The notes under the pieces are model-generated. The model was not told where the DNA came from. It did no database searches and was given only the letters and a program-made list of their open reading frames with translations. From NCBI GenBank assembly GCA_964564045.1, contig CAZLZP010000001.1, forward strand, positions 9,039 to 73,038: a DNA stretch of 64,000 nucleotides. The letters are read 5' to 3'. The DNA is from an uncultured Rickettsiales bacterium. Its GTDB lineage: Bacteria; Pseudomonadota; Alphaproteobacteria; Rickettsiales; UBA8987. Below, one piece after another: positions 1 through 64,000 of the stretch (positions are counted from its first letter, which is position 1; the number at the start of each line of letters is the position of its first letter). The position numbers and the translations under genes were made by a program.

Positions 1-53
1 TATTGCTGCCTGCGCCGCTTCAATAGTTTTTATTCCACAAATTTTTATTTTCA

Positions 54-668
54 TTAAGCTGCTTTCTTGTTCTGAGCCTTGCTTAAGTTCTCATTCGCAA
101 AATCCCAGTTAACCAGGCTATTCAAAAATGTTTCAATATATTTAGGACGTAAGTTCTGATAATCTAGGTAATAAGCATGCTCCCATACATCCATAGTTAG
201 TATTGGCGTTTGGCCTTTAGTGAATGGAACTTCAGCATTACCGGTTTTTGTAACTTTCAACTTACCATCTTTATCAAGCACCAGCCATGCCCAGCCAGAA
301 CCGAACTGAGTTGCACCCGCTGCTTTAAATTCTTCAACGAATTTATCGAACGAGCCAAAATCAGCTTCTATTTTAGCTGCAACTGCGCCTGTTGCTTTAC
401 CACCGCCTGCCGGCTTCATTGAATGCCAGTAGAATGTGTGGTTCCAAACCTGCGCCGAGTTGTTGAACACGCCTGGATTCTTGCCTTCAGAAGCTACTAT
501 AACTTCTTCCAGAGATTTATTTTCGAACTCTGTGCCTTTCACAAGGTTGTTCAAATTCACAACATATGCATTGTGGTGCTTGCCGTGGTGGAAGCTTAAT
601 GTGTTTGCAGAAATATGTGGTTCAAGCGCGTTGCCTGCGTATGGAAGTACCGGAAGTTCGAATGTCAT
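54..668 (-). CDS. sodB: Fe/Mn-family superoxide dismutase
   Basis: 204-aa ORF. 'LPYAGNALEPHISANTLSFHHGKHH' and 'DVWEHAYYLDYQNLRP' are the canonical Fe/Mn-SOD metal-ligand regions. Confidence 0.95.
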   Translation of the reverse strand: MTFELPVLPYAGNALEPHISANTLSFHHGKHHNAYVVNLNNLVKGTEFENKSLEEVIVASEGKNPGVFNNSAQVWNHTFYWHSMKPAGGGKATGAVAAKIEADFGSFDKFVEEFKAAGATQFGSGWAWLVLDKDGKLKVTKTGNAEVPFTKGQTPILTMDVWEHAYYLDYQNLRPKYIETFLNSLVNWDFANENLSKAQNKKAA

Positions 669-727
669 GTTAATCTCCTATTATTTGTGTACTATATTTA
701 GTGCAGAAAATGGCAATAGGCAATAGG

Positions 728-2569
728 CTATTCCCTGAAAAAGTTGTAAACTTTCTCAGCAGTGGTGCGGTTGATGCCTTCTACCTTGCAAAGCTCTTCC
801 AGGCTTGCGTTCTCGATAAGCGAAACTGCCCCAAAATGGTTAAGTAGCGCTTTTTTACGCGTAGGGCCAATATCCGGAATTTCATCTAGTTTGGAACGAA
901 TAAGGTTTTTTGAACGTTTAGAACGATGGCCAGTTATCGCAAAACGATGCACCTCATCACGCATGTTCTGTAAAAAATAAAGCACCGGATCATTCTTCAG
1001 TAGTTTGAACGGCGGTTTGTTCGGCTGATAAAAATCTTCATTACCGGCGTTTCTATCCGGGCCTTTTGCTATTGCCACCACATCAAATTCGTTTTCTACG
1101 CCAAGCTCTTTGAAAATTTCCATAGCCACTGAAAGCTGGCCCAAACCGCCATCTAGCAGCACCAGTTCAGGGAAAGTTGTGCCTTCATTTTTTATGCGGC
1201 CGTACCGCCTGCGCATTACCTGACGCATCATATCAAAATCATCACCACCGGTTTTTTTCACGCCTGCATCTACATTAAAACGCCTGTAATGTTTCTTTAG
1301 GAAACCCCATTTATTTTCTTCATCGAAGCCTGCAACCACCATAGCACCAATGGCAGATTCGCCAAATATATGGCTGTTATCAAACACCTCGATGCGCTTG
1401 ATATCGCGAGTTATACCAAATATCTCTTTCAGGTTCTTAATGATATTGCCTGATCTTTCCTCTTCAGCGAATTTGCGTTCTATACTGTTGCGAGCGTTCT
1501 CTAAGGCCATTTCCACCAGCTGACGCTTTTCACCTTTCTGCGGGAATATTATTTCTACTTTTTTGCCTGAAGATTCTAATAACGCCGCCTCTATCAGCTC
1601 TTTGTTATATATATCGTGAGAAATAATTATGTCTTTTCCAAGCGGCTTGTTCTCATAGAAATTCATGATGAAGAATTCCAGAATGTCGCTTTCTGTTTCA
1701 CCATCAGTATTGCCCGGAAAATATTCTGTATTACCCAAAACATTTCCGCCGCGCACAAAGAAAACCTGAATACAAACCTTGTTGTTGTATGATGCAACCG
1801 CTATCACATCCGCTTCATTAATGTTGTTGAAATATATGCCCTGCTTGCTCTGCACGGTGGCCAGCGCTGAAATTCTGTTGCGGTAATCTGCGGCTTTTTC
1901 ATACTCCATGGCAGCGCTTGCCGCTTCCATTTTTTCCTGCAGGTTCTTTTTAACATCCTGCGTTTTTCCCTGAAGAAAATCTTTCGCGCTTGCTACAGAA
2001 TTATTATAATCAGCCTCTGAAATAATATTCACACACGGCGCAGAACAGCGTTTTATCTGGTATTCCATGCATGGGCGTTCACGATTTTTAAAATAGCTAT
2101 CAGCGCACGGACGAATCTGAAATGCACGCTGCAAAGTTGAAATTGCCATGTTCACACTACCCGCAGAAGGATACGGCCCGAAATACGAAACGCCCTTCTT
2201 CTTCTTGCCGCGATGTTTGTATATGCGTGGGAATTCATGCCTTTCATCAATGGCGATGTACGGAAAACTTTTATCATCTCGCAGCAATATATTATATGGC
2301 GGCTTGTGTTCCTTTATCAGGCGGGCTTCAAGCAGCAGCGCTTCGGTTTCGGTGCGGGTAGTGGTGGTTTCCACCTTCGCAACATGAAACACCATTCGCT
2401 GAATGCGATGCACAAGGCGATTCATATCGGTATATTGTTCCAGACGATTACGCAGATTCTTCGCCTTGCCAATGTAAAGAATTCTGCCCTCAGCCGAAAC
2501 CATACGGTAAACACCAGGGCTGCTTACCATATCAACAACCGCGCTCTTTATAATATCTACGCCAATCAT
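728..2569 (-). CDS. uvrC: Excinuclease ABC subunit C
   Basis: 613 aa. N-terminal GIY-YIG block ('GVYRM...ILYIGKAKNLRNR'), a central UvrC/RNase H-like region and a C-terminal HhH ('IPDIGPTRKKALLNHFG'). Confidence 0.95.
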   Translation of the reverse strand: MIGVDIIKSAVVDMVSSPGVYRMVSAEGRILYIGKAKNLRNRLEQYTDMNRLVHRIQRMVFHVAKVETTTTRTETEALLLEARLIKEHKPPYNILLRDDKSFPYIAIDERHEFPRIYKHRGKKKKGVSYFGPYPSAGSVNMAISTLQRAFQIRPCADSYFKNRERPCMEYQIKRCSAPCVNIISEADYNNSVASAKDFLQGKTQDVKKNLQEKMEAASAAMEYEKAADYRNRISALATVQSKQGIYFNNINEADVIAVASYNNKVCIQVFFVRGGNVLGNTEYFPGNTDGETESDILEFFIMNFYENKPLGKDIIISHDIYNKELIEAALLESSGKKVEIIFPQKGEKRQLVEMALENARNSIERKFAEEERSGNIIKNLKEIFGITRDIKRIEVFDNSHIFGESAIGAMVVAGFDEENKWGFLKKHYRRFNVDAGVKKTGGDDFDMMRQVMRRRYGRIKNEGTTFPELVLLDGGLGQLSVAMEIFKELGVENEFDVVAIAKGPDRNAGNEDFYQPNKPPFKLLKNDPVLYFLQNMRDEVHRFAITGHRSKRSKNLIRSKLDEIPDIGPTRKKALLNHFGAVSLIENASLEELCKVEGINRTTAEKVYNFFRE

Positions 2570-2572
2570 TTT

Positions 2573-4498
2573 TTATGGATTCAGGGAAATAAGTTTATCA
2601 TCATCTTTTTTTTCAGATGATGTATTCATGTTAGCTTCGGCCTGAGAGATAAGTTCAGCAAAGCCATTCTTTAAATATTCCAGGTCTATCTGCTTGCCGG
2701 CATACAGCACAGAATCAAGCTCGGCGGCATATTTCATAGCAACCTGTTTATCTATCTTGTATTTATTGGCCATGGCATTTGCAATTATCACCGTGCCGGA
2801 ATTTTGTGAAACGCTTAAATTACGCACGGCGAATTTCTGCAGCGCCTGCTGTAACTCTTCGTGGTTCTGCGCATTATTTATAAGGATAATAATATCTGAA
2901 TCGCCCTGAGGTTCAGTTTTTCCCTTGGAAGAAAAATTTATTATTTTTCTGGAAGCAGGTCCCTGGCCTTTAACTGATTTCGTTTTTTCTGGCTTAGCTT
3001 TGTTGATAAGGTCTTCATCGAACTCTTGTTTATTCACCTTTGAACTGGTTATTACTTTGAATGCAATAAATACCACCACACAAATAAAGAATGAAAGCAT
3101 TAGCAGCACCAGGTTAGGCATCTGCGGAGAGTTTGTTATCTGTTCAAGCTTGCTTTCAAGGCTTTGTGGTTCTGAAGGTTGTTGCTCTTCGGGCTGAGCT
3201 ATAACAGGCCGGGCAGCCTTTGGCTTAGGCTGGGTTTCAGCAGCAGAATTTTCTGATGGAACAGCCGTAATAACCTTACCCGGCAGGTTTGCTTTAACTA
3301 TCTTGTTCTCTTTCAGGCTCCAGTAAGGAATATTTAATTCCGGCAATGTAAGCATTCCGGTTTTTTGTGGAATGAATGTAAAGGTTTGTATTCTGGTTCC
3401 CTTTATTCTGGACACAATAGAACCTTCACCACTTTCTACTTCTTTTGTAAATTCGGCCTTATCAGAATAAATTTTAAAATCAGTGGAAGTAAAACTATTC
3501 TCTATTTCAGGTAAGCTTTCGCCACCCTTACCATATGCGGTTATTCTAATCCTTCGAGATATAGGCTCTCCGGCTTTTGCAAGAATTCTGTTGTTTATCT
3601 GGTCGTATTCAACATCACCCAGCTCGTCATCTATCTGCATATCGTAAAGCACCAGCCACGGGTTAACGTTCGTATCTGCAGGGCTTACATTCAGCGTTAC
3701 AGGTTTGCTGGCAACAGTGAACGGTATGAATTCACGCACTATTTGTGCCATGCCGCCGAAAGGAGCAAACAGATCGTCCATCGGGGTTCTTGCCTGCTGG
3801 ATATCCTTCGATATTTTTCCGCGAAGCACTGAAGGTTCAATAACAACATCACCAGTGCGCACCGGCGTTATAATATAATCCACCTCAATAACTTTATAAT
3901 TTACACCATTAAGTATCTGGCGCGATGGTTTGGCTTCAGAGATCTGTTCAACTATAGCATTCTCGGCCTTTGGCTTAACCAGTTCGGCACTTTGGGTTTC
4001 ACCTAAATAATAAACAATTGTTTTATACAATACCGGCTCATCAATGAATGGATCCATCTTTTCCACCTGAACATCAATGAATACCGAGTTATCTGAAGTA
4101 TTTGCCGATATCTGGGAAGAAGGCTTAACGAATATTTTGAATGGCCTTGTAGAGAGATCTCCCATATTGGTTTTGATAGGGATAGAAGGAATTTTGTATG
4201 TGCCTTCCTTATCGCAGGTCATATCAAGAACCCACGAAAGATTCTGCACCTGCACACCATTCAATACCGTTATGTTGGCCTGCTGCTGCTGGCCAAGAAC
4301 ACTAAGCTCGGCCGGTAGTACGGAAAGATCTGGCGCGGTTTGGGCCTGGGCGTTTATCAGTTCCAGCTTTACCTGGAAGGTTTCACCGGCAGATACGCTT
4401 TCCCTATCAATATAGGCTTCAAAACTAACTTCCTGCGCAGAAGAAACTGCCGGAAAAAGAAATAAAGAAACTAAAAATATGTATAAATATTTTACCAT
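2573..4498 (-). CDS. BatD-like exported protein (aerotolerance-operon type)
   Basis: 641 aa with a signal peptide ('FLFPAVSSAQE'), a late TM helix, and the last position in a MoxR/DUF58/VWA operon. The N-terminal region resembles the BatD family. Confidence 0.65.
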   Translation of the reverse strand: MVKYLYIFLVSLFLFPAVSSAQEVSFEAYIDRESVSAGETFQVKLELINAQAQTAPDLSVLPAELSVLGQQQQANITVLNGVQVQNLSWVLDMTCDKEGTYKIPSIPIKTNMGDLSTRPFKIFVKPSSQISANTSDNSVFIDVQVEKMDPFIDEPVLYKTIVYYLGETQSAELVKPKAENAIVEQISEAKPSRQILNGVNYKVIEVDYIITPVRTGDVVIEPSVLRGKISKDIQQARTPMDDLFAPFGGMAQIVREFIPFTVASKPVTLNVSPADTNVNPWLVLYDMQIDDELGDVEYDQINNRILAKAGEPISRRIRITAYGKGGESLPEIENSFTSTDFKIYSDKAEFTKEVESGEGSIVSRIKGTRIQTFTFIPQKTGMLTLPELNIPYWSLKENKIVKANLPGKVITAVPSENSAAETQPKPKAARPVIAQPEEQQPSEPQSLESKLEQITNSPQMPNLVLLMLSFFICVVVFIAFKVITSSKVNKQEFDEDLINKAKPEKTKSVKGQGPASRKIINFSSKGKTEPQGDSDIIILINNAQNHEELQQALQKFAVRNLSVSQNSGTVIIANAMANKYKIDKQVAMKYAAELDSVLYAGKQIDLEYLKNGFAELISQAEANMNTSSEKKDDDKLISLNP

Positions 4499-6252
4499 GG
4501 TTTTGGATTCTGGTTTTTAGCCCCACCTGCCTTATCGCCCTTTTCTTCTTCGTAACGGAAACGGTTCTTCATAAGTTTAGATGGGTCACTTGAAATTTTA
4601 CTCAAGATACTCTTGGCCTGTATATCTAGCTCTTTTTTCTTATCATTTCCATCAGTTTCTTGCTGATCTTTATCGCCTTCGTTTTTCTGATCTTGTGGTG
4701 CACTATCTTTCTGATCTTGTTCGTTTTTTGGCTTATCTTTATCTTGCTTATCCTGCGGCTGCGGCTTATCCTGCTTGTCACTTTTATCTTTGTTCTTGGA
4801 GTTATTCTTAAGTTTTTTGCAGATATCAAGATTGGTTTTTGCATCTTTATGGTCAGGAACTTTTTTAAGAATTCCTTCAAAGGTAGAGATACATTTTTTC
4901 AGTTTCATCTGAAGCAACTGAGCGTTGCCCATATTAAATTCAGCATCGATATTACTTGCAGCATCTAACAAAAAATAATCCTCGGCCCTCTGATAATCGC
5001 CGTTCCTATATGCAGCAACGCCCTTGTTGTAGTTGCTGGAAAACTTTTTCTCGGCCTCTAAATACTGACGCTCATCGAAAAGATCGCCGGCCTGCTGATC
5101 CTTGTTCCTGAACATTTTTGAAATAAAACTCTCTACATTACTCTTTTCAATTATCTGAGGTTTTTCTATTAATTTTTCTACGGGATTTTTATCAGCAGCG
5201 AATGAGCTTGTGGATAGTAATATTATAATTGCCGGAAATATTGCACCCCTTACAAAAAATGGAAGTATAAGCAAAGCGGCTATCAGCAGCGGAATATAGA
5301 ACCTGTCATGCCATAGTTTGAATAATTTTGTTTTGCTTTTCATCGCATCGAATTGTTTGGATATCATGGAAATAACTTTATCTGTATCGGCATCAAGATA
5401 GGTAGATTGAATATAATTATCTAACCCGGAAAGGAATATCAGGTTCTGTTTCTCGAGCTTCGAGATTATGGTTTTGCCATCTTCAACTATGAATTTTCCT
5501 TCCTCATCTGGAATAGGTGCACCTTCTGTGCTGCCAAAACCAAACGATATAACTTTACCGGATTTAACTTTTTTTCCTAATGACTGAAGCTCGGCTATAT
5601 TTTCAAAACCACCGTCACTCATAACCAGTATATAATTTATTCCGGCACCCAAAGGTTTAAGCAGCAACTCGGCAGATTTGAGTCCGGCCTTTATATTACT
5701 ACCCTGAACACCAACAAGACCGGTGTTAACAGAAGGCAAAAGATATTGAATGGCGTTCTTATCATCTGTTACCGGGGAAATTATATGCGCCTGATTTGCA
5801 AATGCGATAATACCTATATTGGCAGTATCAGCTTTTTTTATGATATCCATTATTTCCTGCTTGGCGCGTTCCAGCCTTGATGGTTTTTCGTCACGCACAT
5901 CCATAGATTTGGAAATATCAAGCAATATCACCAGATTGATATTCGGCTTAAAGCTTTCCACCTGTTCAAAATCCCAGCGGGGATTTGCAAGTGCAAGCAC
6001 CAGCATAAGCCATACAACACTTACAACACCACACCTCAGCCAGGATTTCCTTTTGGTTTCCGAACCCTGTATAAGATGCTTGATAAGATGCTTATCAATG
6101 AACCTCTTAAGGCTTTGCAGGGAATAGAAATAATTCCTTCCAGGAAAATACTCGAACAGCAGGAATAAAAGAGAAAGCAGGGCCAGGCTTAGGATTCCGT
6201 AGAATTCAAAACCAAAATAATCCCAGTTAAAATCTTTAAACGACAGATCCAT
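4492..6252 (-). CDS. BatB/BatC-like membrane protein (VWA domain + TPR + K/D/Q-rich tail)
   Basis: 586 aa. N-terminal TM helices, a VWA MIDAS motif 'LLDISKSMD', a TPR-like segment ('GVAAYRNGDYQRAEDYF') and a low-complexity DK/QD tail. Confidence 0.75.
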   Translation of the reverse strand: MDLSFKDFNWDYFGFEFYGILSLALLSLLFLLFEYFPGRNYFYSLQSLKRFIDKHLIKHLIQGSETKRKSWLRCGVVSVVWLMLVLALANPRWDFEQVESFKPNINLVILLDISKSMDVRDEKPSRLERAKQEIMDIIKKADTANIGIIAFANQAHIISPVTDDKNAIQYLLPSVNTGLVGVQGSNIKAGLKSAELLLKPLGAGINYILVMSDGGFENIAELQSLGKKVKSGKVISFGFGSTEGAPIPDEEGKFIVEDGKTIISKLEKQNLIFLSGLDNYIQSTYLDADTDKVISMISKQFDAMKSKTKLFKLWHDRFYIPLLIAALLILPFFVRGAIFPAIIILLSTSSFAADKNPVEKLIEKPQIIEKSNVESFISKMFRNKDQQAGDLFDERQYLEAEKKFSSNYNKGVAAYRNGDYQRAEDYFLLDAASNIDAEFNMGNAQLLQMKLKKCISTFEGILKKVPDHKDAKTNLDICKKLKNNSKNKDKSDKQDKPQPQDKQDKDKPKNEQDQKDSAPQDQKNEGDKDQQETDGNDKKKELDIQAKSILSKISSDPSKLMKNRFRYEEEKGDKAGGAKNQNPKPW

Positions 6253-7274
6253 TAGTAAATCAATTTACTCCAGTTATAACGTTTAAGTATCAGGCCAAGC
6301 AAAAGTAACATGGCAATAGTAAGAGGTATGCGGTACAGTTGCTGACGCAGAACATATTCTGATGTTTGCGCTTCGGTTTTTTCAAGCTCGTCTATCTTCT
6401 TATATATTTCATAAAGAGCGCTTTCATCAGTTGCTGGGAAAAATGCCCCACCTGTCTCTTCAGATATTTTTTTCAGAGTACCTTCATCTATTTCTATTTT
6501 CGCATAAACAATACCGCCAGATTCCGTTGGGAACGGCACCGCGCCTTTTTTACCAACACCTATTGAATATATTTTTATACCAAATGATTTGGCTAAGCGC
6601 GCTGCCTCAAGCGGAGATATAACCCCAGCAGTGTTAGCACCATCTGTTAGTAAAATTATAATGCGCGAACCTTCCGGCCTTTGAATAAGGGCCTTTACCG
6701 CCAGCGCTATAGAGTCGCCTATCGCAGTAGCATCACCGGCCATGCCTATCTCTGAAAGCTGCAGCATGGTTGCAACTGATGCTGTATCAAGTGTAAGGGG
6801 CGTTTGCAGATAAGCGCTATCGCCGAATAATATTAAACCTAAACGGTCACCTTCACGACCCTTGATGAATTTAGCCGCCACTTTTTTGATTACATCCAGA
6901 CGGTTCTTTTTATCATTTGTGTTCAGATCAGCAAAATCCAGCGCCAACATGGAACGCGAAAGATCTACAGCCAGCATTACATCATAGCCCTTGGTAACGG
7001 TTTTGCTGATATGCTCCACTTTTTGCGGGTGCATAAGCGCAAGAACAAGAAATGCCCATACTAAAAATAATTTTGAATTGAAGTTTGCACGAAGCTTTCC
7101 TGCCTCTTTCTTTTTTCCGTAGGCTTTTGCAAAAAATTTAAGATTAGGATTAAAAATAGTAGGAGTTCCATCTTTCTCGGCACCACCAGCTGAAATAAAA
7201 AAATATACCAACGGCGGTAACAGAACTAAAAGAGCGAAATATGGATACTGGAATTCGATCATAATTTTAACCAC
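6252..7274 (-). CDS. BatA-like VWA-domain membrane protein
   Basis: 340 aa. N- and C-terminal TM helices, MIDAS 'AVDLSRSM' and a VWA core ('IILLTDGANTAG'). Confidence 0.8.
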   Translation of the reverse strand: MVKIMIEFQYPYFALLVLLPPLVYFFISAGGAEKDGTPTIFNPNLKFFAKAYGKKKEAGKLRANFNSKLFLVWAFLVLALMHPQKVEHISKTVTKGYDVMLAVDLSRSMLALDFADLNTNDKKNRLDVIKKVAAKFIKGREGDRLGLILFGDSAYLQTPLTLDTASVATMLQLSEIGMAGDATAIGDSIALAVKALIQRPEGSRIIILLTDGANTAGVISPLEAARLAKSFGIKIYSIGVGKKGAVPFPTESGGIVYAKIEIDEGTLKKISEETGGAFFPATDESALYEIYKKIDELEKTEAQTSEYVLRQQLYRIPLTIAMLLLLGLILKRYNWSKLIY

Positions 7275-7750
7275 GACCTTGCGGCTTTTGCTAAATTAGA
7301 TATCTGTTCAGCGCTGGCCTTTATCTTTTCTTCCGGCATGTATGGATATTCAATAAGTATTTCGCCTTTTTTCAGCCAGTTAAAGTTTTTTGGGTCTCGG
7401 TTGGTTAACCATGAAAGCCACTGTTTTCCTGTAAGGGAAGCGCTATCTTTTCGTCCGTAGAATTGCAGGGAAAGTCTTTTTAGAACATCGTTTATATAGC
7501 TTATATTTTCTTTTGCCTTTGCCGGATCCATAGTATTCGCAATATTTTCCAACTGCTGCTGGATCAAATATTTCCAGCTTTTTTTATATTTTTTAATGGC
7601 AATTATCTTTTTAACGGCAATAAACGTTATGGTAAGCAAAATAAAAACAACAAACCACCAGCCCCCGGCAAGTGGCCATATAGAAATACCTTCAAGACCG
7701 CGTATATCACGCATCTGAGATAGTAATATTTTATTAAAATCTTCCATCAA
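7259..7750 (-). CDS. Small single-pass membrane protein (DUF4381-like position in Bat operon)
   Basis: 163 aa with one TM helix ('WWFVVFILLTITFIAV'). It sits between the DUF58 and VWA genes and overlaps both neighbours. Confidence 0.5.
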   Translation of the reverse strand: MMEDFNKILLSQMRDIRGLEGISIWPLAGGWWFVVFILLTITFIAVKKIIAIKKYKKSWKYLIQQQLENIANTMDPAKAKENISYINDVLKRLSLQFYGRKDSASLTGKQWLSWLTNRDPKNFNWLKKGEILIEYPYMPEEKIKASAEQISNLAKAARSWLKL

Positions 7751-8634
7751 ACTGCTTTCAACCCAAGTAATATCTTCTTAATAACATTATCTTTTGTATT
7801 TACATTTATCACCCGCGCATTAACCCTTGCCGCCATTTTGATAAAAGATCTGTATTTTTCATCAAACTCTTTTTTATAGCGTTCCGCACCCTTACGGTTT
7901 GATGAATTCAAAAAATACCTGCTATCGCCATATTCAAGCGTTAGCCTACCTACATCAGGAATATTCCTGTCGCTATCGTCAGTAAGATTTATGAAAACCA
8001 CCTGCGGCCTTTTACCAAGAAGATACAGGTTCTTTTCAAACTGCTCGGTGATATTACGAAAATCGGATATAACGAATAATATATTTGGATTAGCCCCTAT
8101 TCTTTTCAGGTTATATATTGCGCCATCCAGTGAATAATTTTCTAATTTTTCTTTTTCGTCACACAGGGTTTTCAAACCCATAAAAAGAGATTTTTTCGAG
8201 TTCACCGGCTTGAAATATGAAAACCGACCCTTCTTGTTGCCAAATATATATAGACCAACTTTATCGTTATTGCGGTTGGCCGCAAAACCAAGTAGTGCCG
8301 CTATTCTTGCCGCCTGCACATTTTTAAATGTATCACGCGTACCGAAGTTCATATAATCGTTGTTATCAACCGCGATTATAACATTCCTTCTTCTTTCTTC
8401 CCGATATATTTTTACATATGTTTTCTGGGTTCTTGCAGATGCCTTCCATTCTATATCACGAACATCATCGCCATAAACATATTCGCGAACATTGTCGAGC
8501 TCCATTCCCTGCCCTCTGAATTTTGAAAGAAAGTTGCCTGAAAGATCTGATGAGTTCTTTTTGCTAAGAGTTAGCCCTATGCTCTTTGCAGCACTTTCAT
8601 AAGAAAGCAGCTCTTTAAAGTCAGGGTAAAGCAT
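7747..8634 (-). CDS. DUF58-family protein (MoxR partner)
   Basis: 295 aa. 'REYVYGDDVRDIEWKASART' is the typical DUF58 signature. It lies immediately downstream of the MoxR ATPase. Confidence 0.8.
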   Translation of the reverse strand: MLYPDFKELLSYESAAKSIGLTLSKKNSSDLSGNFLSKFRGQGMELDNVREYVYGDDVRDIEWKASARTQKTYVKIYREERRRNVIIAVDNNDYMNFGTRDTFKNVQAARIAALLGFAANRNNDKVGLYIFGNKKGRFSYFKPVNSKKSLFMGLKTLCDEKEKLENYSLDGAIYNLKRIGANPNILFVISDFRNITEQFEKNLYLLGKRPQVVFINLTDDSDRNIPDVGRLTLEYGDSRYFLNSSNRKGAERYKKEFDEKYRSFIKMAARVNARVINVNTKDNVIKKILLGLKAV

Positions 8635-8638
8635 TTTA

Positions 8639-9580
8639 TTAACCTACCGCTACAAGCTGAAGTATCTGGGTTATAATATCATCTGTTGCTATGTTATCTG
8701 CTTCCGCCTCGAATGAAGGGATTATACGATGACGCAGAATTTCATATGCCAGCCTTTGAACATGGTGCGGCGCAACAAAATCTTGTCCTTCAATAAGCGC
8801 AAGCGCACGAGAACATTTAAGCAGCGCGATTGAAGCGCGCGGAGAAGCGCCGTAACGAATAAGATTCGCCAGATCTTGGTTATACTTGCCAGGTTCACGC
8901 GTGGCCATAACAATTGCCACAATGTATTTTTCCACCTTCTCATCAACGTAAACTTCCTCAGCTTTCTTACGCGCCAGAAATATTTCATCAACGTTGGTTA
9001 CGGCTTCTTTAGTGAAGTTCTTGCGCTTACCTTCCTCAATACGAAGTATCTCAAGTTCTTCATCAAACGCCGGATGTTCTACCAGAACCTTCATCATGAA
9101 TCTGTCCATTTGCGCTTCCGGAAGGTTATATGTACCTTCCTGCTCGATAGGATTCTGGGTTGCAACAACCATGAAAAGTTCCGGCAGTTTGAATGTGTTC
9201 AAACCAACAGTAACCTGATGTTCTCCCATGGCCTCAAGCAGCGCAGACTGCACCTTTGCCGGTGCACGGTTTATTTCATCAGCCAGAATTATGTTATTGA
9301 ATATAGGGCCCGGATGGAATTCGAATTTATCTTTCTCGCGCACGAATATATCAGAACCGGTGATATCAGCCGGAAGAAGATCTGGCGTGAACTGTATACG
9401 CTTGAAGTTGGCTTCAATGCTTTCTGCCAAAGACTTGGTAGCTGTGGTTTTTGCAAGCCCCGGCATACCTTCAATAAGCATGTGCCCGCCAGCTATTAAA
9501 CATACCAGCATGTTATCTATGAGGTTTTTCTGCCCGATTATTCGGTTCTCTACGTAGTTCTTTATTTTATCTAATTTCAT
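8639..9580 (-). CDS. MoxR-family AAA+ ATPase
   Basis: 313 aa. Walker A 'GMPGLAKT', Walker B 'ILADEINRA' and a conserved MoxR C-terminal region ('YGASPRASIALL'). Confidence 0.9.
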   Translation of the reverse strand: MKLDKIKNYVENRIIGQKNLIDNMLVCLIAGGHMLIEGMPGLAKTTATKSLAESIEANFKRIQFTPDLLPADITGSDIFVREKDKFEFHPGPIFNNIILADEINRAPAKVQSALLEAMGEHQVTVGLNTFKLPELFMVVATQNPIEQEGTYNLPEAQMDRFMMKVLVEHPAFDEELEILRIEEGKRKNFTKEAVTNVDEIFLARKKAEEVYVDEKVEKYIVAIVMATREPGKYNQDLANLIRYGASPRASIALLKCSRALALIEGQDFVAPHHVQRLAYEILRHRIIPSFEAEADNIATDDIITQILQLVAVG

Positions 9581-9649
9581 TTTGCTTGCTCAATTACATG
9601 TTTAGTAGTCTATATATAATGTAAACAATATATATTTCAACGAACTTAA

Positions 9650-12600
9650 ATGGCATCAGAATTAAATTTAGAAACAATAGCTAAGCGCGCCTTCGAAGAT
9701 GAACAGAAGGTGGTTAAGGAGCTTCTGGATAAAAGCTCTGTTTTTCAGGAAAGAAAAGATGCCATTTTTAACCGCGCCAGAAGTTACGTTGAGCAGATCC
9801 GTGATGACAACGATTCCCTTAGTGTTGAAAGCTTTCTGAAGCAGTATTCGCTGAATACCTATGAAGGGGTGGCCATAATGTGCCTGGCCGAAGCCCTGCT
9901 TCGCATACCAGATAGTGAAAGCGCAGATGAGCTGATACGTGACAAGCTTGAAAAAGGTGACTGGAAAAAGCATTTTTCCAAAGATGCCGGGCTGCTTCTG
10001 AATTCTTCAACCTACGGGCTGATGCTAAGCGGCAAGATACTAAGCCTTTCCAAGAATAATGATGAGCTGAAATCTGCACTGTCAAGAATAGCAGGAAGGA
10101 TAGGCGAACCCGTTATTCGTGAATCGCTGAAAAAGAGTATGCAGATACTCGGCCAGAAATTCGTTATCGGTACAGATATCCATAAAGCGCTTGATAAAGC
10201 CAAAAAAGTTTCCAAGAAGGGTTATATATTCTCGTTCGACATGCTTGGTGAAGGTGCCAGAACCGCCAAACAGGCCGAGAAATTCTACAACAGCTACATA
10301 AACGGTATTAATGAAATTTCAGAATTTTATAAAAAGGATACAGCAAAGCTGTTCCAGCGGCAGAATATTTCAGTGAAGCTTTCCGCGCTTCACCCAAGGT
10401 ATGAGCTTGCCCATAAAGATAGAGTAATGGATGAACTTCTGCCTAGGCTTAAGGAAATAGCTGCGGCTGCCATGAAAGGCAATATATGGATGGCGATAGA
10501 TGCCGAGGAAACCTACCGGCTTGAACTTTCGCTGATGGTGTTCGAGGAGTTGCTGAAAGACAAGCAGTTTGAAGGTTACAACGGCTTAGGGTTCGTAGTG
10601 CAGGCTTACGGCAAGCGCGCACTTTACGTAATAAATCATTTAAAAGCCCTGGCGAAGAAATATAACAAAGTAATTCCTGTAAGGCTTGTAAAAGGCGCTT
10701 ACTGGGATAGCGAAATTAAAAGCGCCCAAATGTCGGGAATAGAAAACTACCCGGTATTCACGCGTAAATCTCACACTGATCTTTCTTATTTGGTTTGCGC
10801 GAAAGAAATGCTGGATAACCTTGATTGCTTCTATCCGCAATTTGCAACCCACAATGCGCTTACTGTTGCCAGCATTCTGGAAATTTCTGACAGGGTAAAA
10901 GATAAAACAAAATTCGAGTTCCAGCGTTTGTTCGGCATGGGTGATGCCTTCTACGACCATATGGTGAATGAGGTTCCGGTACGAATATACGCTCCGGTTG
11001 GAACCTACGAAGAACTGCTGCCTTATTTAATACGCCGCATACTGGAAAACGGCTCGAATAATTCTTTCGTAAGTTTGGTGGTAGATGAGGATGAACCAAT
11101 TGGCGAGCTGCTTGTAAGCCCGGTTGATAAAATAATCAAAAAAGCCTACACCAGCAAAAAACTTCCGCTTCCAAGCGAAATATATTTGCCCGAGCGCGAG
11201 AATTCTTTCGGCTATGAACTGGGAAATCTGTACCATAAAAATTTGGTGGAATCTTACCTGACAAAAGACTTTAGCCGGGATATAAAAGCAAGATCTATAA
11301 TTGATGGAAGGGAAATTGACGCGACCGAAGAAAGTTGCGACAAGGCCATTGATGTTGCGTATAATTACTTCCCGAAATGGAACAGCGAACATATTAACGA
11401 TCGCGCGGAATTACTGGAAAATTACGCCGATATATTATGGGATGACAGAGCCGAGATACTTAATATTTTGGTTTATGAAGGAAAGAAGAAACCGAAAGAT
11501 GCAATAGCAGAACTGCGTGAGGCGATAGATTTTCTGCGCTACTACGCAGTAGAGGCAAGAAAGGTGAACACCGGCGAAAGGCTGCCCGGATATACCGGCG
11601 AACGCTCGGTTATGAACCATAAGGGTAAAGGCGTTTTTCTGTGCATATCGCCGTGGAATTTCCCGCTGGCTATTTTCTTAGGCCAGGTTTCAGCGGCGCT
11701 GGTTACGGGTAATTGTGTAATTGCAAAACCTTCCGAACAAACTGTGAAGATAGCTTATAAGGCGATCCAGCTTGCACATCAGGCGGGCATACCAAAACAG
11801 GCGCTACAGCTGATGATAGGCAAAGGTTCAGTATATGGCAGAAGGCTGACTGAAAATAATAAAGTTGCCGGAGTTGCGTTCACCGGCTCTACCGAAACCG
11901 CGTGGGCGATAAATAAAAGTTTGGCTGGCAGAAGATCGCAGATTGCAACTTTAATTGCCGAAACCGGCGGGCAGAATGTTATGCTGGTTGATAGCACCGC
12001 GCTGCTTGAAAAAGCGGTTGATGATGTGGTAGAAAGCGCCTTTGGCAGTACTGGGCAGCGCTGTTCAGCGTGCCGCGTGGTGTATATTCAGGAGGAAGTT
12101 GCTGATGAATTCATTGAGGTTTTAAAAGGCGCAGTAGAAGAATTAAAGGTTGGGCTGCCGCAATTAACTGCAAGTGATGTACCACCAGTAATAGATGAAA
12201 GATCGCAAACTGGTTTGAATGAACATATTAATGAAATGAAGAAGAAGGCTAAATTTATTTCTGCCGCAAAAATTCCGAATGAAAAAGAAACTTACGTTGC
12301 ACCAACCGCATTTGAAATAAGCTCGATAAAAGTTTTAGAGAAGGAAAACTTCGGCCCGATACTTCACGTTATACGGTTCAAGCGTGAAAATATTGATGAT
12401 GTTATAAAAGAGATAAACGACACCGGCTTTGCCCTTACATTCGGTATACAAAGCCGCATCTACGACTTTATCAATTATGTGTGCACCAATGTTAACGCAG
12501 GGAATATCTACATCAACAGAAGTATAATTGGTGCGGTGGTTGGCACGCATCCGTTCGGCGGAAATAATCTTTCTGGCACCGGACCAAAAGCAGGTGGACC

Positions 12601-12685
12601 AAATTACTTGCAAAGATTTTTAAATGAAGTAGTAGTAACAGATAACGTTGCCGCAATAGGTGGTAATTTAGAATTGATTACATAG
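9650..12685 (+). CDS. putA: Bifunctional proline dehydrogenase / 1-pyrroline-5-carboxylate dehydrogenase
   Basis: 1011 aa. A PRODH barrel region is followed by an aldehyde dehydrogenase domain with 'ETGGQN' and catalytic 'GQRCSA'. No N-terminal RHH DNA-binding extension is visible. Confidence 0.92.
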   Translation: MASELNLETIAKRAFEDEQKVVKELLDKSSVFQERKDAIFNRARSYVEQIRDDNDSLSVESFLKQYSLNTYEGVAIMCLAEALLRIPDSESADELIRDKLEKGDWKKHFSKDAGLLLNSSTYGLMLSGKILSLSKNNDELKSALSRIAGRIGEPVIRESLKKSMQILGQKFVIGTDIHKALDKAKKVSKKGYIFSFDMLGEGARTAKQAEKFYNSYINGINEISEFYKKDTAKLFQRQNISVKLSALHPRYELAHKDRVMDELLPRLKEIAAAAMKGNIWMAIDAEETYRLELSLMVFEELLKDKQFEGYNGLGFVVQAYGKRALYVINHLKALAKKYNKVIPVRLVKGAYWDSEIKSAQMSGIENYPVFTRKSHTDLSYLVCAKEMLDNLDCFYPQFATHNALTVASILEISDRVKDKTKFEFQRLFGMGDAFYDHMVNEVPVRIYAPVGTYEELLPYLIRRILENGSNNSFVSLVVDEDEPIGELLVSPVDKIIKKAYTSKKLPLPSEIYLPERENSFGYELGNLYHKNLVESYLTKDFSRDIKARSIIDGREIDATEESCDKAIDVAYNYFPKWNSEHINDRAELLENYADILWDDRAEILNILVYEGKKKPKDAIAELREAIDFLRYYAVEARKVNTGERLPGYTGERSVMNHKGKGVFLCISPWNFPLAIFLGQVSAALVTGNCVIAKPSEQTVKIAYKAIQLAHQAGIPKQALQLMIGKGSVYGRRLTENNKVAGVAFTGSTETAWAINKSLAGRRSQIATLIAETGGQNVMLVDSTALLEKAVDDVVESAFGSTGQRCSACRVVYIQEEVADEFIEVLKGAVEELKVGLPQLTASDVPPVIDERSQTGLNEHINEMKKKAKFISAAKIPNEKETYVAPTAFEISSIKVLEKENFGPILHVIRFKRENIDDVIKEINDTGFALTFGIQSRIYDFINYVCTNVNAGNIYINRSIIGAVVGTHPFGGNNLSGTGPKAGGPNYLQRFLNEVVVTDNVAAIGGNLELIT

Positions 12686-12696
12686 CTACATATAGT

Positions 12697-13380
12697 ATGT
12701 CGAGAGTTTTATATCATTATCCACTTTCACCTTTTTCAAGGAAGGTACGCCTTCTACTCGCTGAAAAAAATCTTGAATTTCAACTTATCACCGAGAATTT
12801 CTGGGAGCGCAGAAGAAGTTTTCTGGCGATGAACCCCGCCGCACAAGTGCCGGTTCTTATAGAACACAACGCAAATGAAGCACCTGTATTGGTAGCAGAT
12901 AGCAACGCGATTGTTGAATATTTGGAAGAAAAATATGTGGATACAAAACTGCTGGGCGATACTCTGGAAGAGCGTGCTGAAGTACGCAGACTTTCCGGCT
13001 GGTTCAACAATAAATTCTACTACGAAGTTACAAAATATATTCTTGATGAAAAGGTTTTCAAGGCGCTGAAAAATCAGGGTGAGCCAAATTCCGCCTGCAT
13101 ACGTGCCGCAAAAACAAACATACTTGATCACCTAGATTATATAAACTTTCTGCTGAAGGATAGAACCTGGTTAGCTGGTGAAAAATTTACCTTAGCCGAT
13201 ATAAGTGCAGCGGCGCAAATTTCCGTGCTGGATTTTCTAGGTGATGTTCCGTGGGACAGGAACGAGAAAGTTAAACAGTGGTATAGCTTAATTAAAAGCC
13301 GCCCATCTTTCCGCCAGTTCTTCAACGATTTTGTTGCCGGCTTCGAACCCGCAAAGCATTATAAGGTGATAGATTTTTAG
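12697..13380 (+). CDS. Glutathione S-transferase family protein
   Basis: 227 aa. Thioredoxin-like N-domain ('YHYPLSPFSRKVRLLLAEK', 'VPVL') plus a helical C-domain. Confidence 0.8.
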   Translation: MSRVLYHYPLSPFSRKVRLLLAEKNLEFQLITENFWERRRSFLAMNPAAQVPVLIEHNANEAPVLVADSNAIVEYLEEKYVDTKLLGDTLEERAEVRRLSGWFNNKFYYEVTKYILDEKVFKALKNQGEPNSACIRAAKTNILDHLDYINFLLKDRTWLAGEKFTLADISAAAQISVLDFLGDVPWDRNEKVKQWYSLIKSRPSFRQFFNDFVAGFEPAKHYKVIDF

Positions 13381-14612
13381 AACTTCTCTAAGCTTATCAT
13401 CTGCTTGAAGCTTTGGCGCTTTCTAATAATTTTCAATTCCTTACCATCAACCAATACTTCTGGTATTAGGCCGCGAGTATTATAGTTTGAACCCATGGAA
13501 GCGCCATATGCGCCGGTGTTCATTACCGCAAGAAGTGAGTTTGCTTTTAGTTTAGGAAGTAGCCTATCTTTTCCGAAGAAATCGGATGATTCACACACTG
13601 GCCCTACAACATCATACATCTGCTGCTTGCCGGAATCTGCAACCGCAACTATTTCGTGATAAGCATCATAAACGGCAACGCGCGCAAAATCGTTCATGCC
13701 GGCATCAACTATCGCAAAGCTGCGCTCACCCGCATGTTTAACGAACTGAACCTTGGTAACAAGTATACCCGCTTCCGCCGATATGCTTCTGCCCGGCTCC
13801 AGGAATATTTTTACATTCATTGGTTCGAATAATTCAATTATCGCGTTGGCATATTCCTTCAGCGAGATAGGAGTTTCGTTTTCATATTTAATGCCGATGC
13901 CACCGCCAAGATCTACGCGCTTTATATTAAAGCCCTTCGCCTTCAAATTCTTTACCATGCCAGCAACCTTGTAGAACGCCGCTTTGAACGGCTCAATAGA
14001 TGTTATCTGGCTACCAATGTGCGTTGCCACGCCTTCAATTTCTACGCTATCAAGCTTGCGGCTTTTCTCAAAAACCTCTTCAACCTCATCCCACGGAATG
14101 CCGAATTTATCATGCTTACGGCCGGTAGAAATTTTATCGTGAGTATCAGCATCTACATCGGGGTTGATACGAATGGAAACCTTTGCCTTAATGCCTTTTG
14201 CTTTCGCTATTTTATTTATTATCGCCAGCTCTTCCGATGATTCCACGTTCAGCTGACCAATGTTGTTATCTAGCGCGAATTGAATTTCTTTTTTACTTTT
14301 ACCAACGCCTGAAAATATTATTTTTTCTGGCGCGATACCTGCAAGTAATGCACGCTGTATCTCGCCCGCTGAAACTGTATCAGCGCCTGCGCCCTGCTCT
14401 TTCAGCAGCTTTAATATTGCGATGTTAGAATTAGATTTTACCGCAAAACAAATATTGATAGGAAAATTACCAAACGCATTTTTCAGCGAATTGAAATTAC
14501 TGCGGAACTTATCTGCCGAATAAATATAGGCAGGGGTTTTTACCTGTTTGGTAATATCTTCAACAGGTAGCTGTTCGCAATGTAACTGGTTATTTTTAAA
14601 TTCAAATGTCAT
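13377..14612 (-). CDS. lysA: Diaminopimelate decarboxylase
   Basis: 411 aa. PLP-binding 'FAVKSN', a 'GGGIG' loop and 'CESSD' near the C-terminus. Confidence 0.93.
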   Translation of the reverse strand: MTFEFKNNQLHCEQLPVEDITKQVKTPAYIYSADKFRSNFNSLKNAFGNFPINICFAVKSNSNIAILKLLKEQGAGADTVSAGEIQRALLAGIAPEKIIFSGVGKSKKEIQFALDNNIGQLNVESSEELAIINKIAKAKGIKAKVSIRINPDVDADTHDKISTGRKHDKFGIPWDEVEEVFEKSRKLDSVEIEGVATHIGSQITSIEPFKAAFYKVAGMVKNLKAKGFNIKRVDLGGGIGIKYENETPISLKEYANAIIELFEPMNVKIFLEPGRSISAEAGILVTKVQFVKHAGERSFAIVDAGMNDFARVAVYDAYHEIVAVADSGKQQMYDVVGPVCESSDFFGKDRLLPKLKANSLLAVMNTGAYGASMGSNYNTRGLIPEVLVDGKELKIIRKRQSFKQMISLEKF

Positions 14613-14776
14613 TAGCGTGTTTTTAACACATCGATTGAATCATGTTTAGCCAAGTCTTCAGAAAGCTGTGCTTGCTCTTGCTCATCTGGTAGGGTAAGGG
14701 CGCGTTTCATGCCGCATGAAGAAACCACAAATGTAAGTAATGTTATTGTAAGAATGGTGAATAATTTAGTGTTCAT
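14612..14776 (-). CDS. Small lipoprotein (LptM/YifL-like), not in the ORF track
   Basis: My hand translation gives 54 aa: MNTKLFTILTITLLTFVVSSCGMKRALTLPDEQEQAQLSEDLAKHDSIDVLKTR*. It has a signal peptide plus a lipobox-like 'VVSSC'. Its stop overlaps the lysA ATG (TAATG) and its start lies 12 nt inside the thiL 3' end. Confidence 0.6.
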   Translation of the reverse strand: MNTKLFTILTITLLTFVVSSCGMKRALTLPDEQEQAQLSEDLAKHDSIDVLKTR

Positions 14777-15722
14777 AGCCTAACCTCTTAATTTTGACTT
14801 TTTTGTTCTTATCTAGAATGATTATTTTTTCTTTTTTGTTATTAGCAACAATTTTCCCTATCTTATAGCAATTAAGCTTCTTTATTTTTTCCTCGTGAAC
14901 TGGTTTTGCCGTAAATATCAACTGGTAGTCATCGCCCGCTGTTATCTGCTTCCCGAAATATTTTTTGTCTTTAAGCGCCAGGGGAATTTTGCCAGCTTCA
15001 ATAATTGCAGAAACCTCTGAAGCATCAAGAATATTGCTCAGGTCTTTCAAAAGCCCATCAGATACATCGGTGCAGGAGTTTGCATATTTTAAAAGCTTAC
15101 GCCCCAAAGATATTCGAGGTTCAGGGCTATAGTGCTTATTGATATATTTCAGCTGCTTCTTCTTCGGCATTTTCATGCGGCCCTTAAGAATTTGCAGGCC
15201 AACCCATGCCTCACCTATTTTGCCCGATACGTATATATCATCTCCCACCTTGGCGCCTGAACGAAGCAGAGCCTGACGCTTAGGCACTTCACCTATCATG
15301 GTAACCGAGAAGAATTTTTCACCCTCTGAACGAACGGTATCACCGCCCAACAACGAGAATTCGTATTTTTTCTGTATCTTACCTATCTCGCCGGTGAATC
15401 TTCTTATCCAGTTTTTATCCATCTCTTTGGAAAGATTGCCTGTCATTAAATAGAAGCGTGGCACCGCACCGCAACTAGCGATATCGGAAAGGTTAGAGCG
15501 CAACAGCTTGTTGGCTATCTGCTCTGGCGTTGCCTTCCAGATAAAATGTATATCTTCAACTATAGTATCAAGCGTTACCACGTAATCGTATTTTTTATCC
15601 TTCGGTATTATGGCAACATCATCTCCCAGTTGCAAAGCGCCGCTAAAGCCTTCTGCAAGTGGCTTCATATACTTCGATATGAACTCGAACTCGCCAATTA
15701 CTATTTTTTTGTTTTTTGGCAT
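14766..15722 (-). CDS. thiL: Thiamine-monophosphate kinase
   Basis: 318 aa. AIR-synthase-like fold motifs 'GDDVAII', 'DTIVEDIHF' and 'LLGGDT'. Confidence 0.88.
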   Translation of the reverse strand: MPKNKKIVIGEFEFISKYMKPLAEGFSGALQLGDDVAIIPKDKKYDYVVTLDTIVEDIHFIWKATPEQIANKLLRSNLSDIASCGAVPRFYLMTGNLSKEMDKNWIRRFTGEIGKIQKKYEFSLLGGDTVRSEGEKFFSVTMIGEVPKRQALLRSGAKVGDDIYVSGKIGEAWVGLQILKGRMKMPKKKQLKYINKHYSPEPRISLGRKLLKYANSCTDVSDGLLKDLSNILDASEVSAIIEAGKIPLALKDKKYFGKQITAGDDYQLIFTAKPVHEEKIKKLNCYKIGKIVANNKKEKIIILDKNKKVKIKRLGYEH

Positions 15723-15786
15723 TTACTTACTATTGTGTATGTTCTAATTTATATACGAATTAAAAATATTTTATACAGAATTTATA

Positions 15787-17565
15787 ATGGCTGAATATCA
15801 GGTACTGGCAAGAAAATATCGTCCGAGGAAACTTTCGGAACTGGTGGGGCAAGATGTTCTTGTACGCACCCTTTCAAGCGCTATCAAACAGAACAGAATT
15901 CCACACGCATTCGTGCTTACCGGCATTCGCGGTGTTGGTAAAACCTCTACCGCGCGTATTATAGCCCGCAGTTTGCTTTGCACCGGGAAGGATGGCACCA
16001 ACAAAGAACCAACCATTGAACCATGCGGAATTTGCCCGAACTGCCAAGGCATTCAGAACGATAACCATGTTGATGTTATTGAAGTTGATGCTGCCAGCCG
16101 CACAGGCGTGAACGATATTCGCGAGATAATCGATCAGGTTAACTACTCTCCGGTGATGGGACGTTTGAAAATATATATCATCGATGAAGTTCACATGCTT
16201 TCGAAAAGCGCTTTCAATGCGCTGCTTAAAACTTTGGAAGAACCGCCTCCGCACGTGAAATTTGTTTTCGCAACCACTGAGGTTCGCAAAATTCCGGTTA
16301 CCATTCTTTCGCGCTGTATGAGGTTTGATCTACCGCGGGTTAGCCTTGAAAAACTTACTGAGCATTTCAAGTTTGTTGCCAAAAGCGAAGGTGTTGAAGT
16401 TGATGAAGAATCGATAAAAATTATTGCGGGTAGTGCCGAAGGTTCTGTGCGTGACGGGCTTTCTCTGCTTGATCAGGCCATGGCGGTTTCTGCCGGCAAA
16501 CCCGTTACCGCTGAGAAAGTACGTGAAATGCTTGGCCTTGCCGATAAAGACCAAACCTATAATTTAATTTCGCTGATAATAAATTCTAAGTTTGAAGAAG
16601 CGATAAAAAGCCTGAACGAAATATATAATAAAGGCACCGACCCGGTTCTGGTGATAAAAGATCTTCTGGAAATCACTCACATGCTAACCCTTGCGAAAGC
16701 TAGTGATTCTATACTGAAACAAAGTTTTATCTCTGAACTGGAAAAGAATAAATCGAAAGAGATACTTGCAAAAACTTCTATGGCCGAACTTACAAGGTTA
16801 TGGCAGATATTAAGCAAAGGTATTGAAGAAAGCCGCTACTGCCCAAGCCCACTTATGGCCGCCGAGATGATAATTATTCGTGGCTGCTACGCTTCTTCGC
16901 TTCCTACCCCTGCTGAAATAATTGAAAGGCTGGAAGGCGGAGCAGAACCAAAACCAAAGGCCGTGAAAGAAGAACCGGTTGAACCGCAGCCTACAATGTT
17001 CGCGGAAAAAAAAACTCTAAATCCAGCCCCTCCTCCTCAGGAAGTCAGAGTAGCAGCTCCGCAAGCGGAGAGGTCAGCTTCATATAGCAGCGGCGGCGGT
17101 GGAAGTACGGCCAGTGCCAGCAGAGTTGCGCCGGCATTTACAACCATTACCAACGAAAACCCTATCGCACACCAGGCGAATCTGGCCCTTTCCGTTCCAC
17201 GAGATTTCAAAGAACTGGTGGAACTGTTCCTGAAGAAGAACGAAAAGCTAACAGCAACCTGGCTGGAAGCAGTTAAACTTATAAGCTATGATGCCGAGGC
17301 CGGCGTTATAAAAATTATGGCAGAAAGTACGCCGAACTATGTTAATGTTAAAGATATCAGCAAAAAACTGGCGGACTGGACAGGCAAACGCTTCATTTTC
17401 AGCCTTGAAAACGGCGCTAATATAAAGGCAAGTTCCATTAACGATGAAAAACAGGAAGAGCTTGAGAAAAGAAAACAGGAAGCTATAAATAGCCCTGCGG
17501 TACAAACTTTACTGAAAGAGTTTGAGGGAAGTAAGGTTACGGAAGTGAAAGAGATATTTGAATAG
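15787..17565 (+). CDS. dnaX: DNA polymerase III subunit tau/gamma
   Basis: 592 aa. Walker A 'GIRGVGKTS', Zn module 'CGICPNCQ', Walker B 'YIIDEVHMLS' and sensor 'SRC'. A P/A-rich linker precedes the tau C-terminal domain. Confidence 0.93.
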   Translation: MAEYQVLARKYRPRKLSELVGQDVLVRTLSSAIKQNRIPHAFVLTGIRGVGKTSTARIIARSLLCTGKDGTNKEPTIEPCGICPNCQGIQNDNHVDVIEVDAASRTGVNDIREIIDQVNYSPVMGRLKIYIIDEVHMLSKSAFNALLKTLEEPPPHVKFVFATTEVRKIPVTILSRCMRFDLPRVSLEKLTEHFKFVAKSEGVEVDEESIKIIAGSAEGSVRDGLSLLDQAMAVSAGKPVTAEKVREMLGLADKDQTYNLISLIINSKFEEAIKSLNEIYNKGTDPVLVIKDLLEITHMLTLAKASDSILKQSFISELEKNKSKEILAKTSMAELTRLWQILSKGIEESRYCPSPLMAAEMIIIRGCYASSLPTPAEIIERLEGGAEPKPKAVKEEPVEPQPTMFAEKKTLNPAPPPQEVRVAAPQAERSASYSSGGGGSTASASRVAPAFTTITNENPIAHQANLALSVPRDFKELVELFLKKNEKLTATWLEAVKLISYDAEAGVIKIMAESTPNYVNVKDISKKLADWTGKRFIFSLENGANIKASSINDEKQEELEKRKQEAINSPAVQTLLKEFEGSKVTEVKEIFE

Positions 17566-17573
17566 AGGTAGTT

Positions 17574-17894
17574 ATGAACATAAACCAAATAATGAAACAA
17601 GCGCAGAACATGCAGAAAAAACTTGCCGAGGCGCAAGCGAATGTTGAAAAAATAGAGGTTGAAGGCAGTAGTGGTGGCGGCATGGTAAGCCTTAAGTTAA
17701 ATGGCAAAGGTAAGGCAAGCGCCCTTAAAATTGACCCTAAACTGATAGACCCTTCCGACCCGGAAATGCTTGCAGATCTGATAGTTGCAGCATTCAATAA
17801 CGCCGTGGATAAGAAGGAAGAAGAATCTGCCAAACTAATGGGCAGCGCCACAGGCGGCATGAATTTACCAGCAGGTTTGAAACTTCCTTTCTAA
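17574..17894 (+). CDS. ybaB: YbaB/EbfC nucleoid-associated protein
   Basis: 106 aa. 'MKQAQNMQKKLAEAQ' start, typical size, and the position directly after dnaX. Confidence 0.9.
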   Translation: MNINQIMKQAQNMQKKLAEAQANVEKIEVEGSSGGGMVSLKLNGKGKASALKIDPKLIDPSDPEMLADLIVAAFNNAVDKKEEESAKLMGSATGGMNLPAGLKLPF

Positions 17895-17952
17895 TTCACT
17901 TGAGATTCCTGAAAAAATCACTACATAGAGTGTAGAAAACAAGGGGCCTTGC

Positions 17953-19449
17953 TTGAAACAGAAATTTAAAACTCCTTTCGTTAATCCTTTCCAAACACCA
18001 CACGAAGAATGTGGTATCTTCGGCGTGTGCGGCAATGCAGATGCAGCAGCATATACAGCACTAGGTTTACACGCACTACAACATCGCGGACAGGAAGCAG
18101 CAGGCGTAGTTTCTTGCGAAACCAATGAAAACAGAAGCCTTTCAAACATGCATCACCACCACGCTTTTGGTAAGGTTGGTGAAAATTTCAGCAGCGAAAA
18201 AGTTATCAAAAAATTAAAAGGCGCCTCGGCCATAGGCCATAACAGATATTCTACAACCGGCGGATCAGTTAACGCAGCGAACATTCAGCCCTTGGTGGCG
18301 GAACTTTCTTTCGGCGCAATTGCACTGGCACATAATGGCAATTTAACCAACGCCGCGATAATTCGTAAGCAGCTGGTGAATGAAGGTTCTATATTCCGCA
18401 CCACCATGGATACTGAAGTGGTTATTCACCTGATGGCTAAAAGCGGCAAGAACAATATTGTTGAAGCGCTTATCGAGGCGCTAAAAAAAGTTGAAGGTGG
18501 ATACAGCCTTGTTGTGCTGAACAAAGATTATTTAATTGGCGCACGCGACCCTAACGGCATTCGCCCGCTAATGCTTGGCAAGGTTGGCGGCAGCTATATT
18601 CTGGCATCGGAAACATGCGCGTTCGATATAAACGGCGGTACTTACATTCGTGATATTAAACCGGGTGAAGTGGTGGTTATCGATAAACGCTGTATCAATG
18701 CGAATGACGGCGAATGCTTCACTTCGGTGTTCCCATTCCCTAAGGCCGAACCTAAATTCTGTATATTCGAGTTTGTTTATTTCAGCCGCCCCGACAGCCA
18801 GATAGAAGGAAAAGATGTTTATATGGTGCGCAAAAAAATGGGCGCAGAACTTGCAAAAGAAAACCCAATAAAGGCTGATATTGTTGTACCGGTGCCCGAT
18901 AGCGGCGTGGCGGCGGCGATAGGTTACGCCGAGGAAAGCGGCGCAAAGTTCGAGATGGGAATAATACGTAACCACTATGTTGGAAGAACATTCATTGAAC
19001 CAACAGATACAATTCGTAACCTTGGCGTGAAGCTGAAACACAACGCCAACCGCGCGGTTATTGAAGGAAAAATTGTGGTACTGGTTGATGATTCTATCGT
19101 GCGCGGCACAACTTCCAAAAAAATAGTTCAAATGGTGCGTGATGCCGGAGCGAAGGAAGTTCACATGCGTATTGCCAGCCCGCCTACGAAAGATTCATGC
19201 TTTTACGGCATTGATACCCCGGCCAAGAAAGACCTTCTGGCAAGCCATATGAGCACGCAGGAAATAGCGAAATTCATCGGTGCTGATAGCTTGGCATATT
19301 TAAGCAATGATGCGCTGTACCGCGCAGTTGGCGAAGCAAAACGTGATAACAAAAAACCGCAATATTGCGATGCCTGCTTCACCGGCGAATATCCGGTTGA
19401 ACTAAAAGATAAAAACGCCGGGCTGGTTAATGGAAGTAGTTGTAGTTAA
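17953..19449 (+). CDS. purF: Amidophosphoribosyltransferase
   Basis: 498 aa. TTG start preceded by AAGGGG. The Ntn nucleophile 'CGIFG' begins at residue 20, implying a 19-aa propeptide. PRTase loop 'VLVDDSIVRGTT' and C-terminal Fe-S cysteines 'CDACFTG'. Confidence 0.92.
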   Translation: MKQKFKTPFVNPFQTPHEECGIFGVCGNADAAAYTALGLHALQHRGQEAAGVVSCETNENRSLSNMHHHHAFGKVGENFSSEKVIKKLKGASAIGHNRYSTTGGSVNAANIQPLVAELSFGAIALAHNGNLTNAAIIRKQLVNEGSIFRTTMDTEVVIHLMAKSGKNNIVEALIEALKKVEGGYSLVVLNKDYLIGARDPNGIRPLMLGKVGGSYILASETCAFDINGGTYIRDIKPGEVVVIDKRCINANDGECFTSVFPFPKAEPKFCIFEFVYFSRPDSQIEGKDVYMVRKKMGAELAKENPIKADIVVPVPDSGVAAAIGYAEESGAKFEMGIIRNHYVGRTFIEPTDTIRNLGVKLKHNANRAVIEGKIVVLVDDSIVRGTTSKKIVQMVRDAGAKEVHMRIASPPTKDSCFYGIDTPAKKDLLASHMSTQEIAKFIGADSLAYLSNDALYRAVGEAKRDNKKPQYCDACFTGEYPVELKDKNAGLVNGSSCS

Positions 19450-21659
19450 TTCCCCACTGGCAGTTCACCAGCCATGAATTTTGGCAGGGTGCCTTCGTAG
19501 GCTTCGCGCAGTTCAGAAACTTTTATAGAAGCATTACCAACAGTAATACTATCACCGCCGGTTTCACCTATCACCGTTGCTGAAACACCTTCCGCAGGAG
19601 CGCGAGTTAAAATGCGTTCAGCAAATTCATTCGGAACAGTAATTATATAACGCGCCTGATCTTCACCGAAGGCACGAGCAACATCAGTAGATATATCAAT
19701 ATTGGCACCGATATTTCCGGCTATAGCCATTTCGGCTATGGTAACAAGCTGGCCGCCTTCTGAAACATCATGGCAGGCAGTTAGCCAGCCCTGCTCTATT
19801 GCGAACAGAACAAACTCGCCGTTCTTCTTTTCAACATCTAAATCAACCTTAGGCGGCGCATAGCCTTCTTTGGTGATATCCAGAATTTCTTCCGCGTAAA
19901 TTGAAGCACCTAAGTGGCCTTCCATATCGCCGATGCGGATAATTGTTTGACCTTCTTTTTTGAACGCAACTGTAGTTGTTTTTGAAACATCAGCAATAAG
20001 CCCTACGCCGCCAATGGTAGGTGTTGGCTTAATGCCCTTGCCGTTGGTTTCGTTGTAAAGCGATGCATTGCCTGAAACCACCGGATATTTTAAGAACTCA
20101 CACGCTTCACCCATACCTTTTAATGCGCCAACTATCTGGCCCATAATCTCAGGCTTTTGTGGGTTACCGAAGTTCAAGCAGTTTGTAACCGCAAGCGGCT
20201 TTGCACCTACTGAAATTAAATTACGGTAGCTTTCCGCCACGGCCTGCTTGCCGCCTTCCTGAGGGTCAGCATACACATAACGGCTATTACAATCAGATGT
20301 CATGGCTATCGCTTTTTGTGTGCCGTGAACACGCACCACCGCAGCATCACCGCCCGGTACTTGAATAGAATCGTTCATCACGCGGTAATCATACTGTTGG
20401 TATATCCAGCGTTTGCTGCAAATGTTCGGGCTACCGATAAGTTTTTTAAGCTGCGCAAGAAGTTCAATTTCACTAATTTCTTTTGTGTAAATTAGAATAT
20501 CTTTGTTCTCGGTTGGCTTCCAAGGTCTATCATACACAGGGGCTTCATCAGAAAGAGGCTGCACCGGCATATCGGCAACCACCTGTCCACCGAATTTCAG
20601 AATCATTCTACCAGTGTTTGTTATTTCACCCACTATCGCAGAATCTATATCCCATTTATCGAACACGCCTTGCGCAAATTCTTCCTTGCCCGGGCGGATA
20701 ACCATTAGCATGCGTTCCTGAGATTCCGAAAGCATAATTTCGTAAGGTGTCATTCCCTCTTCGCGCATTGGAACGTTATCAAGCACAAGTTCAACACCGG
20801 AATTACCTTTGCCAGCCATTTCAGCGGTGGAACAGGTTAAACCCGCCGCGCCCATATCTTGAATGGAAATTATGGCATCACTTTGCATAAGCTCCAGGCA
20901 TGCCTCAAGTAATTTTTTCTGCGAGAATGGATCTCCTACCTGAACGGTTGGGCGTTTTTCATCTGAAGCATCATCGAATTCTGCCGAGGCCATGGTTGCA
21001 CCATGGATACCATCACGACCTGTTTTAGAGCCGGCATATAGAAGTTTTGAACCAACAGATGATGAAGCCGAGTAAAATATTTTTTTGGTTTCAGCGATAC
21101 CAACACACATTGCGTTAACAAGAATATTGCCGTTATAGCTTTCATCGAACTGGCATTCGCCGCCAACAGTTGGAACGCCCATACAGTTACCGTAACCGGC
21201 AATACCGCTAACCACACCTGAAAGTAAGTGGCGGGTTTTTAAATTTTTCATCGAGCCGAAGCGAAGCGAATTAAGTAGCGCCACCGGACGCGCACCCATA
21301 GTGAATACATCTCGCAATATGCCGCCAACACCAGTTGCCGCACCCTGGTAGGGTTCAATGAATGAAGGGTGGTTGTGCGATTCCATTTTGAAAACACAGG
21401 CCAAGCCATCACCAAGATCGACCACACCGGCTCCTTCACCCGGGCCGCATATTACCTGCGGGCCTTTGGTTGGAAGTTTTTTGATGTGTTTACGTGTAGA
21501 TTTGTACGAGCAGTGCTCAGACCACATTACCGAGAATATACCAAGTTCCACCAGATTAGGCTGACGCCCCATTATCTGAAGAATTTTTTGGAACTCTTCA
21601 GTAGTAAGGCCGTGTTCGGCGATAACGTTGTTATCTATTTTGTGCGCTTCTGATGACAT
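19446..21659 (-). CDS. purL: Phosphoribosylformylglycinamidine synthase subunit PurL
   Basis: 737 aa. 'WSEHCSYKS', 'ESHNHPS' and duplicated AIRS-like domains. Confidence 0.95.
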   Translation of the reverse strand: MSSEAHKIDNNVIAEHGLTTEEFQKILQIMGRQPNLVELGIFSVMWSEHCSYKSTRKHIKKLPTKGPQVICGPGEGAGVVDLGDGLACVFKMESHNHPSFIEPYQGAATGVGGILRDVFTMGARPVALLNSLRFGSMKNLKTRHLLSGVVSGIAGYGNCMGVPTVGGECQFDESYNGNILVNAMCVGIAETKKIFYSASSSVGSKLLYAGSKTGRDGIHGATMASAEFDDASDEKRPTVQVGDPFSQKKLLEACLELMQSDAIISIQDMGAAGLTCSTAEMAGKGNSGVELVLDNVPMREEGMTPYEIMLSESQERMLMVIRPGKEEFAQGVFDKWDIDSAIVGEITNTGRMILKFGGQVVADMPVQPLSDEAPVYDRPWKPTENKDILIYTKEISEIELLAQLKKLIGSPNICSKRWIYQQYDYRVMNDSIQVPGGDAAVVRVHGTQKAIAMTSDCNSRYVYADPQEGGKQAVAESYRNLISVGAKPLAVTNCLNFGNPQKPEIMGQIVGALKGMGEACEFLKYPVVSGNASLYNETNGKGIKPTPTIGGVGLIADVSKTTTVAFKKEGQTIIRIGDMEGHLGASIYAEEILDITKEGYAPPKVDLDVEKKNGEFVLFAIEQGWLTACHDVSEGGQLVTIAEMAIAGNIGANIDISTDVARAFGEDQARYIITVPNEFAERILTRAPAEGVSATVIGETGGDSITVGNASIKVSELREAYEGTLPKFMAGELPVGN

Positions 21660-21686
21660 ATTTTGAGGGCAGTTTTACGGCTTTTT

Positions 21687-22730
<1,044 letters not shown>

Positions 22731-22764
22731 TTATAAGGGAATAGTTAGGCAATTTCAATTGGAA

Positions 22765-23067
22765 TTATGCTATATTAAATAGCGCTGAGAAATTTGAAAG
22801 AGTGAACATTTTTTGTACGTGACCTGTAGGGTTTACAAGAGTAAGGTTCAGATTCTTTTTCTTCGCCTCTTCACGAGCTACCAGAAAAATGCCAAGTGCA
22901 GCTGAATCAACAAATTCAAGCCCAGAAAGTTCAAGCGTATAGCTTGGAGCTTCACCCGCCCTTATGGAATCTATCACCGTACGGAAGGCCTGATGATCAG
23001 CAAAGGTAAATTTGCCCGAAAGTGAATAGGTGCAACTATCTTTTGTTAATGTCTTCTTCAGATTCAT
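22765..23067 (-). CDS. STAS-domain protein (SpoIIAA-like anti-sigma antagonist fold)
   Basis: 100 aa. 'LELSGLEFVDSAALGIFL' matches the STAS phosphorylatable-Ser region. It is the last gene of the che operon. Confidence 0.75.
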   Translation of the reverse strand: MNLKKTLTKDSCTYSLSGKFTFADHQAFRTVIDSIRAGEAPSYTLELSGLEFVDSAALGIFLVAREEAKKKNLNLTLVNPTGHVQKMFTLSNFSALFNIA

Positions 23068-23080
23068 AGGTCACCATCAG

Positions 23081-24292
23081 TTAAAATAAGACTATCTCAT
23101 CGTCGGAAGCTACACTAGCTTCAGCAGAGTTATTTTCAAGAAGATTATTAGACGCATCTACAAGTTGAGTTCCGTAGCCAGATACAATAACATTATAGGC
23201 TTTTTGAAGTTCCGACAAGTTAAGCTTACTTTTTATCATCTGATGGAATTCAATATTAGTAGAGTATTTATCAAGGATATAGTTGTTGTTATTGTTAAGT
23301 AAAATATCGCCAAACGATTCCAGCGAAGTTTTAATATCCAGCAACGCACCGGATATATTATCCATGAATTGCGTTGTTCTATCCTGGAACTGAACCTTTT
23401 GAACCATCTGAGAAATATTCTGCGACATTTCTTTGTTATTTTCAGCGGTGCCGGTAAGTATTTCGTTAAATTCCTGGGTTTGGCTTAAAAGGGAATCCAT
23501 CATGCCTTCCAGGGTTTTTTTAACGGAGATATTATCTGACATATCAGTGGTTGCCACCGCTTGCAGAATTTTATGGCCATCACTTACACTATCAGCCACT
23601 TTGGTTATTTTCTCATTCATGAATTCAGATAGCTTGTTGATCTCTTTCGAAACATTACGAACCTCTTCAGCTACAACCGCGAAGCCCTTGCCAGCTTCCC
23701 CGGCACGCGCAGATTCTATTGTTGCATTCAGCGAAAGAAGATTGGTTTGCTTGTTTATGACCTTAATTTTTGCGTTGAAAGATTGAATATCGTGTATTGC
23801 GCTCATTGCATCATCAAGGGAATAGACCATGGCCATAGATTGCTGCGAGATATATATTATTTTTTCAATCGAGCTAGCGAAAGCCTTGTTGAACATACTA
23901 TAGAATTCCGACATTTTTATCTCTTCGCCTTCAACCTCAAGCACCTCAGACTTTTTGATAACCATTTGCATTATTTTGGACTGTTCCATGGCATTGCTGG
24001 CAAGTGAAAGGAACTGGCTGTTCAGGCTGGATATGTTTTCTTCTATCAGCTTCGCCGTTTCTTTCATTTTCTGAGAGGCAAGTTCAATAGTAGCAACAGC
24101 AGGTATGCCTATTTTTTCCCAGTTTACCCTGTAACTTGCAAACTGATGTTCGTAATTTGTAACCAAAGAACCACCCGATTGATTCGCAGGTTTTGTATCT
24201 AGAAGGGGGTTTGTTAATGGCGTGAATTCGGGTTTAAGCAGATCATCCACCTGCTTTTTTGATAAATTAGTTTTTTTACTGAATAGCGCCAT
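23081..24292 (-). CDS. Soluble (no TM helix) methyl-accepting chemotaxis protein-like receptor
   Basis: 403 aa. MCP hairpin tip '[31 protein letters not shown]'. No hydrophobic TM segment is evident. Confidence 0.85.
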
Positions 24293-24294
24293 AA

Positions 24295-25338
24295 TTAAAC
24301 TTTAGCCAATTTTACCATTTCTTTAGGTATATCAAGAAGTGAGGCCTGCTGATCGACCGCGCCAGCTACGTAAGCCGCCTTTGGCATACCATAAACCACA
24401 CAAGAAGCTTCATCCTGCCCTAAATTATAAGAGCCACTCTGCCTCATGGATAACATGCCTTTTGCGCCATCTTTACCCATACCGGTAAGTATAACCCCAT
24501 ATGCCGATTTGCCAATGTTTTTAGATATAGATTCAAACAAAACATCAACAGAAGGTATGTGTCCTGATACTTTTTCGCCATGCCCGACAGCACATGCCAT
24601 TTGAACGCCTCTTCTTATAACTTCTAAATGCATACCACCTGGGGCTAAATAAATATTCCCCGGTTCTATAAGATCGCCATTTTCCGCCTCTTTTGCAGAC
24701 ATAGGACATATTTTATTCAAGCGCTCTGCAAAACTTGCGGTGAATTTAGGCGGCATATGCTGGGTAACCACTATTGGAGGAAAATTTTCCGGCAAGCGTA
24801 TGAGAACCTCTTTAAGCGCCTCTACCCCACCGGTTGAAGAACCTATTGCAAAAATTATGCCGCTCTTGAACTTTTCCCCCACACCGAATACCTCGGTGGT
24901 TTCCGAGCTTTCATGCTCCTGCGAATTAACGTTCCTTACCTTTGCCCGCGATGCAGACTTTACCTTTTCAACAAGATCTTTGGCAAGGCTATCAACATCA
25001 AAATCAGTAGATGAGGTTTTGGAGACATAATCTACCGCACCTATTTCTAGTGCTTTAATGGTTGCATCTGCACCCTTCTGGGTTAGCGATGAAGCCATGA
25101 CAACTGGTATAGGGCGAAGGGTCATTATCTTTTTAAGGAAAGTTAACCCGTCCATACCTGGCATTTCAATATCCAGAGTAATCACATCAGGGTCGTATCT
25201 TTTTATTTTTTCCCGCGCTTCGTTGGCATCAGCGGCAGAAGCTACCACTTCAATCTCAGCATCACTAGATAATATCTTAGTGAACATCTGCCTGATGAAT
25301 AATGAATCATCAACTATGAGTACTTTTATCTTTTTCAT
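24295..25338 (-). CDS. cheB: Chemotaxis response regulator protein-glutamate methylesterase
   Basis: 347 aa. REC domain ('VLIVDDS', '[12 protein letters not shown]') plus a methylesterase domain ('GSSTGG', 'HMP', 'GMGKDG'). Confidence 0.93.
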
Positions 25339-25355
25339 AAATCATCTTTTATAAA

Positions 25356-26036
25356 TCAAAATAACGAAACATCGTCCACAACAAGTTTCTGCTCCTCTTC
25401 CGCCGAGTGAGTGATCTTTTCTTCGAACTCTCTTTCTTTATCAAGAATTATCATATCCTCTTTTCTTTGTAGCTTACGCAGCATGGCCTTGCCTGTATCC
25501 GGGAAGAAGTGAAGCCTGCGTGGAGTATCACCGCCTACATCTTCAGCCTTTATAGGAATATGTTCATCGGCAAGAAATTCTTTAACAAATTTAATATTTT
25601 TGGTGCCTATAAGTGTAGAGCTTTTAATTACGTTACCACCACCAAATATCTTTGCTTCAAAACGGCTTTTAACAGCACCAAGTTTTAGCATTCCGTTGAT
25701 AAGTTCTTCCATTGCGTTAACACCAAAACGTGCAGAATATCCTGGGTCTGTCATAGAAAGTTTATCCGTTTTACTGCCGGGAAGAAGTATATGATTCATT
25801 CCGCCTATTTTAGTTATAGGGTCTCGCAGACATACCGACATGCACGAGCCCAATATGGTTACAAGCATCTCGCGGGGTTCAGAGGTGTAGTAACAATCTC
25901 CGGTTATTAACTTAACCACCGTTATTTCCATATTCTGGTCGTAGTAGCGACGTATACCATCATATATATCGCCAACCTGAACCTTTTCAGTATCGGTCCT
26001 TCTTATTGGTATCTTTCTTTTCTCTGAGTCTGTCAT
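25356..26036 (-). CDS. cheD: Chemoreceptor glutamine deamidase CheD, with N- and C-terminal extensions
   Basis: 226 aa. CheD core 'TILGSCMSVCL' and 'GGMNHILLP'. A ~35-aa acidic tail ends in 'DDVSLF'. Confidence 0.88.
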   Translation of the reverse strand: MTDSEKRKIPIRRTDTEKVQVGDIYDGIRRYYDQNMEITVVKLITGDCYYTSEPREMLVTILGSCMSVCLRDPITKIGGMNHILLPGSKTDKLSMTDPGYSARFGVNAMEELINGMLKLGAVKSRFEAKIFGGGNVIKSSTLIGTKNIKFVKEFLADEHIPIKAEDVGGDTPRRLHFFPDTGKAMLRKLQRKEDMIILDKEREFEEKITHSAEEEQKLVVDDVSLF

Positions 26037-26884
26037 TTAATCTTTCTATACGTAGTTTTATCAACCAGTTCAAATCTATCACATACATTATTCAGGCTTT
26101 CAGAATGGCCGATATATAATAAACCCCCGGGGGCCAGAACATCAGCGAATTTGTTGAACAGAACTTTCTGGGTTTCCTTAGTGAAATATATAACAACGTT
26201 ACGACAGAAGATTATATCGAACGGCCCTTTCAGCGGCCATGGCTCCACAAAATTAAGGCGCTTGAAATGTATAAGTTTTTGCAACTTAGGCGACATTTGC
26301 ATGGTGCTGTTCTTTTTATCTTCGGTAACGAAAAGCTCATAATAATCTGCAGGTATGTTCTCACCTTCATCAATTTTATATTCTCCGGCGGCACCGGTTG
26401 CCAGCATGTTGGTATCGATATCTGTTGCAAGTATCTTCGCATCCCAGCTATCTACATCACGCAGCACGGAACGAAGTACCATTGCTATGGAATATGGCTC
26501 CATACCAGCCGAACAGCCGGCCGACCATATCCTCAGCTTTTTTTGCGAAGCATGTTTTTTTATCATTTCCGGCAGACCGGTTTTTTTAAGATGATCGAAA
26601 TGGTGCATCTCGCGGAAGAACTTTGTAAGATTGGTGGTGACCGCATTCACGAAGTCTATTATCTCGGAACCGGCTTCATCACTGGTAACAAATTCTATAT
26701 ATTGCTTGAATGTTTTAAAGCCTATTTTGCGTATGCGTTTTGCGATACGGCCATAAACCATGGTTTTTTTGTGGGGGGCAATACTTATTCCGGTTTTTTC
26801 AAAGACCAGCTCGCGGATGATATTAAAATCATCATCGCTGAACTCAAACTCCATGGAGTTATTTTGTTGAGGAGCGGCTGCCAT
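26033..26884 (-). CDS. cheR: Chemotaxis protein methyltransferase
   Basis: 283 aa. N-terminal helical domain plus a SAM-MTase ('LRIWSAGCSAGMEPYS', 'IFCRNVVIYF'). Confidence 0.92.
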   Translation of the reverse strand: MAAAPQQNNSMEFEFSDDDFNIIRELVFEKTGISIAPHKKTMVYGRIAKRIRKIGFKTFKQYIEFVTSDEAGSEIIDFVNAVTTNLTKFFREMHHFDHLKKTGLPEMIKKHASQKKLRIWSAGCSAGMEPYSIAMVLRSVLRDVDSWDAKILATDIDTNMLATGAAGEYKIDEGENIPADYYELFVTEDKKNSTMQMSPKLQKLIHFKRLNFVEPWPLKGPFDIIFCRNVVIYFTKETQKVLFNKFADVLAPGGLLYIGHSESLNNVCDRFELVDKTTYRKIK

Positions 26885-26890
26885 ATTGCT

Positions 26891-27400
26891 CTATTTTGTA
26901 GCTGTATCTGCAGCTGTTAAGGTTTTTTTATCGAATAGATAATCTACATCAAGCAGAATAACCATTTTATCATCTTTAGATATAAGGCCATTAACATAGG
27001 CATCTTCAATTCCTGTATCCGCCGAAGAAGGAGAAGGTTTAATTTCTGCTTCAGGAACAGTAAGAATATCTGAAACAGCATCAACCAGTATGCCAATAAC
27101 CCTTGTGCCTATTGATATAACTATAACCACGTTCTTTTCTGTAGCGTTGGTTTTACCCTGGCCAAAACGCGTGCGAAGATCGAAGATAGGTATGACCAGA
27201 CCACGAAGATTTATAACACCAAGCATATATTCCGGAGAATTAGGTATGCGCGTAGCCTCATGCCAGCCGCGAATTTCCATTACCTTCATAATATCTACGC
27301 CGTATTCGTTCTTCTCTACTTTAAAAGTTAAATACTGACGTGTAGCCACCTTTTCCTGAGACTGTTTGCCCGCATAACCTATATTCATATTATTTTCCAT
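26891..27400 (-). CDS. cheW: Chemotaxis coupling protein
   Basis: 169 aa. 'YLTFKVEKNEYGVDI' and 'INLRGLVIPIFDLR' are typical CheW blocks. Confidence 0.92.
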   Translation of the reverse strand: MENNMNIGYAGKQSQEKVATRQYLTFKVEKNEYGVDIMKVMEIRGWHEATRIPNSPEYMLGVINLRGLVIPIFDLRTRFGQGKTNATEKNVVIVISIGTRVIGILVDAVSDILTVPEAEIKPSPSSADTGIEDAYVNGLISKDDKMVILLDVDYLFDKKTLTAADTATK

Positions 27401-27418
27401 AAAACCTCCTATGAGTTA

Positions 27419-29557
27419 TTAAGCCGCTTTTAAAAATTTATTGTCTAAGCCCATTTTTAGAATTTGGGCAACATCAAGTATCAGTGAAACATTACCGTCA
27501 CCCAATATCGTTGCACCGGAAACCCCATTCACATGGTCGGCGTTCTCTTCAAGATTTTTGATAACCACCTGCTGCTGACCGAGAAGATCGTTAACTATAA
27601 CACCCATTTTATCTCTGCCAGTTTCAACCAGAACTATTATAACTTTGTTAGGATCTACCTCGGCATTAGGTACGTTGAATATTTTATTCAAGTAAACAAC
27701 CGGCAAGAATTCACCACGAACATTTATAACATCACTACCGCTTTTAACACGCTGTATATCTGTGGATTTCAGGCACATTGTTTCAATGATGTTCGAAATA
27801 GGAATGATGTATTTTTCAGCACCCACCTGTATTACCATGCCATCAAGAATTGCAAGGGTAAGCGGAAGTGAGATAATGAATTTAGAGCCATGGCCGGGAT
27901 AGTTTATCATTTGTATCTCGCCGCCAAGATCTTTTATGTTCCTGTTCACAACATCCATACCCACGCCCCTGCCGGAAACATCTGTAACTTTTTCAGCGGT
28001 TGAGAAGCCAGCCGCAAAAATAAGATGATCTATCTCTTCAGGAGTAAGCTGGGCATCTGGCGCTACAACGCCTTTTTCTTTGGCCTTGCTTAGAACCCTT
28101 TCACGATTGATACCATTACCATCATCGGAAATTTCTATGATTATGCGACCACCGGAATTATCAGCCGAAAGGTAAATAACACCTTCCGCCGGCTTGCCTT
28201 TTGCAACCCTTGCATCTGGCATTTCAATGCCGTGATCAAGCGAGTTACGTATCATGTGGGTAAGTGGGTCAGACAATCTTTCGATAACAGTTTTATCGAT
28301 CTCGGTGTTCTCACCCTTCATTTCCAGACGTATCTGCTTATTAAGTTTTCGGGAAAGATCACGAACTATTCTTGGCATGCGTGAGAAAACAGTTTTAACC
28401 GGCTGCATGCGCACCGCCATAACAGCTTCCTGCATTTCACGCGTGTGGCGCGAAAGCTCGTTCACACCCTGCATCAGCCCTTCTAGATATTGCTGGGGAA
28501 CATCTTTCAAACGCTGCATTATCATTGCTTGGGTGATAACTAATTCACCCACCATGTTCACCATTCTATCTACTTTACTTATATCTACACGTATTGAAGT
28601 TGCGGCCTCATCTTTCTGAGGAGCAGCTGCAGCAACGGCAGCAGGAGCAGGTTTTGGAGCTTCAGCCTGTGCGGCAGCGGCGGCAACTATAGGCGCAGGA
28701 TCTTCGAATAAACCAAACGCGCCGCCAGAATCTTCTAAAGGATTCGCAGCCTTAGGTTCCTCGAATAAACCAAACGCACCGCCAGCATCTTCCAACGGAG
28801 AGCTAAATGATTTTGCCGATAAGGTACCTTCGCTTATAGTAAGCTTGCATTCATCTTCAACAAATTCAAACGCCTCTTTCATCACCGAGATATCTTCGGT
28901 AGTTGTGGCGTGAATATTCCATTTCAAATAACAATCTTCAACATCAAGATCGTAAATATCAGGCACCTGCGAATGATCTATCTCTACTTCTAATTTTGCC
29001 GCGCGTTGCAGTTCACGTATTATATATACAGGTTCATTGCCGCTCGCAAAAAGTTCACGGTTTGGTTTGAAATTTATTGTATAGGTTTTTTCAGATGAGG
29101 ATTTAGGAGCTTCAACCTTTGCTTCTGCCATTTTAGGGGCATCTTCAAGTTTTTTCCCGGCAGCACCTTTAGCACCAACTATTGCTTTAAGGTTGCCAAG
29201 CAGCTCATCTTCGAAGCCGGCAGGAGCTTCAACATTGTTTTTTGCAGCAAGTACAAGAGCCTTTACAACATCAACCGATTTTAAAAGCGCATCTACTATA
29301 TCAGAGCTTATTTCCATTTCATGCGTACGCAGCCCATCAAGCAAAAACTCAAGTATATGGGTGAAACCGACCAGACGTGTAAACCCGAATGCACCACCAC
29401 CGCCTTTAATAGAGTGAGCGCAGCGGAATATTGCATTTATATCTTCAATATCAACATTGGTTTGGTCAAGATTAAGCAGACGTTCTTCCATATCCTCAAG
29501 AAGCTCGTTCGCTTCCTGGATATACGTAGACTTGAACTGGTCCATATCTGATGACAT
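27419..29557 (-). CDS. cheA: Chemotaxis histidine kinase
   Basis: 712 aa. P1 HPt 'RCAHSIKGGGG', a P2-like domain, P3 dimerisation, the P4 HATPase ('DDGNGI', 'GRGVGMD') and a P5 CheW-like domain. Confidence 0.95.
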   Translation of the reverse strand: MSSDMDQFKSTYIQEANELLEDMEERLLNLDQTNVDIEDINAIFRCAHSIKGGGGAFGFTRLVGFTHILEFLLDGLRTHEMEISSDIVDALLKSVDVVKALVLAAKNNVEAPAGFEDELLGNLKAIVGAKGAAGKKLEDAPKMAEAKVEAPKSSSEKTYTINFKPNRELFASGNEPVYIIRELQRAAKLEVEIDHSQVPDIYDLDVEDCYLKWNIHATTTEDISVMKEAFEFVEDECKLTISEGTLSAKSFSSPLEDAGGAFGLFEEPKAANPLEDSGGAFGLFEDPAPIVAAAAAQAEAPKPAPAAVAAAAPQKDEAATSIRVDISKVDRMVNMVGELVITQAMIMQRLKDVPQQYLEGLMQGVNELSRHTREMQEAVMAVRMQPVKTVFSRMPRIVRDLSRKLNKQIRLEMKGENTEIDKTVIERLSDPLTHMIRNSLDHGIEMPDARVAKGKPAEGVIYLSADNSGGRIIIEISDDGNGINRERVLSKAKEKGVVAPDAQLTPEEIDHLIFAAGFSTAEKVTDVSGRGVGMDVVNRNIKDLGGEIQMINYPGHGSKFIISLPLTLAILDGMVIQVGAEKYIIPISNIIETMCLKSTDIQRVKSGSDVINVRGEFLPVVYLNKIFNVPNAEVDPNKVIIVLVETGRDKMGVIVNDLLGQQQVVIKNLEENADHVNGVSGATILGDGNVSLILDVAQILKMGLDNKFLKAA
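28697..28798 (-). repeat. In-frame tandem duplication (period 57 nt) inside cheA encoding PLED[AS]GGAFGLFE[ED]P twice
   Basis: The 45-nt cores at 28697-28741 and 28754-28798 are identical at 39 of 45 positions by my count. They lie in the P2-P3 linker. Confidence 0.85.
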
Positions 29558-29573
29558 AACTTCCTACTTGGAA

Positions 29574-29942
29574 TTATACGGGACAAACTTTTTTAACTAC
29601 CTCTACCAGTTTATCTGGCTGGAATGGTTTTACTATCCAACCTGTTGCACCGGCATTCTTTCCTTCCATTTTTTTATTTGCATCACCTTCCGTGGTAAGC
29701 ATAAGTATTGGAACAGTTGCACTTGAAGCATTTGCCCTAACGGCCCTTATCATATCCATACCATTCATGTTAGGCATGTTCAGATCGGTTATTATAACAT
29801 CAATTTTATTGGCCTTAACCACTTCTAAACCTTTTACGCCATCTTCCGCTTCAAGAACGGTGTAGCCAGCACCCTTAAGTGTAAAGCAAACCATCTCACG
29901 TATAGTTTTTGAATCATCTACTGTTAATGCCACCTTAGTCAT
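29574..29942 (-). CDS. cheY: Chemotaxis response regulator CheY (single REC domain)
   Basis: 122 aa. 'VDDS', the phospho-acceptor context 'VIITDLNMPNMNG', 'LTTEG' and 'IVKPF'. Confidence 0.93.
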   Translation of the reverse strand: MTKVALTVDDSKTIREMVCFTLKGAGYTVLEAEDGVKGLEVVKANKIDVIITDLNMPNMNGMDMIRAVRANASSATVPILMLTTEGDANKKMEGKNAGATGWIVKPFQPDKLVEVVKKVCPV

Positions 29943-29943
29943 A

Positions 29944-30297
29944 TCAATTGCTCCAACTTGTTAATTCTTTTGATAATCCTACATCATAAAAAGCTTTTTT
30001 GAAAGCTTCACTTGGTGATGCAAGTTTAAAACTTATTTTTGCCAACTCACAAGATTTAGCGAGCGAGATAATTATCTGGATACACGGCGTTGTAATTCTA
30101 TTGACCCCAGATGCATCAACCAGCATTCCTTTCTGGGCACTTTTTTCAAATAATTCTATCGCCTCTTTCTTCAGTTTCTCTGCGTAAGAGATATCAAGCA
30201 CCTCACGAAGCTTTAACTGTACACCACTAGATTTAGAAGCTGGCGCTTTAGCAACCTTGTTTAACTTCTTAACCTTCTTTTTAACTTTTGGCGCCAT
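29944..30297 (-). CDS. STAS-like small chemotaxis protein (position and shape of alphaproteobacterial CheS/CheX-orf2 type)
   Basis: 117 aa. A K-rich N-terminus is followed by a STAS-like core ('MLVDASGVNRITTPCIQIIISL'). It lies directly upstream of cheY-cheA. Confidence 0.55.
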   Translation of the reverse strand: MAPKVKKKVKKLNKVAKAPASKSSGVQLKLREVLDISYAEKLKKEAIELFEKSAQKGMLVDASGVNRITTPCIQIIISLAKSCELAKISFKLASPSEAFKKAFYDVGLSKELTSWSN

Positions 30298-30298
30298 A

Positions 30299-30859
30299 TT
30301 AAAATAACTCTACTTCTTCCTGCTTGTTAACTTCACAAACTACCGGGTTGTAGCCTATTTCGGAGCCATCTTTTATCAAACCCGAAGAAAGGAGGTAATT
30401 GATAAAAACTTCTCGTATCTCGCCCAACTTCATATTTTCGAGTATTTTTTTGCCCAGATCAACATCCACTCCTGAACCGAGAATGGAAGATTTTTTTGAA
30501 ACTTCATTAAGTACCTCAGAGATATTCTTAAGTATCACCAAGTTCTGTGAAAGCCTATCTTGGAACTGCAGGCCCATGATAGCCGAACCAAGACCCTTTT
30601 CTATCTCTTCGAATACCGGCTTAAGTTCCGGAGAGGTATTTTGCTTGCTTAGTATTTTAGTAGAGGCCGCAATTTTTGAAAAGCTGTCGCTTATCACAAG
30701 TATGTTCTCTTCAACAAGCTGGTTCAGTTTTGGTATAACATCTTCAATGATTGTAAAAACAGATGTGGCCGTTGCAAGTATCTGCGACAATTCCTTCAGT
30801 TTCTGGTTCTCGTCTGCCATTTTTTCCTGCCCACCGGCTTTTAAAGCTGTTACTGACAT
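30299..30859 (-). CDS. Small helical che-operon protein with a CheZ-like FQDxxxQ motif and an acidic ...ELF C-terminus
   Basis: 186 aa. 'IMGLQFQDRLSQNLV' (nt 30545-30568) and C-terminal 'KQEEVELF'. It is paralogous to the C-terminal ~100 aa of the MCP-like protein at 23081-24292. Confidence 0.45.
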   Translation of the reverse strand: MSVTALKAGGQEKMADENQKLKELSQILATATSVFTIIEDVIPKLNQLVEENILVISDSFSKIAASTKILSKQNTSPELKPVFEEIEKGLGSAIMGLQFQDRLSQNLVILKNISEVLNEVSKKSSILGSGVDVDLGKKILENMKLGEIREVFINYLLSSGLIKDGSEIGYNPVVCEVNKQEEVELF

Positions 30860-31215
30860 ACTTTGTTTATGGTTGCTATAAGGGTTTGAGGATTGAAAGG
30901 TTTTACTATCCAGCCGGTTGCACCAAGGGTTTTGCCGGTTTTTTTCTTGTCGTCACCGCCTTCAGTGGTAAGTACCAGTATAGGTGTGAATTTGAACTCT
31001 TCGGTAGCACGTAGTTTTTCAATAAGCTGAAAGCCATCCATGTTAGGCATGTTTATATCAGTTATTATAACATCGAACTTCTTGCCTTTAGACACTTTAA
31101 GGGCATCAACTCCATCTTCAGCTGTTACAACATCGAAATTAACTTCCTTCAGCGCCATAGAAACCATGTTTCTCATCGTGAAAGAGTCGTCTACCACTAA
31201 AGCAATTTTAGCCAT
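30850..31215 (-). CDS. cheY: Second CheY-type single-domain response regulator
   Basis: The likely start is 'MAKIALVVDDS' at 31215, with AAGGGA upstream; the ORF-track start at 31257 adds 14 unlikely residues. Motifs 'VIITDINMPNMDG' and 'IVKPF'. Confidence 0.9.
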   Translation of the reverse strand: MAKIALVVDDSFTMRNMVSMALKEVNFDVVTAEDGVDALKVSKGKKFDVIITDINMPNMDGFQLIEKLRATEEFKFTPILVLTTEGGDDKKKTGKTLGATGWIVKPFNPQTLIATINKVCQ

Positions 31216-31353
31216 ACATATTCCCTTTGTATTATATTTATAGTTAAAGGATAACACGAATTTATGAAGAATTACAACAATGTAAATGTGTAACAGATGA
31301 TTAAGGCCTGGGGTTAATATAATTATGTCACATTGAGTTTTTTTGACACAAAC

Positions 31354-32268
31354 TCAATTTTTATAATCCATCCCTGAAATAAGGTACGAGCTCTTATCTT
31401 CCATCCAGGTTTCTTTTACCTTAACATGCAGGAATAAATGTACTTTCTTACCCAGAAGTTGGGTAAGCTCCCTGCGTGATTGCTCACCTATTCTTTTGAT
31501 GAAAGCACCTTTGTTACCAAGTATTATACCCTTGTGACCATTACTTGAGGTATAGATTACCTGATATATTTTTATCTGTTTTGAATTTTCCTCAAATTTT
31601 TCGGTTTCAACCATTGTATTATATGGAATTTCCTGGCGCAAATTCATGAAAAGTTTTTCACGTGTTATTTCAGCCGCAAGCATTCTTGCAGGAAAATCGG
31701 AGATCACATCTGCAGGGTAATGGAAAGGAGATTCAGGAAGTTTTGCCGCCAAATAATCAAGGATATCATTCGTACCTTTTTCCTTGGTGGCGCTTATCAT
31801 GAAGGTTTTCTCAAAATCTATCATGGCGTGAAGATTTTCTGATAGTTGCAAAAGTTTTTCCTTATCAACAACATCTATTTTATTAAGCACCAGGATTTTT
31901 GGTACAGTTTGGCCCTTCAGGAAATTTATCACTTCCATATCGTCTTCGGTAAGTTCTCTGGAAGAGGAATCTATCATCAGCATTACATATTCCATGCCTT
32001 CAAAGGCATTGCGTGCAGTTTCAATGATAGAGCGGTTAAGCCTATTATCAAGCTTACCGCTTATTTTGAAGATACCGGGAGTATCAACAAATATTATCTG
32101 CGAATCGTTATGGATTTTTATCCCGCGAATACGGTTACGGGTTGTTTGCGCCTTAGGAGTTACTATGGAAACCTTCTGCCCTGTAAGTGTATTTACCAGC
32201 GTAGATTTACCGGCGTTAGGAGAGCCTACCACCGCAACGAAACCGCATCTGGTCTTAGATTTTTTCAT
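31354..32268 (-). CDS. era: GTPase Era
   Basis: 304 aa. G1 'GSPNAGKST', G3 'DTPG', G4 'NKID' and a C-terminal KH domain. Confidence 0.95.
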   Translation of the reverse strand: MKKSKTRCGFVAVVGSPNAGKSTLVNTLTGQKVSIVTPKAQTTRNRIRGIKIHNDSQIIFVDTPGIFKISGKLDNRLNRSIIETARNAFEGMEYVMLMIDSSSRELTEDDMEVINFLKGQTVPKILVLNKIDVVDKEKLLQLSENLHAMIDFEKTFMISATKEKGTNDILDYLAAKLPESPFHYPADVISDFPARMLAAEITREKLFMNLRQEIPYNTMVETEKFEENSKQIKIYQVIYTSSNGHKGIILGNKGAFIKRIGEQSRRELTQLLGKKVHLFLHVKVKETWMEDKSSYLISGMDYKN

Positions 32269-32917
32269 TTATTTTCTTTAAAAGTTTCTCTGCCGCAATC
32301 CTTTCAGCCTCTTTGCGTGAAGATGCAACATGTTTAACCGAATATTTATCAACTGATAGCACTATTTCTATTTGCGGTTCGTGCGATGGGCCTGTCATTG
32401 AAAGAACTTCGTATTTTGGAAGCCCCAGACCTTTTGCCTGCGCCCATTCCTGAAGTTTGGATTTAGGGTCCTTCGGTGGCTTCTGCATATCTGAGATAAA
32501 CTTGGAAAAGAATTTATTTATGAAGTCTCTAGCAGCATCCATACCGCCATCAAGATATATCGCCGCCGTTAAAGACTCTAAAGCATTTTCAAGGTTTGCC
32601 TTGTTTTCACGCCCGCCTATCTGCGCTTCGCCGGTACCCAGTATTAAATATTCACCCAGAGAGATATCTTTGGCAATTTTACAAAGACTTTCACGACATA
32701 CTATTGCAGCCCTGCGTTTTGCAAGCTTGCCCTCATTCTCATCAGGATAGTTCTTATAAAGAATATCTGAGACTAAAAGATTAAGTACTGAATCACCCAA
32801 GAATTCCAGCCTTTCGTAATCAAGCGAGGTTTTGTTTTTTTTGGAACTTGGATGAGTGAGAGACTGCTTGAAAAGCTTCTGATCTTTGAATTTATAACCA
32901 ATTATGTTTTCAAGCAT
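32255..32917 (-). CDS. rnc: Ribonuclease III
   Basis: 220 aa. The signature 'ERLEFLGDSVL' plus a C-terminal dsRBD. Confidence 0.95.
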   Translation of the reverse strand: MLENIIGYKFKDQKLFKQSLTHPSSKKNKTSLDYERLEFLGDSVLNLLVSDILYKNYPDENEGKLAKRRAAIVCRESLCKIAKDISLGEYLILGTGEAQIGGRENKANLENALESLTAAIYLDGGMDAARDFINKFFSKFISDMQKPPKDPKSKLQEWAQAKGLGLPKYEVLSMTGPSHEPQIEIVLSVDKYSVKHVASSRKEAERIAAEKLLKKINEKI

Positions 32918-33681
32918 TATTCAGAATGATTCTTTGTAAGGTCTAATAAAAATCTGCCTTCCCTGAATGATAACAGCCAATCCCAAATTCGCAAGAACTT
33001 GGATCTATTTGAAAAGAATACAATCTCAGCCTTGCCGATAAGGTTCTCTTCCGGAACATAACCAACGGAAAGCCTGCTATCTGAACTATTATCACGGTTA
33101 TCACCCATCAAGAAGTAGTTATTTTCGGGAACCACAAATTCCCTTGTGTCATCAGCCGGCCCATTCTCTACCTCATCAAGAACTTCGTGATCTACCCCAT
33201 TCGGAAGACTTTCTATATATCTTTTTATAGTGACAGGGTTTCCATCTGGGCCTTCATCAATAAAATCTTCTATCCTTCTCTGAGGAATAAGGCCGCCATT
33301 AAGATAAAGCCTGCCGCCTCTCATCTGTATTCTGTCACCAGGCATACCTATAAGCCTTTTGATAAAATCTGTCGACGGATCACCCGCTGGGCGGAAAACT
33401 ATTATATCTCCGCGTACAGGCTTGTGCCCACCAATACGTCCTTCAAAATAGTGGTATTTATAGCCAAGCGGAAAACTATACCGGCTGAAGCCATATTCAA
33501 ATTTTGAGATGAATATGTAATCACCAATAAGCAGAGTTGATTTCATCGAGCTTGAAGGTATATGCCTAGGCGAATACAGAACAGCCCTGAAGCACATTGG
33601 TAGCACAACACATACTAATATTATAAAGGTCCAGCTCTCGAAAAAACTTTTCGGCTTCTTATAATTTATATCATCGATCAT
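32917..33681 (-). CDS. lepB: Signal peptidase I
   Basis: 254 aa. TM anchor, catalytic Ser box 'PSSSMKSTL', Lys box 'FIKRLIGMPGD' and 'GDNRDNSSDSR'. Confidence 0.93.
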   Translation of the reverse strand: MIDDINYKKPKSFFESWTFIILVCVVLPMCFRAVLYSPRHIPSSSMKSTLLIGDYIFISKFEYGFSRYSFPLGYKYHYFEGRIGGHKPVRGDIIVFRPAGDPSTDFIKRLIGMPGDRIQMRGGRLYLNGGLIPQRRIEDFIDEGPDGNPVTIKRYIESLPNGVDHEVLDEVENGPADDTREFVVPENNYFLMGDNRDNSSDSRLSVGYVPEENLIGKAEIVFFSNRSKFLRIWDWLLSFREGRFLLDLTKNHSE

Positions 33682-33697
33682 TATTTATTACGCCTGC

Positions 33698-34552
33698 TTA
33701 TAATTTACTAAAGGCCTCTTCAGCCTCTTTGAAGGTTGGGCGTACACCAGATGGAATTATTTTTCTAGCAAATTCTGCAGATATTGCAGGCGCATTACCC
33801 TGTACATGCGCAAGCAGGCCTGTTTTAATAACATCAAGGTATTTGTGGTGCATTTCGTAGTATTTACCTATAGAGCTGGCAAAGGGCTGTACAAAACAAT
33901 ATGATATAAGTACACCCATGAATGTACCAACAAGCGCCGCACCAATCAGGCCACCCAAAATTTCAGGTGGTTCAGAGATAGATCCCATGGTGATTATTAC
34001 CCCAAGAACCGCAGCCACGATACCGATCGCCGGGAATGCATCACCCATTATCTGGATAGCATGTGGAATAGCATGAGCTTCTGTAACACCAGCTTCTAAC
34101 TCGGCCAACATCATATCTTCAAGGGTATATTTGTTGTCGACACCCATGGTCATTACACGAACATAATCACAGAAGAATTCCACCGCATGATGATCTTCCA
34201 GAAAATGTGGGAATTTAGCAAAGATATCACTACCCTCAGGGTTTTCAATGTGAGCTTCTACCTCAAGCATTCCTTTGGTTTTCATGAATTTAAAGATTGT
34301 ATAAAGGAAGGAGAGAAGTTCAATGTAGCTATCTTTACTGATAGGATGGCCACCAACCATAAGTTTTTTAAAACTACCAAGCGCACCTTTAATTACATAC
34401 GAAGGGTTACCAATAACGAACGAACCAACGGCAGCGCCAACTATTATCAGATATTCATTTGGCTGGAAAAGTACGGCAAGGTTACCATGGTGCATTAAAT
34501 AGCCACCGATAACAGAACCAAAAACAATAATTATGCCGAGTATTACTCTCAT
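33698..34552 (-). CDS. motA: Flagellar stator protein MotA
   Basis: 284 aa. It is colinear with E. coli MotA as I recall it ('GGYLMHHGNLAVLFQPNEYLIIVGAAVGSFVIGN', 'GDAFPAIGIVAAVLGVI'). No motB is adjacent. Confidence 0.92.
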   Translation of the reverse strand: MRVILGIIIVFGSVIGGYLMHHGNLAVLFQPNEYLIIVGAAVGSFVIGNPSYVIKGALGSFKKLMVGGHPISKDSYIELLSFLYTIFKFMKTKGMLEVEAHIENPEGSDIFAKFPHFLEDHHAVEFFCDYVRVMTMGVDNKYTLEDMMLAELEAGVTEAHAIPHAIQIMGDAFPAIGIVAAVLGVIITMGSISEPPEILGGLIGAALVGTFMGVLISYCFVQPFASSIGKYYEMHHKYLDVIKTGLLAHVQGNAPAISAEFARKIIPSGVRPTFKEAEEAFSKL

Positions 34553-34624
34553 GAGAACAACAGAAAAATTTTACAAAACCAAGTTTTGCAGGAGCGATGG
34601 AATTCGTCAAGGACAAGTTATGAT

Positions 34625-35470
34625 TTATTTATCGCCAGCTAGTACAATGGCTATATCTGGTGCATTTTCGTCTTTCATGCCGATAACGTTATAACCAGCA
34701 TCTACGTGCATTATTTCGCCAGTTACGCCAGAGCCAAGATCAGACATAAGGAAAACGGCAGCACCACCAACATCTTGCAATGTGATGTTACGCTTCAATG
34801 GAGCATTATATTCGTTCCATTTAAATATTAACCTGAAATCACCAATACCAGATGCAGCAAGGGTTTTAACCGGGCCTGCAGATATACAGTTAACACGAAT
34901 ACCCTGAGAGCCAAGATCCTTAGCAAGATATTTAGTGCTCATTTCAAGCGCAGCTTTGGCAACGCCCATTACGTTGTAATGCGGAATAACCTTTTCACCA
35001 CCGTAATAAGAAAGGGTTAGCAAACAACCACCATTTGGCATTATTTCAGAAGCATATTTTGCAACTTCAGTGAATGAGAAGCACGATATATGCATGGTAT
35101 TCAGGAAATTACCCAGTGAAGTATCAGCATACCTGCCGCGAAGTTCATTCTTATCAGAGAAACCAATTGCATGAACAACGAAATCTACACTTCCCCATTT
35201 ACTTTTCAAAGTATCGAATACGGCTTTAATAGATTCAGTTTTTGTTACATCGCATTCAACAAGAAAATCTGACCCAACTGATTTAGCAAGAGGTTCAACC
35301 CTTTTCTGCAACGCTTCGCCTTGATATGAAAATGCAAGTTGGCCACCTTGTGCAGCAACAGCCTGAGCTATGCCCCACCCGATAGAACGTTCATTTGCAA
35401 CGCCCATTATAAGGCCCCTTTTTCCTTGAAAAAGATTGCCCTTTATAAAATTATCTTCCTGTTCCGACAT
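34625..35470 (-). CDS. fabI: Enoyl-[acyl-carrier-protein] reductase (NADH)
   Basis: 281 aa. 'GKRGLIMGVANERSIGWGIA' and the Y-x6-K region 'YNVMGVAKAALE'. Confidence 0.93.
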   Translation of the reverse strand: MSEQEDNFIKGNLFQGKRGLIMGVANERSIGWGIAQAVAAQGGQLAFSYQGEALQKRVEPLAKSVGSDFLVECDVTKTESIKAVFDTLKSKWGSVDFVVHAIGFSDKNELRGRYADTSLGNFLNTMHISCFSFTEVAKYASEIMPNGGCLLTLSYYGGEKVIPHYNVMGVAKAALEMSTKYLAKDLGSQGIRVNCISAGPVKTLAASGIGDFRLIFKWNEYNAPLKRNITLQDVGGAAVFLMSDLGSGVTGEIMHVDAGYNVIGMKDENAPDIAIVLAGDK

Positions 35471-35495
35471 AATATTATTAGTTGATTAAAGAATA

Positions 35496-35999
35496 TTAAT
35501 TATTAACGATTCTCCACGTACCATCAGGCTGACGGCAGGCATTCCCAAATGCGTTCTGTGATTTACCACCTACAACGATAGTTTGAGAGAATTCACGGCA
35601 GAACTGGCCAGGAGCCGGTTCGTAGTTACGAGTAGGTGCGATAGTTCCGCTGTTACCAGTATCTGGATTTATCCAGCGAGAAACAGTACCACGAGATGTG
35701 CTTTCAAGCGCATTCTGGGTGGTTGAATTTAAATACTGCATATCTGCCCTGTCAAGAGATTCACCAATAGAAGCTCCAGCCATAGAACCAAGTAATGCAC
35801 CACCGATAGTTGCCGCTGTGTTACCCTTACCTTTACCCATATTGCTGCCGATTATACCGCCGCCAACACCGCCTAATACCGTGCCAACCTGTTGTTTGCT
35901 ATAGCCAGTTCCCATAGTACCCTGACCAGGACCGTACTGAGGAGAGCATGCTGATGCTACCAGAATTAATGATATTGCCATTGCGTAAAGTTTTCTCAT
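35496..35999 (-). CDS. Glycine-zipper surface lipoprotein (17-kDa-antigen-like)
   Basis: 167 aa. Lipobox 'LVASAC', glycine zipper 'GGVGGGIIGSNMG...IGGALLGSMAG' and a C-terminal Cys-containing domain. Confidence 0.7.
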   Translation of the reverse strand: MRKLYAMAISLILVASACSPQYGPGQGTMGTGYSKQQVGTVLGGVGGGIIGSNMGKGKGNTAATIGGALLGSMAGASIGESLDRADMQYLNSTTQNALESTSRGTVSRWINPDTGNSGTIAPTRNYEPAPGQFCREFSQTIVVGGKSQNAFGNACRQPDGTWRIVNN

Positions 36000-36044
36000 G
36001 AATACCTCTTTAGTTAATTTTGTGTCTATCTTATCAAGATAATT

Positions 36045-37025
36045 TTATATTTTGTCAATGTCTATATAGTCAAGGTCTTCTTTATTAAGCTCTGGCTCTA
36101 TAACCTTAACCTCTGTCTGAGAGAAATTAACACCTTGCTTCATAAGGAATTCTCTTATTCCAATAATTCTTGTCAGGCCCATCTTTCTTGGATCAGCACC
36201 AAGATCACGCGCTGAGGTATATGCCTTAAGGGATATTTTTTGTTGTTTATTCGATTTTAACAGCCTTACAATAGTAAGCAGGTTGGTTTTATCCTTCTCA
36301 CTTAATTCTGTTTCTTCTTTTGAGTATGATAAACGCATCAGATTAGTTGCTGCCTTTGCAGGCTCAGGCGTGGTTTCAGATATTGCCTGTCTTTCCTGCT
36401 CTGCCTTCTTTTCAGTATCATTCTTATCTGCGGCGGCGGCTTTTGTTGGATCTATTTCCGTTTGCCCTTCAAATCTGGCTCCTTCAGGTATTTCTTCTGT
36501 TGACTCTCCAGCATCTTCAGTATTTTTCTGTATCTCTGTGTTATATTTTGTGGCCTGCTCTTTATCAAGAGTGGTTACCTCGCCCTGCTGCTCGGCTTTA
36601 TACTGATCTTCTGTAAAGTTTATCTGGATAACATCTTCTTTTTTATTTGTACGCAGATCTACGTCGTCGCTCTTCGGTTTGGAACCACTTTGCTCTTCCC
36701 TGATGAATGCCGGAACAGCACCAGGTGTTGGCTGATAAACAGCAGGTGGCAAAGTAAACACACCAGAATCCGGATCAGCACTTTGATAATTATACTGATC
36801 TTGCGGCTGTATCATTTGCTGTTGGAACTGTTGCTGCTGCTGAAGCTCCAGTCTTTCCTGTTCGTTGTTCCTTAAGAATGCCGGAAGCGAATTCACATCT
36901 TGCGGCTGTTGTTGTAACCCACCCTGCCCCTGCGCTGCTTCCTGTCTTAAATAAGCAGGGATACTTTGTGCCATTACATCAGTAGAAAACGAAAAGATAA
37001 GAATTGTAAATATTATTTGTAGCAT
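36045..37025 (-). CDS. Exported Q/E-rich protein with three 'PA[FY][LI]R' motifs and a degenerate OmpA-C-like C-terminus
   Basis: 326 aa. Hydrophobic N-terminus ending 'DVMAQ'; motifs IPAYLR, LPAFLR and VPAFIR. The C-terminal 'ISLKAYTSARDLGADPRKMGLTRIIGIREFLMKQGV' loosely fits the OmpA-like pattern. The function is unknown. Confidence 0.6.
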   Translation of the reverse strand: MLQIIFTILIFSFSTDVMAQSIPAYLRQEAAQGQGGLQQQPQDVNSLPAFLRNNEQERLELQQQQQFQQQMIQPQDQYNYQSADPDSGVFTLPPAVYQPTPGAVPAFIREEQSGSKPKSDDVDLRTNKKEDVIQINFTEDQYKAEQQGEVTTLDKEQATKYNTEIQKNTEDAGESTEEIPEGARFEGQTEIDPTKAAAADKNDTEKKAEQERQAISETTPEPAKAATNLMRLSYSKEETELSEKDKTNLLTIVRLLKSNKQQKISLKAYTSARDLGADPRKMGLTRIIGIREFLMKQGVNFSQTEVKVIEPELNKEDLDYIDIDKI

Positions 37026-37804
37026 GGCGCAACTAACTCTCTTAGTTTTTCAAATAGATTTTCATTACCAGCAATTATACTGCCAGATTCAATGAAGTTA
37101 TCACCACCATCAATTTCACTAACCCTTCCGCGAGCTTCGGTTACAAGTAGCGTACCAGCGGCTATATCCCAGGGCTTAAGATTAGCATGCCACATACCAT
37201 CAAGCTTGCCGGCAGAAACAAAGGCCAGTTCCATTGCCGCAGAACCAAGTATGCGAATATTGGTAGTAAATTTGGTCAGAGAATTTATATCCTGTTTCCT
37301 TCTTTCAGGATTATACTTCGATATGTAAGATGCGAATGAACTTTCTTCGATATTATCACGCGCCGAAACCTTAAGCCTACGGCCATTTACCGTGGCACCC
37401 TCACCTCTTTCAGCAAGATATAGCTCATCAAGCACCGGAGCATATATACCAGCAGCAACCATTTGCTTTTTACCGTTGGGAAGTTTTTCCTGCAGGCCCA
37501 CCGATATACAAAAATATGGTATGCCGTGAATAAAATTGGTGGTACCATCTATTGGGTCGATGATGAAAGTGAATTTATCGTCACCCTGAATAAAACCGCG
37601 CTCTTCCGACATTATGGAATATGAAGGATATATAGTTTGGAATTCGTTGATAAGTATCTTTTCTACTTTCAGATCAGCCGAAGTAACGAAGTTACTAGGA
37701 CCCTTACGTGATACCTGAAGATTTTCTACTTCGCCATAGTCGCGCAGAAGAATTTTACCGGCCTTTAATAAAGTTTTCTCGATTATATTTAACGTACCAC
37801 TCAT
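37013..37804 (-). CDS. suhB: Inositol monophosphatase family protein
   Basis: 263 aa. 'SEE', 'IDPIDGTTNF' and 'WDIAAG' motifs. Confidence 0.88.
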   Translation of the reverse strand: MSGTLNIIEKTLLKAGKILLRDYGEVENLQVSRKGPSNFVTSADLKVEKILINEFQTIYPSYSIMSEERGFIQGDDKFTFIIDPIDGTTNFIHGIPYFCISVGLQEKLPNGKKQMVAAGIYAPVLDELYLAERGEGATVNGRRLKVSARDNIEESSFASYISKYNPERRKQDINSLTKFTTNIRILGSAAMELAFVSAGKLDGMWHANLKPWDIAAGTLLVTEARGRVSEIDGGDNFIESGSIIAGNENLFEKLRELVAPCYK

Positions 37805-37827
37805 AAATCCTTTATTGAATAAAAATG

Positions 37828-38388
37828 TTATTCCGCTCTTTTAACGTAGGTTGAATCATTCGTATTAACTATTACCCTAACACCTGCTTCGATGAATTGA
37901 GGAACCATTACACGCATGCCGTTAGAAAGTTTTGCAGGTTTGTTCGAGCCAGCTGCTGTCTGGCCTTTTACAACCGCATCAGCCTCTACCACTTCTAATG
38001 TAACGTGTGTTGGAACATATGCCGCTATCATTTGATCCTGGGCAAATTCAACCATTATATCCATGCCATCTGTAAGGAAAATTTCCTGACCGCTGAAATA
38101 AGATTTGTTAACCTCGATCTGGTCGTAAGTTTTTTTGTCCATTAAAGTAATGGTATCTCCGGCTGAGAACAGATATTGGTATTCCCTCGATTCAAAGTGA
38201 GCAATATCAACATTTTCATCAGAACGCAAACGTTCGTTCGCTTTGGTTCCCTGCTTAAGTTCTTTCATTTCCACCTGAACGAATGCTCCGCCCTTACCAG
38301 GTTTAACATGTTCAGTTTTCAGAACTCTCCACAGACCATTTCTGTAGTTCAAAATATTACCAACTCTTAAATCGTTCGCTATTGCCAT
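37828..38388 (-). CDS. efp: Elongation factor P
   Basis: 186 aa. The 'KPGKGGAFVQVEMK' loop and a three-domain length. Confidence 0.95.
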   Translation of the reverse strand: MAIANDLRVGNILNYRNGLWRVLKTEHVKPGKGGAFVQVEMKELKQGTKANERLRSDENVDIAHFESREYQYLFSAGDTITLMDKKTYDQIEVNKSYFSGQEIFLTDGMDIMVEFAQDQMIAAYVPTHVTLEVVEADAVVKGQTAAGSNKPAKLSNGMRVMVPQFIEAGVRVIVNTNDSTYVKRAE

Positions 38389-38398
38389 CTTTTTTTCC

Positions 38399-39586
38399 TT
38401 ATCTTAGTGCTTGTTGTAAATCGTTGATCAGATCATCTGCATCCTCTAACCCAACTGATATTCTGATAAGATCATCTGTAACGCCGATGCTATCACGCAG
38501 TTTTTTATCCACACTAAAGTGTGTTGATGAAGCAGGATGTGTTATCAGCGATTTTGCATCACCAATGTTATTCGATATATTTAATATTTTCAGTTTATCG
38601 AGGAATTTGAATGCCTCTTTCTTGCCGCCTTTAATGTAGAAAACTACAATAGGGCCGCCATTTTCCATCTGCTTTTTAGCAACGTTATAATGCGGGTGCG
38701 ATTTTAAACCAGGATATAAAACTTTTTTAATTTTAGACTGCGTTTCCAAAAACTTCGCAATTTTTGCAGCAGATTGACAGTGCCTTTCAATACGCAGAGT
38801 GTACGATTCAAGAGCTTTTAAAATTACCCACGCGTTGAACGGAGATAAAGCCGGACCAGTATGACGATGGAACGGAAGCAGCACATCATTAATGAATTTT
38901 GCCTTGCCAAGAACGGCGCCACCAAGTGTTCTACCATGACCATCTAAAAATTTTGTAGTTGAATAAACAACCAGATCAGCACCAAGTTCCAAAGGCTTCT
39001 GCAACGTTGGGCCGGCAAATACGTTATCTACTATCAGCCTTGCTTTATGTTTTTTGCAAAGCTTTGCTACCGCTGCAATATCAACAATATCAAGCGTTGG
39101 GTTAGCAGGAGTTTCAATGAACACATGCGTAGTATTTTTTGTAAATGCTTTCGCCCATGCATTTAAATCTGAACCATCAACGATACTAACTTTTACACCC
39201 AAACGAGGAAGTATGGTGTGGATTATGTAATGGCATGAGCTGAATAAAACCTTGGTTGAAATAACATGATCACCCGGCTTAACATCGCACATGATAGATG
39301 CAAAAACAGCCGCCATGCCGCTGCCCATCACCACACAATCTTCAGCGCCAGATTCAAGCGCGATAAGCCTTTCTTCCAACATGCGAAGATTAGGGTTGCT
39401 GTAACGTGAATATTTAAAACCGCCACGCTGCCCAGAAAATAATTCCTCTGCACTTTCTGCTGTTTCGTAGGAATATGATGAATTCAGGAATATCGCTTCC
39501 GAAGTTTCGCCAAACTCCGTACGCCTTGTACCCGCACGTACAAGTTTTGTCGCTAATGCCAGTTCTTTATTTTTTTTGTTTTTCAT
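38399..39586 (-). CDS. metZ: O-succinylhomoserine sulfhydrylase / Cys-Met-metabolism PLP enzyme
   Basis: 395 aa. PLP-lysine context 'YSTTKFLDGHG' in the cystathionine gamma-synthase family layout. Confidence 0.85.
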   Translation of the reverse strand: MKNKKNKELALATKLVRAGTRRTEFGETSEAIFLNSSYSYETAESAEELFSGQRGGFKYSRYSNPNLRMLEERLIALESGAEDCVVMGSGMAAVFASIMCDVKPGDHVISTKVLFSSCHYIIHTILPRLGVKVSIVDGSDLNAWAKAFTKNTTHVFIETPANPTLDIVDIAAVAKLCKKHKARLIVDNVFAGPTLQKPLELGADLVVYSTTKFLDGHGRTLGGAVLGKAKFINDVLLPFHRHTGPALSPFNAWVILKALESYTLRIERHCQSAAKIAKFLETQSKIKKVLYPGLKSHPHYNVAKKQMENGGPIVVFYIKGGKKEAFKFLDKLKILNISNNIGDAKSLITHPASSTHFSVDKKLRDSIGVTDDLIRISVGLEDADDLINDLQQALR

Positions 39587-39656
39587 AAACTTAATCTTCT
39601 CTTAGCGAGAGAATCAATATATAAAATTGGGGGAATAATCCAGAGATATTTTAAGA

Positions 39657-41291
39657 TCAGGCAACTACAGCTTTTTTCTGTAACCACGGCTTGTTCACAT
39701 CGGGCACACCAAAATAGTAGCCCTGCATGAAGTCAACCCCAAGGTCTATAAGCTTTTTAGCAACTTCACCAGATTCAACACACTCTGCCACTGTTTTCAG
39801 GCCATAAGATTTGCCGAAATCTACCAGGCTTCTGATAAATATAAGATTTTCCTTGTTTTCTTCCAGCCCCAGAACAAAAGAGCCGTCAATTTTTATGGAA
39901 TCGATAGAAAGTGACCTGAGTTGACGGAAAGAAGTAAAGCCAACACCAAAATCATCCAGCGAAACGTTACAGCCAAGCGACTGAATTGCCGCAGTAAAAT
40001 ATGCCGTTTTACGCAGATCTTTCTGAGCTGCAGTTTCGGTTATCTCGAAAGTGACGCGTTTTGCAATATTTTCATCACTCAATACCTGCGTACACATTTT
40101 TAACCACTGGTCGGAAGCAGAAGTGATATTCGAAACATTTATATTAACTTTTACATCATTATATATTTTAAGTTCTTCAATGGCAGTTTTAAGTACAAAT
40201 TCATCTATTGTTTCAACAGTGCCCATATTCTCTGCAACACGAATTAGCCTGCCGGCAGATTCGTACCTGCCCCTGCCATCGTTTATGCGAAGTAAACATT
40301 CATACGATTCAACCGAACCATCAAGCGATGATATTACCGGCTGATATGCTATTACTATACGGCTCTCATTAAAGGCTTCCTGCAGATAGTGCAGCTGTGC
40401 CATTTCATTCTGCGCATCGATATGATCACGCTTAGCATCTTCAAAGTCGCAGTAGAATTCGTATTCCTTACTTTTTACGTTTGTAAGCGCAAGATAAGCC
40501 TTGTTGATGATATCAACTTCATCTTTCACACCAAGAGGGAAGTTTGCACTACCTATTGAAAGCCTTAAATGCACGGCATCTTCAAGTTTTGCATGCCTGT
40601 AAAGACTTACAACCTTACTGATATCGTTAACCACAACCTCAACCTCGTTGGCAGTTGGGTTTTTTATTATTATTCCAACCTGATCTGAGTTCACACGCAG
40701 TATCGCGCTTTCCGGAGGCAACACCTTATTTATTTTTTCACTTAAGTCTTCCATTACACTTAACGCAACATCATCACCCTGCCAGGTTATTATCATTGGC
40801 AGATTGTCGATGGAAACCAGAAGCAGAATATAACTCTGCTTGGATTTATTACCTTCAAGATAGTATTTGCGCAGGCTTTCAAGGAATGTGGAATCGAACT
40901 TGCCGGTAAGTATGCTTCTGCCAGAGATATTATATTTACCTTTACCAACACGCGTTTTACCAGGAGCATTATAAGTGATGATGCCCTGCATGTAGCTTTT
41001 TTCACCCTGAGAGGTTCTGATAGCCACTTCTTTTAAATTAATTTCTTTGCCATGAGATATAAAAGAATATTCACATGATATCTCATCAATGAAGTTATTC
41101 ATGTTCATTTCGTAAGATCTCTTATCTTTATCATCCAGAAGTTTAAGGAATTTATCGCGTGTATCTAGCTGAGACTCTTCAATGCCCAGAAAAGCTTTTG
41201 TATCGCCATACCAGGTTATAACACCATCTGTCAGATCGTGAATATAGAATATGGAAACGGCATCTGAAGTTTTTTTTGTCATTAAACCCAC
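39657..41291 (-). CDS. Signalling protein: N-terminal sensory region, degenerate GGDEF domain and an EAL-type c-di-GMP phosphodiesterase domain
   Basis: 544 aa. EAL-domain blocks 'YQPV', 'ECLLR', 'EITE', 'DDFG', 'KIDG', 'AECVE' and 'QGYYF'. The position of the GGDEF motif reads 'NSDQV'. Confidence 0.85.
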   Translation of the reverse strand: MGLMTKKTSDAVSIFYIHDLTDGVITWYGDTKAFLGIEESQLDTRDKFLKLLDDKDKRSYEMNMNNFIDEISCEYSFISHGKEINLKEVAIRTSQGEKSYMQGIITYNAPGKTRVGKGKYNISGRSILTGKFDSTFLESLRKYYLEGNKSKQSYILLLVSIDNLPMIITWQGDDVALSVMEDLSEKINKVLPPESAILRVNSDQVGIIIKNPTANEVEVVVNDISKVVSLYRHAKLEDAVHLRLSIGSANFPLGVKDEVDIINKAYLALTNVKSKEYEFYCDFEDAKRDHIDAQNEMAQLHYLQEAFNESRIVIAYQPVISSLDGSVESYECLLRINDGRGRYESAGRLIRVAENMGTVETIDEFVLKTAIEELKIYNDVKVNINVSNITSASDQWLKMCTQVLSDENIAKRVTFEITETAAQKDLRKTAYFTAAIQSLGCNVSLDDFGVGFTSFRQLRSLSIDSIKIDGSFVLGLEENKENLIFIRSLVDFGKSYGLKTVAECVESGEVAKKLIDLGVDFMQGYYFGVPDVNKPWLQKKAVVA

Positions 41292-41399
41292 TAATTAATA
41301 CGAAACAGGTGGAGACACCAGAAAAGAAAATAACCTTGATTATTTTCCCCAACTACTTAAGCTTCCACAAATTTTCGAAACCTAATAATAGTTAATACA

Positions 41400-41999
41400 G
41401 TGTTTAGTTTCAATGAATATTTATATTTTATAGCTGCTTATCTTATAGGCTCGGTGCCTTTTGGTATCATAGTGGCTAAGGTGGCCGGAGTTGGCGACAT
41501 TACCAAGCAAGGTTCCGGCAATATCGGCGCCACCAATGTGGCACGCGTAGGAGGCAAAAAACTTGGTACAGCAACGTTTATCCTGGATTTTCTTAAATGT
41601 TATATTCCCACCACTATATATATAGACCAATTTGGTTATGGCGATGGTGCTTTAATATGTGCCTTTCTGATAGTTATCGGACATATACTCCCTGTTTTCA
41701 ATAGGTTCAGGGGAGGAAAAGGAGTTGCTTGCGGCTTTGGTGCCCTGCTTGCCCTAAACCCTTATGTGTGCATTATAAGTTTGTTGATATGGCTTGCGTG
41801 CTTCCTAACCACCAGAATATCTTCAGCATCTGCACTGTTAAGTTTTGCGCTTATGCCATTTGTTTTATTCATGGTGAATACATCTGCCAGCACTAACCTG
41901 ATGTTATTTGCTCTGGCATTGAGCGCTGTTATATATATACGGCATATAGAAAATATAAAAAGACTTCTGGGCGGCAACGAAAAAGGTTTCAAACAATAG
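41400..41999 (+). CDS. plsY: Glycerol-3-phosphate acyltransferase PlsY
   Basis: 199 aa polytopic protein with 'GSGNIGATN' and 'RFRGGKGVA' motifs. Confidence 0.9.
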   Translation: MFSFNEYLYFIAAYLIGSVPFGIIVAKVAGVGDITKQGSGNIGATNVARVGGKKLGTATFILDFLKCYIPTTIYIDQFGYGDGALICAFLIVIGHILPVFNRFRGGKGVACGFGALLALNPYVCIISLLIWLACFLTTRISSASALLSFALMPFVLFMVNTSASTNLMLFALALSAVIYIRHIENIKRLLGGNEKGFKQ

Positions 42000-43139
42000 T
42001 TGATAAACTTTAAAATGAATAAATTCTTTAACAAAGAGATATCAGAGAACCAGGAAGAAATAATTTCCGCCCTCAGACTTGCCAGAACCAATAGTATAGG
42101 CCCAATAACTTTCCAGAAATTAATAAAGAAATATGGTAAACCCAGTAACGCTATAAAAGGCTCGGAAGAAATACTGAAAAAGAAAGGCGAAAGCCTAAGG
42201 CCGCTAAAAGATATTGAGGAAGAAATAAGGAAGGCCGAAAAAGTTGGCGCAAAAATAATAACTGTTTTTGATAAAAATTATCCTTCACTGCTTTCCGAGA
42301 TACAAGACCCACCTATTATTCTTACAGTAAAAGGCCAAATTGATAAGGTTCAGAACAGCAATGTTGCGCTTGTTGGTGCAAGATACGCTTCAGCCAACGC
42401 TGTTTCATTTACTTATAAGCTTGCAAAAGATCTTTCAGATAAAAATCAGACCGTGGTTTCAGGGCTTGCACGCGGCATAGATACCGCAGCCCACAAAGGA
42501 TCTTTGGCAAATAAGAATAATGAACTGCCAACCATTGCGGTTGTTGCAGGTGGAATAGATAATATCTACCCGCCGGAGAATGCAAAACTTTTTGAAGAGG
42601 TTGCTGAACGCGGAATAATAATCACCGAGAATGAGTTTGGCACCATTCCAAAACCTGAGCATTTTCCGCGCAGGAACAGGATAATATCTGGTATATCGCA
42701 GGTTACCTGTGTGGTGGAAGCAGCCCTGAAATCTGGCTCGCTTATAACAGCAAGATTAGCGCTGGAGCAAGGAAGGGAAGTTGCGTGCGTACCTGGCTTC
42801 CCGGCTGACCCAAGAAGTGAGGGCACTAATTTGCTGATCAAGCGAGGGGCAAGCCTTGTAACCGGCGCGAATGATCTTATCGAACTGCTTCAAAATTATG
42901 ATTCCAGAGAAATAAAAGTGAATAATATTTTCAGCGAGGAAGATGCCGAAGAATTTTTTGATGAAACAGAAAGTGATGTGGAACTTCTTAGTGTTATAGG
43001 AAACACCCCGGTTGCTGTTGACGAACTGGTTTCCATATATGGGTTTTCAGCTTCGGAAATAAACTCAAAACTACTTGAATATGAATTATCTGGCGAGATC
43101 ATAAGGTTGCCTGGAAACAAGGTTTTAAAGGCTGCCTAA
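42000..43139 (+). CDS. dprA: DNA-processing protein DprA
   Basis: 379 aa, or 374 aa if the ATG at 42015 is used. Rossmann-like core 'VSGLARGIDTAAH' and 'VVEAALKSGSLITA', with a C-terminal winged-helix-like tail. Confidence 0.9.
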   Translation: MINFKMNKFFNKEISENQEEIISALRLARTNSIGPITFQKLIKKYGKPSNAIKGSEEILKKKGESLRPLKDIEEEIRKAEKVGAKIITVFDKNYPSLLSEIQDPPIILTVKGQIDKVQNSNVALVGARYASANAVSFTYKLAKDLSDKNQTVVSGLARGIDTAAHKGSLANKNNELPTIAVVAGGIDNIYPPENAKLFEEVAERGIIITENEFGTIPKPEHFPRRNRIISGISQVTCVVEAALKSGSLITARLALEQGREVACVPGFPADPRSEGTNLLIKRGASLVTGANDLIELLQNYDSREIKVNNIFSEEDAEEFFDETESDVELLSVIGNTPVAVDELVSIYGFSASEINSKLLEYELSGEIIRLPGNKVLKAA

Positions 43140-43157
43140 AATAAATATTTATACCCC

Positions 43158-43186
43158 TTTAAAAACTTCAAATTAAGTGCTATAAT
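43158..43186 (+). promoter_or_regulatory. Candidate sigma70-type promoter for ssrA
   Basis: TTTAAA (43158-43163), a 17-nt spacer, then a perfect TATAAT (43181-43186) just upstream of the tmRNA acceptor piece. Confidence 0.35.
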
Positions 43187-43194
43187 AACCCTTG

Positions 43195-43510
43195 CCGCAA
43201 GGCTATGGTGATAAATGTCTTCTCGGAATAGACAGATTGGACCCGGGGGCAGTACCCGGCGCCTCCACCAAAGTTCACTTGAGAATTAAAGTGAATTTCG
43301 GCGGGGGCGAATAGGCTCGACAAGTGTAATAAAGGTTTAGATTTTACCCAGTATGATTCCACTGCAAAGGGTTATAATTACAAATGCAAACGATAACTTC
43401 GCTGCATCTGATGAACTTGCTATGGCTGCGTAGTCTCTCTTTAGAGATAAAACAGTTTAAGTTCATCTAGGGGCCCGCGGGGAGCCTGGCAACAGAATCT
43501 CCGCATTTTT
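43195..43510 (+). ncRNA. ssrA: Two-piece (circularly permuted) tmRNA
   Basis: The acceptor piece ends in 'CGCCTCCACCA' (to 43270). A spacer hairpin follows (TTCACTT/AAGTGAA). The coding piece starts 'GGGGGCGAATAGGCTCGAC' at 43303 and pairs with the 3' strand, giving a G3:U pair. The tag ORF GCA AAC GAT AAC TTC... at 43386-43430 encodes ANDNFAASDELAMAA, followed by TAG. The 5' boundary is approximate. Confidence 0.85.
43477..43510 (+). terminator. Intrinsic terminator of ssrA
   Basis: Stem GCGGGGA (43477-43483) / TCTCCGC (43498-43504) with one G:U pair, followed by TTTTT (43506-43510). Confidence 0.6.
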
Positions 43511-43838
43511 CTGAATAGATCTCCAAAATTATTTCTCGAATTTATTTTTTGCAACCCTGCGTTTAAAGAAAATTTTTCAAGGATTTTTTCCAAAAATTTT
43601 GTTACACGGTTAAGTGATTGAATCTTTACAAATTTGAAAAGATTTTCATATATCTTCTGAGCGCCGCCTTGTTCCGTGAAACAACCAATTTTGCTTGCTT
43701 ATACGTGTCAATAAAATTCGCAAAAATAATTTTTTAATTATTCTGTTTACGCACTACATTTTTTCGTTAGATTGAATTTCTCGAAAAAAATTTTTTAGGT
43801 TTTGTTCAGGGGATTTTTTAAAAATATTATTTTGTAAA

Positions 43839-45158
43839 ATGATAACAGGGGATATAAACAGCTACGCAGAATTTGAGAAGATCTGGCAAAGAATATGCGC
43901 CAAGTTCAGCTTCAATATTGGCGTTTCAACTTTTAATAGTTGGATAAAGCCCCTTGCTTTCTGCGGGTTTGACGGCGGCGTTGTAACCTTAAAGGCCCCT
44001 TCTCGCTTCATCAAAGACTGGGTAGTTTCGAACTTCGGTGAACAGCTTGAAGTTTATTTCCGCGAAGAAAATCCTTCTTTCCTTGGTTTAGATATTCAGG
44101 TTGATACAAGAAGAGATATTGAAACAACAGAAGCGCACGTTGCAGCCATACAATCACGCGAGGATGAAAACAAAATTATAAATAATACCGCTTATTTTGA
44201 AAGCAATCTTGATAACAGATTCAAGTTTGAAAATTTCATTACCGGAGATTCAAACAACCTGGCATTTACCGCCTCACAAAAATTAGCAAATGGTGAAGAC
44301 CTTGGCGCCAATACATTAATGATATATGGCAGTGTTGGCTCAGGCAAAACTCACCTACTACAATCTATAGCACATTATATAAGGGAAAATTATCCCCAGA
44401 AGAAGGCCCTTTACCTTTCGGCCGAAAAATTCATGTTCCAGTTCGTAAAAGCCATTCGCGAGAGAGATATGGTTTCCTTCAAAGAATATCTGCGCGCTGC
44501 CGACATATTACTTATAGATGATATTCAGTTCATCTGCGGCAAGGTTGTGCTTTCTGCAAATCGTGCGCCGAGTGACTTCACCGATATTGATGAGCGTATA
44601 AAATCTCGTCTTGGCTGGGGTTTGGTTGCTGATATTAAAAAACCTGATCTAAACCTGCGCCTGGATATAGTAAGATCTAAAGCCAGGTTATTGAATGTTG
44701 AACTAAATGATAATATAGTTCAGTTCCTTGCTGAAAATATAAATACCAATGTGCGTGAGCTTGAAGGCGCACTTATAAAGGTTGTTGCACAATCACGGTT
44801 AACAGGCGCTAATATTACCATCGATTTCGCCATAGAAGTATTGAAAGACCTGCTTCGCGGCGTTCGTAAAGAAATAACCATTGAAGAGATAAAGCGTACT
44901 GTTTGCAGCAAGTATGACATAAAAATGTCAGAGATAGATTCCGCAAGAAGAGACAGGAAGGTATCTCGCCCAAGACAAGTTGCCATGTATCTTTCTAAAA
45001 ATCTTACAACAAAAAGCCTGCCGGAAATTGGCCGTAACTTTGGTGATAAGAACCATACAACTGTTATCCACGCCATAAAGAACATTGAAAAACTTAAAGC
45101 GCTTGAGCCTGAGATAGATAACCGCATAGCAGAACTTACCAGAATGCTTGCCTCTTAG
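43839..45158 (+). CDS. dnaA: Chromosomal replication initiator DnaA (with an apparent internal ~20-aa deletion)
   Basis: 439 aa. Walker A 'GSVGSGKTH', Walker B 'LLIDDIQF', '[10 protein letters not shown]', 'NVRELEGAL' and the domain IV block '[12 protein letters not shown]...[11 protein letters not shown]'. The '[10 protein letters not shown]'-type helix is absent. Confidence 0.88.
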   Translation: [439 protein letters not shown]

Positions 45159-45181
45159 TTTTTCTATTATATTCTGCTGAT

Positions 45182-45877
45182 ATGGCAGAAGAAAAACAAC
45201 ATTACCACGGACATAGAAAAAGGCTTAAAGAGCGATTCCTTAAATCTCTCAAGGCCAACAAGTCTGACTCTGCACCAGATTATGAAATTCTGGAAATGAT
45301 ATTATTTTCAGCTTATCCACGCCAGGATACAAAACCGATCGCAAAAGAACTGATTCAAAAGTTTGGTAGTATTGCAGGGGTTTTTGCTGCAGATGCAGAA
45401 CGTCTGGAGAAAGAGGGAAAACTTAGTGAGGGTGTAATATTTGCTCTGAAAATTATTAATGAAGCTGCGTTACGTTTACTGAAAAGCAGGGTAACCGAAA
45501 AGCCGGTAATACAAAGCTGGAAGGCCCTGCTAGATTACTGTCAGGCCGCAATGGGAAGCATTACCCGCGAGCAGTTCCGTATAATGTTCCTTGATAAAAA
45601 GAACAGGCTTATAGCTGATGAAATTCAACAGGAAGGTACGGTTGACCAAACACCTGTGTACCCTCGTGAGGTTGTTAAGCGGGCGCTTGAACTTGGCTCA
45701 AGCGCAATAATTTTAGTACATAATCACCCGAGTGGTGATGCCACGCCTTCAAAAAGCGATATTGAACTTACGGAACAAATTGAAGCAGGGCTAAAAGCCG
45801 TTGAAATAAAACTGCACGACCATTTAATAATAGCTGGCGATAAGCATTTCAGCTTTGCCGGGAATGGGTTGCTTTAG
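45182..45877 (+). CDS. radC: RadC-family JAB/MPN-domain protein
   Basis: 231 aa. N-terminal 'GHRKRLKERF' and the JAMM motif 'LVHNHPSGDATPSKSD'. Confidence 0.9.
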   Translation: MAEEKQHYHGHRKRLKERFLKSLKANKSDSAPDYEILEMILFSAYPRQDTKPIAKELIQKFGSIAGVFAADAERLEKEGKLSEGVIFALKIINEAALRLLKSRVTEKPVIQSWKALLDYCQAAMGSITREQFRIMFLDKKNRLIADEIQQEGTVDQTPVYPREVVKRALELGSSAIILVHNHPSGDATPSKSDIELTEQIEAGLKAVEIKLHDHLIIAGDKHFSFAGNGLL

Positions 45878-45888
45878 GAGTCGAGGCT

Positions 45889-46083
45889 CTAGGCAATAAT
45901 TCCGCCGCCATCTTCTGATCTTTTCTTTTCCATCACATATTTAAGTTTTTTCATGGCCAGCTTTTTCATATCTGACTGGGAAAGTTGCACCGGCAAGATG
46001 GAAAGTGCTTCAATTCCCGTTTCCTCATCAATTGCAGAAACCTTCATGTAGTCACCATATTTTATGAACTCGAGTATAGCCAT
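45889..46083 (-). CDS. Small conserved-looking hypothetical protein
   Basis: 64 aa. It starts 1 nt after the tsaD stop, so it is probably co-transcribed. I recognise no motif with confidence. Confidence 0.45.
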   Translation of the reverse strand: MAILEFIKYGDYMKVSAIDEETGIEALSILPVQLSQSDMKKLAMKKLKYVMEKKRSEDGGGIIA

Positions 46084-46084
46084 T

Positions 46085-47107
46085 TTATAGTTCCTCTAGG
46101 CTCCAGCGTGCCCTTGGGGTAAAATCCAGGTTATCCCTTATTCCAGCTTTGAACCTTTCAACACCAGCCCAGGCTATCATTGCAGCGTTATCTGTACACA
46201 GCTTTAGGGGCGGCGCGTAAAATTCAAACTCACGTCCGATCAAAAGTGATTTTATCTTTCCACCAATATATTTATTGGCCGCTACACCACCAGATATAAC
46301 GAATCTTCTTTCTGAATGACTTCTGAGATATATTTTTAATGCGGTTTCTATGCGCTCAAGAACTTCCTGGGTAGCAATATTCTGGAAAGACGCGCAGATA
46401 TCTTTTTTATCCTGATCATTAATATTAAAACCGATCGCCTCTATCTCCCTGAGTACCGCCGTTTTAAGGCCTGAGAACGAAAAAGCACAATCTTTCTGGC
46501 CTTGAAGAGGCACCCTGAACCTGTATTTATTCTCGTCACCTTCTGCCGCCATTTTTTCAACGATTGGCCCACCAGGATAACCCAGCCTAAGCATTTTTGC
46601 GGTTTTATCGAACGCCTCGCCCAGCGCATCATCTAGTGTTTCGCCGATTATTTTATACTTACCAAGCGCTTCACAAATTATTAACTGGCAGTGTCCACCC
46701 GAAACAAGCAACAGCAAATATGGGAATTCAACATCATCAGTAAGGCGGCATGTTAAAGCGTGGCCTTCAAGGTGGTTAACGCATATTAAAGGTTTGCCGG
46801 TTGCTGCCGAAAGGCCCTTGGCATACATCAGCCCAACAATAACTCCACCGATCAAGCCTGGCCCCGCCGTTACTGCAATAGCATCTATATCTTTTAATTT
46901 TGTTTTTGACTGCTCAAGAGATTCCCTGACCACGGTTTCTATATTTTCTATGTGGGCTCGAGAGGCTATCTCAGGAACCACACCGCCATAAGCCTTGTGC
47001 TCCTCGGTCTGGGAGTAGATAACATTGGAAAGTATATTGCGTGAGTCATCCACCACTGCGGCTGCAGTTTCATCACAACTTGTTTCTATGCCAAGAATTT
47101 TTACCAT
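46085..47107 (-). CDS. tsaD: tRNA N6-adenosine threonylcarbamoyltransferase
   Basis: The canonical N-terminus 'MVKILGIETSCDETAAAV' begins at 47107. Motifs 'HLEGH' and 'SGGVAAN'. The ORF-track extension to 47269 overlaps the divergent gene and is unlikely. Confidence 0.93.
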   Translation of the reverse strand: MVKILGIETSCDETAAAVVDDSRNILSNVIYSQTEEHKAYGGVVPEIASRAHIENIETVVRESLEQSKTKLKDIDAIAVTAGPGLIGGVIVGLMYAKGLSAATGKPLICVNHLEGHALTCRLTDDVEFPYLLLLVSGGHCQLIICEALGKYKIIGETLDDALGEAFDKTAKMLRLGYPGGPIVEKMAAEGDENKYRFRVPLQGQKDCAFSFSGLKTAVLREIEAIGFNINDQDKKDICASFQNIATQEVLERIETALKIYLRSHSERRFVISGGVAANKYIGGKIKSLLIGREFEFYAPPLKLCTDNAAMIAWAGVERFKAGIRDNLDFTPRARWSLEEL

Positions 47108-47157
47108 TAATATTATTTTTTTATTTATGTTTACTTTTATAAGGCTAAATTCCTGAT

Positions 47158-47604
47158 ATGCCAGCCCATTCTGATAAATATCATTCATCTCACTCTGCAA
47201 AAGAACTATTTGATATAGTTGCAGATGTAGAGAAATATCCTGAGTTCCTGCCCTGGGTAACCGCCACAAGAATAACCGAAAGGTTCGAGAAACATTTCGT
47301 TGCCGATATGGTAGTGAATTTTAAAGGACTGACACAGAAATACACTTCGAAGGTTGATCTGATAACAGATAAGAATTTTCCTGAGATAGATGTAGGACTG
47401 GTGAAAGGACCTTTCAAGCATTTGAAAACACACTGGATATTTGAGCCGGCAGAGAAAGGTACCAATATAATTTTTGAACTGGATTTTAAATTTCAGTCTG
47501 CGGTGCTGGAAAAAATGATCGGCTATTTTTTTGAAAAGGCAGTAGGTAGAATGACCGATGCTTTCATTAAACGCGCCGATGACCTACTAGGAACTAGTAC
47601 TTAG
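47158..47604 (+). CDS. SRPBCC/START-fold protein (RatA / COQ10-like)
   Basis: 148 aa. 'LFDIVADVEKYPEFLPWV' is the characteristic RatA/Coq10 N-terminal block. Confidence 0.8.
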   Translation: MPAHSDKYHSSHSAKELFDIVADVEKYPEFLPWVTATRITERFEKHFVADMVVNFKGLTQKYTSKVDLITDKNFPEIDVGLVKGPFKHLKTHWIFEPAEKGTNIIFELDFKFQSAVLEKMIGYFFEKAVGRMTDAFIKRADDLLGTST

Positions 47605-48109
47605 CCTTAAGTTTTTTCGCAGTATTCTTAGAAACGAACTCTGCAACATTGCCGCTAAGCCTTGCCACTTCTTTAACCAGGCTGGACGCGATGAACTGGG
47701 TTTCTTCAGATGCGGGAATGAATATTGTTTGCACAGAAGGTTGCAGACGCGAATTCATTGAAGCCAGCTGGAATTCATATTCAAAATCACTCACCGCACG
47801 CAGGCCGCGCACAACAACCTTGGCTTTATTCTTTTTCGCAAAATTCATCAGCAGGCCGGTGAACCCAACAACTTCAATTCTATCAGTGAATTCGGGGCAA
47901 TATTCTTTTATATCGTTCTTTACCATATCAACCCTTTCCTTAAGATTGAACAGCGTGTTTTTAGGAGTATCGTTCGCTATGGCAACTATAAGCTTGTCGC
48001 AAATGCTCATTGAACTTATAACAACATCAATATGGCCAAGCGTTATAGGATCGAACGTACCGGGATATACCGCAACAGTACTTCTAGAATTTTGCTTTTT
48101 TGAGCTCAT
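47594..48109 (-). CDS. coaD: Phosphopantetheine adenylyltransferase
   Basis: 171 aa. 'AVYPGTFDPITLGHID', 'RGLRAVSDFEYE' and 'SSSLVKEV'-like motifs. Confidence 0.93.
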   Translation of the reverse strand: MSSKKQNSRSTVAVYPGTFDPITLGHIDVVISSMSICDKLIVAIANDTPKNTLFNLKERVDMVKNDIKEYCPEFTDRIEVVGFTGLLMNFAKKNKAKVVVRGLRAVSDFEYEFQLASMNSRLQPSVQTIFIPASEETQFIASSLVKEVARLSGNVAEFVSKNTAKKLKAKY

Positions 48110-49040
48110 TATATACCTTGCTTAATATTTTAGAAACCTTCTCAGGCGATATTTTCTTGCCAGATTGTTTAGCATTTGTAACCACAGAAGTAAAGCTTTT
48201 ATAGCCAGAACCAGCATATTCTGTGTATTTTAAAGGTATTATATCGATGTAGGAACTGGCAATTATTTTTGCCGCAACATCGAACTCGTTTTTACCACTA
48301 TACGAAGATACATATTTAAGTTTGCGTAAAAATGAACTTAAGAATTCCTTATGAACTTTTTTCAGATTTTCTGAATTGAATTTGAATATTTCAACCCACA
48401 TGTCTTCCGGAGAGTTCATCAGACGGGAAAACTCTCCCCCACCCTTCGGGAATATTTTAGAGATACTATGGCTTATATATTGAACATAGTGCGAAACATA
48501 AGCATATATCTCATCGTGCTTTTTTGCATTTAGAAATTCAATCTCGACCCCTGCATCACGCCAAAGTTCAGCAATTTTTTTGCCTTTTTTACAGTTTGCA
48601 GTTTTGCATATGATAAGTTTTTTACCTTTATACAGGTTAGCTGAAGCGTGCTCAATACCGCCTTTTTCCTTACCTGCTATTGGGTGCGCTGGCACAAAGA
48701 AGCTTTTGTATTTTTCAGGAATAGTTTTAAGAGCCTGCTGCACCGGTGCAAATTTTACTGACCCGACATCAGAGATTATTCTTTTACCATCAAGATATTT
48801 TAAAAGTTTTTTACAGATAGCAGAATACGAGCCCAGCGGTGTTGCTATTATTATTACTTCTGAATTCTCGGCAAGCTGCTCAACCGAATCAAAATATTTA
48901 TCAACCGCATTAAGCTTAACAGCTTTTTTAGAGACCTCTGCCCTTCTGTTCCAGCAATACACCTTATGCCTGCCTGATGCCTTAAGCGCCAAAGCCAGCG
49001 AACCGCCGATCAAACCTGTTCCGATTATACCTACGCGCAT
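48084..49040 (-). CDS. tyrA: Prephenate/arogenate dehydrogenase family protein
   Basis: 318 aa. Rossmann 'IIGTGLIGGS', 'DVGSVK', 'HPIAGKEKGG' and 'HDEIYAYVSH'. Confidence 0.78.
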   Translation of the reverse strand: MRVGIIGTGLIGGSLALALKASGRHKVYCWNRRAEVSKKAVKLNAVDKYFDSVEQLAENSEVIIIATPLGSYSAICKKLLKYLDGKRIISDVGSVKFAPVQQALKTIPEKYKSFFVPAHPIAGKEKGGIEHASANLYKGKKLIICKTANCKKGKKIAELWRDAGVEIEFLNAKKHDEIYAYVSHYVQYISHSISKIFPKGGGEFSRLMNSPEDMWVEIFKFNSENLKKVHKEFLSSFLRKLKYVSSYSGKNEFDVAAKIIASSYIDIIPLKYTEYAGSGYKSFTSVVTNAKQSGKKISPEKVSKILSKVYNELKKAKF

Positions 49041-49366
49041 TAGAATTTCTTAGGTTTGTATAATTTTGTAACTTCAACCCCAACCTTTTCAGACTCCGGA
49101 GAAAGAACAACCTCACACTCCGCAATTTTATTTCCGTCAACTATCAGATCAAGCGATTCGGCCCTTCCCTTTCCAAGTTCAACTATTGAACCGCGGGTTA
49201 TTTTAAGATACTGGCCTATAGGCATTTTAATTTTGCCCAGCAATACCTTCATGTTGAGTTTTATATCACCAAAACCCTGCAGGCTGGATAAAATTTCTGC
49301 CGGCTGCATAGGTGCGGCAGTTTCTTGTTGATTATTCTCTTTATTTTCTTCACTCATATTAGTCAA
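49040..49366 (-). CDS. fliN: Flagellar motor switch protein FliN (SpoA domain)
   Basis: 108 aa. 'IKLNMKVLLGKIKMPIGQYLKITRGSIVELGKGRAESLDLIVDGNKIAECEVV' matches the FliN C-terminal domain. Confidence 0.85.
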   Translation of the reverse strand: MTNMSEENKENNQQETAAPMQPAEILSSLQGFGDIKLNMKVLLGKIKMPIGQYLKITRGSIVELGKGRAESLDLIVDGNKIAECEVVLSPESEKVGVEVTKLYKPKKF

Positions 49367-49386
49367 AATACACTAAATATTATTTT

Positions 49387-50172
49387 ATGGAAAGTTTATT
49401 ACAAGATAGGTTATTTCTATTGCTTCTGTCTGGCCTTTTTGGTGCTTTATTCGGCAGTTTTGCAACAGCTTTGATATACCGATTGCCAAGAGAAATTAAC
49501 TGGGTAAGCAAAAGATCTGCCTGCAGCAAGTGCGGCCATACACTAGGCGCCCTAGACCTTATTCCGCTGCTGACATATATATTCACGCTGGGAAAATGCA
49601 GATATTGTAAAACCAAATTCGGCAGTACGTATCTTTTGATAGAATTACTGATGGTGGCAGGTTTTATACTCTCGGCCTACTTATTCGGACCAACATTCAA
49701 AACAGTGATAATTTGCATATTGGTATTTGCCACCATCATTATTTTTGCCGTAGATTTTGAGCATTATATCATTCCCGATGAGGTAAACATTCTTATATTC
49801 CTGACTGGCCTGGCATATGCCATTTACAATAACTCTGGCATGGAGCAGTATCTATTCATGCCTTTATTCTACCTGGCGCTGGCGCTGGCGCTAAGGTACC
49901 TAATGTTCTTCTGGAAAAAGAAAGAGGGCCTTGGCCTTGGTGATGTTAAATTCTTTCTGGCAGCCGGTACTTTCTTATCAATAGAAAGTCTTTCCATTTT
50001 TCTTTTTATATCTGGTGCAACTGGAATTGTTATTGCTATAATATGGAAAATTCTGAAGAAGGGTGATATCTTTCCATTCGGACCCGCTTTATCACTTTCG
50101 TTGCTTTTTTGTGTCGCTTTCCCGGAAAGCAATCAAAAATTAATAACGTTTGTGCAAGAATTGATTTATTAG
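49387..50172 (+). CDS. pilD: Type IV prepilin peptidase (A24 family)
   Basis: 261 aa. N-terminal Cys pairs 'CSKCGH...CRYCKT', polytopic, with catalytic Asp contexts 'FAVDFEHYIIPD' and 'GLGLGDVKF'. Confidence 0.88.
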   Translation: MESLLQDRLFLLLLSGLFGALFGSFATALIYRLPREINWVSKRSACSKCGHTLGALDLIPLLTYIFTLGKCRYCKTKFGSTYLLIELLMVAGFILSAYLFGPTFKTVIICILVFATIIIFAVDFEHYIIPDEVNILIFLTGLAYAIYNNSGMEQYLFMPLFYLALALALRYLMFFWKKKEGLGLGDVKFFLAAGTFLSIESLSIFLFISGATGIVIAIIWKILKKGDIFPFGPALSLSLLFCVAFPESNQKLITFVQELIY

Positions 50173-50241
50173 TATTTTTTTTACCTATTTATAATATTTA
50201 GATATATATTCAGAATAGGGGAATGGTGTTTTTTCATTAAA

Positions 50242-52092
50242 ATGATGACAAGTAGCTACAAAAAATTATTTATTACTCTTTTTCTTTCCGGGGCAACCTT
50301 CTCGTGCCAGATGAACAACGATTACGACGAAACAAGAAAAGAAGGTTATAAAACATTCCCGAAAAGAGAAGATAGCTGGTTCAGCAATCCAAAAGATAAG
50401 CTTGATCCATACGGCGACCTGAGCAGGGCTGACTATGAGGGAGTTATCAACACCGACAGAAAATTCCTGGCAGCCACCGGCCCGGTTACCCCTAAAATAA
50501 AAATGCCTAATCTTACCGACCTTCTGGAAGATCCTGAAGAGCAAACTCTTATAAGCGATAAGCTTGTTTCTATTTCTGTGAACGAAAATGTTCCGCTTAA
50601 AGATGTTATAGTTGAGTTGGCAAGAAGGGCCGAGGTTGATGTTGAAATAGACCAGGATATAAGCGGCGGTATAATATTTATTGCGAAAGATAAGCCTTTC
50701 TCTCAGGTTATTGACAGAATATGCAAAATGGCCGGCCTGAGATATTCTTTCTCTGATGGTATATTAAAAATAGAAGGTGATAACCCTTACGTAAAAAATT
50801 ACAAATTCAACTTACTTGATATAACCAGAAAATCTCAGTCGAGCATTAATACTTCTTTCTCTGTTGGCGGCTCAGAATCAGGCGGCTCTAATTCTTCGGG
50901 AAACAGCGAGAGCGACAGTAATGCCGGAGGCGGTACTTTTGCTGGCGGCTCTAATTCTTCCTTAGATTCTCAGTCTGGTGATGGTGATATCTGGAAGAAC
51001 ATATCTGATGGCGTTACAAAAATTCTTTCTATGTATACCAGTAAAAAGGCCGCCCCTGCTGAAGGGCAAGATGCTTCTGCTGGCAGCAGTGGTATAATAT
51101 CTGTGAACAAGAATGCCGGGATGATTTCTTTAATTGCCACTGATAAACAACATGCAGCTGTTAAGGAATATTTAGACAGAGTTCATATTGAACTTACCTC
51201 TCAGGTGCTAATTGAAGCAAGGGTTGTTGAAGTTAACCTTAGTGATGAATACAGCAGTGGTATAAACTGGAACCTTGTAACAAAAGGAGCCAGCACAACT
51301 AATAACCTTGCTATTGGTGGTAGTTTAGGAGCTGCAGAAGCAGCTATTGATCAGTTAGACGGTGATAGTTTCAAGTTGTCTTTATTGCCTTCAACCCTGT
51401 TCGGTGAAGATGCCACTATTGCTTCATCTATAGAATTATTACAAACATTCGGCACTACCCGCTCTCTTTCCAACCCAAGAATAAGCGCGCTTAATAATCA
51501 GTTTGCCGTGCTTAATTTCTCTACCAATGAAGTATATTTTGAGGTTGAACAGAATAGTACCACAACTACCAGTGCCGGCGGTTCGAATGACCAGAACTCT
51601 GTATCAACTAACATAAGAAGTGTTCCTATTGGGGTTGTGCTTACGCTGCAACCTTCTATTGATCTTCAGAAGAGTGAAGTACTTATGAGTGTAAGGCCTA
51701 CTTTAACAAGAGTTACGTCTAGGGTTGAAGATCCGGGCGCACAAATTATTGCGGCCGGTGAGGATAATCTAAATCTGGATTCTTTCTCCTCAAAAATACC
51801 AGTGGTTGATACCAGAGAGCTTGATACTATGCTGCGCATTAAGAATGGCGAGATAATGGTTATTGGTGGCTTGCTTGAAGAAAGATCTGAAAATACTGAT
51901 ACTGGCTTACCTGGTATTTCAAGAATTCCTTATTTCGGTAATGCCTTTAAAGGTGTTAGTAAAACAACCACGAATATTGAAACTGTTATCTTTATAAAAG
52001 CTACCATAGTTCCTGGTAAAGGCGTTTCAGTTGAAGATGAAGATTTCTACAAAAAGTTTACAACGGCTAGAACAAAGTTCATGCCAAACTAA
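50242..52092 (+). CDS. Secretin-family outer-membrane channel (MshL/PilQ/GspD-like), probable lipoprotein
   Basis: 616 aa. Signal peptide ending 'ATFSC', N-domains, an S/G-rich linker and a C-terminal secretin domain ('VLIEARVVEV', 'PVVDTRELDT', 'GLPGISRIPYFGNAFK'). Confidence 0.85.
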   Translation: MMTSSYKKLFITLFLSGATFSCQMNNDYDETRKEGYKTFPKREDSWFSNPKDKLDPYGDLSRADYEGVINTDRKFLAATGPVTPKIKMPNLTDLLEDPEEQTLISDKLVSISVNENVPLKDVIVELARRAEVDVEIDQDISGGIIFIAKDKPFSQVIDRICKMAGLRYSFSDGILKIEGDNPYVKNYKFNLLDITRKSQSSINTSFSVGGSESGGSNSSGNSESDSNAGGGTFAGGSNSSLDSQSGDGDIWKNISDGVTKILSMYTSKKAAPAEGQDASAGSSGIISVNKNAGMISLIATDKQHAAVKEYLDRVHIELTSQVLIEARVVEVNLSDEYSSGINWNLVTKGASTTNNLAIGGSLGAAEAAIDQLDGDSFKLSLLPSTLFGEDATIASSIELLQTFGTTRSLSNPRISALNNQFAVLNFSTNEVYFEVEQNSTTTTSAGGSNDQNSVSTNIRSVPIGVVLTLQPSIDLQKSEVLMSVRPTLTRVTSRVEDPGAQIIAAGEDNLNLDSFSSKIPVVDTRELDTMLRIKNGEIMVIGGLLEERSENTDTGLPGISRIPYFGNAFKGVSKTTTNIETVIFIKATIVPGKGVSVEDEDFYKKFTTARTKFMPN

Positions 52093-52131
52093 AATCTTTA
52101 CAAATCTTCAGTAAGCGTTAATTTACATTCC

Positions 52132-52899
52132 ATGATTACCACTATTAGATATGTTCTGCTTACCGCATTGCGTGACTGGCTTTTTATGGGCCTTCTGGGC
52201 TCGCTTCTGGTTGCCGTGTTCATCTCGTACTTCATGGGTTCTACAGTACTTGTAGAAAAGAACGAAATAGCTTCAAGCTTCACCGCCGGCTCTACCAGAA
52301 TTATTCTGGTGGTAGGCATGATAGTATTTGTCTGCTTTCACGTTAGAAGGGCCTTCGAAAATAAAGAGATTGAACTGATGCTATCCCGCCCGATATCTCG
52401 CGAACAATTTGTGGTATCTTACTGGCTAGGCTTTTCGGTTGTAGCCACAATAATAGTTGCCGTTATAACTTTATTCATAATGTCGTTCTACGGATTTAAT
52501 TATAAGGGCCTTTCATTCTGGGCCACCACAATGGAGTTCGAGATACTTATAGTGATAGCCTTCTCGGTGTTTGCTTCTATCATACTTAAATCATCTGTTT
52601 CATCTGTTATGTTAAGTTTTGGCTTTTATATAATATCCCGAATGATCGGGTTCTTTTCATATGTACTGGAAAAACATCCGGCAACAGAGATACTGAGTTT
52701 CGATTTTTATTCACATAAGGTTATCTGGCTTGCCTCTTATCTGCTTCCAAGGCTTGATCTGTTCTGCCAAAGCAAATGGCTTATATATGGCGTTAATTTC
52801 TCAGAATTCAACTGGTTCATACCGGTTGTGCAAACTGCAATTTATGTTCCTTTATTGCTTACAATGGCAGCGATAGACTTTAAACGTAAACAGTTTTAG
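52132..52899 (+). CDS. Polytopic membrane protein, ABC-2-type permease-like
   Basis: 255 aa with ~6 TM helices. 'ENKEIELMLSRPISR' resembles the conserved loop of ABC-2/GldF-like permeases. No ATPase gene is nearby. Confidence 0.5.
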   Translation: MITTIRYVLLTALRDWLFMGLLGSLLVAVFISYFMGSTVLVEKNEIASSFTAGSTRIILVVGMIVFVCFHVRRAFENKEIELMLSRPISREQFVVSYWLGFSVVATIIVAVITLFIMSFYGFNYKGLSFWATTMEFEILIVIAFSVFASIILKSSVSSVMLSFGFYIISRMIGFFSYVLEKHPATEILSFDFYSHKVIWLASYLLPRLDLFCQSKWLIYGVNFSEFNWFIPVVQTAIYVPLLLTMAAIDFKRKQF

Positions 52900-52913
52900 G
52901 TTGCTTTTTCTTT

Positions 52914-53756
52914 ATGAAAAAAACTAATACACTTACCCTGTTCATATTCTTTCTGTTAACATTACAATTCTTCTTCTGGAATGGAATAAGATCTGGTTTC
53001 GAAAGCTCTGCTAAGGTTGAATGGAAAGGCACCAGAAGCATCAAGCCTGAGCTGGAAGTGGTTCCCGCCGCGCCTTCAAAAGAAATGCTGAAAGCCTTCT
53101 CGTTCGGTGATGAACAGCTTACTTTCCGTTATAACGGTTATATCATGCAGTTCCTTGGTGATACATTCGGCAGGGTAACCCCATTAAAAGACTATAACTT
53201 TGAAAGACTGTACAGGTGGTGGGTTCTTTTGGATGAGGTTGATTCTGATTCAAACCTTATAGCATATATAGTTGCTTATTATTATGGGTCAACACAGGAT
53301 TCTGCGGGTGATATACCTTATGTTGTAGATTTTCTTGAGCTTCATTCTGATAAACACCCGTCTGAAAACTGGTGGTGGTATTCTCAGGCTATATATTATG
53401 CCAAGCATAAGCTTAATGATACTGATCGCGCACTAAGAATAGCAAAAAAACTTGCCGAACTTCCCAAAGATCTTGATATTCCTATATGGACCAGGCAGTT
53501 GCAGGCCTTCATATACGAAGGTAGGGGCGAATATAAACAAGCTTGTGATATTGCAGTTAACGTAATTCGTGATTACGGGGCAGGAAAACTTGATCAGGGT
53601 GAGATAAATTTTATGTTCGACTTTATTAAAGAGCGCCTTAGAAAGCTAATTGAAAAGGAATCTACCATTGCCAAGGCTGATATAAGTGATGCCTGCAGGG
53701 AGCTAATGGAAGTGCAGAAAGCTAACGATCTTAGAGAAAAGGCCAGCCGACCTTAA
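52914..53756 (+). CDS. Hypothetical membrane-anchored/exported helical protein
   Basis: 280 aa. Hydrophobic N-terminus, then a W/Y-rich helical region ('SENWWWYSQAIYYAKHKLNDTDRALRIAKKLA', possibly TPR-like). I do not recognise a family. Confidence 0.5.
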   Translation: MKKTNTLTLFIFFLLTLQFFFWNGIRSGFESSAKVEWKGTRSIKPELEVVPAAPSKEMLKAFSFGDEQLTFRYNGYIMQFLGDTFGRVTPLKDYNFERLYRWWVLLDEVDSDSNLIAYIVAYYYGSTQDSAGDIPYVVDFLELHSDKHPSENWWWYSQAIYYAKHKLNDTDRALRIAKKLAELPKDLDIPIWTRQLQAFIYEGRGEYKQACDIAVNVIRDYGAGKLDQGEINFMFDFIKERLRKLIEKESTIAKADISDACRELMEVQKANDLREKASRP

Positions 53757-53817
53757 TCGATAAACCCTAAGAATCCCCTTTCAATTGATATTTTCCTGAG
53801 TAAAACTATCCCTTAGT

Positions 53818-55053
53818 ATGAGTAATGAAATCAAATATGAAGAGTTTTACCGCATTAAAAGGCTTCCGCCTTACGTTTTTGCTGAAGTAAATTATGCAAA
53901 GGCCGAGGCAAGAAAACGCGGTGAGGATATTATAGATTTTGGCATGGGCAACCCCGATTCCCCTGCACCAGAGCATGTTATCAGAAAAATGAAAGAAACC
54001 ATCTCTCGCCCTGATATCCATGGTTACGGCGTATCTCAGGGCTTGCTTGGTTTGCGCAAAGCGGTTGCAGGTTATTACGAAAGAAGGTTCCATGTAGACC
54101 TTGATCCGGAAACAGAAATAACCTGTTCACAGGGTTCAAAGGAAGGTTTGTATCATCTGGCTGTAGCTATATCTAAGCCTGGTGATAATATAATTGTGCC
54201 AGACCCTAGCTACCCCATTCACACATATGGCTTTATGCTTGCTGAGGCCGCTATTCATTCTATTCCGAGAGATTTCTCGGTTGATACTGCAACTGATTTA
54301 CTACCTAAATTCAAGCACGCTATTGAAACTTTAAATCCAAAACCACTTGCTATTGTGGTTAACTACCCTTGCAACCCAACCTCTGAAACTGTTGATATCT
54401 CGTTCTATCAAGAGCTTGTGGATATTTGCAGAAAATATAATGTTATTCTTATATCTGATTTGGCTTACAACGAAATTTATTTCGATAACAACCCTCCGCC
54501 ATCTGTTTTGCAGGTTAAAAATGCTAAAGATGTAGCGGTTGAATTCACCACCTTAAGTAAAACCTATTCAATGGCTGGCTGGAGAGTTGGTTTCTGCGTT
54601 GGCAATAAAGAAATAATCAAGGCTCAGAAACGTGTTAAATCTTACCTAGATTACGGCAGTTTCATGCCAATACAAATAGCAGCTACACACGCTCTGAACG
54701 GCCCGCAAGATTGCGTTGAGGGCTTCAGGAATTTATATCATTCCCGCCGCGATATTATGTGCGATGGGTTAATTAAAGCTGGCTGGGATATAACACCACC
54801 TAAAGCTTCTATGTTCCTATGGGCAAGAATACCTGAAAAATTTAGAAGTATGGGCTCGGTAGAATTTGCTAAACTGCTTTTAAAAGAGGCTAAAGTAGCT
54901 GTTTCTCCTGGTGCAGGCTTTGGTCTTCATGGTGATGAATATGTTCGTATATCTTTCATTGAAAATGAACAAAGAACACGCCAGGCCGTACGCAACATAA
55001 AGCAGTTCTTCAAGAAAGAAGGGATTGCTCCCAAAGATTCTAAAGTAGCATAG
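53818..55053 (+). CDS. Class I/II PLP-dependent aminotransferase (AlaC/aspartate aminotransferase-like)
   Basis: 411 aa. 'LPPYVFAEV', 'NYPCNPT' and the PLP-lysine context 'TLSKTYSMAGWRVGF'. Confidence 0.86.
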   Translation: MSNEIKYEEFYRIKRLPPYVFAEVNYAKAEARKRGEDIIDFGMGNPDSPAPEHVIRKMKETISRPDIHGYGVSQGLLGLRKAVAGYYERRFHVDLDPETEITCSQGSKEGLYHLAVAISKPGDNIIVPDPSYPIHTYGFMLAEAAIHSIPRDFSVDTATDLLPKFKHAIETLNPKPLAIVVNYPCNPTSETVDISFYQELVDICRKYNVILISDLAYNEIYFDNNPPPSVLQVKNAKDVAVEFTTLSKTYSMAGWRVGFCVGNKEIIKAQKRVKSYLDYGSFMPIQIAATHALNGPQDCVEGFRNLYHSRRDIMCDGLIKAGWDITPPKASMFLWARIPEKFRSMGSVEFAKLLLKEAKVAVSPGAGFGLHGDEYVRISFIENEQRTRQAVRNIKQFFKKEGIAPKDSKVA

Positions 55054-55127
55054 TTACGTTGTAAATTTCCCACTTTAAACCATTAAACTTATCAAAATCA
55101 GGCAAATATTTGCTGTTTCCGTTTGTG

Positions 55128-55165
55128 TATAATTCTAGATTTCTATAAATATTTATATAATTCTA
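55128..55165 (+). promoter_or_regulatory. Direct repeat TATAATTCTA x2 upstream of vapB (candidate -10 element and/or operator)
   Basis: Exact 10-mers at 55128-55137 and 55156-55165, 28 bp apart. Each contains TATAAT. Confidence 0.3.
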
Positions 55166-55181
55166 CCTAATATGTTAAAAC

Positions 55182-55412
55182 ATGCTGAATATAAAGAATA
55201 AAGAAACATATAAACTGGCCCAAGAATTATCGAAGATAACTGGCAAATCGATGACGCATGCCGTTACAGAAGCGGTTAGAGAGAAGCTTGAAAGCGAGAA
55301 AGTTAAGTCGTACAAGAAAAAACACAAAATAGCTGATGAATTGCTAAAAATTGCGAACCGAATTCTAAAAATCAATCAATATAACAACACTACTGATGGA
55401 GGTAGCTTATGA
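55182..55412 (+). CDS. vapB: VapB-type antitoxin
   Basis: 76 aa. 'MLNIKNKETYKLAQELSKITGKSMTHAVTEAVREKLE' fits the small VapB antitoxin family. It overlaps the PIN gene by ATGA. Confidence 0.75.
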   Translation: MLNIKNKETYKLAQELSKITGKSMTHAVTEAVREKLESEKVKSYKKKHKIADELLKIANRILKINQYNNTTDGGSL

Positions 55413-55801
55413 TAGTAGATAAATCTGCGATCATTTCGATACTAAATCTTGAAGATGATGCAAAGCTGTTCGCCAATGCAATACAGGAAAGTGACCATGT
55501 TTATATATCTGCGGTAAATTATTTTGAGGTTTCCGCCTATGTAGAGAACAAATTCCGTGATGTTGGCTCTCGCGAACTTGATACCTTCTTTAAAAAGGCC
55601 GATATACGAATATATGATGTTGATGAAAATATTGTAGATCTGGCACGTGAAGCCTACAGGTTCTACGGCAAGCAGAAATTCCCTGATAGTGGCCTTGCTT
55701 TTGGTGATTGCTTCGCTTATGCCACCGCAAAATATTTGGGTGAACCACTGCTTTTTAAGGGTGACCATTTCAAAAATACTGATATAGTAGCAGCCGCATA
55801 A
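55409..55801 (+). CDS. vapC: VapC PIN-domain ribonuclease toxin
   Basis: 130 aa. PIN acidic residues lie in 'MIVDKSA', 'YFEVSAY', 'FGDCFAY' and 'KGDHF'. Confidence 0.9.
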   Translation: MIVDKSAIISILNLEDDAKLFANAIQESDHVYISAVNYFEVSAYVENKFRDVGSRELDTFFKKADIRIYDVDENIVDLAREAYRFYGKQKFPDSGLAFGDCFAYATAKYLGEPLLFKGDHFKNTDIVAAA

Positions 55802-55816
55802 ACAGCGGTTAAGCTA

Positions 55817-57094
55817 ATGTTCATAAACTACGATAAAGAAGCAGAAAGAAATCTGCTGGAGATAAAGCGGAAAAAACTCTTCAGAGATTACCCGCTTATA
55901 TCTTCTATTGCTGAAAATGCCCCTTACGGAATAAATGAAAAGAACGGCAACAAAGTTATTATATGGGGAAATAACAATTACTTAGGGCTTTCTACACACT
56001 CAAAAGTTATAGCTGCAAAAATAAATACCGTTAAAAAATCTGGTACAAGTTCAGGCGGAACAAGAAATGTACTGGGCACCTCCAAAATTTTGAATGACCT
56101 GGAAATGAAGATAGCCAGCTGGCATGGTAAGGAAAAGGCGCTGGTGCATATTTCAGCGCTTGATGCTAACATTGGCGTTTTGGGAGCTTTGGGAAGAATA
56201 TTTAAGAATGCTGTCTTCCTTTCAGACGAAAATAATCATGCTTCGATCATTGATGGCATTAGAATAAGTGCGGCATCTAAATATATATTCAAACATAATG
56301 ATATTGCCGGGCTTGAAAATAAACTGAAAGAGATACGCACGGCCTCTGATGAAAGGCCTATAATTATTGTTGTCGAATCAGTTTATTCAATGAGCGGTGA
56401 TAAGGCAAAATTGAAGGAAATAGTTGAATTAAAGAATAAATATAATGCATTGTTATATCTTGATGAAGTACACGCCATAGGTATTTTTGGCAAGCGAGGC
56501 ACCGGCCTGGCCGAAGAACTTGGCCTTCTTGATGATATTGATCTTATCTGTGGAACCCTAGGTAAATCGGTAGGTTCAGCGGGTGGATATGTTACCGGTA
56601 GCACGGATATGATAGAATTTTTAAGGCATAATTCGCGTAATTTTATTTATACCACTGCCCTTTCACCTGATACCGCGGCGGCGGCATTGGCGGCAATAAA
56701 TATCATAGATTCAGCTGAAGGTACTGAACTTCGAGATAAGCACAAAAAAGTTATCAGGGAATTTAAAAAAGTGCTGAAGAAACATAACATAGAATTTTTA
56801 AATAACGAAGCGCACATAGTGCCTATAATTATTGGTGATGAACAGAGAACTAGCCTGATAGCAAGTGATTTGCTAAATGAATATAACATTGCCGTAACGC
56901 CACTTTTTGCACCAACTGTACCAATAGGCAGCGCACGCTTGCGTGTTAACCCAACTCCAAATCACACTAAGGAAATGGCCGAAGAATTTGGAGCCGCGCT
57001 GAGCACATTATTTAAAAAATATTCTGATACTAAACTTGTTGCTAATACGAACGAAGAAGCTAAATTAAAAAATAAATCGAGAGGGAGAAAATAA
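55817..57094 (+). CDS. hemA: 5-aminolevulinate synthase (alpha-oxoamine synthase family)
   Basis: 425 aa. 'WGNNNYLGL', 'GTSSGGTRN', 'ESVYSMSGD', 'DEVHAIG' and the PLP-lysine 'GTLGKS'. The ALAS assignment rather than BioF/Kbl is based on the SGGTRN block and overall colinearity. Confidence 0.8.
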   Translation: MFINYDKEAERNLLEIKRKKLFRDYPLISSIAENAPYGINEKNGNKVIIWGNNNYLGLSTHSKVIAAKINTVKKSGTSSGGTRNVLGTSKILNDLEMKIASWHGKEKALVHISALDANIGVLGALGRIFKNAVFLSDENNHASIIDGIRISAASKYIFKHNDIAGLENKLKEIRTASDERPIIIVVESVYSMSGDKAKLKEIVELKNKYNALLYLDEVHAIGIFGKRGTGLAEELGLLDDIDLICGTLGKSVGSAGGYVTGSTDMIEFLRHNSRNFIYTTALSPDTAAAALAAINIIDSAEGTELRDKHKKVIREFKKVLKKHNIEFLNNEAHIVPIIIGDEQRTSLIASDLLNEYNIAVTPLFAPTVPIGSARLRVNPTPNHTKEMAEEFGAALSTLFKKYSDTKLVANTNEEAKLKNKSRGRK

Positions 57095-57525
57095 TGAGTG
57101 CAAAATTAAAACATAAATTTGAAACCGAAGAATCAGTTGTTAGCAAGAACGCAGAATTCAGCGATAAGCTGGAACTGGCTAGAAACAAGGTAACCTGGGA
57201 GTATCTGGAATTTTCTTACAGCAATTTATTGCAGGAAGAATTCAACGAACTTGGCGCTGCATTAAAAGAAAAAGATGAAGTTGAAGTGCTTGATGGCGCT
57301 TTTGATGTTTCTGTTATAGCGCTTAACATTGCATATAAATTATTCCGCCAGAAAGGCTGTAACCACGAGGAAGCAAAACTAAAAACCGAGGAAGGCTTCC
57401 ACCGTGTTTTAGATAGCAATCTTTCGAAACTTCACCCTGATGGAACCGTTAAATTCCGCGAAGATGGCAAGGTTATGAAACCTGAAACTTTCAAACCACC
57501 TGTGTTTGATGATCTTCTAGGCTAA
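57094..57525 (+). CDS. MazG-like nucleotide pyrophosphohydrolase-fold protein
   Basis: 143 aa. 'LLQEEFNEL' (an EExxE motif) and 'LDGAFDV'. It forms a TAATG junction with hemA. Confidence 0.5.
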   Translation: MSAKLKHKFETEESVVSKNAEFSDKLELARNKVTWEYLEFSYSNLLQEEFNELGAALKEKDEVEVLDGAFDVSVIALNIAYKLFRQKGCNHEEAKLKTEEGFHRVLDSNLSKLHPDGTVKFREDGKVMKPETFKPPVFDDLLG

Positions 57526-57708
57526 TCTGTTCTCATCAAGCTTTTTCCACGCTTTTTCGTGAAAGAAGAAGCAGAATGTTTGTACTAAAGGCTCTATAGC
57601 TGAAATTGATAATGCAATAGCCATATTACCACTAACTGTATAAGCTACGATAAATGCCACCACGAAGTGCATTAGGCAGTATGTTGATGTTTTCTGTATA
57701 TCTCTCAT
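57517..57708 (-). CDS. Small two-TM membrane protein (DUF2061-like)
   Basis: 63 aa. The 'TSTYCLMHFVVAFIVAYTVSG...EPLVQTFCFFFHEKAW' pattern is what I associate with DUF2061. Confidence 0.55.
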   Translation of the reverse strand: MRDIQKTSTYCLMHFVVAFIVAYTVSGNMAIALSISAIEPLVQTFCFFFHEKAWKKLDENRLA

Positions 57709-57793
57709 ATAGTTATTTCTTTGTATAACTACATTATACCATATTATAACTATACATGAAATCGATTGATTTTATATTATTGATAGATTTTAT

Positions 57794-59095
57794 CTATCGA
57801 CCCAAGCTAATATACTTAATGCCTTTCATATCTTTAGGATGGTACAGATTACGAAGATCTACCAGGGTTTTGCCTTTAAGGGTTGTTAGTTCAAGGCTGG
57901 CAAATCTTGGCCATTCGGTAATAATGGAAATTACGGAGCAGTTCTTTACTACCTCTTCTTTAGAACCGCAGAATTTAAGACTGGATTGCTTCGCATTCGC
58001 TAGGAACGACGAGAAGTGAGAGCGGGCATTTTCCATCGCTTCAGGATCATAAGCGAAAACTTTTGCGCCGGCTTTAAGCAATTCTTCTATTATAACCAGC
58101 GCTGAAGAATCACGGATATCATCTGTATTGGCCTTGAATGCGATACCTAGAACACCAATATTCTTGCCTTTTACAGAGCCCCCGGCAGATTTGATTATCT
58201 TTTTTGCCATGCTAACTTTGCGCTTATCGTTAGCTTCTATAACTGAAGAAATAATTTTTGTTGGCGAGCCTGCATCTTTAGCAATTTTCTCGAAGGCTTT
58301 AGTATCTTTAGGGAAGCAACTACCCCCAAAACCAGGGCCAACTTTCAGGAACCTGTTACCAATACGCTTATCTAGCCCCAAACCTTCAGCTACTTTTTCA
58401 ACATCAGCCCCTGCTGCTTCGCATATATCGGAAACCTCGTTAATGAATGAAACACGCATAGCTAAGTAGGCATTTGCCGCATATTTTATCATTTCAGCGG
58501 TACGGATATCGGTATTCAATATTTTAACATTATTTATTGGGCGATATAGCGAAGCCACCTTTTCAAAGGTTTTACTGTTGTTTGTGCCGATAATTACCCT
58601 GTCTGGCTCCATGAAATCTTTTACCGCCGCACCTTCCCTCAAAAATTCTGGGTTGGAAGCCACTTCAAACTTTAGCTTAGGATTAGCCTTTTGGATAACC
58701 TGTTTAATTTTATCGTTGGTGCCCACCGGAACGGTAGATTTAGTAACTATAATGGCCCCATTCTTGGCATTTTTTGCGATGGTTTTGGCAGCGCTATATA
58801 TATATGTAAGATCGGCCGAACCATCTTTGGCAGAAGGCGTGCCAACAGCCAGGAATATAATATCAGCTGAACTTAGGCCTGTATTTAGGTCTGAGGTGAA
58901 TTTAAGCCTTCTGGCCTTGAAATTCTTATTAACTAACCCCTCTAAGTCATTCTCAAATATAGGTATTTTGCCTTTTTTAAGGCTCTCTATCTTCTTTTTA
59001 TCAATATCGACACAGGTAACATCTGCCCCAAGCTCGGCAAAGCAAGTGCCTGATACTAAACCAACATATCCTGTTCCAATAACTACTGTTTTCAT
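57794..59095 (-). CDS. ugd: UDP-glucose 6-dehydrogenase
   Basis: The canonical start 'MKTVVIGTGYVGLV' is at 59095; the track start at 59131 adds 12 residues. Catalytic 'GFGGSCFPKD'. Confidence 0.92.
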   Translation of the reverse strand: MKTVVIGTGYVGLVSGTCFAELGADVTCVDIDKKKIESLKKGKIPIFENDLEGLVNKNFKARRLKFTSDLNTGLSSADIIFLAVGTPSAKDGSADLTYIYSAAKTIAKNAKNGAIIVTKSTVPVGTNDKIKQVIQKANPKLKFEVASNPEFLREGAAVKDFMEPDRVIIGTNNSKTFEKVASLYRPINNVKILNTDIRTAEMIKYAANAYLAMRVSFINEVSDICEAAGADVEKVAEGLGLDKRIGNRFLKVGPGFGGSCFPKDTKAFEKIAKDAGSPTKIISSVIEANDKRKVSMAKKIIKSAGGSVKGKNIGVLGIAFKANTDDIRDSSALVIIEELLKAGAKVFAYDPEAMENARSHFSSFLANAKQSSLKFCGSKEEVVKNCSVISIITEWPRFASLELTTLKGKTLVDLRNLYHPKDMKGIKYISLGR

Positions 59096-59203
59096 GGGTC
59101 TTCTTTTATGTGAAATATTGGCTTGACACAAGCACTATTATCTGCGAAATAGAGGCCCCTTCAGCCAATAAGGCTGTTGTAAACTATTATTTTTGAGAGA
59201 TAT

Positions 59204-59680
59204 ATGGCAGTTAAAGCTACAAAATACGCGAAACACGCGGAAGTTAAAAGAGATTGGTTCGTTGTTGATGCAACTGACCTGGTTGTTGGTCGTATGGCGA
59301 CAGAAATTGCAAAAGTTCTGCGCGGCAAACACAAGCCAACTTATACACCTTCTACTGATGTGGGCGATTTCATTATCGTTATAAACGCAGAGAAAGCTGT
59401 GTTCACCGGCAACAAATATGAAGATAAACAGTATTTCCGTCATACTGGCCACCCAGGTGGTATAAAAGAAGCTTCTCCTCGCCTTCTTCACCTTGAGGGT
59501 AAATCTGAAAGGATCATCGAGAAAGCCGTTCAAAGAATGATTCCTAGAAAAGATATACTTGGAAGAGATATGTTCAAAAAATTGTTTGTTTATACAGGTG
59601 CGGAACACCCTCACACTGCGCAACAACCTAAAATACTAGATATAGGCGCTAAAAACCGTAAAAATAAAAAATCTAACTAA
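59204..59680 (+). CDS. rplM: 50S ribosomal protein L13
   Basis: 158 aa. '[21 protein letters not shown]' and '[12 protein letters not shown]'. Confidence 0.96.
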
Positions 59681-59689
59681 GGTATTAAA

Positions 59690-60199
59690 ATGATAAATAT
59701 TCCTACAGAAGCTAAAAAATCTGCAAAAGCTAAAAAATCTACAGAAGCTGTAGCTGAAGTTGCTGCTAATGAAAATGAAACAGCTCCTCGCAAAGCTGTT
59801 ATAGATTCTAAAGGCCGCGCTTATGGCACAGGCCGTAGAAAAGTTGCAGCTGCCCGCGTTTGGATAAAGCCTGGTACCGGCAAAATAACTGTTAATGGCA
59901 AATCTGTTGAAAAATATTTCGCTCGTCCTGTTCTACAAATGATAATCAACCAACCGTTAGAAGCTACTAAAAATGCTGGTAAGTATGATGTATTCTGCAC
60001 CGTTGAAGGTGGTGGTCTTTCTGGTCAGGCTGGTGCGGTTCGTCATGGTATATCTCGCGCGCTTGATAATTATAACCCGGAAGTTAATCACAAATCTCTT
60101 CGCACAGGTGGCTACCTAACCCGTGATTCAAGAGTTGTTGAAAGGAAAAAATACGGTCGCAAGAAAGCCCGTGCAAGATTCCAGTTCTCTAAACGTTAA
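59690..60199 (+). CDS. rpsI: 30S ribosomal protein S9
   Basis: 169 aa. '[13 protein letters not shown]', '[19 protein letters not shown]' and the C-terminal '[12 protein letters not shown]'. It carries a K/A-rich N-terminal extension. Confidence 0.96.
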
Positions 60200-60228
60200 T
60201 CGATCGAGAATTTCGATATTACATTTAA

Positions 60229-60255
60229 AGGCTGGAAATTCTCCAGCCTTTTTTG
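60229..60255 (+). terminator. Intrinsic terminator after rplM-rpsI
   Basis: A perfect 8-bp stem AGGCTGGA / TCCAGCCT with loop AATTC, followed by a T-run (60249-60254). Confidence 0.8.
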
Positions 60256-60380
60256 TTTGATGCTTGCCTTCTGGCTTCGCACCCTTCGGGCGCTAAAGCG
60301 TCAAATTATTCTTACTGAACAATTTTCTTTATTATTTTTGAAATTTATAAGATATATTCCAATAAGATTAGGAAATTCAT

Positions 60381-61418
60381 ATGACAATCAATGTTACAGT
60401 TGTTGGTGCAAGCGGTTACACAGGCGCTGAGCTTATTCGTATATTGCTTAACCACCCAAAGGCTAAAATAAAGTCGCTGCTGGCTGATTCTAACGCAGGC
60501 AAAGAGCTTGCCGAAAGCTACCCTCACCTGGCAAATGCTGGGCTGCCAAAGCTTATTAAATTCGAAGAAGAGGATTTTAAAGGCGTGGATGCAGCGTTCA
60601 TGTGCCTGCCACACGGCACCACTCAGGAATATGCCTTAAAGATACCTTCTCATGTTAAAATAATAGATATCTCGGCTGATTTCCGTTTGACCAGCCTTGA
60701 TGAATATGAAAAATGGTATGGAAATAAGCACCAGGCTCCTGAACTACAAAAAGGCGCTGTGTACGGACTTACAGAAATAAAGCGTGAAGAAATAAAGAAA
60801 GCCAAGCTTGTTGCTTGCCCGGGTTGCTACCCAACTTCAATTTTACTGCCACTTATACCTTTACTTGAGAAAAAGCTTATCAAGAAAACAAACATTATTG
60901 CTGATTCTAAATCTGGTATCAGCGGCGCTGGGCGTAAGGCAGTGCAAGGCAATCTGTTCACCGAAATTAACGAGAACCTTAAACCTTATGGTCTTGCCGG
61001 GCACCGCCACGTTTCCGAGATAGAGCAGGAACTGGCTATAGCCGCAAAAGACAAGCTTATGATAACTTTCACACCGCAGGTTGTACCTATCAATCGCGGT
61101 ATGCTTTCAATAATTTATGTGGAAAATGAGAAAGGCGCTACAGCCGCTGATCTGAAAACCGTCCTTGAAAATAAATATAATGGTGAGAAATTCGTTAAGG
61201 TAGCAAAGGGCGCCTATGTGCCTACCATACGTGATGTTGCATCTACGAATGAAGCATTAATAAATGTATTTGCTGACCGTATTGAAGGTAAAAGTATAAT
61301 AATATCGGCCATAGATAACCTTACAAAAGGTGCTTCCGGACAGGCGGTTCAGAACATGAATATTATGTTCGGGCTGGATGAAGGCATGGGCCTTAACTTT
61401 ACACCGGTATTTCCGTGA
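60381..61418 (+). CDS. argC: N-acetyl-gamma-glutamyl-phosphate reductase
   Basis: 345 aa. 'VVGASGYTGAEL' and the catalytic-Cys context 'ACPGCYPTS'. Confidence 0.94.
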   Translation: MTINVTVVGASGYTGAELIRILLNHPKAKIKSLLADSNAGKELAESYPHLANAGLPKLIKFEEEDFKGVDAAFMCLPHGTTQEYALKIPSHVKIIDISADFRLTSLDEYEKWYGNKHQAPELQKGAVYGLTEIKREEIKKAKLVACPGCYPTSILLPLIPLLEKKLIKKTNIIADSKSGISGAGRKAVQGNLFTEINENLKPYGLAGHRHVSEIEQELAIAAKDKLMITFTPQVVPINRGMLSIIYVENEKGATAADLKTVLENKYNGEKFVKVAKGAYVPTIRDVASTNEALINVFADRIEGKSIIISAIDNLTKGASGQAVQNMNIMFGLDEGMGLNFTPVFP

Positions 61419-62209
61419 GCAGAATAAAAAATAAATTCGCCGAGCTGAAAAAAAGGAAAAAGACAGCGTTCGTTTCCTATATAATGGCCTGCGACCCGAA
61501 TAAAAAGATTACAGCAGAATTGTTAGAAAAGCTGCCCTCCGCAGGAGTTGATATTATTGAACTTGGCATGCCTTTTTCTGACCCAATGGCTGAAGGCCCA
61601 ACAATTCAAAGGGCGGCGGCGCGAGCGCTAAAAACCAAATACAATATTAAAACCTGTTTTGATATCGTTAATAATTTCAGAAAAAATAACAACCACACAC
61701 CAATAGTATTAATGGGATATTACAACCCTATATTCGTTTATGGCTGCGATAAATTCTGCAAAGATGCTAAAAAGAACGGGGTAGATGGCGTTATAATTGT
61801 TGATCTGCCACCGGAAGAAGAAGCGGAATTCACAAAATATTCCAATAAAGAAAAGCTTGATATGATAAGGCTTACAACCCCAACTACTGATGAAAAAAGG
61901 GCAAAGATAATAACTAAAAATGCCAGCGGGTTTGTTTACTATATTTCCGTTGCAGGCGTTACCGGTGTTAAAAGTGCGGTTACAAAAGAAGTTAAAACTT
62001 CAGTTAACAGGCTAAGAAAAAGTACCAAATTACCTATCTGCGTAGGCTTCGGTATTAAAGATGCAAAAACCGCAAAAGATATAGCTTCTACCGGCTGTAA
62101 CGGCATTGTTATAGGCTCGGCCTTCATAAATATAATTGAAAAAGATACCAAAACCGCAGTTTCAAACTGCGTAAAATTCGCGAAAGAAATTAGAAATGCT
62201 ATTGGCTAG
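61415..62209 (+). CDS. trpA: Tryptophan synthase alpha chain
   Basis: 264 aa. GTG start overlapping the argC stop (GTGA). 'ELGMPFSDPMAEGPTIQ' and 'GFGI' motifs. Confidence 0.9.
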   Translation: MSRIKNKFAELKKRKKTAFVSYIMACDPNKKITAELLEKLPSAGVDIIELGMPFSDPMAEGPTIQRAAARALKTKYNIKTCFDIVNNFRKNNNHTPIVLMGYYNPIFVYGCDKFCKDAKKNGVDGVIIVDLPPEEEAEFTKYSNKEKLDMIRLTTPTTDEKRAKIITKNASGFVYYISVAGVTGVKSAVTKEVKTSVNRLRKSTKLPICVGFGIKDAKTAKDIASTGCNGIVIGSAFINIIEKDTKTAVSNCVKFAKEIRNAIG

Positions 62210-63458
62210 CAGCCTTCTTCTTGCTTCCACCTTCAGCACAATCTATCAGCGCTTTAATGCCAGGCAGGTTCTTGCCTTCCAGCCATTCAAGGAACGCACC
62301 GCCAGCCGTAGAAATATAGCTGAATGAATCTTTCAAACCTGCTGCAGAGATAACAGAAATAGTATCACCGCCACCGGCAACCGAATTCAGGTTCTGATTC
62401 TTTGTGAAATATACAACCGACCTTGCAAGAGCTATTGAACCATTATCGAACGGCGGGTATTCAATTGCCCCAACAGGCCCATTCCATATCAGCGTTTTAC
62501 ATTTTGCTATCGTGTTGTTCCACTCAACAACTGTTTGCGTACCAATATCAAGTATCATGTATTCAGCCGGAACTTTATTGACAGAAACAAGCCTTGAATT
62601 TTTGCCGCCAGTGATAGACTTTGCAACAGCAACATCTACCGGTAACATTATGCTGCAGCCTTTATCTTCGGCTATTTTCAGTATTTCCAGCACCTTCCCT
62701 TTAAGATCGTGTTCACATAAAGAAGCGCCGATATTGATGCCCTTAGCGTGAAGGAATGTATTGGCCATACCACCGCCAATGAATATGTAGTTCGCCCTAT
62801 CTATAAGCGAGTATAGCAGATCTATCTTGGAAGAAATTTTAGAGCCGCCAACTATAGCGCCCATTGGTCTTTCTGGTTCGTGTAATGCTTTTGATAGGCA
62901 ATCTACTTCTTTTTCCAGAAGCAGGCCGGCATAGGCCGGAAGCAACTCTGCAACGCCTGATATTGAAGCGTGCGCACGGTGTGAACATGAGAAAGCATCG
63001 TTAATATAGTAATCACCCAGAGATGCTAGCTGTTTACAGAAAGCAGGATCATTCTCTTCCTCTTCCTTATGGAAACGAAGATTTTCAAGTATAACAACGT
63101 TTCCCGGTTTTAGCGATTCAACCGCTTCCTTAGCCGCAGCACCAACGCAATCTAAACCGAATTTTACTACAATGTTTTTGTTGGTATGTTCCTTCAGCGC
63201 GCTTTGTACATCATCTACTATTGTAGAAAGCGTGTAGTTGCTATCAAACTTACCTTCCGGACGACCAAAGTGGGAAATTATAACCACCTTCGCCTTTTTA
63301 TCCAATAACTGAGAGATAGTTGGAACCAAGCCAACTATACGCGTGTTGTCAGAAACCTTACCAGCTTTTACAGGCACGTTAAGATCTGCACGGAGAAGTA
63401 CTCTTTTCCCGTTAAGGTCCAGCTTTAGAAGATCGCTTAATGTGTTGAACTTGGCCAT
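62199..63458 (-). CDS. pgk: Phosphoglycerate kinase
   Basis: 419 aa. 'RADLNVPV', 'SHFGRP', 'FSCSHRAHAS' and 'GGGDT'. Confidence 0.95.
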   Translation of the reverse strand: MAKFNTLSDLLKLDLNGKRVLLRADLNVPVKAGKVSDNTRIVGLVPTISQLLDKKAKVVIISHFGRPEGKFDSNYTLSTIVDDVQSALKEHTNKNIVVKFGLDCVGAAAKEAVESLKPGNVVILENLRFHKEEEENDPAFCKQLASLGDYYINDAFSCSHRAHASISGVAELLPAYAGLLLEKEVDCLSKALHEPERPMGAIVGGSKISSKIDLLYSLIDRANYIFIGGGMANTFLHAKGINIGASLCEHDLKGKVLEILKIAEDKGCSIMLPVDVAVAKSITGGKNSRLVSVNKVPAEYMILDIGTQTVVEWNNTIAKCKTLIWNGPVGAIEYPPFDNGSIALARSVVYFTKNQNLNSVAGGGDTISVISAAGLKDSFSYISTAGGAFLEWLEGKNLPGIKALIDCAEGGSKKKAASQ

Positions 63459-63520
63459 ATTTTTTTGTGTTTTATATATCTAATCAACAAACTATCAAAG
63501 CATTTTTTAATTACAAAAAA

Positions 63521-64000
63521 TTACCTGTTTTTATATGTATTTGCCAGTACTCTTATGCGGTTAGCTGCTTGTCTGAAGTTATACAGGTCTTTCCCGATAA
63601 GTTTCTTGCCGCCTGCAGGAAGTTTAGCCCGAAGTGGATCTATTGCGGTACCGTATCTTTGTAATTCAAAGTGAAGATGTGGGCCTGTTGAACGACCGGT
63701 TGTACCAACGTAACCGATAAGTTCACCTTTCTTAACCCTTTTCCACCTGTACATGCCTCGCGCAAAGGCACTCATGTGGCCATATGCCGTGCTCCACATG
63801 CTATCGTGCTTTATACGAATGAAATTACCATACCCGCCAAAACGACCGAATTTATCTATGGTGCCTTCACCAGCAGCATAAATTGGCTCACCCCTTTTTG
63901 CTCCAAAATCTACGCCTGTGTGCAGCAACCTTCGCCCCAGTATAGGATGTCTGCGATATCCAAAGCCTGATGTTATTCTGTGTCTGCCACGCAGTGGGCT
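63521..64000 (-). CDS. M23-family peptidoglycan metallopeptidase (5' end lies beyond the window)
   Basis: The frame stays open to position 64000. My translation of 63929-64000 gives 'SPLRGRHRITSGFGYRRHPILGRR' and then 'LLHTGVDF', so the 'M' in the track is an internal TTG. 'GYVGTTGRSTGPHLHFE' follows. Confidence 0.88.
   Translation of the reverse strand, partial: SPLRGRHRITSGFGYRRHPILGRRLLHTGVDFGAKRGEPIYAAGEGTIDKFGRFGGYGNFIRIKHDSMWSTAYGHMSAFARGMYRWKRVKKGELIGYVGTTGRSTGPHLHFELQRYGTAIDPLRAKLPAGGKKLIGKDLYNFRQAANRIRVLANTYKNR

What the first reader, a model, noticed from the sequence alone, without database searches (positions are those of the whole stretch)
36696..36965. Apparently exported protein with three FtsZ C-terminal-peptide-like motifs
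The 326-aa ORF (36045-37025) contains 'SIPAYLRQE' (aa 21-29), 'SLPAFLRNNE' (46-55) and 'AVPAFIREEQ' (103-112), embedded in Q-rich spacers. The conserved C-terminal peptide of FtsZ, the hub that binds FtsA, ZipA, ZapD, MinC and others, has the core D-I-P-A-F-L-R-K/R-Q in E. coli and DIPTFLRNRN in B. subtilis. Three copies of [ILV]-P-A-[FY]-[LI]-R within 90 residues is unlikely to be noise. Yet the protein starts with a hydrophobic signal-like segment ('...FSFSTDVMA|QS') and ends in a degenerate OmpA-C-like domain. The motifs would therefore sit outside the cytoplasm, away from the cell's own FtsZ partners. There are four possibilities: a periplasmic ligand that recognises the same motif; an N-in topology that places the motifs in the cytoplasm, making a divisome-tethering envelope protein; an exported FtsZ-tail mimic aimed at another cell's or organelle's division machinery; or coincidence.
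Basis: partly seen in the sequence, partly recalled or inferred. Interest (0 to 1): 0.65.

Follow-up and report, generated by a model that had tools for sequence, protein, structure and literature searches.

The report
Exported OmpA-like protein with FtsZ-tail-like motifs
A fast-evolving, signal-peptide-bearing envelope protein of uncultured flagellated Rickettsiales has a floppy glutamine-rich arm with three conserved "PAF" peptides whose core is identical to the FtsZ tail; the evidence points to a lineage-specific periplasmic docking motif rather than a cell-division mimic.

Summary
The 326-aa ORF lies on the minus strand (36045-37025). It carries IPAYLR, LPAFLR and VPAFIR, the only three matches to [ILV]PA[FY][LI]R in the six-frame translation of the window.

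The protein has four parts:
- a cleavable-type signal peptide (VMA|Q);
- a Q-rich, largely disordered arm of about 110 aa holding the motifs;
- an acidic linker;
- a C-terminal OmpA-C-like fold in which the canonical Asp is Ser and the Arg is kept.

The P-A-F cores are conserved islands in 17 orthologues. This protein evolves much faster than its neighbours (27-56% identity against 58-88%). The module is confined to one clade of Rickettsiales MAGs, about 8 clusters among 1.84 billion representatives. Syntenic orthologues elsewhere are short (146-275 aa) and carry one VPASM[QR] or no motif.

The hexamer is identical to real Rickettsiales FtsZ tails: VPAFLR occurs in 25 of 111. The full FtsZ signature is not reproduced by any of the three motifs, namely acidic at -1, Arg, basic +1 and a terminal position. 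No homology to FtsZ linkers extends beyond the core.

Best reading: a soluble periplasmic tether of the RmpM type, with a multivalent peptide arm plus a cell-wall-binding-type domain and an unknown partner. FtsZ mimicry is unlikely because of the compartment. Interest is modest.

The parts
36045..37025 (-). Whole ORF, 326 aa plus stop. Its ATG overlaps the end of the upstream inositol-monophosphatase (suhB-like) gene by 13 nt. The 17-kDa-antigen lipoprotein gene starts 45 nt downstream.
36969..37025 (-). Signal peptide, aa 1-19 (MLQIIFTILIFSFSTDVMA|Q). The h-region is ~13 residues, with V at -3 and A at -1. There is no lipobox; the protein has no Cys.
   Evidence: Sequence. Hydropathy: this is the only hydrophobic segment. 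The pattern 'small-x-A|Q' is conserved in the 14 N-terminally complete long-family members and in tier-2 relatives. No SignalP run was possible.
36945..36962 (-). Motif 1, IPAYLR (aa 22-27). Family consensus is [ND]-V-P-A-F-L-[RQ]-x-E-A. It is the best conserved of the three and the most FtsZ-tail-like.
   Evidence: V13/14, P14, A14, F12/Y2, L14, R10/Q3/K1, E14, A13
36870..36887 (-). Motif 2, LPAFLR (aa 47-52). Family consensus is x-P-A-F-L-Q-x-E. The residue before Pro varies and Arg is usually Gln. It starts the only moderately confident helix of the arm (aa 49-71).
36699..36716 (-). Motif 3, VPAFIR (aa 104-109). Family consensus is G-D-[VT]-P-A-F-hydrophobic-x-Q-E. P105 and F107 are invariant.
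36636..36968 (-). Q-rich (20% Gln) arm, aa 20-130, largely low-confidence or disordered in the AlphaFold2 model. It holds the three motifs plus the conserved islands YNYQSADP (36771-36794) and TLPPAVYQPxPG (36720-36755).
36351..36635 (-). Acidic/Thr/Ala-rich linker, aa 131-225. Conserved islands are EDVIQINFxxDQYK (36597-36638), EIPEGAxFEG (36465-36494) and PEPxK (36354-36371). The first island appears to correspond to the 'DVIVLDxxSLPW' segment of the short orthologues; this correspondence is judged by eye.
36048..36350 (-). OmpA-C-like domain, aa 226-326 (block-mean pLDDT 77-92). Ser271 (36213-36215) replaces the canonical Asp of 'HTD'. Arg286 (36168-36170) is the conserved Arg. The last strand, LDYIDIDKI, is nearly invariant in the family.
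35496..35999 (-). Downstream neighbour: a 17-kDa-antigen-type lipoprotein with a glycine zipper plus PF16998. It is adjacent in all 12 related Rickettsiales-type loci examined. It is a candidate partner by adjacency only.

Best explanation
The gene encodes a Sec-exported, soluble periplasmic protein. It has no lipid anchor, no beta-barrel and no second hydrophobic segment.

Its C-terminal OmpA-C-like domain sits at or on the peptidoglycan layer. Its ~200-residue disordered N-terminal arm displays several short conserved peptides. The three proline-capped 'P-A-F-hydrophobic' motifs are helix-initiating docking peptides. I propose they bind, multivalently, a hydrophobic groove on another envelope component.

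Candidate partners are an outer-membrane protein or lipoprotein complex, or a ring-shaped machine. The arrangement would work like Neisseria RmpM, in which an N-terminal peptide holds OMP complexes and the C-terminal OmpA-like domain holds the wall.

The arm is a clade-specific expansion of an ancestral short protein consisting of signal peptide, short linker and OmpA-like domain. The identity of the hexamer with the FtsZ tail is convergence on a common type of ligand, or coincidence. It is not mimicry.

Shown:
- exported-type N-terminus;
- OmpA-like fold;
- low-confidence, disordered-looking arm;
- motif conservation;
- restriction of the arm to one clade;
- synteny.

Inferred:
- periplasmic residence;
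- binding function of the motifs;
- peptidoglycan association;
- identity of the partner (unknown).
For: Export signal:
- A single N-terminal h-region is followed by V-M-A|Q.
- The same 'small-x-A|Q' occurs in 14/17 long-family members (the other three are N-terminally truncated on short contigs) and in the short relatives.

OmpA-like domain:
- The family profile hits Pal 4g4v at E=7.8e-5.
- AF2 block-mean pLDDT is 77-92 for aa 226-326.
- Foldseek top hits are OprF, Pal, MotB and DotK at E 1e-6 to 1e-4, prob 1.00.

Arm:
- pLDDT is mostly below 55. Predicted helices start exactly one residue after each motif's Pro: H24-33, H49-71, H106-111.

Conservation:
- P/A/F are invariant or nearly so in all three positions across 14-16 orthologues.
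- This holds although X is the fastest-evolving gene of the block, at 27-56% identity against 58-88% for efp, suhB, 17kDa, fabI, motA and lepB.

Clade restriction:
- An exhaustive profile search of 1.84e9 representatives gives only 8 clusters at E<1e-30, all full or near-full length.
- Positional orthologues in other Rickettsiales-type contigs are 146-275 aa and have one VPASM[QR] or no motif.
- P0011 mixes three PAF-type motifs (two PAFL, one PAFM) and two PASMQ copies. The motif is therefore a family-specific, copy-number-variable element.

RmpM precedent:
Against: - No partner is identified.
- The canonical peptidoglycan-binding Asp is replaced by an invariant Ser, so wall binding itself is unproven.
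- The signal peptide lacks a basic n-region in most members, and no dedicated predictor could be run.
- The candidate partner by adjacency, the 17-kDa lipoprotein, shows no co-variation. Presence of its glycine zipper does not track presence of the motif.
- The exact hexamer identity with Rickettsiales FtsZ tails, including IPAYLR, is a striking coincidence under this explanation.
Confidence: 0.55

Rival explanations
1. FtsZ-tail mimic. The PAF peptides bind proteins that normally recognise the FtsZ C-terminal peptide (FtsA, MinC, ZapD-like, FzlC-like and others). This could happen in the producer, through an unusual topology or an internal start. It could also happen in another cell or organelle after release.
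For: - The core hexamer is identical to real Rickettsiales FtsZ tails: VPAFLR in 25/111 and IPAYLR in 1/111.
- Motif 1 resembles the E. coli tail DIPAFLRKQAD over ~10 residues; compare NVPAFLRNEAA.
- I374 and L378 are the critical FtsZ residues (PMC4117426). Their equivalents are kept in motif 1.
- Multivalency is known to matter for FtsZ-tail ligands (general knowledge).
Against: - A conserved cleavable-type signal peptide and an OmpA-like domain place the arm outside the cytoplasm.
- The internal Met18 is not conserved.
- No single motif position reproduces the FtsZ signature. In FtsZ, -1 is D/E in 111/111, Arg (or Lys) in 111/111, and +1 is K/R in 110/111, followed by the C-terminus.
- In X, motif 1 has an acidic -1 in 4/14 and a basic +1 in 0/14. 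Motif 2 has Q instead of R in 11/15 and a variable residue before Pro. Motif 3 has R/K in 2/16.
- Orthologues have VPASM[QR], in which the key Phe is replaced by Ser, or no motif.
- There is no homology to FtsZ linkers: 31.6 bits against 29.3 for the reversed control.
- No route is known from a bacterial periplasm to an organelle matrix.
Confidence: 0.04
2. Partner-specific version. X and the adjacent 17-kDa-antigen lipoprotein form a two-gene equivalent of YiaD-type proteins (glycine-zipper lipoprotein fused to an OmpA-like domain). The PAF arm docks on the lipoprotein to tether the outer membrane to the wall.
For: - The two genes are adjacent, on the same strand and 40-65 nt apart in all 12 related Rickettsiales-type loci.
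- The 17-kDa protein matches the glycine-zipper half of NCBIfam YiaD_Gzip_OmpA at E=2.8e-8.
- X's domain resembles YiaD/DotK-labelled chains, which also have Ser in place of the Asp.
Against: - The adjacency holds equally for short orthologues that lack PAF motifs.
- Presence of the glycine zipper does not track presence of the motif. Examples: P0019 and P0028 have PASM but no zipper hit; P0020 and P0029 have no motif but do have a zipper.
- The whole block efp..lepB is syntenic, so adjacency may only reflect frozen gene order.
- In the more distant L009 genome the 17-kDa gene is not adjacent.
Confidence: 0.15
3. No external partner. The motifs act within the protein or the material. They could be helix caps that dock back on the protein's own OmpA-like groove (auto-inhibition). 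Alternatively they could be 'stickers' in a Q-rich sticker-and-spacer region that self-associates in the periplasm.
For: - Aromatic motifs (PAF, YNY, VYQP) are spaced by Gln-rich segments.
- The peptidoglycan-binding Asp is lost, which leaves the groove free for another ligand.
- Copy number varies from 0 to 5.
Against: - The full-length AF2 model gives low confidence throughout the arm and pTM 0.33, so there is no sign of a docked state. Model coordinates and PAE could not be inspected.
- Strict conservation of flanking residues (E and A after motif 1, G-D before motif 3) looks more like a specific interface than generic stickiness.
Confidence: 0.15
4. Flagellar motor accessory. X would be a soluble periplasmic OmpA-like protein that supports the stator, as MotY does, in these flagellated Rickettsiales.
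For: - An orphan motA (TIGR03818, 347 bits) lies two genes downstream in every related locus.
- Chemotaxis and fliN genes are in the window.
- MotB and LPHT-ring chains appear among the structural neighbours.
Against: - The motA proximity is part of a frozen housekeeping block (fabI, lepB, rnc, era).
- The more distant relative in L009 keeps the suhB linkage but has no motA nearby.
- There is no MotB-type transmembrane helix or conserved Asp; D16 is not conserved.
- No family model for MotY, MotB or MotC is matched.
Confidence: 0.08

Closest known systems
OmpA-C-like / Pal-type peptidoglycan-associated domain (Pfam PF00691)
   Same: The C-terminal ~100 aa adopt the same fold. The conserved Arg of the L-S-x-x-R-A motif is kept (Arg286). 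The last strand DYIDIDKI occupies the place of 'NRRVEI'; that last point is judged by eye.
   Different: The window protein scores just under the Pfam cut-off (25.3 against 27.2). The Asp that binds diaminopimelate is an invariant Ser. There is no lipobox (unlike Pal), no beta-barrel (unlike OmpA/OprF) and no transmembrane helix or plug (unlike MotB).
Neisseria RmpM (class 4 protein / PIII)
   Same: The architecture and proposed logic match. Both are exported proteins without a membrane anchor. Both have an N-terminal peptide region that associates with outer-membrane protein complexes, a low-complexity hinge and a C-terminal OmpA-like wall-binding domain (PMC4226279).
   Different: The N-terminal regions show no sequence relationship. 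RmpM was not among the PDB sequence hits at E<=1. The arm here is much longer and Q-rich, with three repeated motifs. Its binding function is inferred, not shown.
FtsZ conserved C-terminal peptide (E. coli DYLDIPAFLRKQAD; Rickettsiales I-[HQY]-[DE]-[IV]-P-[ATS]-F-L-R-K-K)
   Same: The core [IV]-P-A-F-L-R is identical. The motif lies in a disordered region, and a helix is predicted to start right after the Pro.
   Different: The motif here is internal, not C-terminal. It sits behind a signal peptide and is followed by acidic or polar rather than basic residues. The acidic -1 and the Arg are not jointly conserved. It is present in three copies, and orthologues have PASM variants or lack it. There is no homology to the FtsZ linker.
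YiaD / DotK (LphA)-type OmpA-like lipoproteins
   Same: The OmpA-like domain has Ser in place of the canonical Asp (…SYSS…). In YiaD a glycine zipper is associated with the domain, which parallels the adjacent 17-kDa glycine-zipper lipoprotein here.
   Different: X is not a lipoprotein. The matches are weak (E=0.059 by sequence). There is no type IVB secretion context.

Membership tests
OmpA family (PF00691) / OmpA-C-like fold | Sequence score at or above Pfam gathering threshold | tested here: not met
   25.3 bits against a cut-off of 27.2 for the window protein. Nine of 16 family members do carry a precomputed PF00691 hit.
OmpA family (PF00691) / OmpA-C-like fold | Beta-alpha-beta-alpha-beta-beta OmpA-like fold | tested here: met
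   AF2 block-mean pLDDT 77-92 for aa 226-326. Foldseek hits to OprF 5u1h, Pal 4g4w/4b5c and MotB 3s06 at E 1e-6 to 1e-4, prob 1.00. The family profile hits Pal 4g4v at E=7.8e-5.
OmpA family (PF00691) / OmpA-C-like fold | Asp + Arg pair that binds the diaminopimelate of peptidoglycan | tested here: inconclusive
   Arg286 is kept and invariant. The Asp position is an invariant Ser271 (alignment to Pal). Binding itself was not testable.
Pal (peptidoglycan-associated lipoprotein) | Lipobox with an acylated Cys after the signal peptide | tested here: not met
   The protein has no Cys. The cleavage motif is of the signal peptidase I type, V-M-A|Q.
MotB / stator B subunit | N-terminal transmembrane helix with an invariant Asp, plus a plug | tested here: not met
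   The hydrophobic stretch is ~13 residues and is followed by a cleavage site. D16 is not conserved among orthologues. No MotB model is matched.
FtsZ C-terminal peptide | Core [IV]-P-x-F-[LIM]-[RK] | tested here: met
   All three copies in the window protein match. In the family, motif 1 keeps the core in 11/14 members, while motifs 2 and 3 mostly lose the basic residue. The same hexamers occur in 111 Rickettsiales FtsZ tails.
FtsZ C-terminal peptide | Full signature: acidic -1, Arg, basic +1, at the extreme C-terminus after the FtsZ linker | tested here: not met
   FtsZ: -1 D/E in 111/111, +1 K/R in 110/111, and the chain ends 2-5 residues later. X: motif 1 has an acidic -1 in 4/14 and a basic +1 in 0/14, and motif 3 has R/K in 2/16. 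All copies are internal. There is no FtsZ domain and no homology to the linker.
FtsZ C-terminal peptide | Cytoplasmic location | tested here: not met
   A conserved signal-peptide-type N-terminus and a periplasmic-type domain. This is a prediction from sequence features only.
FtsZ C-terminal peptide | Binds FtsA/ZipA/MinC/ZapD-type partners | not testable with these tools
   No multimer prediction or binding assay was available.
RmpM-type periplasmic tether | Exported, unanchored protein with an N-terminal peptide region, hinge and C-terminal OmpA-like domain | tested here: met
   Architecture; description of RmpM from PMC4226279.
RmpM-type periplasmic tether | N-terminal region binds outer-membrane protein complexes | not testable with these tools
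   Inference only.
RmpM-type periplasmic tether | Sequence homology to RmpM | tested here: not met
   The solved RmpM C-terminal domain (known from the literature) was not among the PDB sequence hits at E<=1 for the family profile.

The most novel reading that the evidence does not exclude
The PAF peptides are genuine FtsZ-tail mimics displayed outside the producer's cytoplasm. After release or surface exposure by these protist-associated or free-living Rickettsiales, the multivalent arm would engage an FtsZ-tail receptor. That receptor would belong to another division machinery, such as a host organelle that still divides with FtsZ, or a competing bacterium. Alternatively, an as yet unknown periplasmic protein would read the same code as the cytoplasmic FtsZ partners, coupling the envelope to the divisome from the outside.
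Probability: 0.04. Interest if true: 0.85.

Novelty: new variant of a known kind. Interest (0 to 1): 0.33.

Why it matters
If the best reading is right, this is one more lineage-specific envelope tether. It also gives a clean example of conserved short linear motifs in a disordered periplasmic arm. Such motifs have been little studied in the bacterial periplasm.

It is also a caution. A perfect six-residue match to a famous motif can arise in the wrong compartment.

Only if the peptides really bind FtsZ-tail receptors would this bear on cell division or on symbiont-organelle interactions. Practically, the family offers a defined peptide (N-V-P-A-F-L-R-N-E-A) with which to fish for an unknown envelope partner in environmental Rickettsiales.

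Tried and rejected
1. A profile search with the N-terminal arm alone in the word-indexed database was swamped by Gln-rich candidates. It returned only one family member and was uninformative.

2. I looked for known repeat or domain families in the arm. Pfam and NCBIfam at E<=1 gave nothing credible: Pilus_CpaD 0.051 and Apocytochrome f 0.067.

3. I tested derivation from an FtsZ linker plus tail. BLAST of 14 arms against 120 Rickettsiales FtsZ C-terminal regions gave 31.6 bits at best, against 29.3 for the reversed control. Rejected.

4. I tested the 17-kDa glycine zipper as the partner through presence/absence correlation across 9 distinct loci. There was no correlation.

5. I tried to find this clade's own FtsZ in two ways.
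   - tblastn against all held loci gave no hit.
   - A contig-length fingerprint applied to the FtsZ search matched none of the 120 listed hits to the contigs that carry X.
   Rickettsiaceae-type FtsZ tails were used as a proxy instead.

6. Internal start at Met18, which would give a cytoplasmic protein beginning MAQSIPAYLR. Rejected, because Met18 is not conserved and the hydrophobic N-terminus is.

7. MotB identity was rejected: no conserved Asp or transmembrane helix.

8. The promoter/terminator scan found nothing above shuffled expectation.

9. The AFDB Foldseek library was unavailable.

10. Literature searches for a periplasmic FtsZ-tail mimic or a VPAFLR motif found nothing relevant.
Full report
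**1. What is there**

The finding lies in a 326-aa ORF on the minus strand, window 36045-37025. The three peptides are present exactly as described:
- IPAYLR, aa 22-27, DNA 36945-36962;
- LPAFLR, aa 47-52, DNA 36870-36887;
- VPAFIR, aa 104-109, DNA 36699-36716.

The pattern [ILV]PA[FY][LI]R occurs three times in the six-frame translation of all 64 kb, and all three are in this ORF. None of 20,000 composition-preserving shuffles of the protein reached three; the mean was 5e-05. Three copies in one protein are an internal repeat, so the statistics show that the motif is real. They do not show that its likeness to FtsZ is meaningful.

**2. Anatomy**

- Residues 1-19 are the only hydrophobic segment. 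The h-region is about 13 residues, too short for a membrane anchor. It ends in V-M-A|Q, a signal peptidase I-type site.
- There is no Cys, so no lipobox.
- Residues 20-130 are 20% Gln and mostly of low confidence in an AlphaFold2 model built on the family alignment.
- The three predicted short helices start one residue after each motif's proline: H24-33, H49-71, H106-111.
- Residues 131-225 are an acidic linker.
- Residues 226-326 form a confident OmpA-C-like domain. Block-mean pLDDT is 77-92. Foldseek hits OprF, Pal, MotB and DotK at E 1e-6 to 1e-4. The family profile hits Pal 4g4v at E=7.8e-5.
- By sequence the window protein falls just under Pfam's OmpA cut-off, at 25.3 against 27.2 bits.
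- In the alignment to Pal, the canonical Asp of 'HTD' is an invariant Ser (S271) and the canonical Arg is kept (R286).

**3. Family and context**

The word-indexed search found 16 relatives, and the exhaustive profile search added one more. Among 1.84 billion representatives only 8 clusters score below E 1e-30, all matching the profile over its full or nearly full length. The genome hits are uncultured Rickettsiales MAGs. The window itself has 41% GC and carries chemotaxis, motA and fliN genes. That fits the flagellated environmental Rickettsiales described in PMC10847448.

Gene order is frozen in all 12 related loci: efp - suhB - X - 17-kDa-antigen lipoprotein - fabI - motA - lepB (- rnc - era where the fetched locus extends that far). 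The X start overlaps the end of suhB.

Within this block X is by far the fastest-evolving gene, at 27-56% identity against 58-88% for its neighbours.

**4. Are the motifs the conserved islands?**

Yes, for the core:
- Motif 1 is [ND]-V-P-A-F-L-[RQ]-x-E-A: V 13/14, P, A and L 14/14, F 12 / Y 2, R 10 / Q 3 / K 1, E 14/14, A 13/14.
- Motif 2 keeps P-A-F-L. The residue before Pro varies and position +4 is Gln in 11/15.
- Motif 3 is G-D-[VT]-P-A-F-hydrophobic-x-Q, with P and F invariant.

The fully FtsZ-like hexamer in all three copies is a peculiarity of the window protein and of its relative P0003 in two of its three copies.

The arm has further conserved islands: YNYQSADP, TLPPAVYQPAPG, EDVIQINFxDDQYK, EIPEGAKFEG and PEPxK.

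**5. The wider family changes the picture**

Positional orthologues in other Rickettsiales-type contigs are only 146-275 aa. They consist of a signal peptide, a short linker with a 'DVIVLDxxSLPW' segment, and the same OmpA-like domain ending in DYIDIDK.
- Four of them carry a single VPASM[QR] or TPASML directly after the cleavage site: P0018, P0019, P0027 and P0028.
- Others have no such motif: P0020, P0023, P0026, P0029 and the L006 ORF.
- One long member, P0011, combines three PAF-type motifs (two PAFL, one PAFM) with two PASMQ copies.

The element is therefore a family-specific motif P-A-[FSY]-[LMIV]-[QR] whose copy number varies from 0 to 5. The Q-rich three-motif arm is a clade-specific expansion. 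No known repeat family matches it.

**6. Comparison with real FtsZ tails**

The E. coli tail is DYLDIPAFLRKQAD, with I374 and L378 critical for ZipA, FtsA, MinC and SlmA (PMC4117426).

I retrieved 120 Rickettsiaceae-type FtsZ proteins. Of these, 111 end in I-[HQY]-[DE]-[IV]-P-[ATS]-F-L-R-[KR]-K, two to five residues from the C-terminus. The hexamer counts include IPAFLR 58, VPAFLR 25 and IPAYLR 1. The hexamer identity with X is therefore exact.

The rest of the signature is not shared:

| Feature | FtsZ tails | X motif 1 | X motif 2 | X motif 3 |
|---|---|---|---|---|
| Acidic -1 | 111/111 | 4/14 | 1/15 | 14/16 |
| R/K after F-L | 111/111 | 11/14 | 3/15 | 2/16 |
| Basic +1 | 110/111 | 0/14 | 5/15 | 0/16 |

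No single motif position carries the full code. All three are internal, and acidic or polar residues follow them.

BLAST of 14 arms against the FtsZ linker-plus-tail regions gave at best 31.6 bits, against 29.3 for reversed queries. There is no sign that the arm was captured from ftsZ.

**7. Mechanism**

The best-supported reading is a Sec-exported, unanchored periplasmic protein. Its OmpA-like domain sits at the wall. Its disordered arm presents several docking peptides to another envelope component.

The closest functional precedent is Neisseria RmpM. Its short N-terminal part associates with outer-membrane protein complexes while its C-terminal OmpA-like domain binds peptidoglycan (PMC4226279). 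This is a statement about how X may work, not about membership. There is no sequence relationship in the N-terminal parts, and RmpM was not a sequence hit.

The partner is unknown. The adjacent 17-kDa glycine-zipper lipoprotein is attractive, for two reasons:
- the two genes are adjacent in every related locus;
- YiaD-type proteins fuse a glycine zipper to an OmpA-like domain.

However, presence of the zipper does not track presence of the motif. I rate that version at 0.15.

A flagellar accessory role rests only on proximity to motA within a housekeeping block, and it fails the MotB feature tests.

**8. FtsZ mimicry**

It cannot be excluded by sequence alone, but it requires the arm to meet cytoplasmic proteins. 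Several observations argue against that in the producer:
- the signal peptide is conserved;
- there is no conserved internal start (Met18 varies);
- the domain is of a periplasmic type;
- flank residues are degenerate relative to the FtsZ tail.

Action on a foreign or organellar division machine has no known delivery route. I give it about 0.04.

**9. Verdict**

A functional FtsZ link is not supported.

The protein is a new variant of a known kind, an OmpA-C-like envelope protein with a lineage-specific multivalent peptide arm. Interest is modest at 0.33. The main open items are the identity of the partner and whether the S271 domain still binds peptidoglycan.

Noticed in passing
Not in the window: FtsZ proteins P0162-P0281 retrieved: Rickettsiaceae-type FtsZ linkers carry conserved islands besides the terminal peptide. 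An internal E-E-[IV]-P-x-[FY] motif, a second tail-like element, occurs in 80/120. A 'SLLxRMWNSLK' amphipathic-looking segment occurs in at least 60/120.
   Followed up: partly
window 33698-34552 (-): A flagellar stator gene motA (TIGR03818, 347 bits) has no adjacent motB. It sits between fabI and lepB. The same arrangement is found in all related loci.
   Followed up: partly
window 32917-38388 (-) and loci L001-L008, L010-L013: X is the fastest-evolving gene in a frozen block efp-suhB-X-17kDa-fabI-motA-lepB. In every locus its start codon overlaps the end of suhB, by 13 nt in most and 25 nt in L013.
   Followed up: yes
window 35496-37025 (-): X and the 17-kDa lipoprotein gene are in the same reading frame. 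They are separated by one stop codon and 15 sense codons. This is probably trivial.
   Followed up: no
window 2573-9580 (-): An operon resembling the Bat aerotolerance operon: MoxR AAA ATPase, DUF58, two vWA proteins and BatD.
   Followed up: no
window 22765-31257 (-): A complete chemotaxis cluster: two CheY-like receivers, CheA, CheW, CheR, CheD, CheB, an MCP and a STAS protein. This was read from the translations and from the Pfam labels of the syntenic locus.
   Followed up: no
window 49040-52092: A fliN-like gene lies back-to-back with a prepilin peptidase (A24) and a secretin. The same trio occurs in L007.
   Followed up: no
window 43140-45158: dnaA (43839-45158, +) is preceded by a ~700-bp gap with no ORF of 90 aa or more, after a dprA-like gene. 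This is a possible replication origin region.
   Followed up: no
L006 3920-4411 (+): In the lineage with the shortest X (146 aa, no PAF), the adjacent 17-kDa-antigen homologue lacks the glycine-zipper segment. Other loci break the correlation.
   Followed up: yes

Follow-up and report, generated by a model that had tools for sequence, protein, structure and literature searches.

The dnaA gene in the 64,000-nt stretch of DNA analysed here (hereafter the window) lacks, in frame, the 20 codons for the helix that joins the Walker B and sensor-I strands of the AAA+ domain. Among the sequences compared, this loss is private to this one metagenome-derived sequence, and its direct-repeat bounds bear the signature of polymerase slippage or template switching. 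On balance, we favour the view that the deposited dnaA does not represent a working gene, the deletion being either non-biological or too recent or too rare, and that the functional initiator of the organism most likely still carries the helix.

The dnaA gene and its missing segment

The gene is an orthologous, chromosomal dnaA, and its source is an uncultured Rickettsiales-like alphaproteobacterium, whose nearest named relatives are MAGs designated 'uncultured Rickettsiales' or 'Pseudomonadota', at 62-64% identity. Its parts, numbered on the window and on the encoded protein, are as follows:

43839..45158, + strand: dnaA CDS, a 439-aa, in-frame, stop-free ORF (matches to three Pfam families; conserved synteny)
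43875..44063, + strand: domain I (DnaA_N), residues 13-75, intact (Pfam PF11638 positions 1-64 of 65, E=3e-16)
44328..44351, + strand: Walker A, G164-T171 (GSVGSGKT), intact (G167, G169, K170, T171 and H172 invariant in a 120-sequence alignment)
44508..44522, + strand: end of the Walker B strand, L224-D228 (LLIDD), intact (D227 and D228 invariant; AlphaFold strand 223-226)
44538..44544, + strand: deletion junction, i.e., the sole kept GGCAAGG copy (60 nt, or 20 codons, absent in the DNA alignment with L001, the ENA metagenome scaffold from which the dnaA DNA of the closest relative, P0002, was taken)
44544..44564, + strand: sensor-I strand, V236-R242 (VVLSANR), intact and now almost abutting Walker B (alignment; AlphaFold strand 237-240)
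44592..44609, + strand: Box VII / arginine-finger region, E252-R257 (ERIKSR), intact (alignment invariance)
44754..44756, + strand: sensor II arginine R306 (NVRELEG), intact (R306, E307, E309 and G310 invariant)
44880..45086, + strand: domain IV DnaA-box-binding helix-turn-helix, residues 348-416, intact (PF08299 positions 1-69 of 69, E=7e-28)

The three Pfam families match with 59.2 bits for DnaA_N (gathering cut-off 24.6), 153.6 bits for Bac_DnaA (cut-off 23) and 97.0 bits for Bac_DnaA_C (cut-off 31.5). Within the Box VII region, which we take to be the equivalent of E. coli R281/R285 (our own numbering), E252, R253, S256 and R257 are invariant in a 13-sequence alignment, and R257 is invariant in the 120-sequence alignment as well. 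The initiator-specific motif is also present, helices 195-207 and 211-220 lying ahead of strand 223-226 in the AlphaFold2 model of the window protein, as they do in the relative; superposing domain IV of the same model on that of E. coli (1j1v) gives a TM score of 0.99, box binding itself being a prediction. The original prediction had described Walker A and B, Box VII and domain IV as intact, and both the Pfam matches and the alignments bear this out, with sensor II to be added. Pfam families, chromosomal orthology, Walker A and B, the Box VII arginine, the sensor II arginine and the initiator-specific motif are thus all those of a DnaA protein, and the one feature that is missing is a complete AAA+ alpha/beta core with the Walker B-to-sensor-I crossover helix. 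By descent, this is an ordinary alphaproteobacterial dnaA that fails in a single defining feature, and most likely it is not a new kind of initiator.

It had been proposed from the sequence that about 20 residues are gone, in frame, at 44543/44544, and HMMER, MAFFT and DNA-level alignments all confirm it. K235 is encoded by nt 44541-44543 and V236 begins at 44544, the placement of the junction being free anywhere inside the kept GGCAAGG copy. With the Pfam Bac_DnaA profile as with orthologues, the gap is seen and the helix is absent from the window DnaA: the profile matches the protein in two stretches, the first of which covers profile positions 1-112 of 162 and ends at residue 235, while the HMMER alignments to solved DnaA structures are broken at residues 235/236, leaving out residues 223-242 of the B. 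subtilis protein. Against 8BTG, K235/V236 aligns to B. subtilis K222/E223, and the alignment resumes at residue 235/236 versus 242/243. In the 13-sequence alignment, the same loss takes the form of a clean 20-column gap carried by the window protein alone.

Relatives were collected from a 5.8-billion-protein collection, the returned proteins being 445-509 aa long. Those of the same clade (n=8, 66-78% identical) read CGK-xNxQEEFIHTFNAxxENGxx-(I/V)VL at the site, the closest of all, P0002, reads ANIQEEFIHTFNAIIENGGK, and at the nucleotide level the missing 60 nt are expected to resemble GCNAAYATHCARGARGARTTYATHCAYACNTTYAAYGCN... The spacing from DDxQF (Walker B) to ERxxSR (Box VII) is 25 residues in the window, whereas each of the 115 listed relatives with both motifs has 45; the QEEF helix is also present in the four relatives missed by this spacing pattern, i.e., in 119 of 119 listed relatives, and the Q, E, E, F and N of the lost segment are invariant across all of them. 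A spacing of 45 is likewise found at each of the 158 scored loci from GTDB genomes and JGI metagenomes. Since the value is 45 in every scored relative and locus, the shorter spacing reflects neither natural length variation nor chance.

An identical 439-aa protein (P0001; NCBI source, single member, on an 88,977-bp contig) is present in the public protein collection, so the deletion belongs to the deposited record. No same-species sequence was found in the protein collection, in the GTDB species genomes (a set without the window's own genome) or in the JGI metagenomes, the best identity to the window DnaA being 64% in the GTDB species genomes and 43-45% in the JGI metagenomes. A 57-aa query spanning the junction, for which only short proteins were candidates, returned no more than two short fragments, each of which contains the helix, and missed P0001 itself; this search is a poor guide to other helix-less DnaA proteins.

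Two other readings of the gap were rejected. There is practically no chance that the helix is present and was misaligned at the outset: HMMER, MAFFT and DNA alignments give the same 20-codon gap, and nothing like the 60 nt of the closest relative occurs elsewhere in the 64-kb window. The opposite reading, an intein or insertion in the relatives, is at odds with the nature of the segment, which is the universally conserved QEEFxHTFN helix.

The structural role of the segment was addressed with AlphaFold2 models of P0002, run with a 119-sequence alignment, and of the window protein, modelled in the same way. In the model of P0002, the Walker B strand (222-226) is followed by a turn (228-231), a helix (235-250) and the sensor-I strand (254-259), with pLDDT values of 95-97 across the region. 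In the model of the window protein, strand 223-226 leads into a 10-residue coil (227-236) and then strand 237-240, helix 235-250 of the relative has no counterpart, and pLDDT is 62 for residues 231-240 versus 81-87 on either side. The modelling of the closest relative thus agrees with the original prediction that the missing piece is the helix between Walker B and sensor I, and the structural argument then made stands. The lost piece is the right-handed crossover between adjacent parallel AAA+ strands. The remnant is a stretch of 7-10 residues that includes the Walker B aspartates themselves. The window model superposes on B. subtilis domain III (8bv3) with a TM score of 0.85 and an rmsd of 2.6 Å, which is no evidence of stability, because AlphaFold threads homologous sequence onto the family fold. 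We infer that the product of the gene would be unable to serve as a normal ATP-dependent initiator.

The lost residues presumably correspond to E. coli DnaA 244-263 (in our own numbering, which is consistent with the published mutation names H252Y and Y271H), and their B. subtilis equivalents are residues 223-242, including E223 and E228. The deleted stretch includes the equivalents of three residues of known importance, namely E. coli R245 and H252 and B. subtilis E228. R245 is part of the 'B motif', and the R245A substitution abolishes single-stranded DUE binding (PMC3287180), while H252 is the dnaA46/dnaAcos site (PMC3905854). In B. subtilis, E228 hydrogen-bonds a captured DnaA-trio base and growth of the E228A mutant is severely impaired (PMC10721633). 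K235, which is kept, is the counterpart in the alignments of the basic B-motif lysine (K209 in T. maritima, K222 in B. subtilis), so this DNA contact would not be removed by the deletion.

Direct repeats, selection and gene neighbourhood

Alignment with the dnaA DNA of L001 leaves a single clean 60-nt gap in the window gene, with TGTGGCAAGG...GGCGGCAAGG on its flanks. L001 carries GGCAAGG at gene nt 697 and again at 757, exactly 60 nt apart, of which the window keeps one; the bounds read ATCTGT-GGCAAGG-CT and AATGGC-GGCAAGG-TT in L001, and ATCTGC-GGCAAGG-TT in the window. With such a repeat flanking 60 nt in the relative and a single copy in the window, the deletion is therefore a copy-choice product. 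When the preceding GC is included, the retained repeat reads GCGGCAAGG, and the ancestral repeat would have these 9 nt if the Cys codon was TGC, as in two other relatives. Flanking microhomology of at least 7 nt accompanies only 0.08% of the possible 10-200-nt deletions in the L001 gene, in which there are only 23 repeat pairs of this kind.

In the mechanism that we propose, a polymerase would slip or switch template between the two GGCAAGG (Gly-Lys codon) repeats, with the loss of exactly 60 bp and hence the removal of the segment coding for the Walker B-to-sensor-I helix. The in-frame outcome is automatic and no evidence of selection, because both repeats consist of the codons GGC-AAG, read in one and the same phase. 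Deletions that arise by slippage between short direct repeats are a textbook class of mutation and also a known class of in vitro artefact, and for this reason we regard the deletion as one of an already known kind.

As regards selection, the window DnaA keeps the residue in all 40 of the 40 columns that are invariant across 120 sequences. Tajima relative-rate counts with seven outgroups give 18-26 unique changes on the window branch versus 21-37 on the P0002 branch, i.e., no rate acceleration on the window dnaA lineage relative to P0002. The dN/dS of the window dnaA versus L001 is 0.07, within the range of the neighbouring genes, a value that excludes only an old inactivation because dS is saturated (>1). 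A decaying pseudogene was accordingly rejected: the ORF is intact, the non-synonymous rate is not raised and the invariant residues are all kept. Pfam domains are complete and in a single stretch in 40 other proteins of the window. The deletion is thus recent relative to the split from the nearest relative, or not biological at all.

The order plsY-dprA-dnaA-radC-DUF6898-tsaD is common to the window and L001, and the part from dprA to tsaD (dprA-dnaA-radC-DUF6898-tsaD) is also found in locus L002. Over a longer range, the window is collinear with L001 (EF-P, PLP enzyme, GGDEF-EAL, plsY, dprA, dnaA, radC, DUF6898 and tsaD), and no comparable indel was found elsewhere in the neighbourhood in this comparison. 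There is one difference in gene content: L001 has a GNAT acetyltransferase gene (144 aa; 8093-8527) between radC and DUF6898, which is absent from the window, where radC is directly followed, at 45878-45888, by the DUF6898 homologue.

Between dprA and dnaA lies a two-piece (permuted) alphaproteobacterial tmRNA gene (43154-43507, + strand; Rfam alpha_tmRNA, 213.8 bits), which fills most of the 700 bp ahead of dnaA; L001 has a similarly large gap at the corresponding position (5307-6000). Between the tmRNA gene and the dnaA start, 330 bp (43508-43838) are very A/T-rich, with many A/T tracts; this stretch is presumably the dnaA promoter region, and it contains no consensus DnaA box. The genes lie nearly all on the minus strand over 1-41.3 kb and mostly on the plus strand thereafter (about 41300-50000), and the cumulative GC skew has its minimum at about 40-50 kb. 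This pattern would fit a replication origin near dnaA, but the skew is confounded with the coding strand, and no DnaA-box cluster was found near dnaA, the window having two perfect boxes (22169 and 38505) and scattered one-mismatch boxes.

Coding density in the window is high, and its sequence is free of Ns. The window encodes a complete chemotaxis cluster, MotA, FliN, a secretin, dnaX, uvrC, putA, purL, trpA and pgk, and the organism looks motile and biosynthetically capable, not like a reduced endosymbiont likely to shed dnaA. The chemotaxis cluster (22765-30297, - strand) comprises genes for a STAS protein, an MCP, CheB, CheD, CheR, CheW, CheA and CheY, and two small ORFs after CheY (29944-30297 and 30299-30859) have no strong Pfam match; MotA is encoded at 33698-34552. 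Other groups of genes are a Bat/MoxR-type operon (2573-9580, - strand), with a MoxR AAA_3 ATPase, DUF58, DUF4381, two VWA proteins and a BatD-like protein, and two class I/II aminotransferase genes (53818-55053 and 55817-57094, + strand) with a 130-aa ORF between them. Two ORFs (52132-52899 and 52914-53756) lie downstream of the secretin gene (50242-52092) and match no Pfam family at E<=1e-10.

Possible origins of the deletion

Three explanations were offered when the deletion was first noticed, namely a sequencing or assembly deletion, a recently inactivated gene and a genuinely aberrant initiator, and they are still the right set. We lean towards a deposited sequence that is unrepresentative of the organism. 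This reading follows from the inferred inability of the protein to act as a normal ATP-dependent initiator, and it is favoured because DnaA is essential in almost all bacteria, because the lost element is length-invariant and bears residues that have been tested elsewhere, and because the organism is unlikely to shed dnaA. That the deletion is repeat-bounded and private, with no trace of relaxed selection in the gene or of decay in the neighbours, likewise favours a sequencing or assembly deletion and argues against a long-standing inactivation. A non-biological deletion could have arisen in amplification, library preparation, sequencing or contig joining, for instance by template switching during amplification at a low-coverage locus or, as we ourselves would suggest, by the joining of two contig ends that overlap in the 9-nt repeat; alternatively, the contig may carry a non-representative allele of the population. 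De Bruijn assemblers normally do not collapse repeats of 7-9 nt, and a consensus normally reflects the majority of molecules, so that an artefact would presumably call for low coverage, for amplification (MDA or PCR duplicates) or for contig joining by overlap. No further assembly anomaly is seen elsewhere on the contig, which speaks against an artefact, and the microhomology fits a genuine in vivo slippage mutation equally well.

The deletion could instead be real and fixed, or at least the majority allele, DnaA having been inactivated very recently and survival being ensured by another initiator (a second dnaA elsewhere, or an integrated plasmid or phage replicon), by DnaA-independence or by polyploidy, in which intact copies complement the deleted one. 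Slippage between short direct repeats is a normal mutation in vivo, the junction carries such a signature and the deposited consensus carries the deletion. Life without dnaA also has precedents in symbionts, cyanobacteria and E. coli: Blochmannia and further insect symbionts have dnaA as a pseudogene or not at all (PMC4389277), replication does without DnaA in some cyanobacteria (PMC7198777), and an E. coli dnaA null mutant is viable when the plasmid R1 origin replaces oriC (PMC3905854). We regard this recent inactivation as a serious rival, though a rather unlikely one. The search for a second dnaA, suggested from the start and run on the 64-kb window, found none, and no hda was found there either; dnaA shows no trace of relaxed selection, nor do the 40 neighbouring genes show decay, and the gene content is that of a motile, biosynthetically capable bacterium, not of a reduced endosymbiont. 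Moreover, an allele that is lethal or strongly deleterious would not be expected to become the consensus in a natural population. A real deletion could also have left a shortened DnaA that works as the sole initiator, the remaining 7-10 residues serving as a non-helical crossover in a minimised AAA+ core. Catalytic and DNA-binding motifs are all kept, as is the reading frame; the conserved basic residue of the loop, K235, is retained, and AlphaFold threads the DnaA fold, in which the predicted 10-residue coil (227-236) would be long enough for the sheet. However, among about 270 relatives none tolerates a length change of even one residue at this site, the Q, E, E, F and N of the helix never vary in the 119 relatives, and the helix bears residues whose importance has been demonstrated in B. 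subtilis and E. coli. The preserved frame stems from the codon repeat and not from selection, and the threading, with a pLDDT of 62 at the junction, is weak evidence and no test of stability. A functional helix-less DnaA is therefore very unlikely, and the least likely of these three readings. We would be similarly surprised by a real majority allele in a free-living motile alphaproteobacterium, by which either a coil-only AAA+ core works or the lineage has just become DnaA-independent, and hold it to be highly improbable.

If the sequence is an artefact or unrepresentative, which we judge most likely, the observation matters for quality control only. As an artefact, the DnaA deposited for this MAG would be unfit to serve as a natural sequence in alignments, in the training of structure prediction or in completeness checks based on essential genes, and in-frame deletions flanked by direct repeats would be a class of errors or variants worth screening for in MAG proteins. 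A deletion that proved real and fixed would be a rare experiment of nature, of interest to the replication field: either the AAA+ initiator fold tolerates the loss of its universally conserved crossover helix, or a non-symbiotic alphaproteobacterium replicates without a functional DnaA.

Comparison with known DnaA systems

The window protein has the same four-domain layout as canonical DnaA proteins, such as those of B. subtilis (8BTG/8BV3), A. aeolicus (1L8Q/3R8F) and T. maritima (2Z4R), with which it shares DnaA_N, the linker, the AAA+ domain III motifs and the domain IV helix-turn-helix (E=3e-85 to 8BTG). Unlike them, it is without the helix and loop that lead from the Walker B strand to the sensor-I strand, lining the ssDNA-binding pore. 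P0002 (ENA ERZ23499410 scaffold_1028; Logan SRR13957628), from an uncultured alphaproteobacterium, is 78% identical at the amino acid level and encoded in the same gene order; it differs in its length of 458 aa, in the presence of the helix ANIQEEFIHTFNAIIENGGK and in the GNAT acetyltransferase gene after radC.

Precedents for a broken, absent or dispensable dnaA are found in Blochmannia obliquus and other endosymbionts and in the DnaA-independent cyanobacteria (PMC4389277, PMC7198777). The genomes in those cases are reduced or polyploid, and dnaA either carries several nonsense or frameshift mutations or is gone altogether, whereas the window has a single in-frame deletion in an otherwise conserved gene, on a fragment without other decay. 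The same Walker B-sensor-I stretch is affected in the E. coli mutants dnaA46/dnaAcos H252Y and R245A (PMC3905854, PMC3287180); those, however, are single substitutions with partial or conditional defects, while in the window the whole element is gone.
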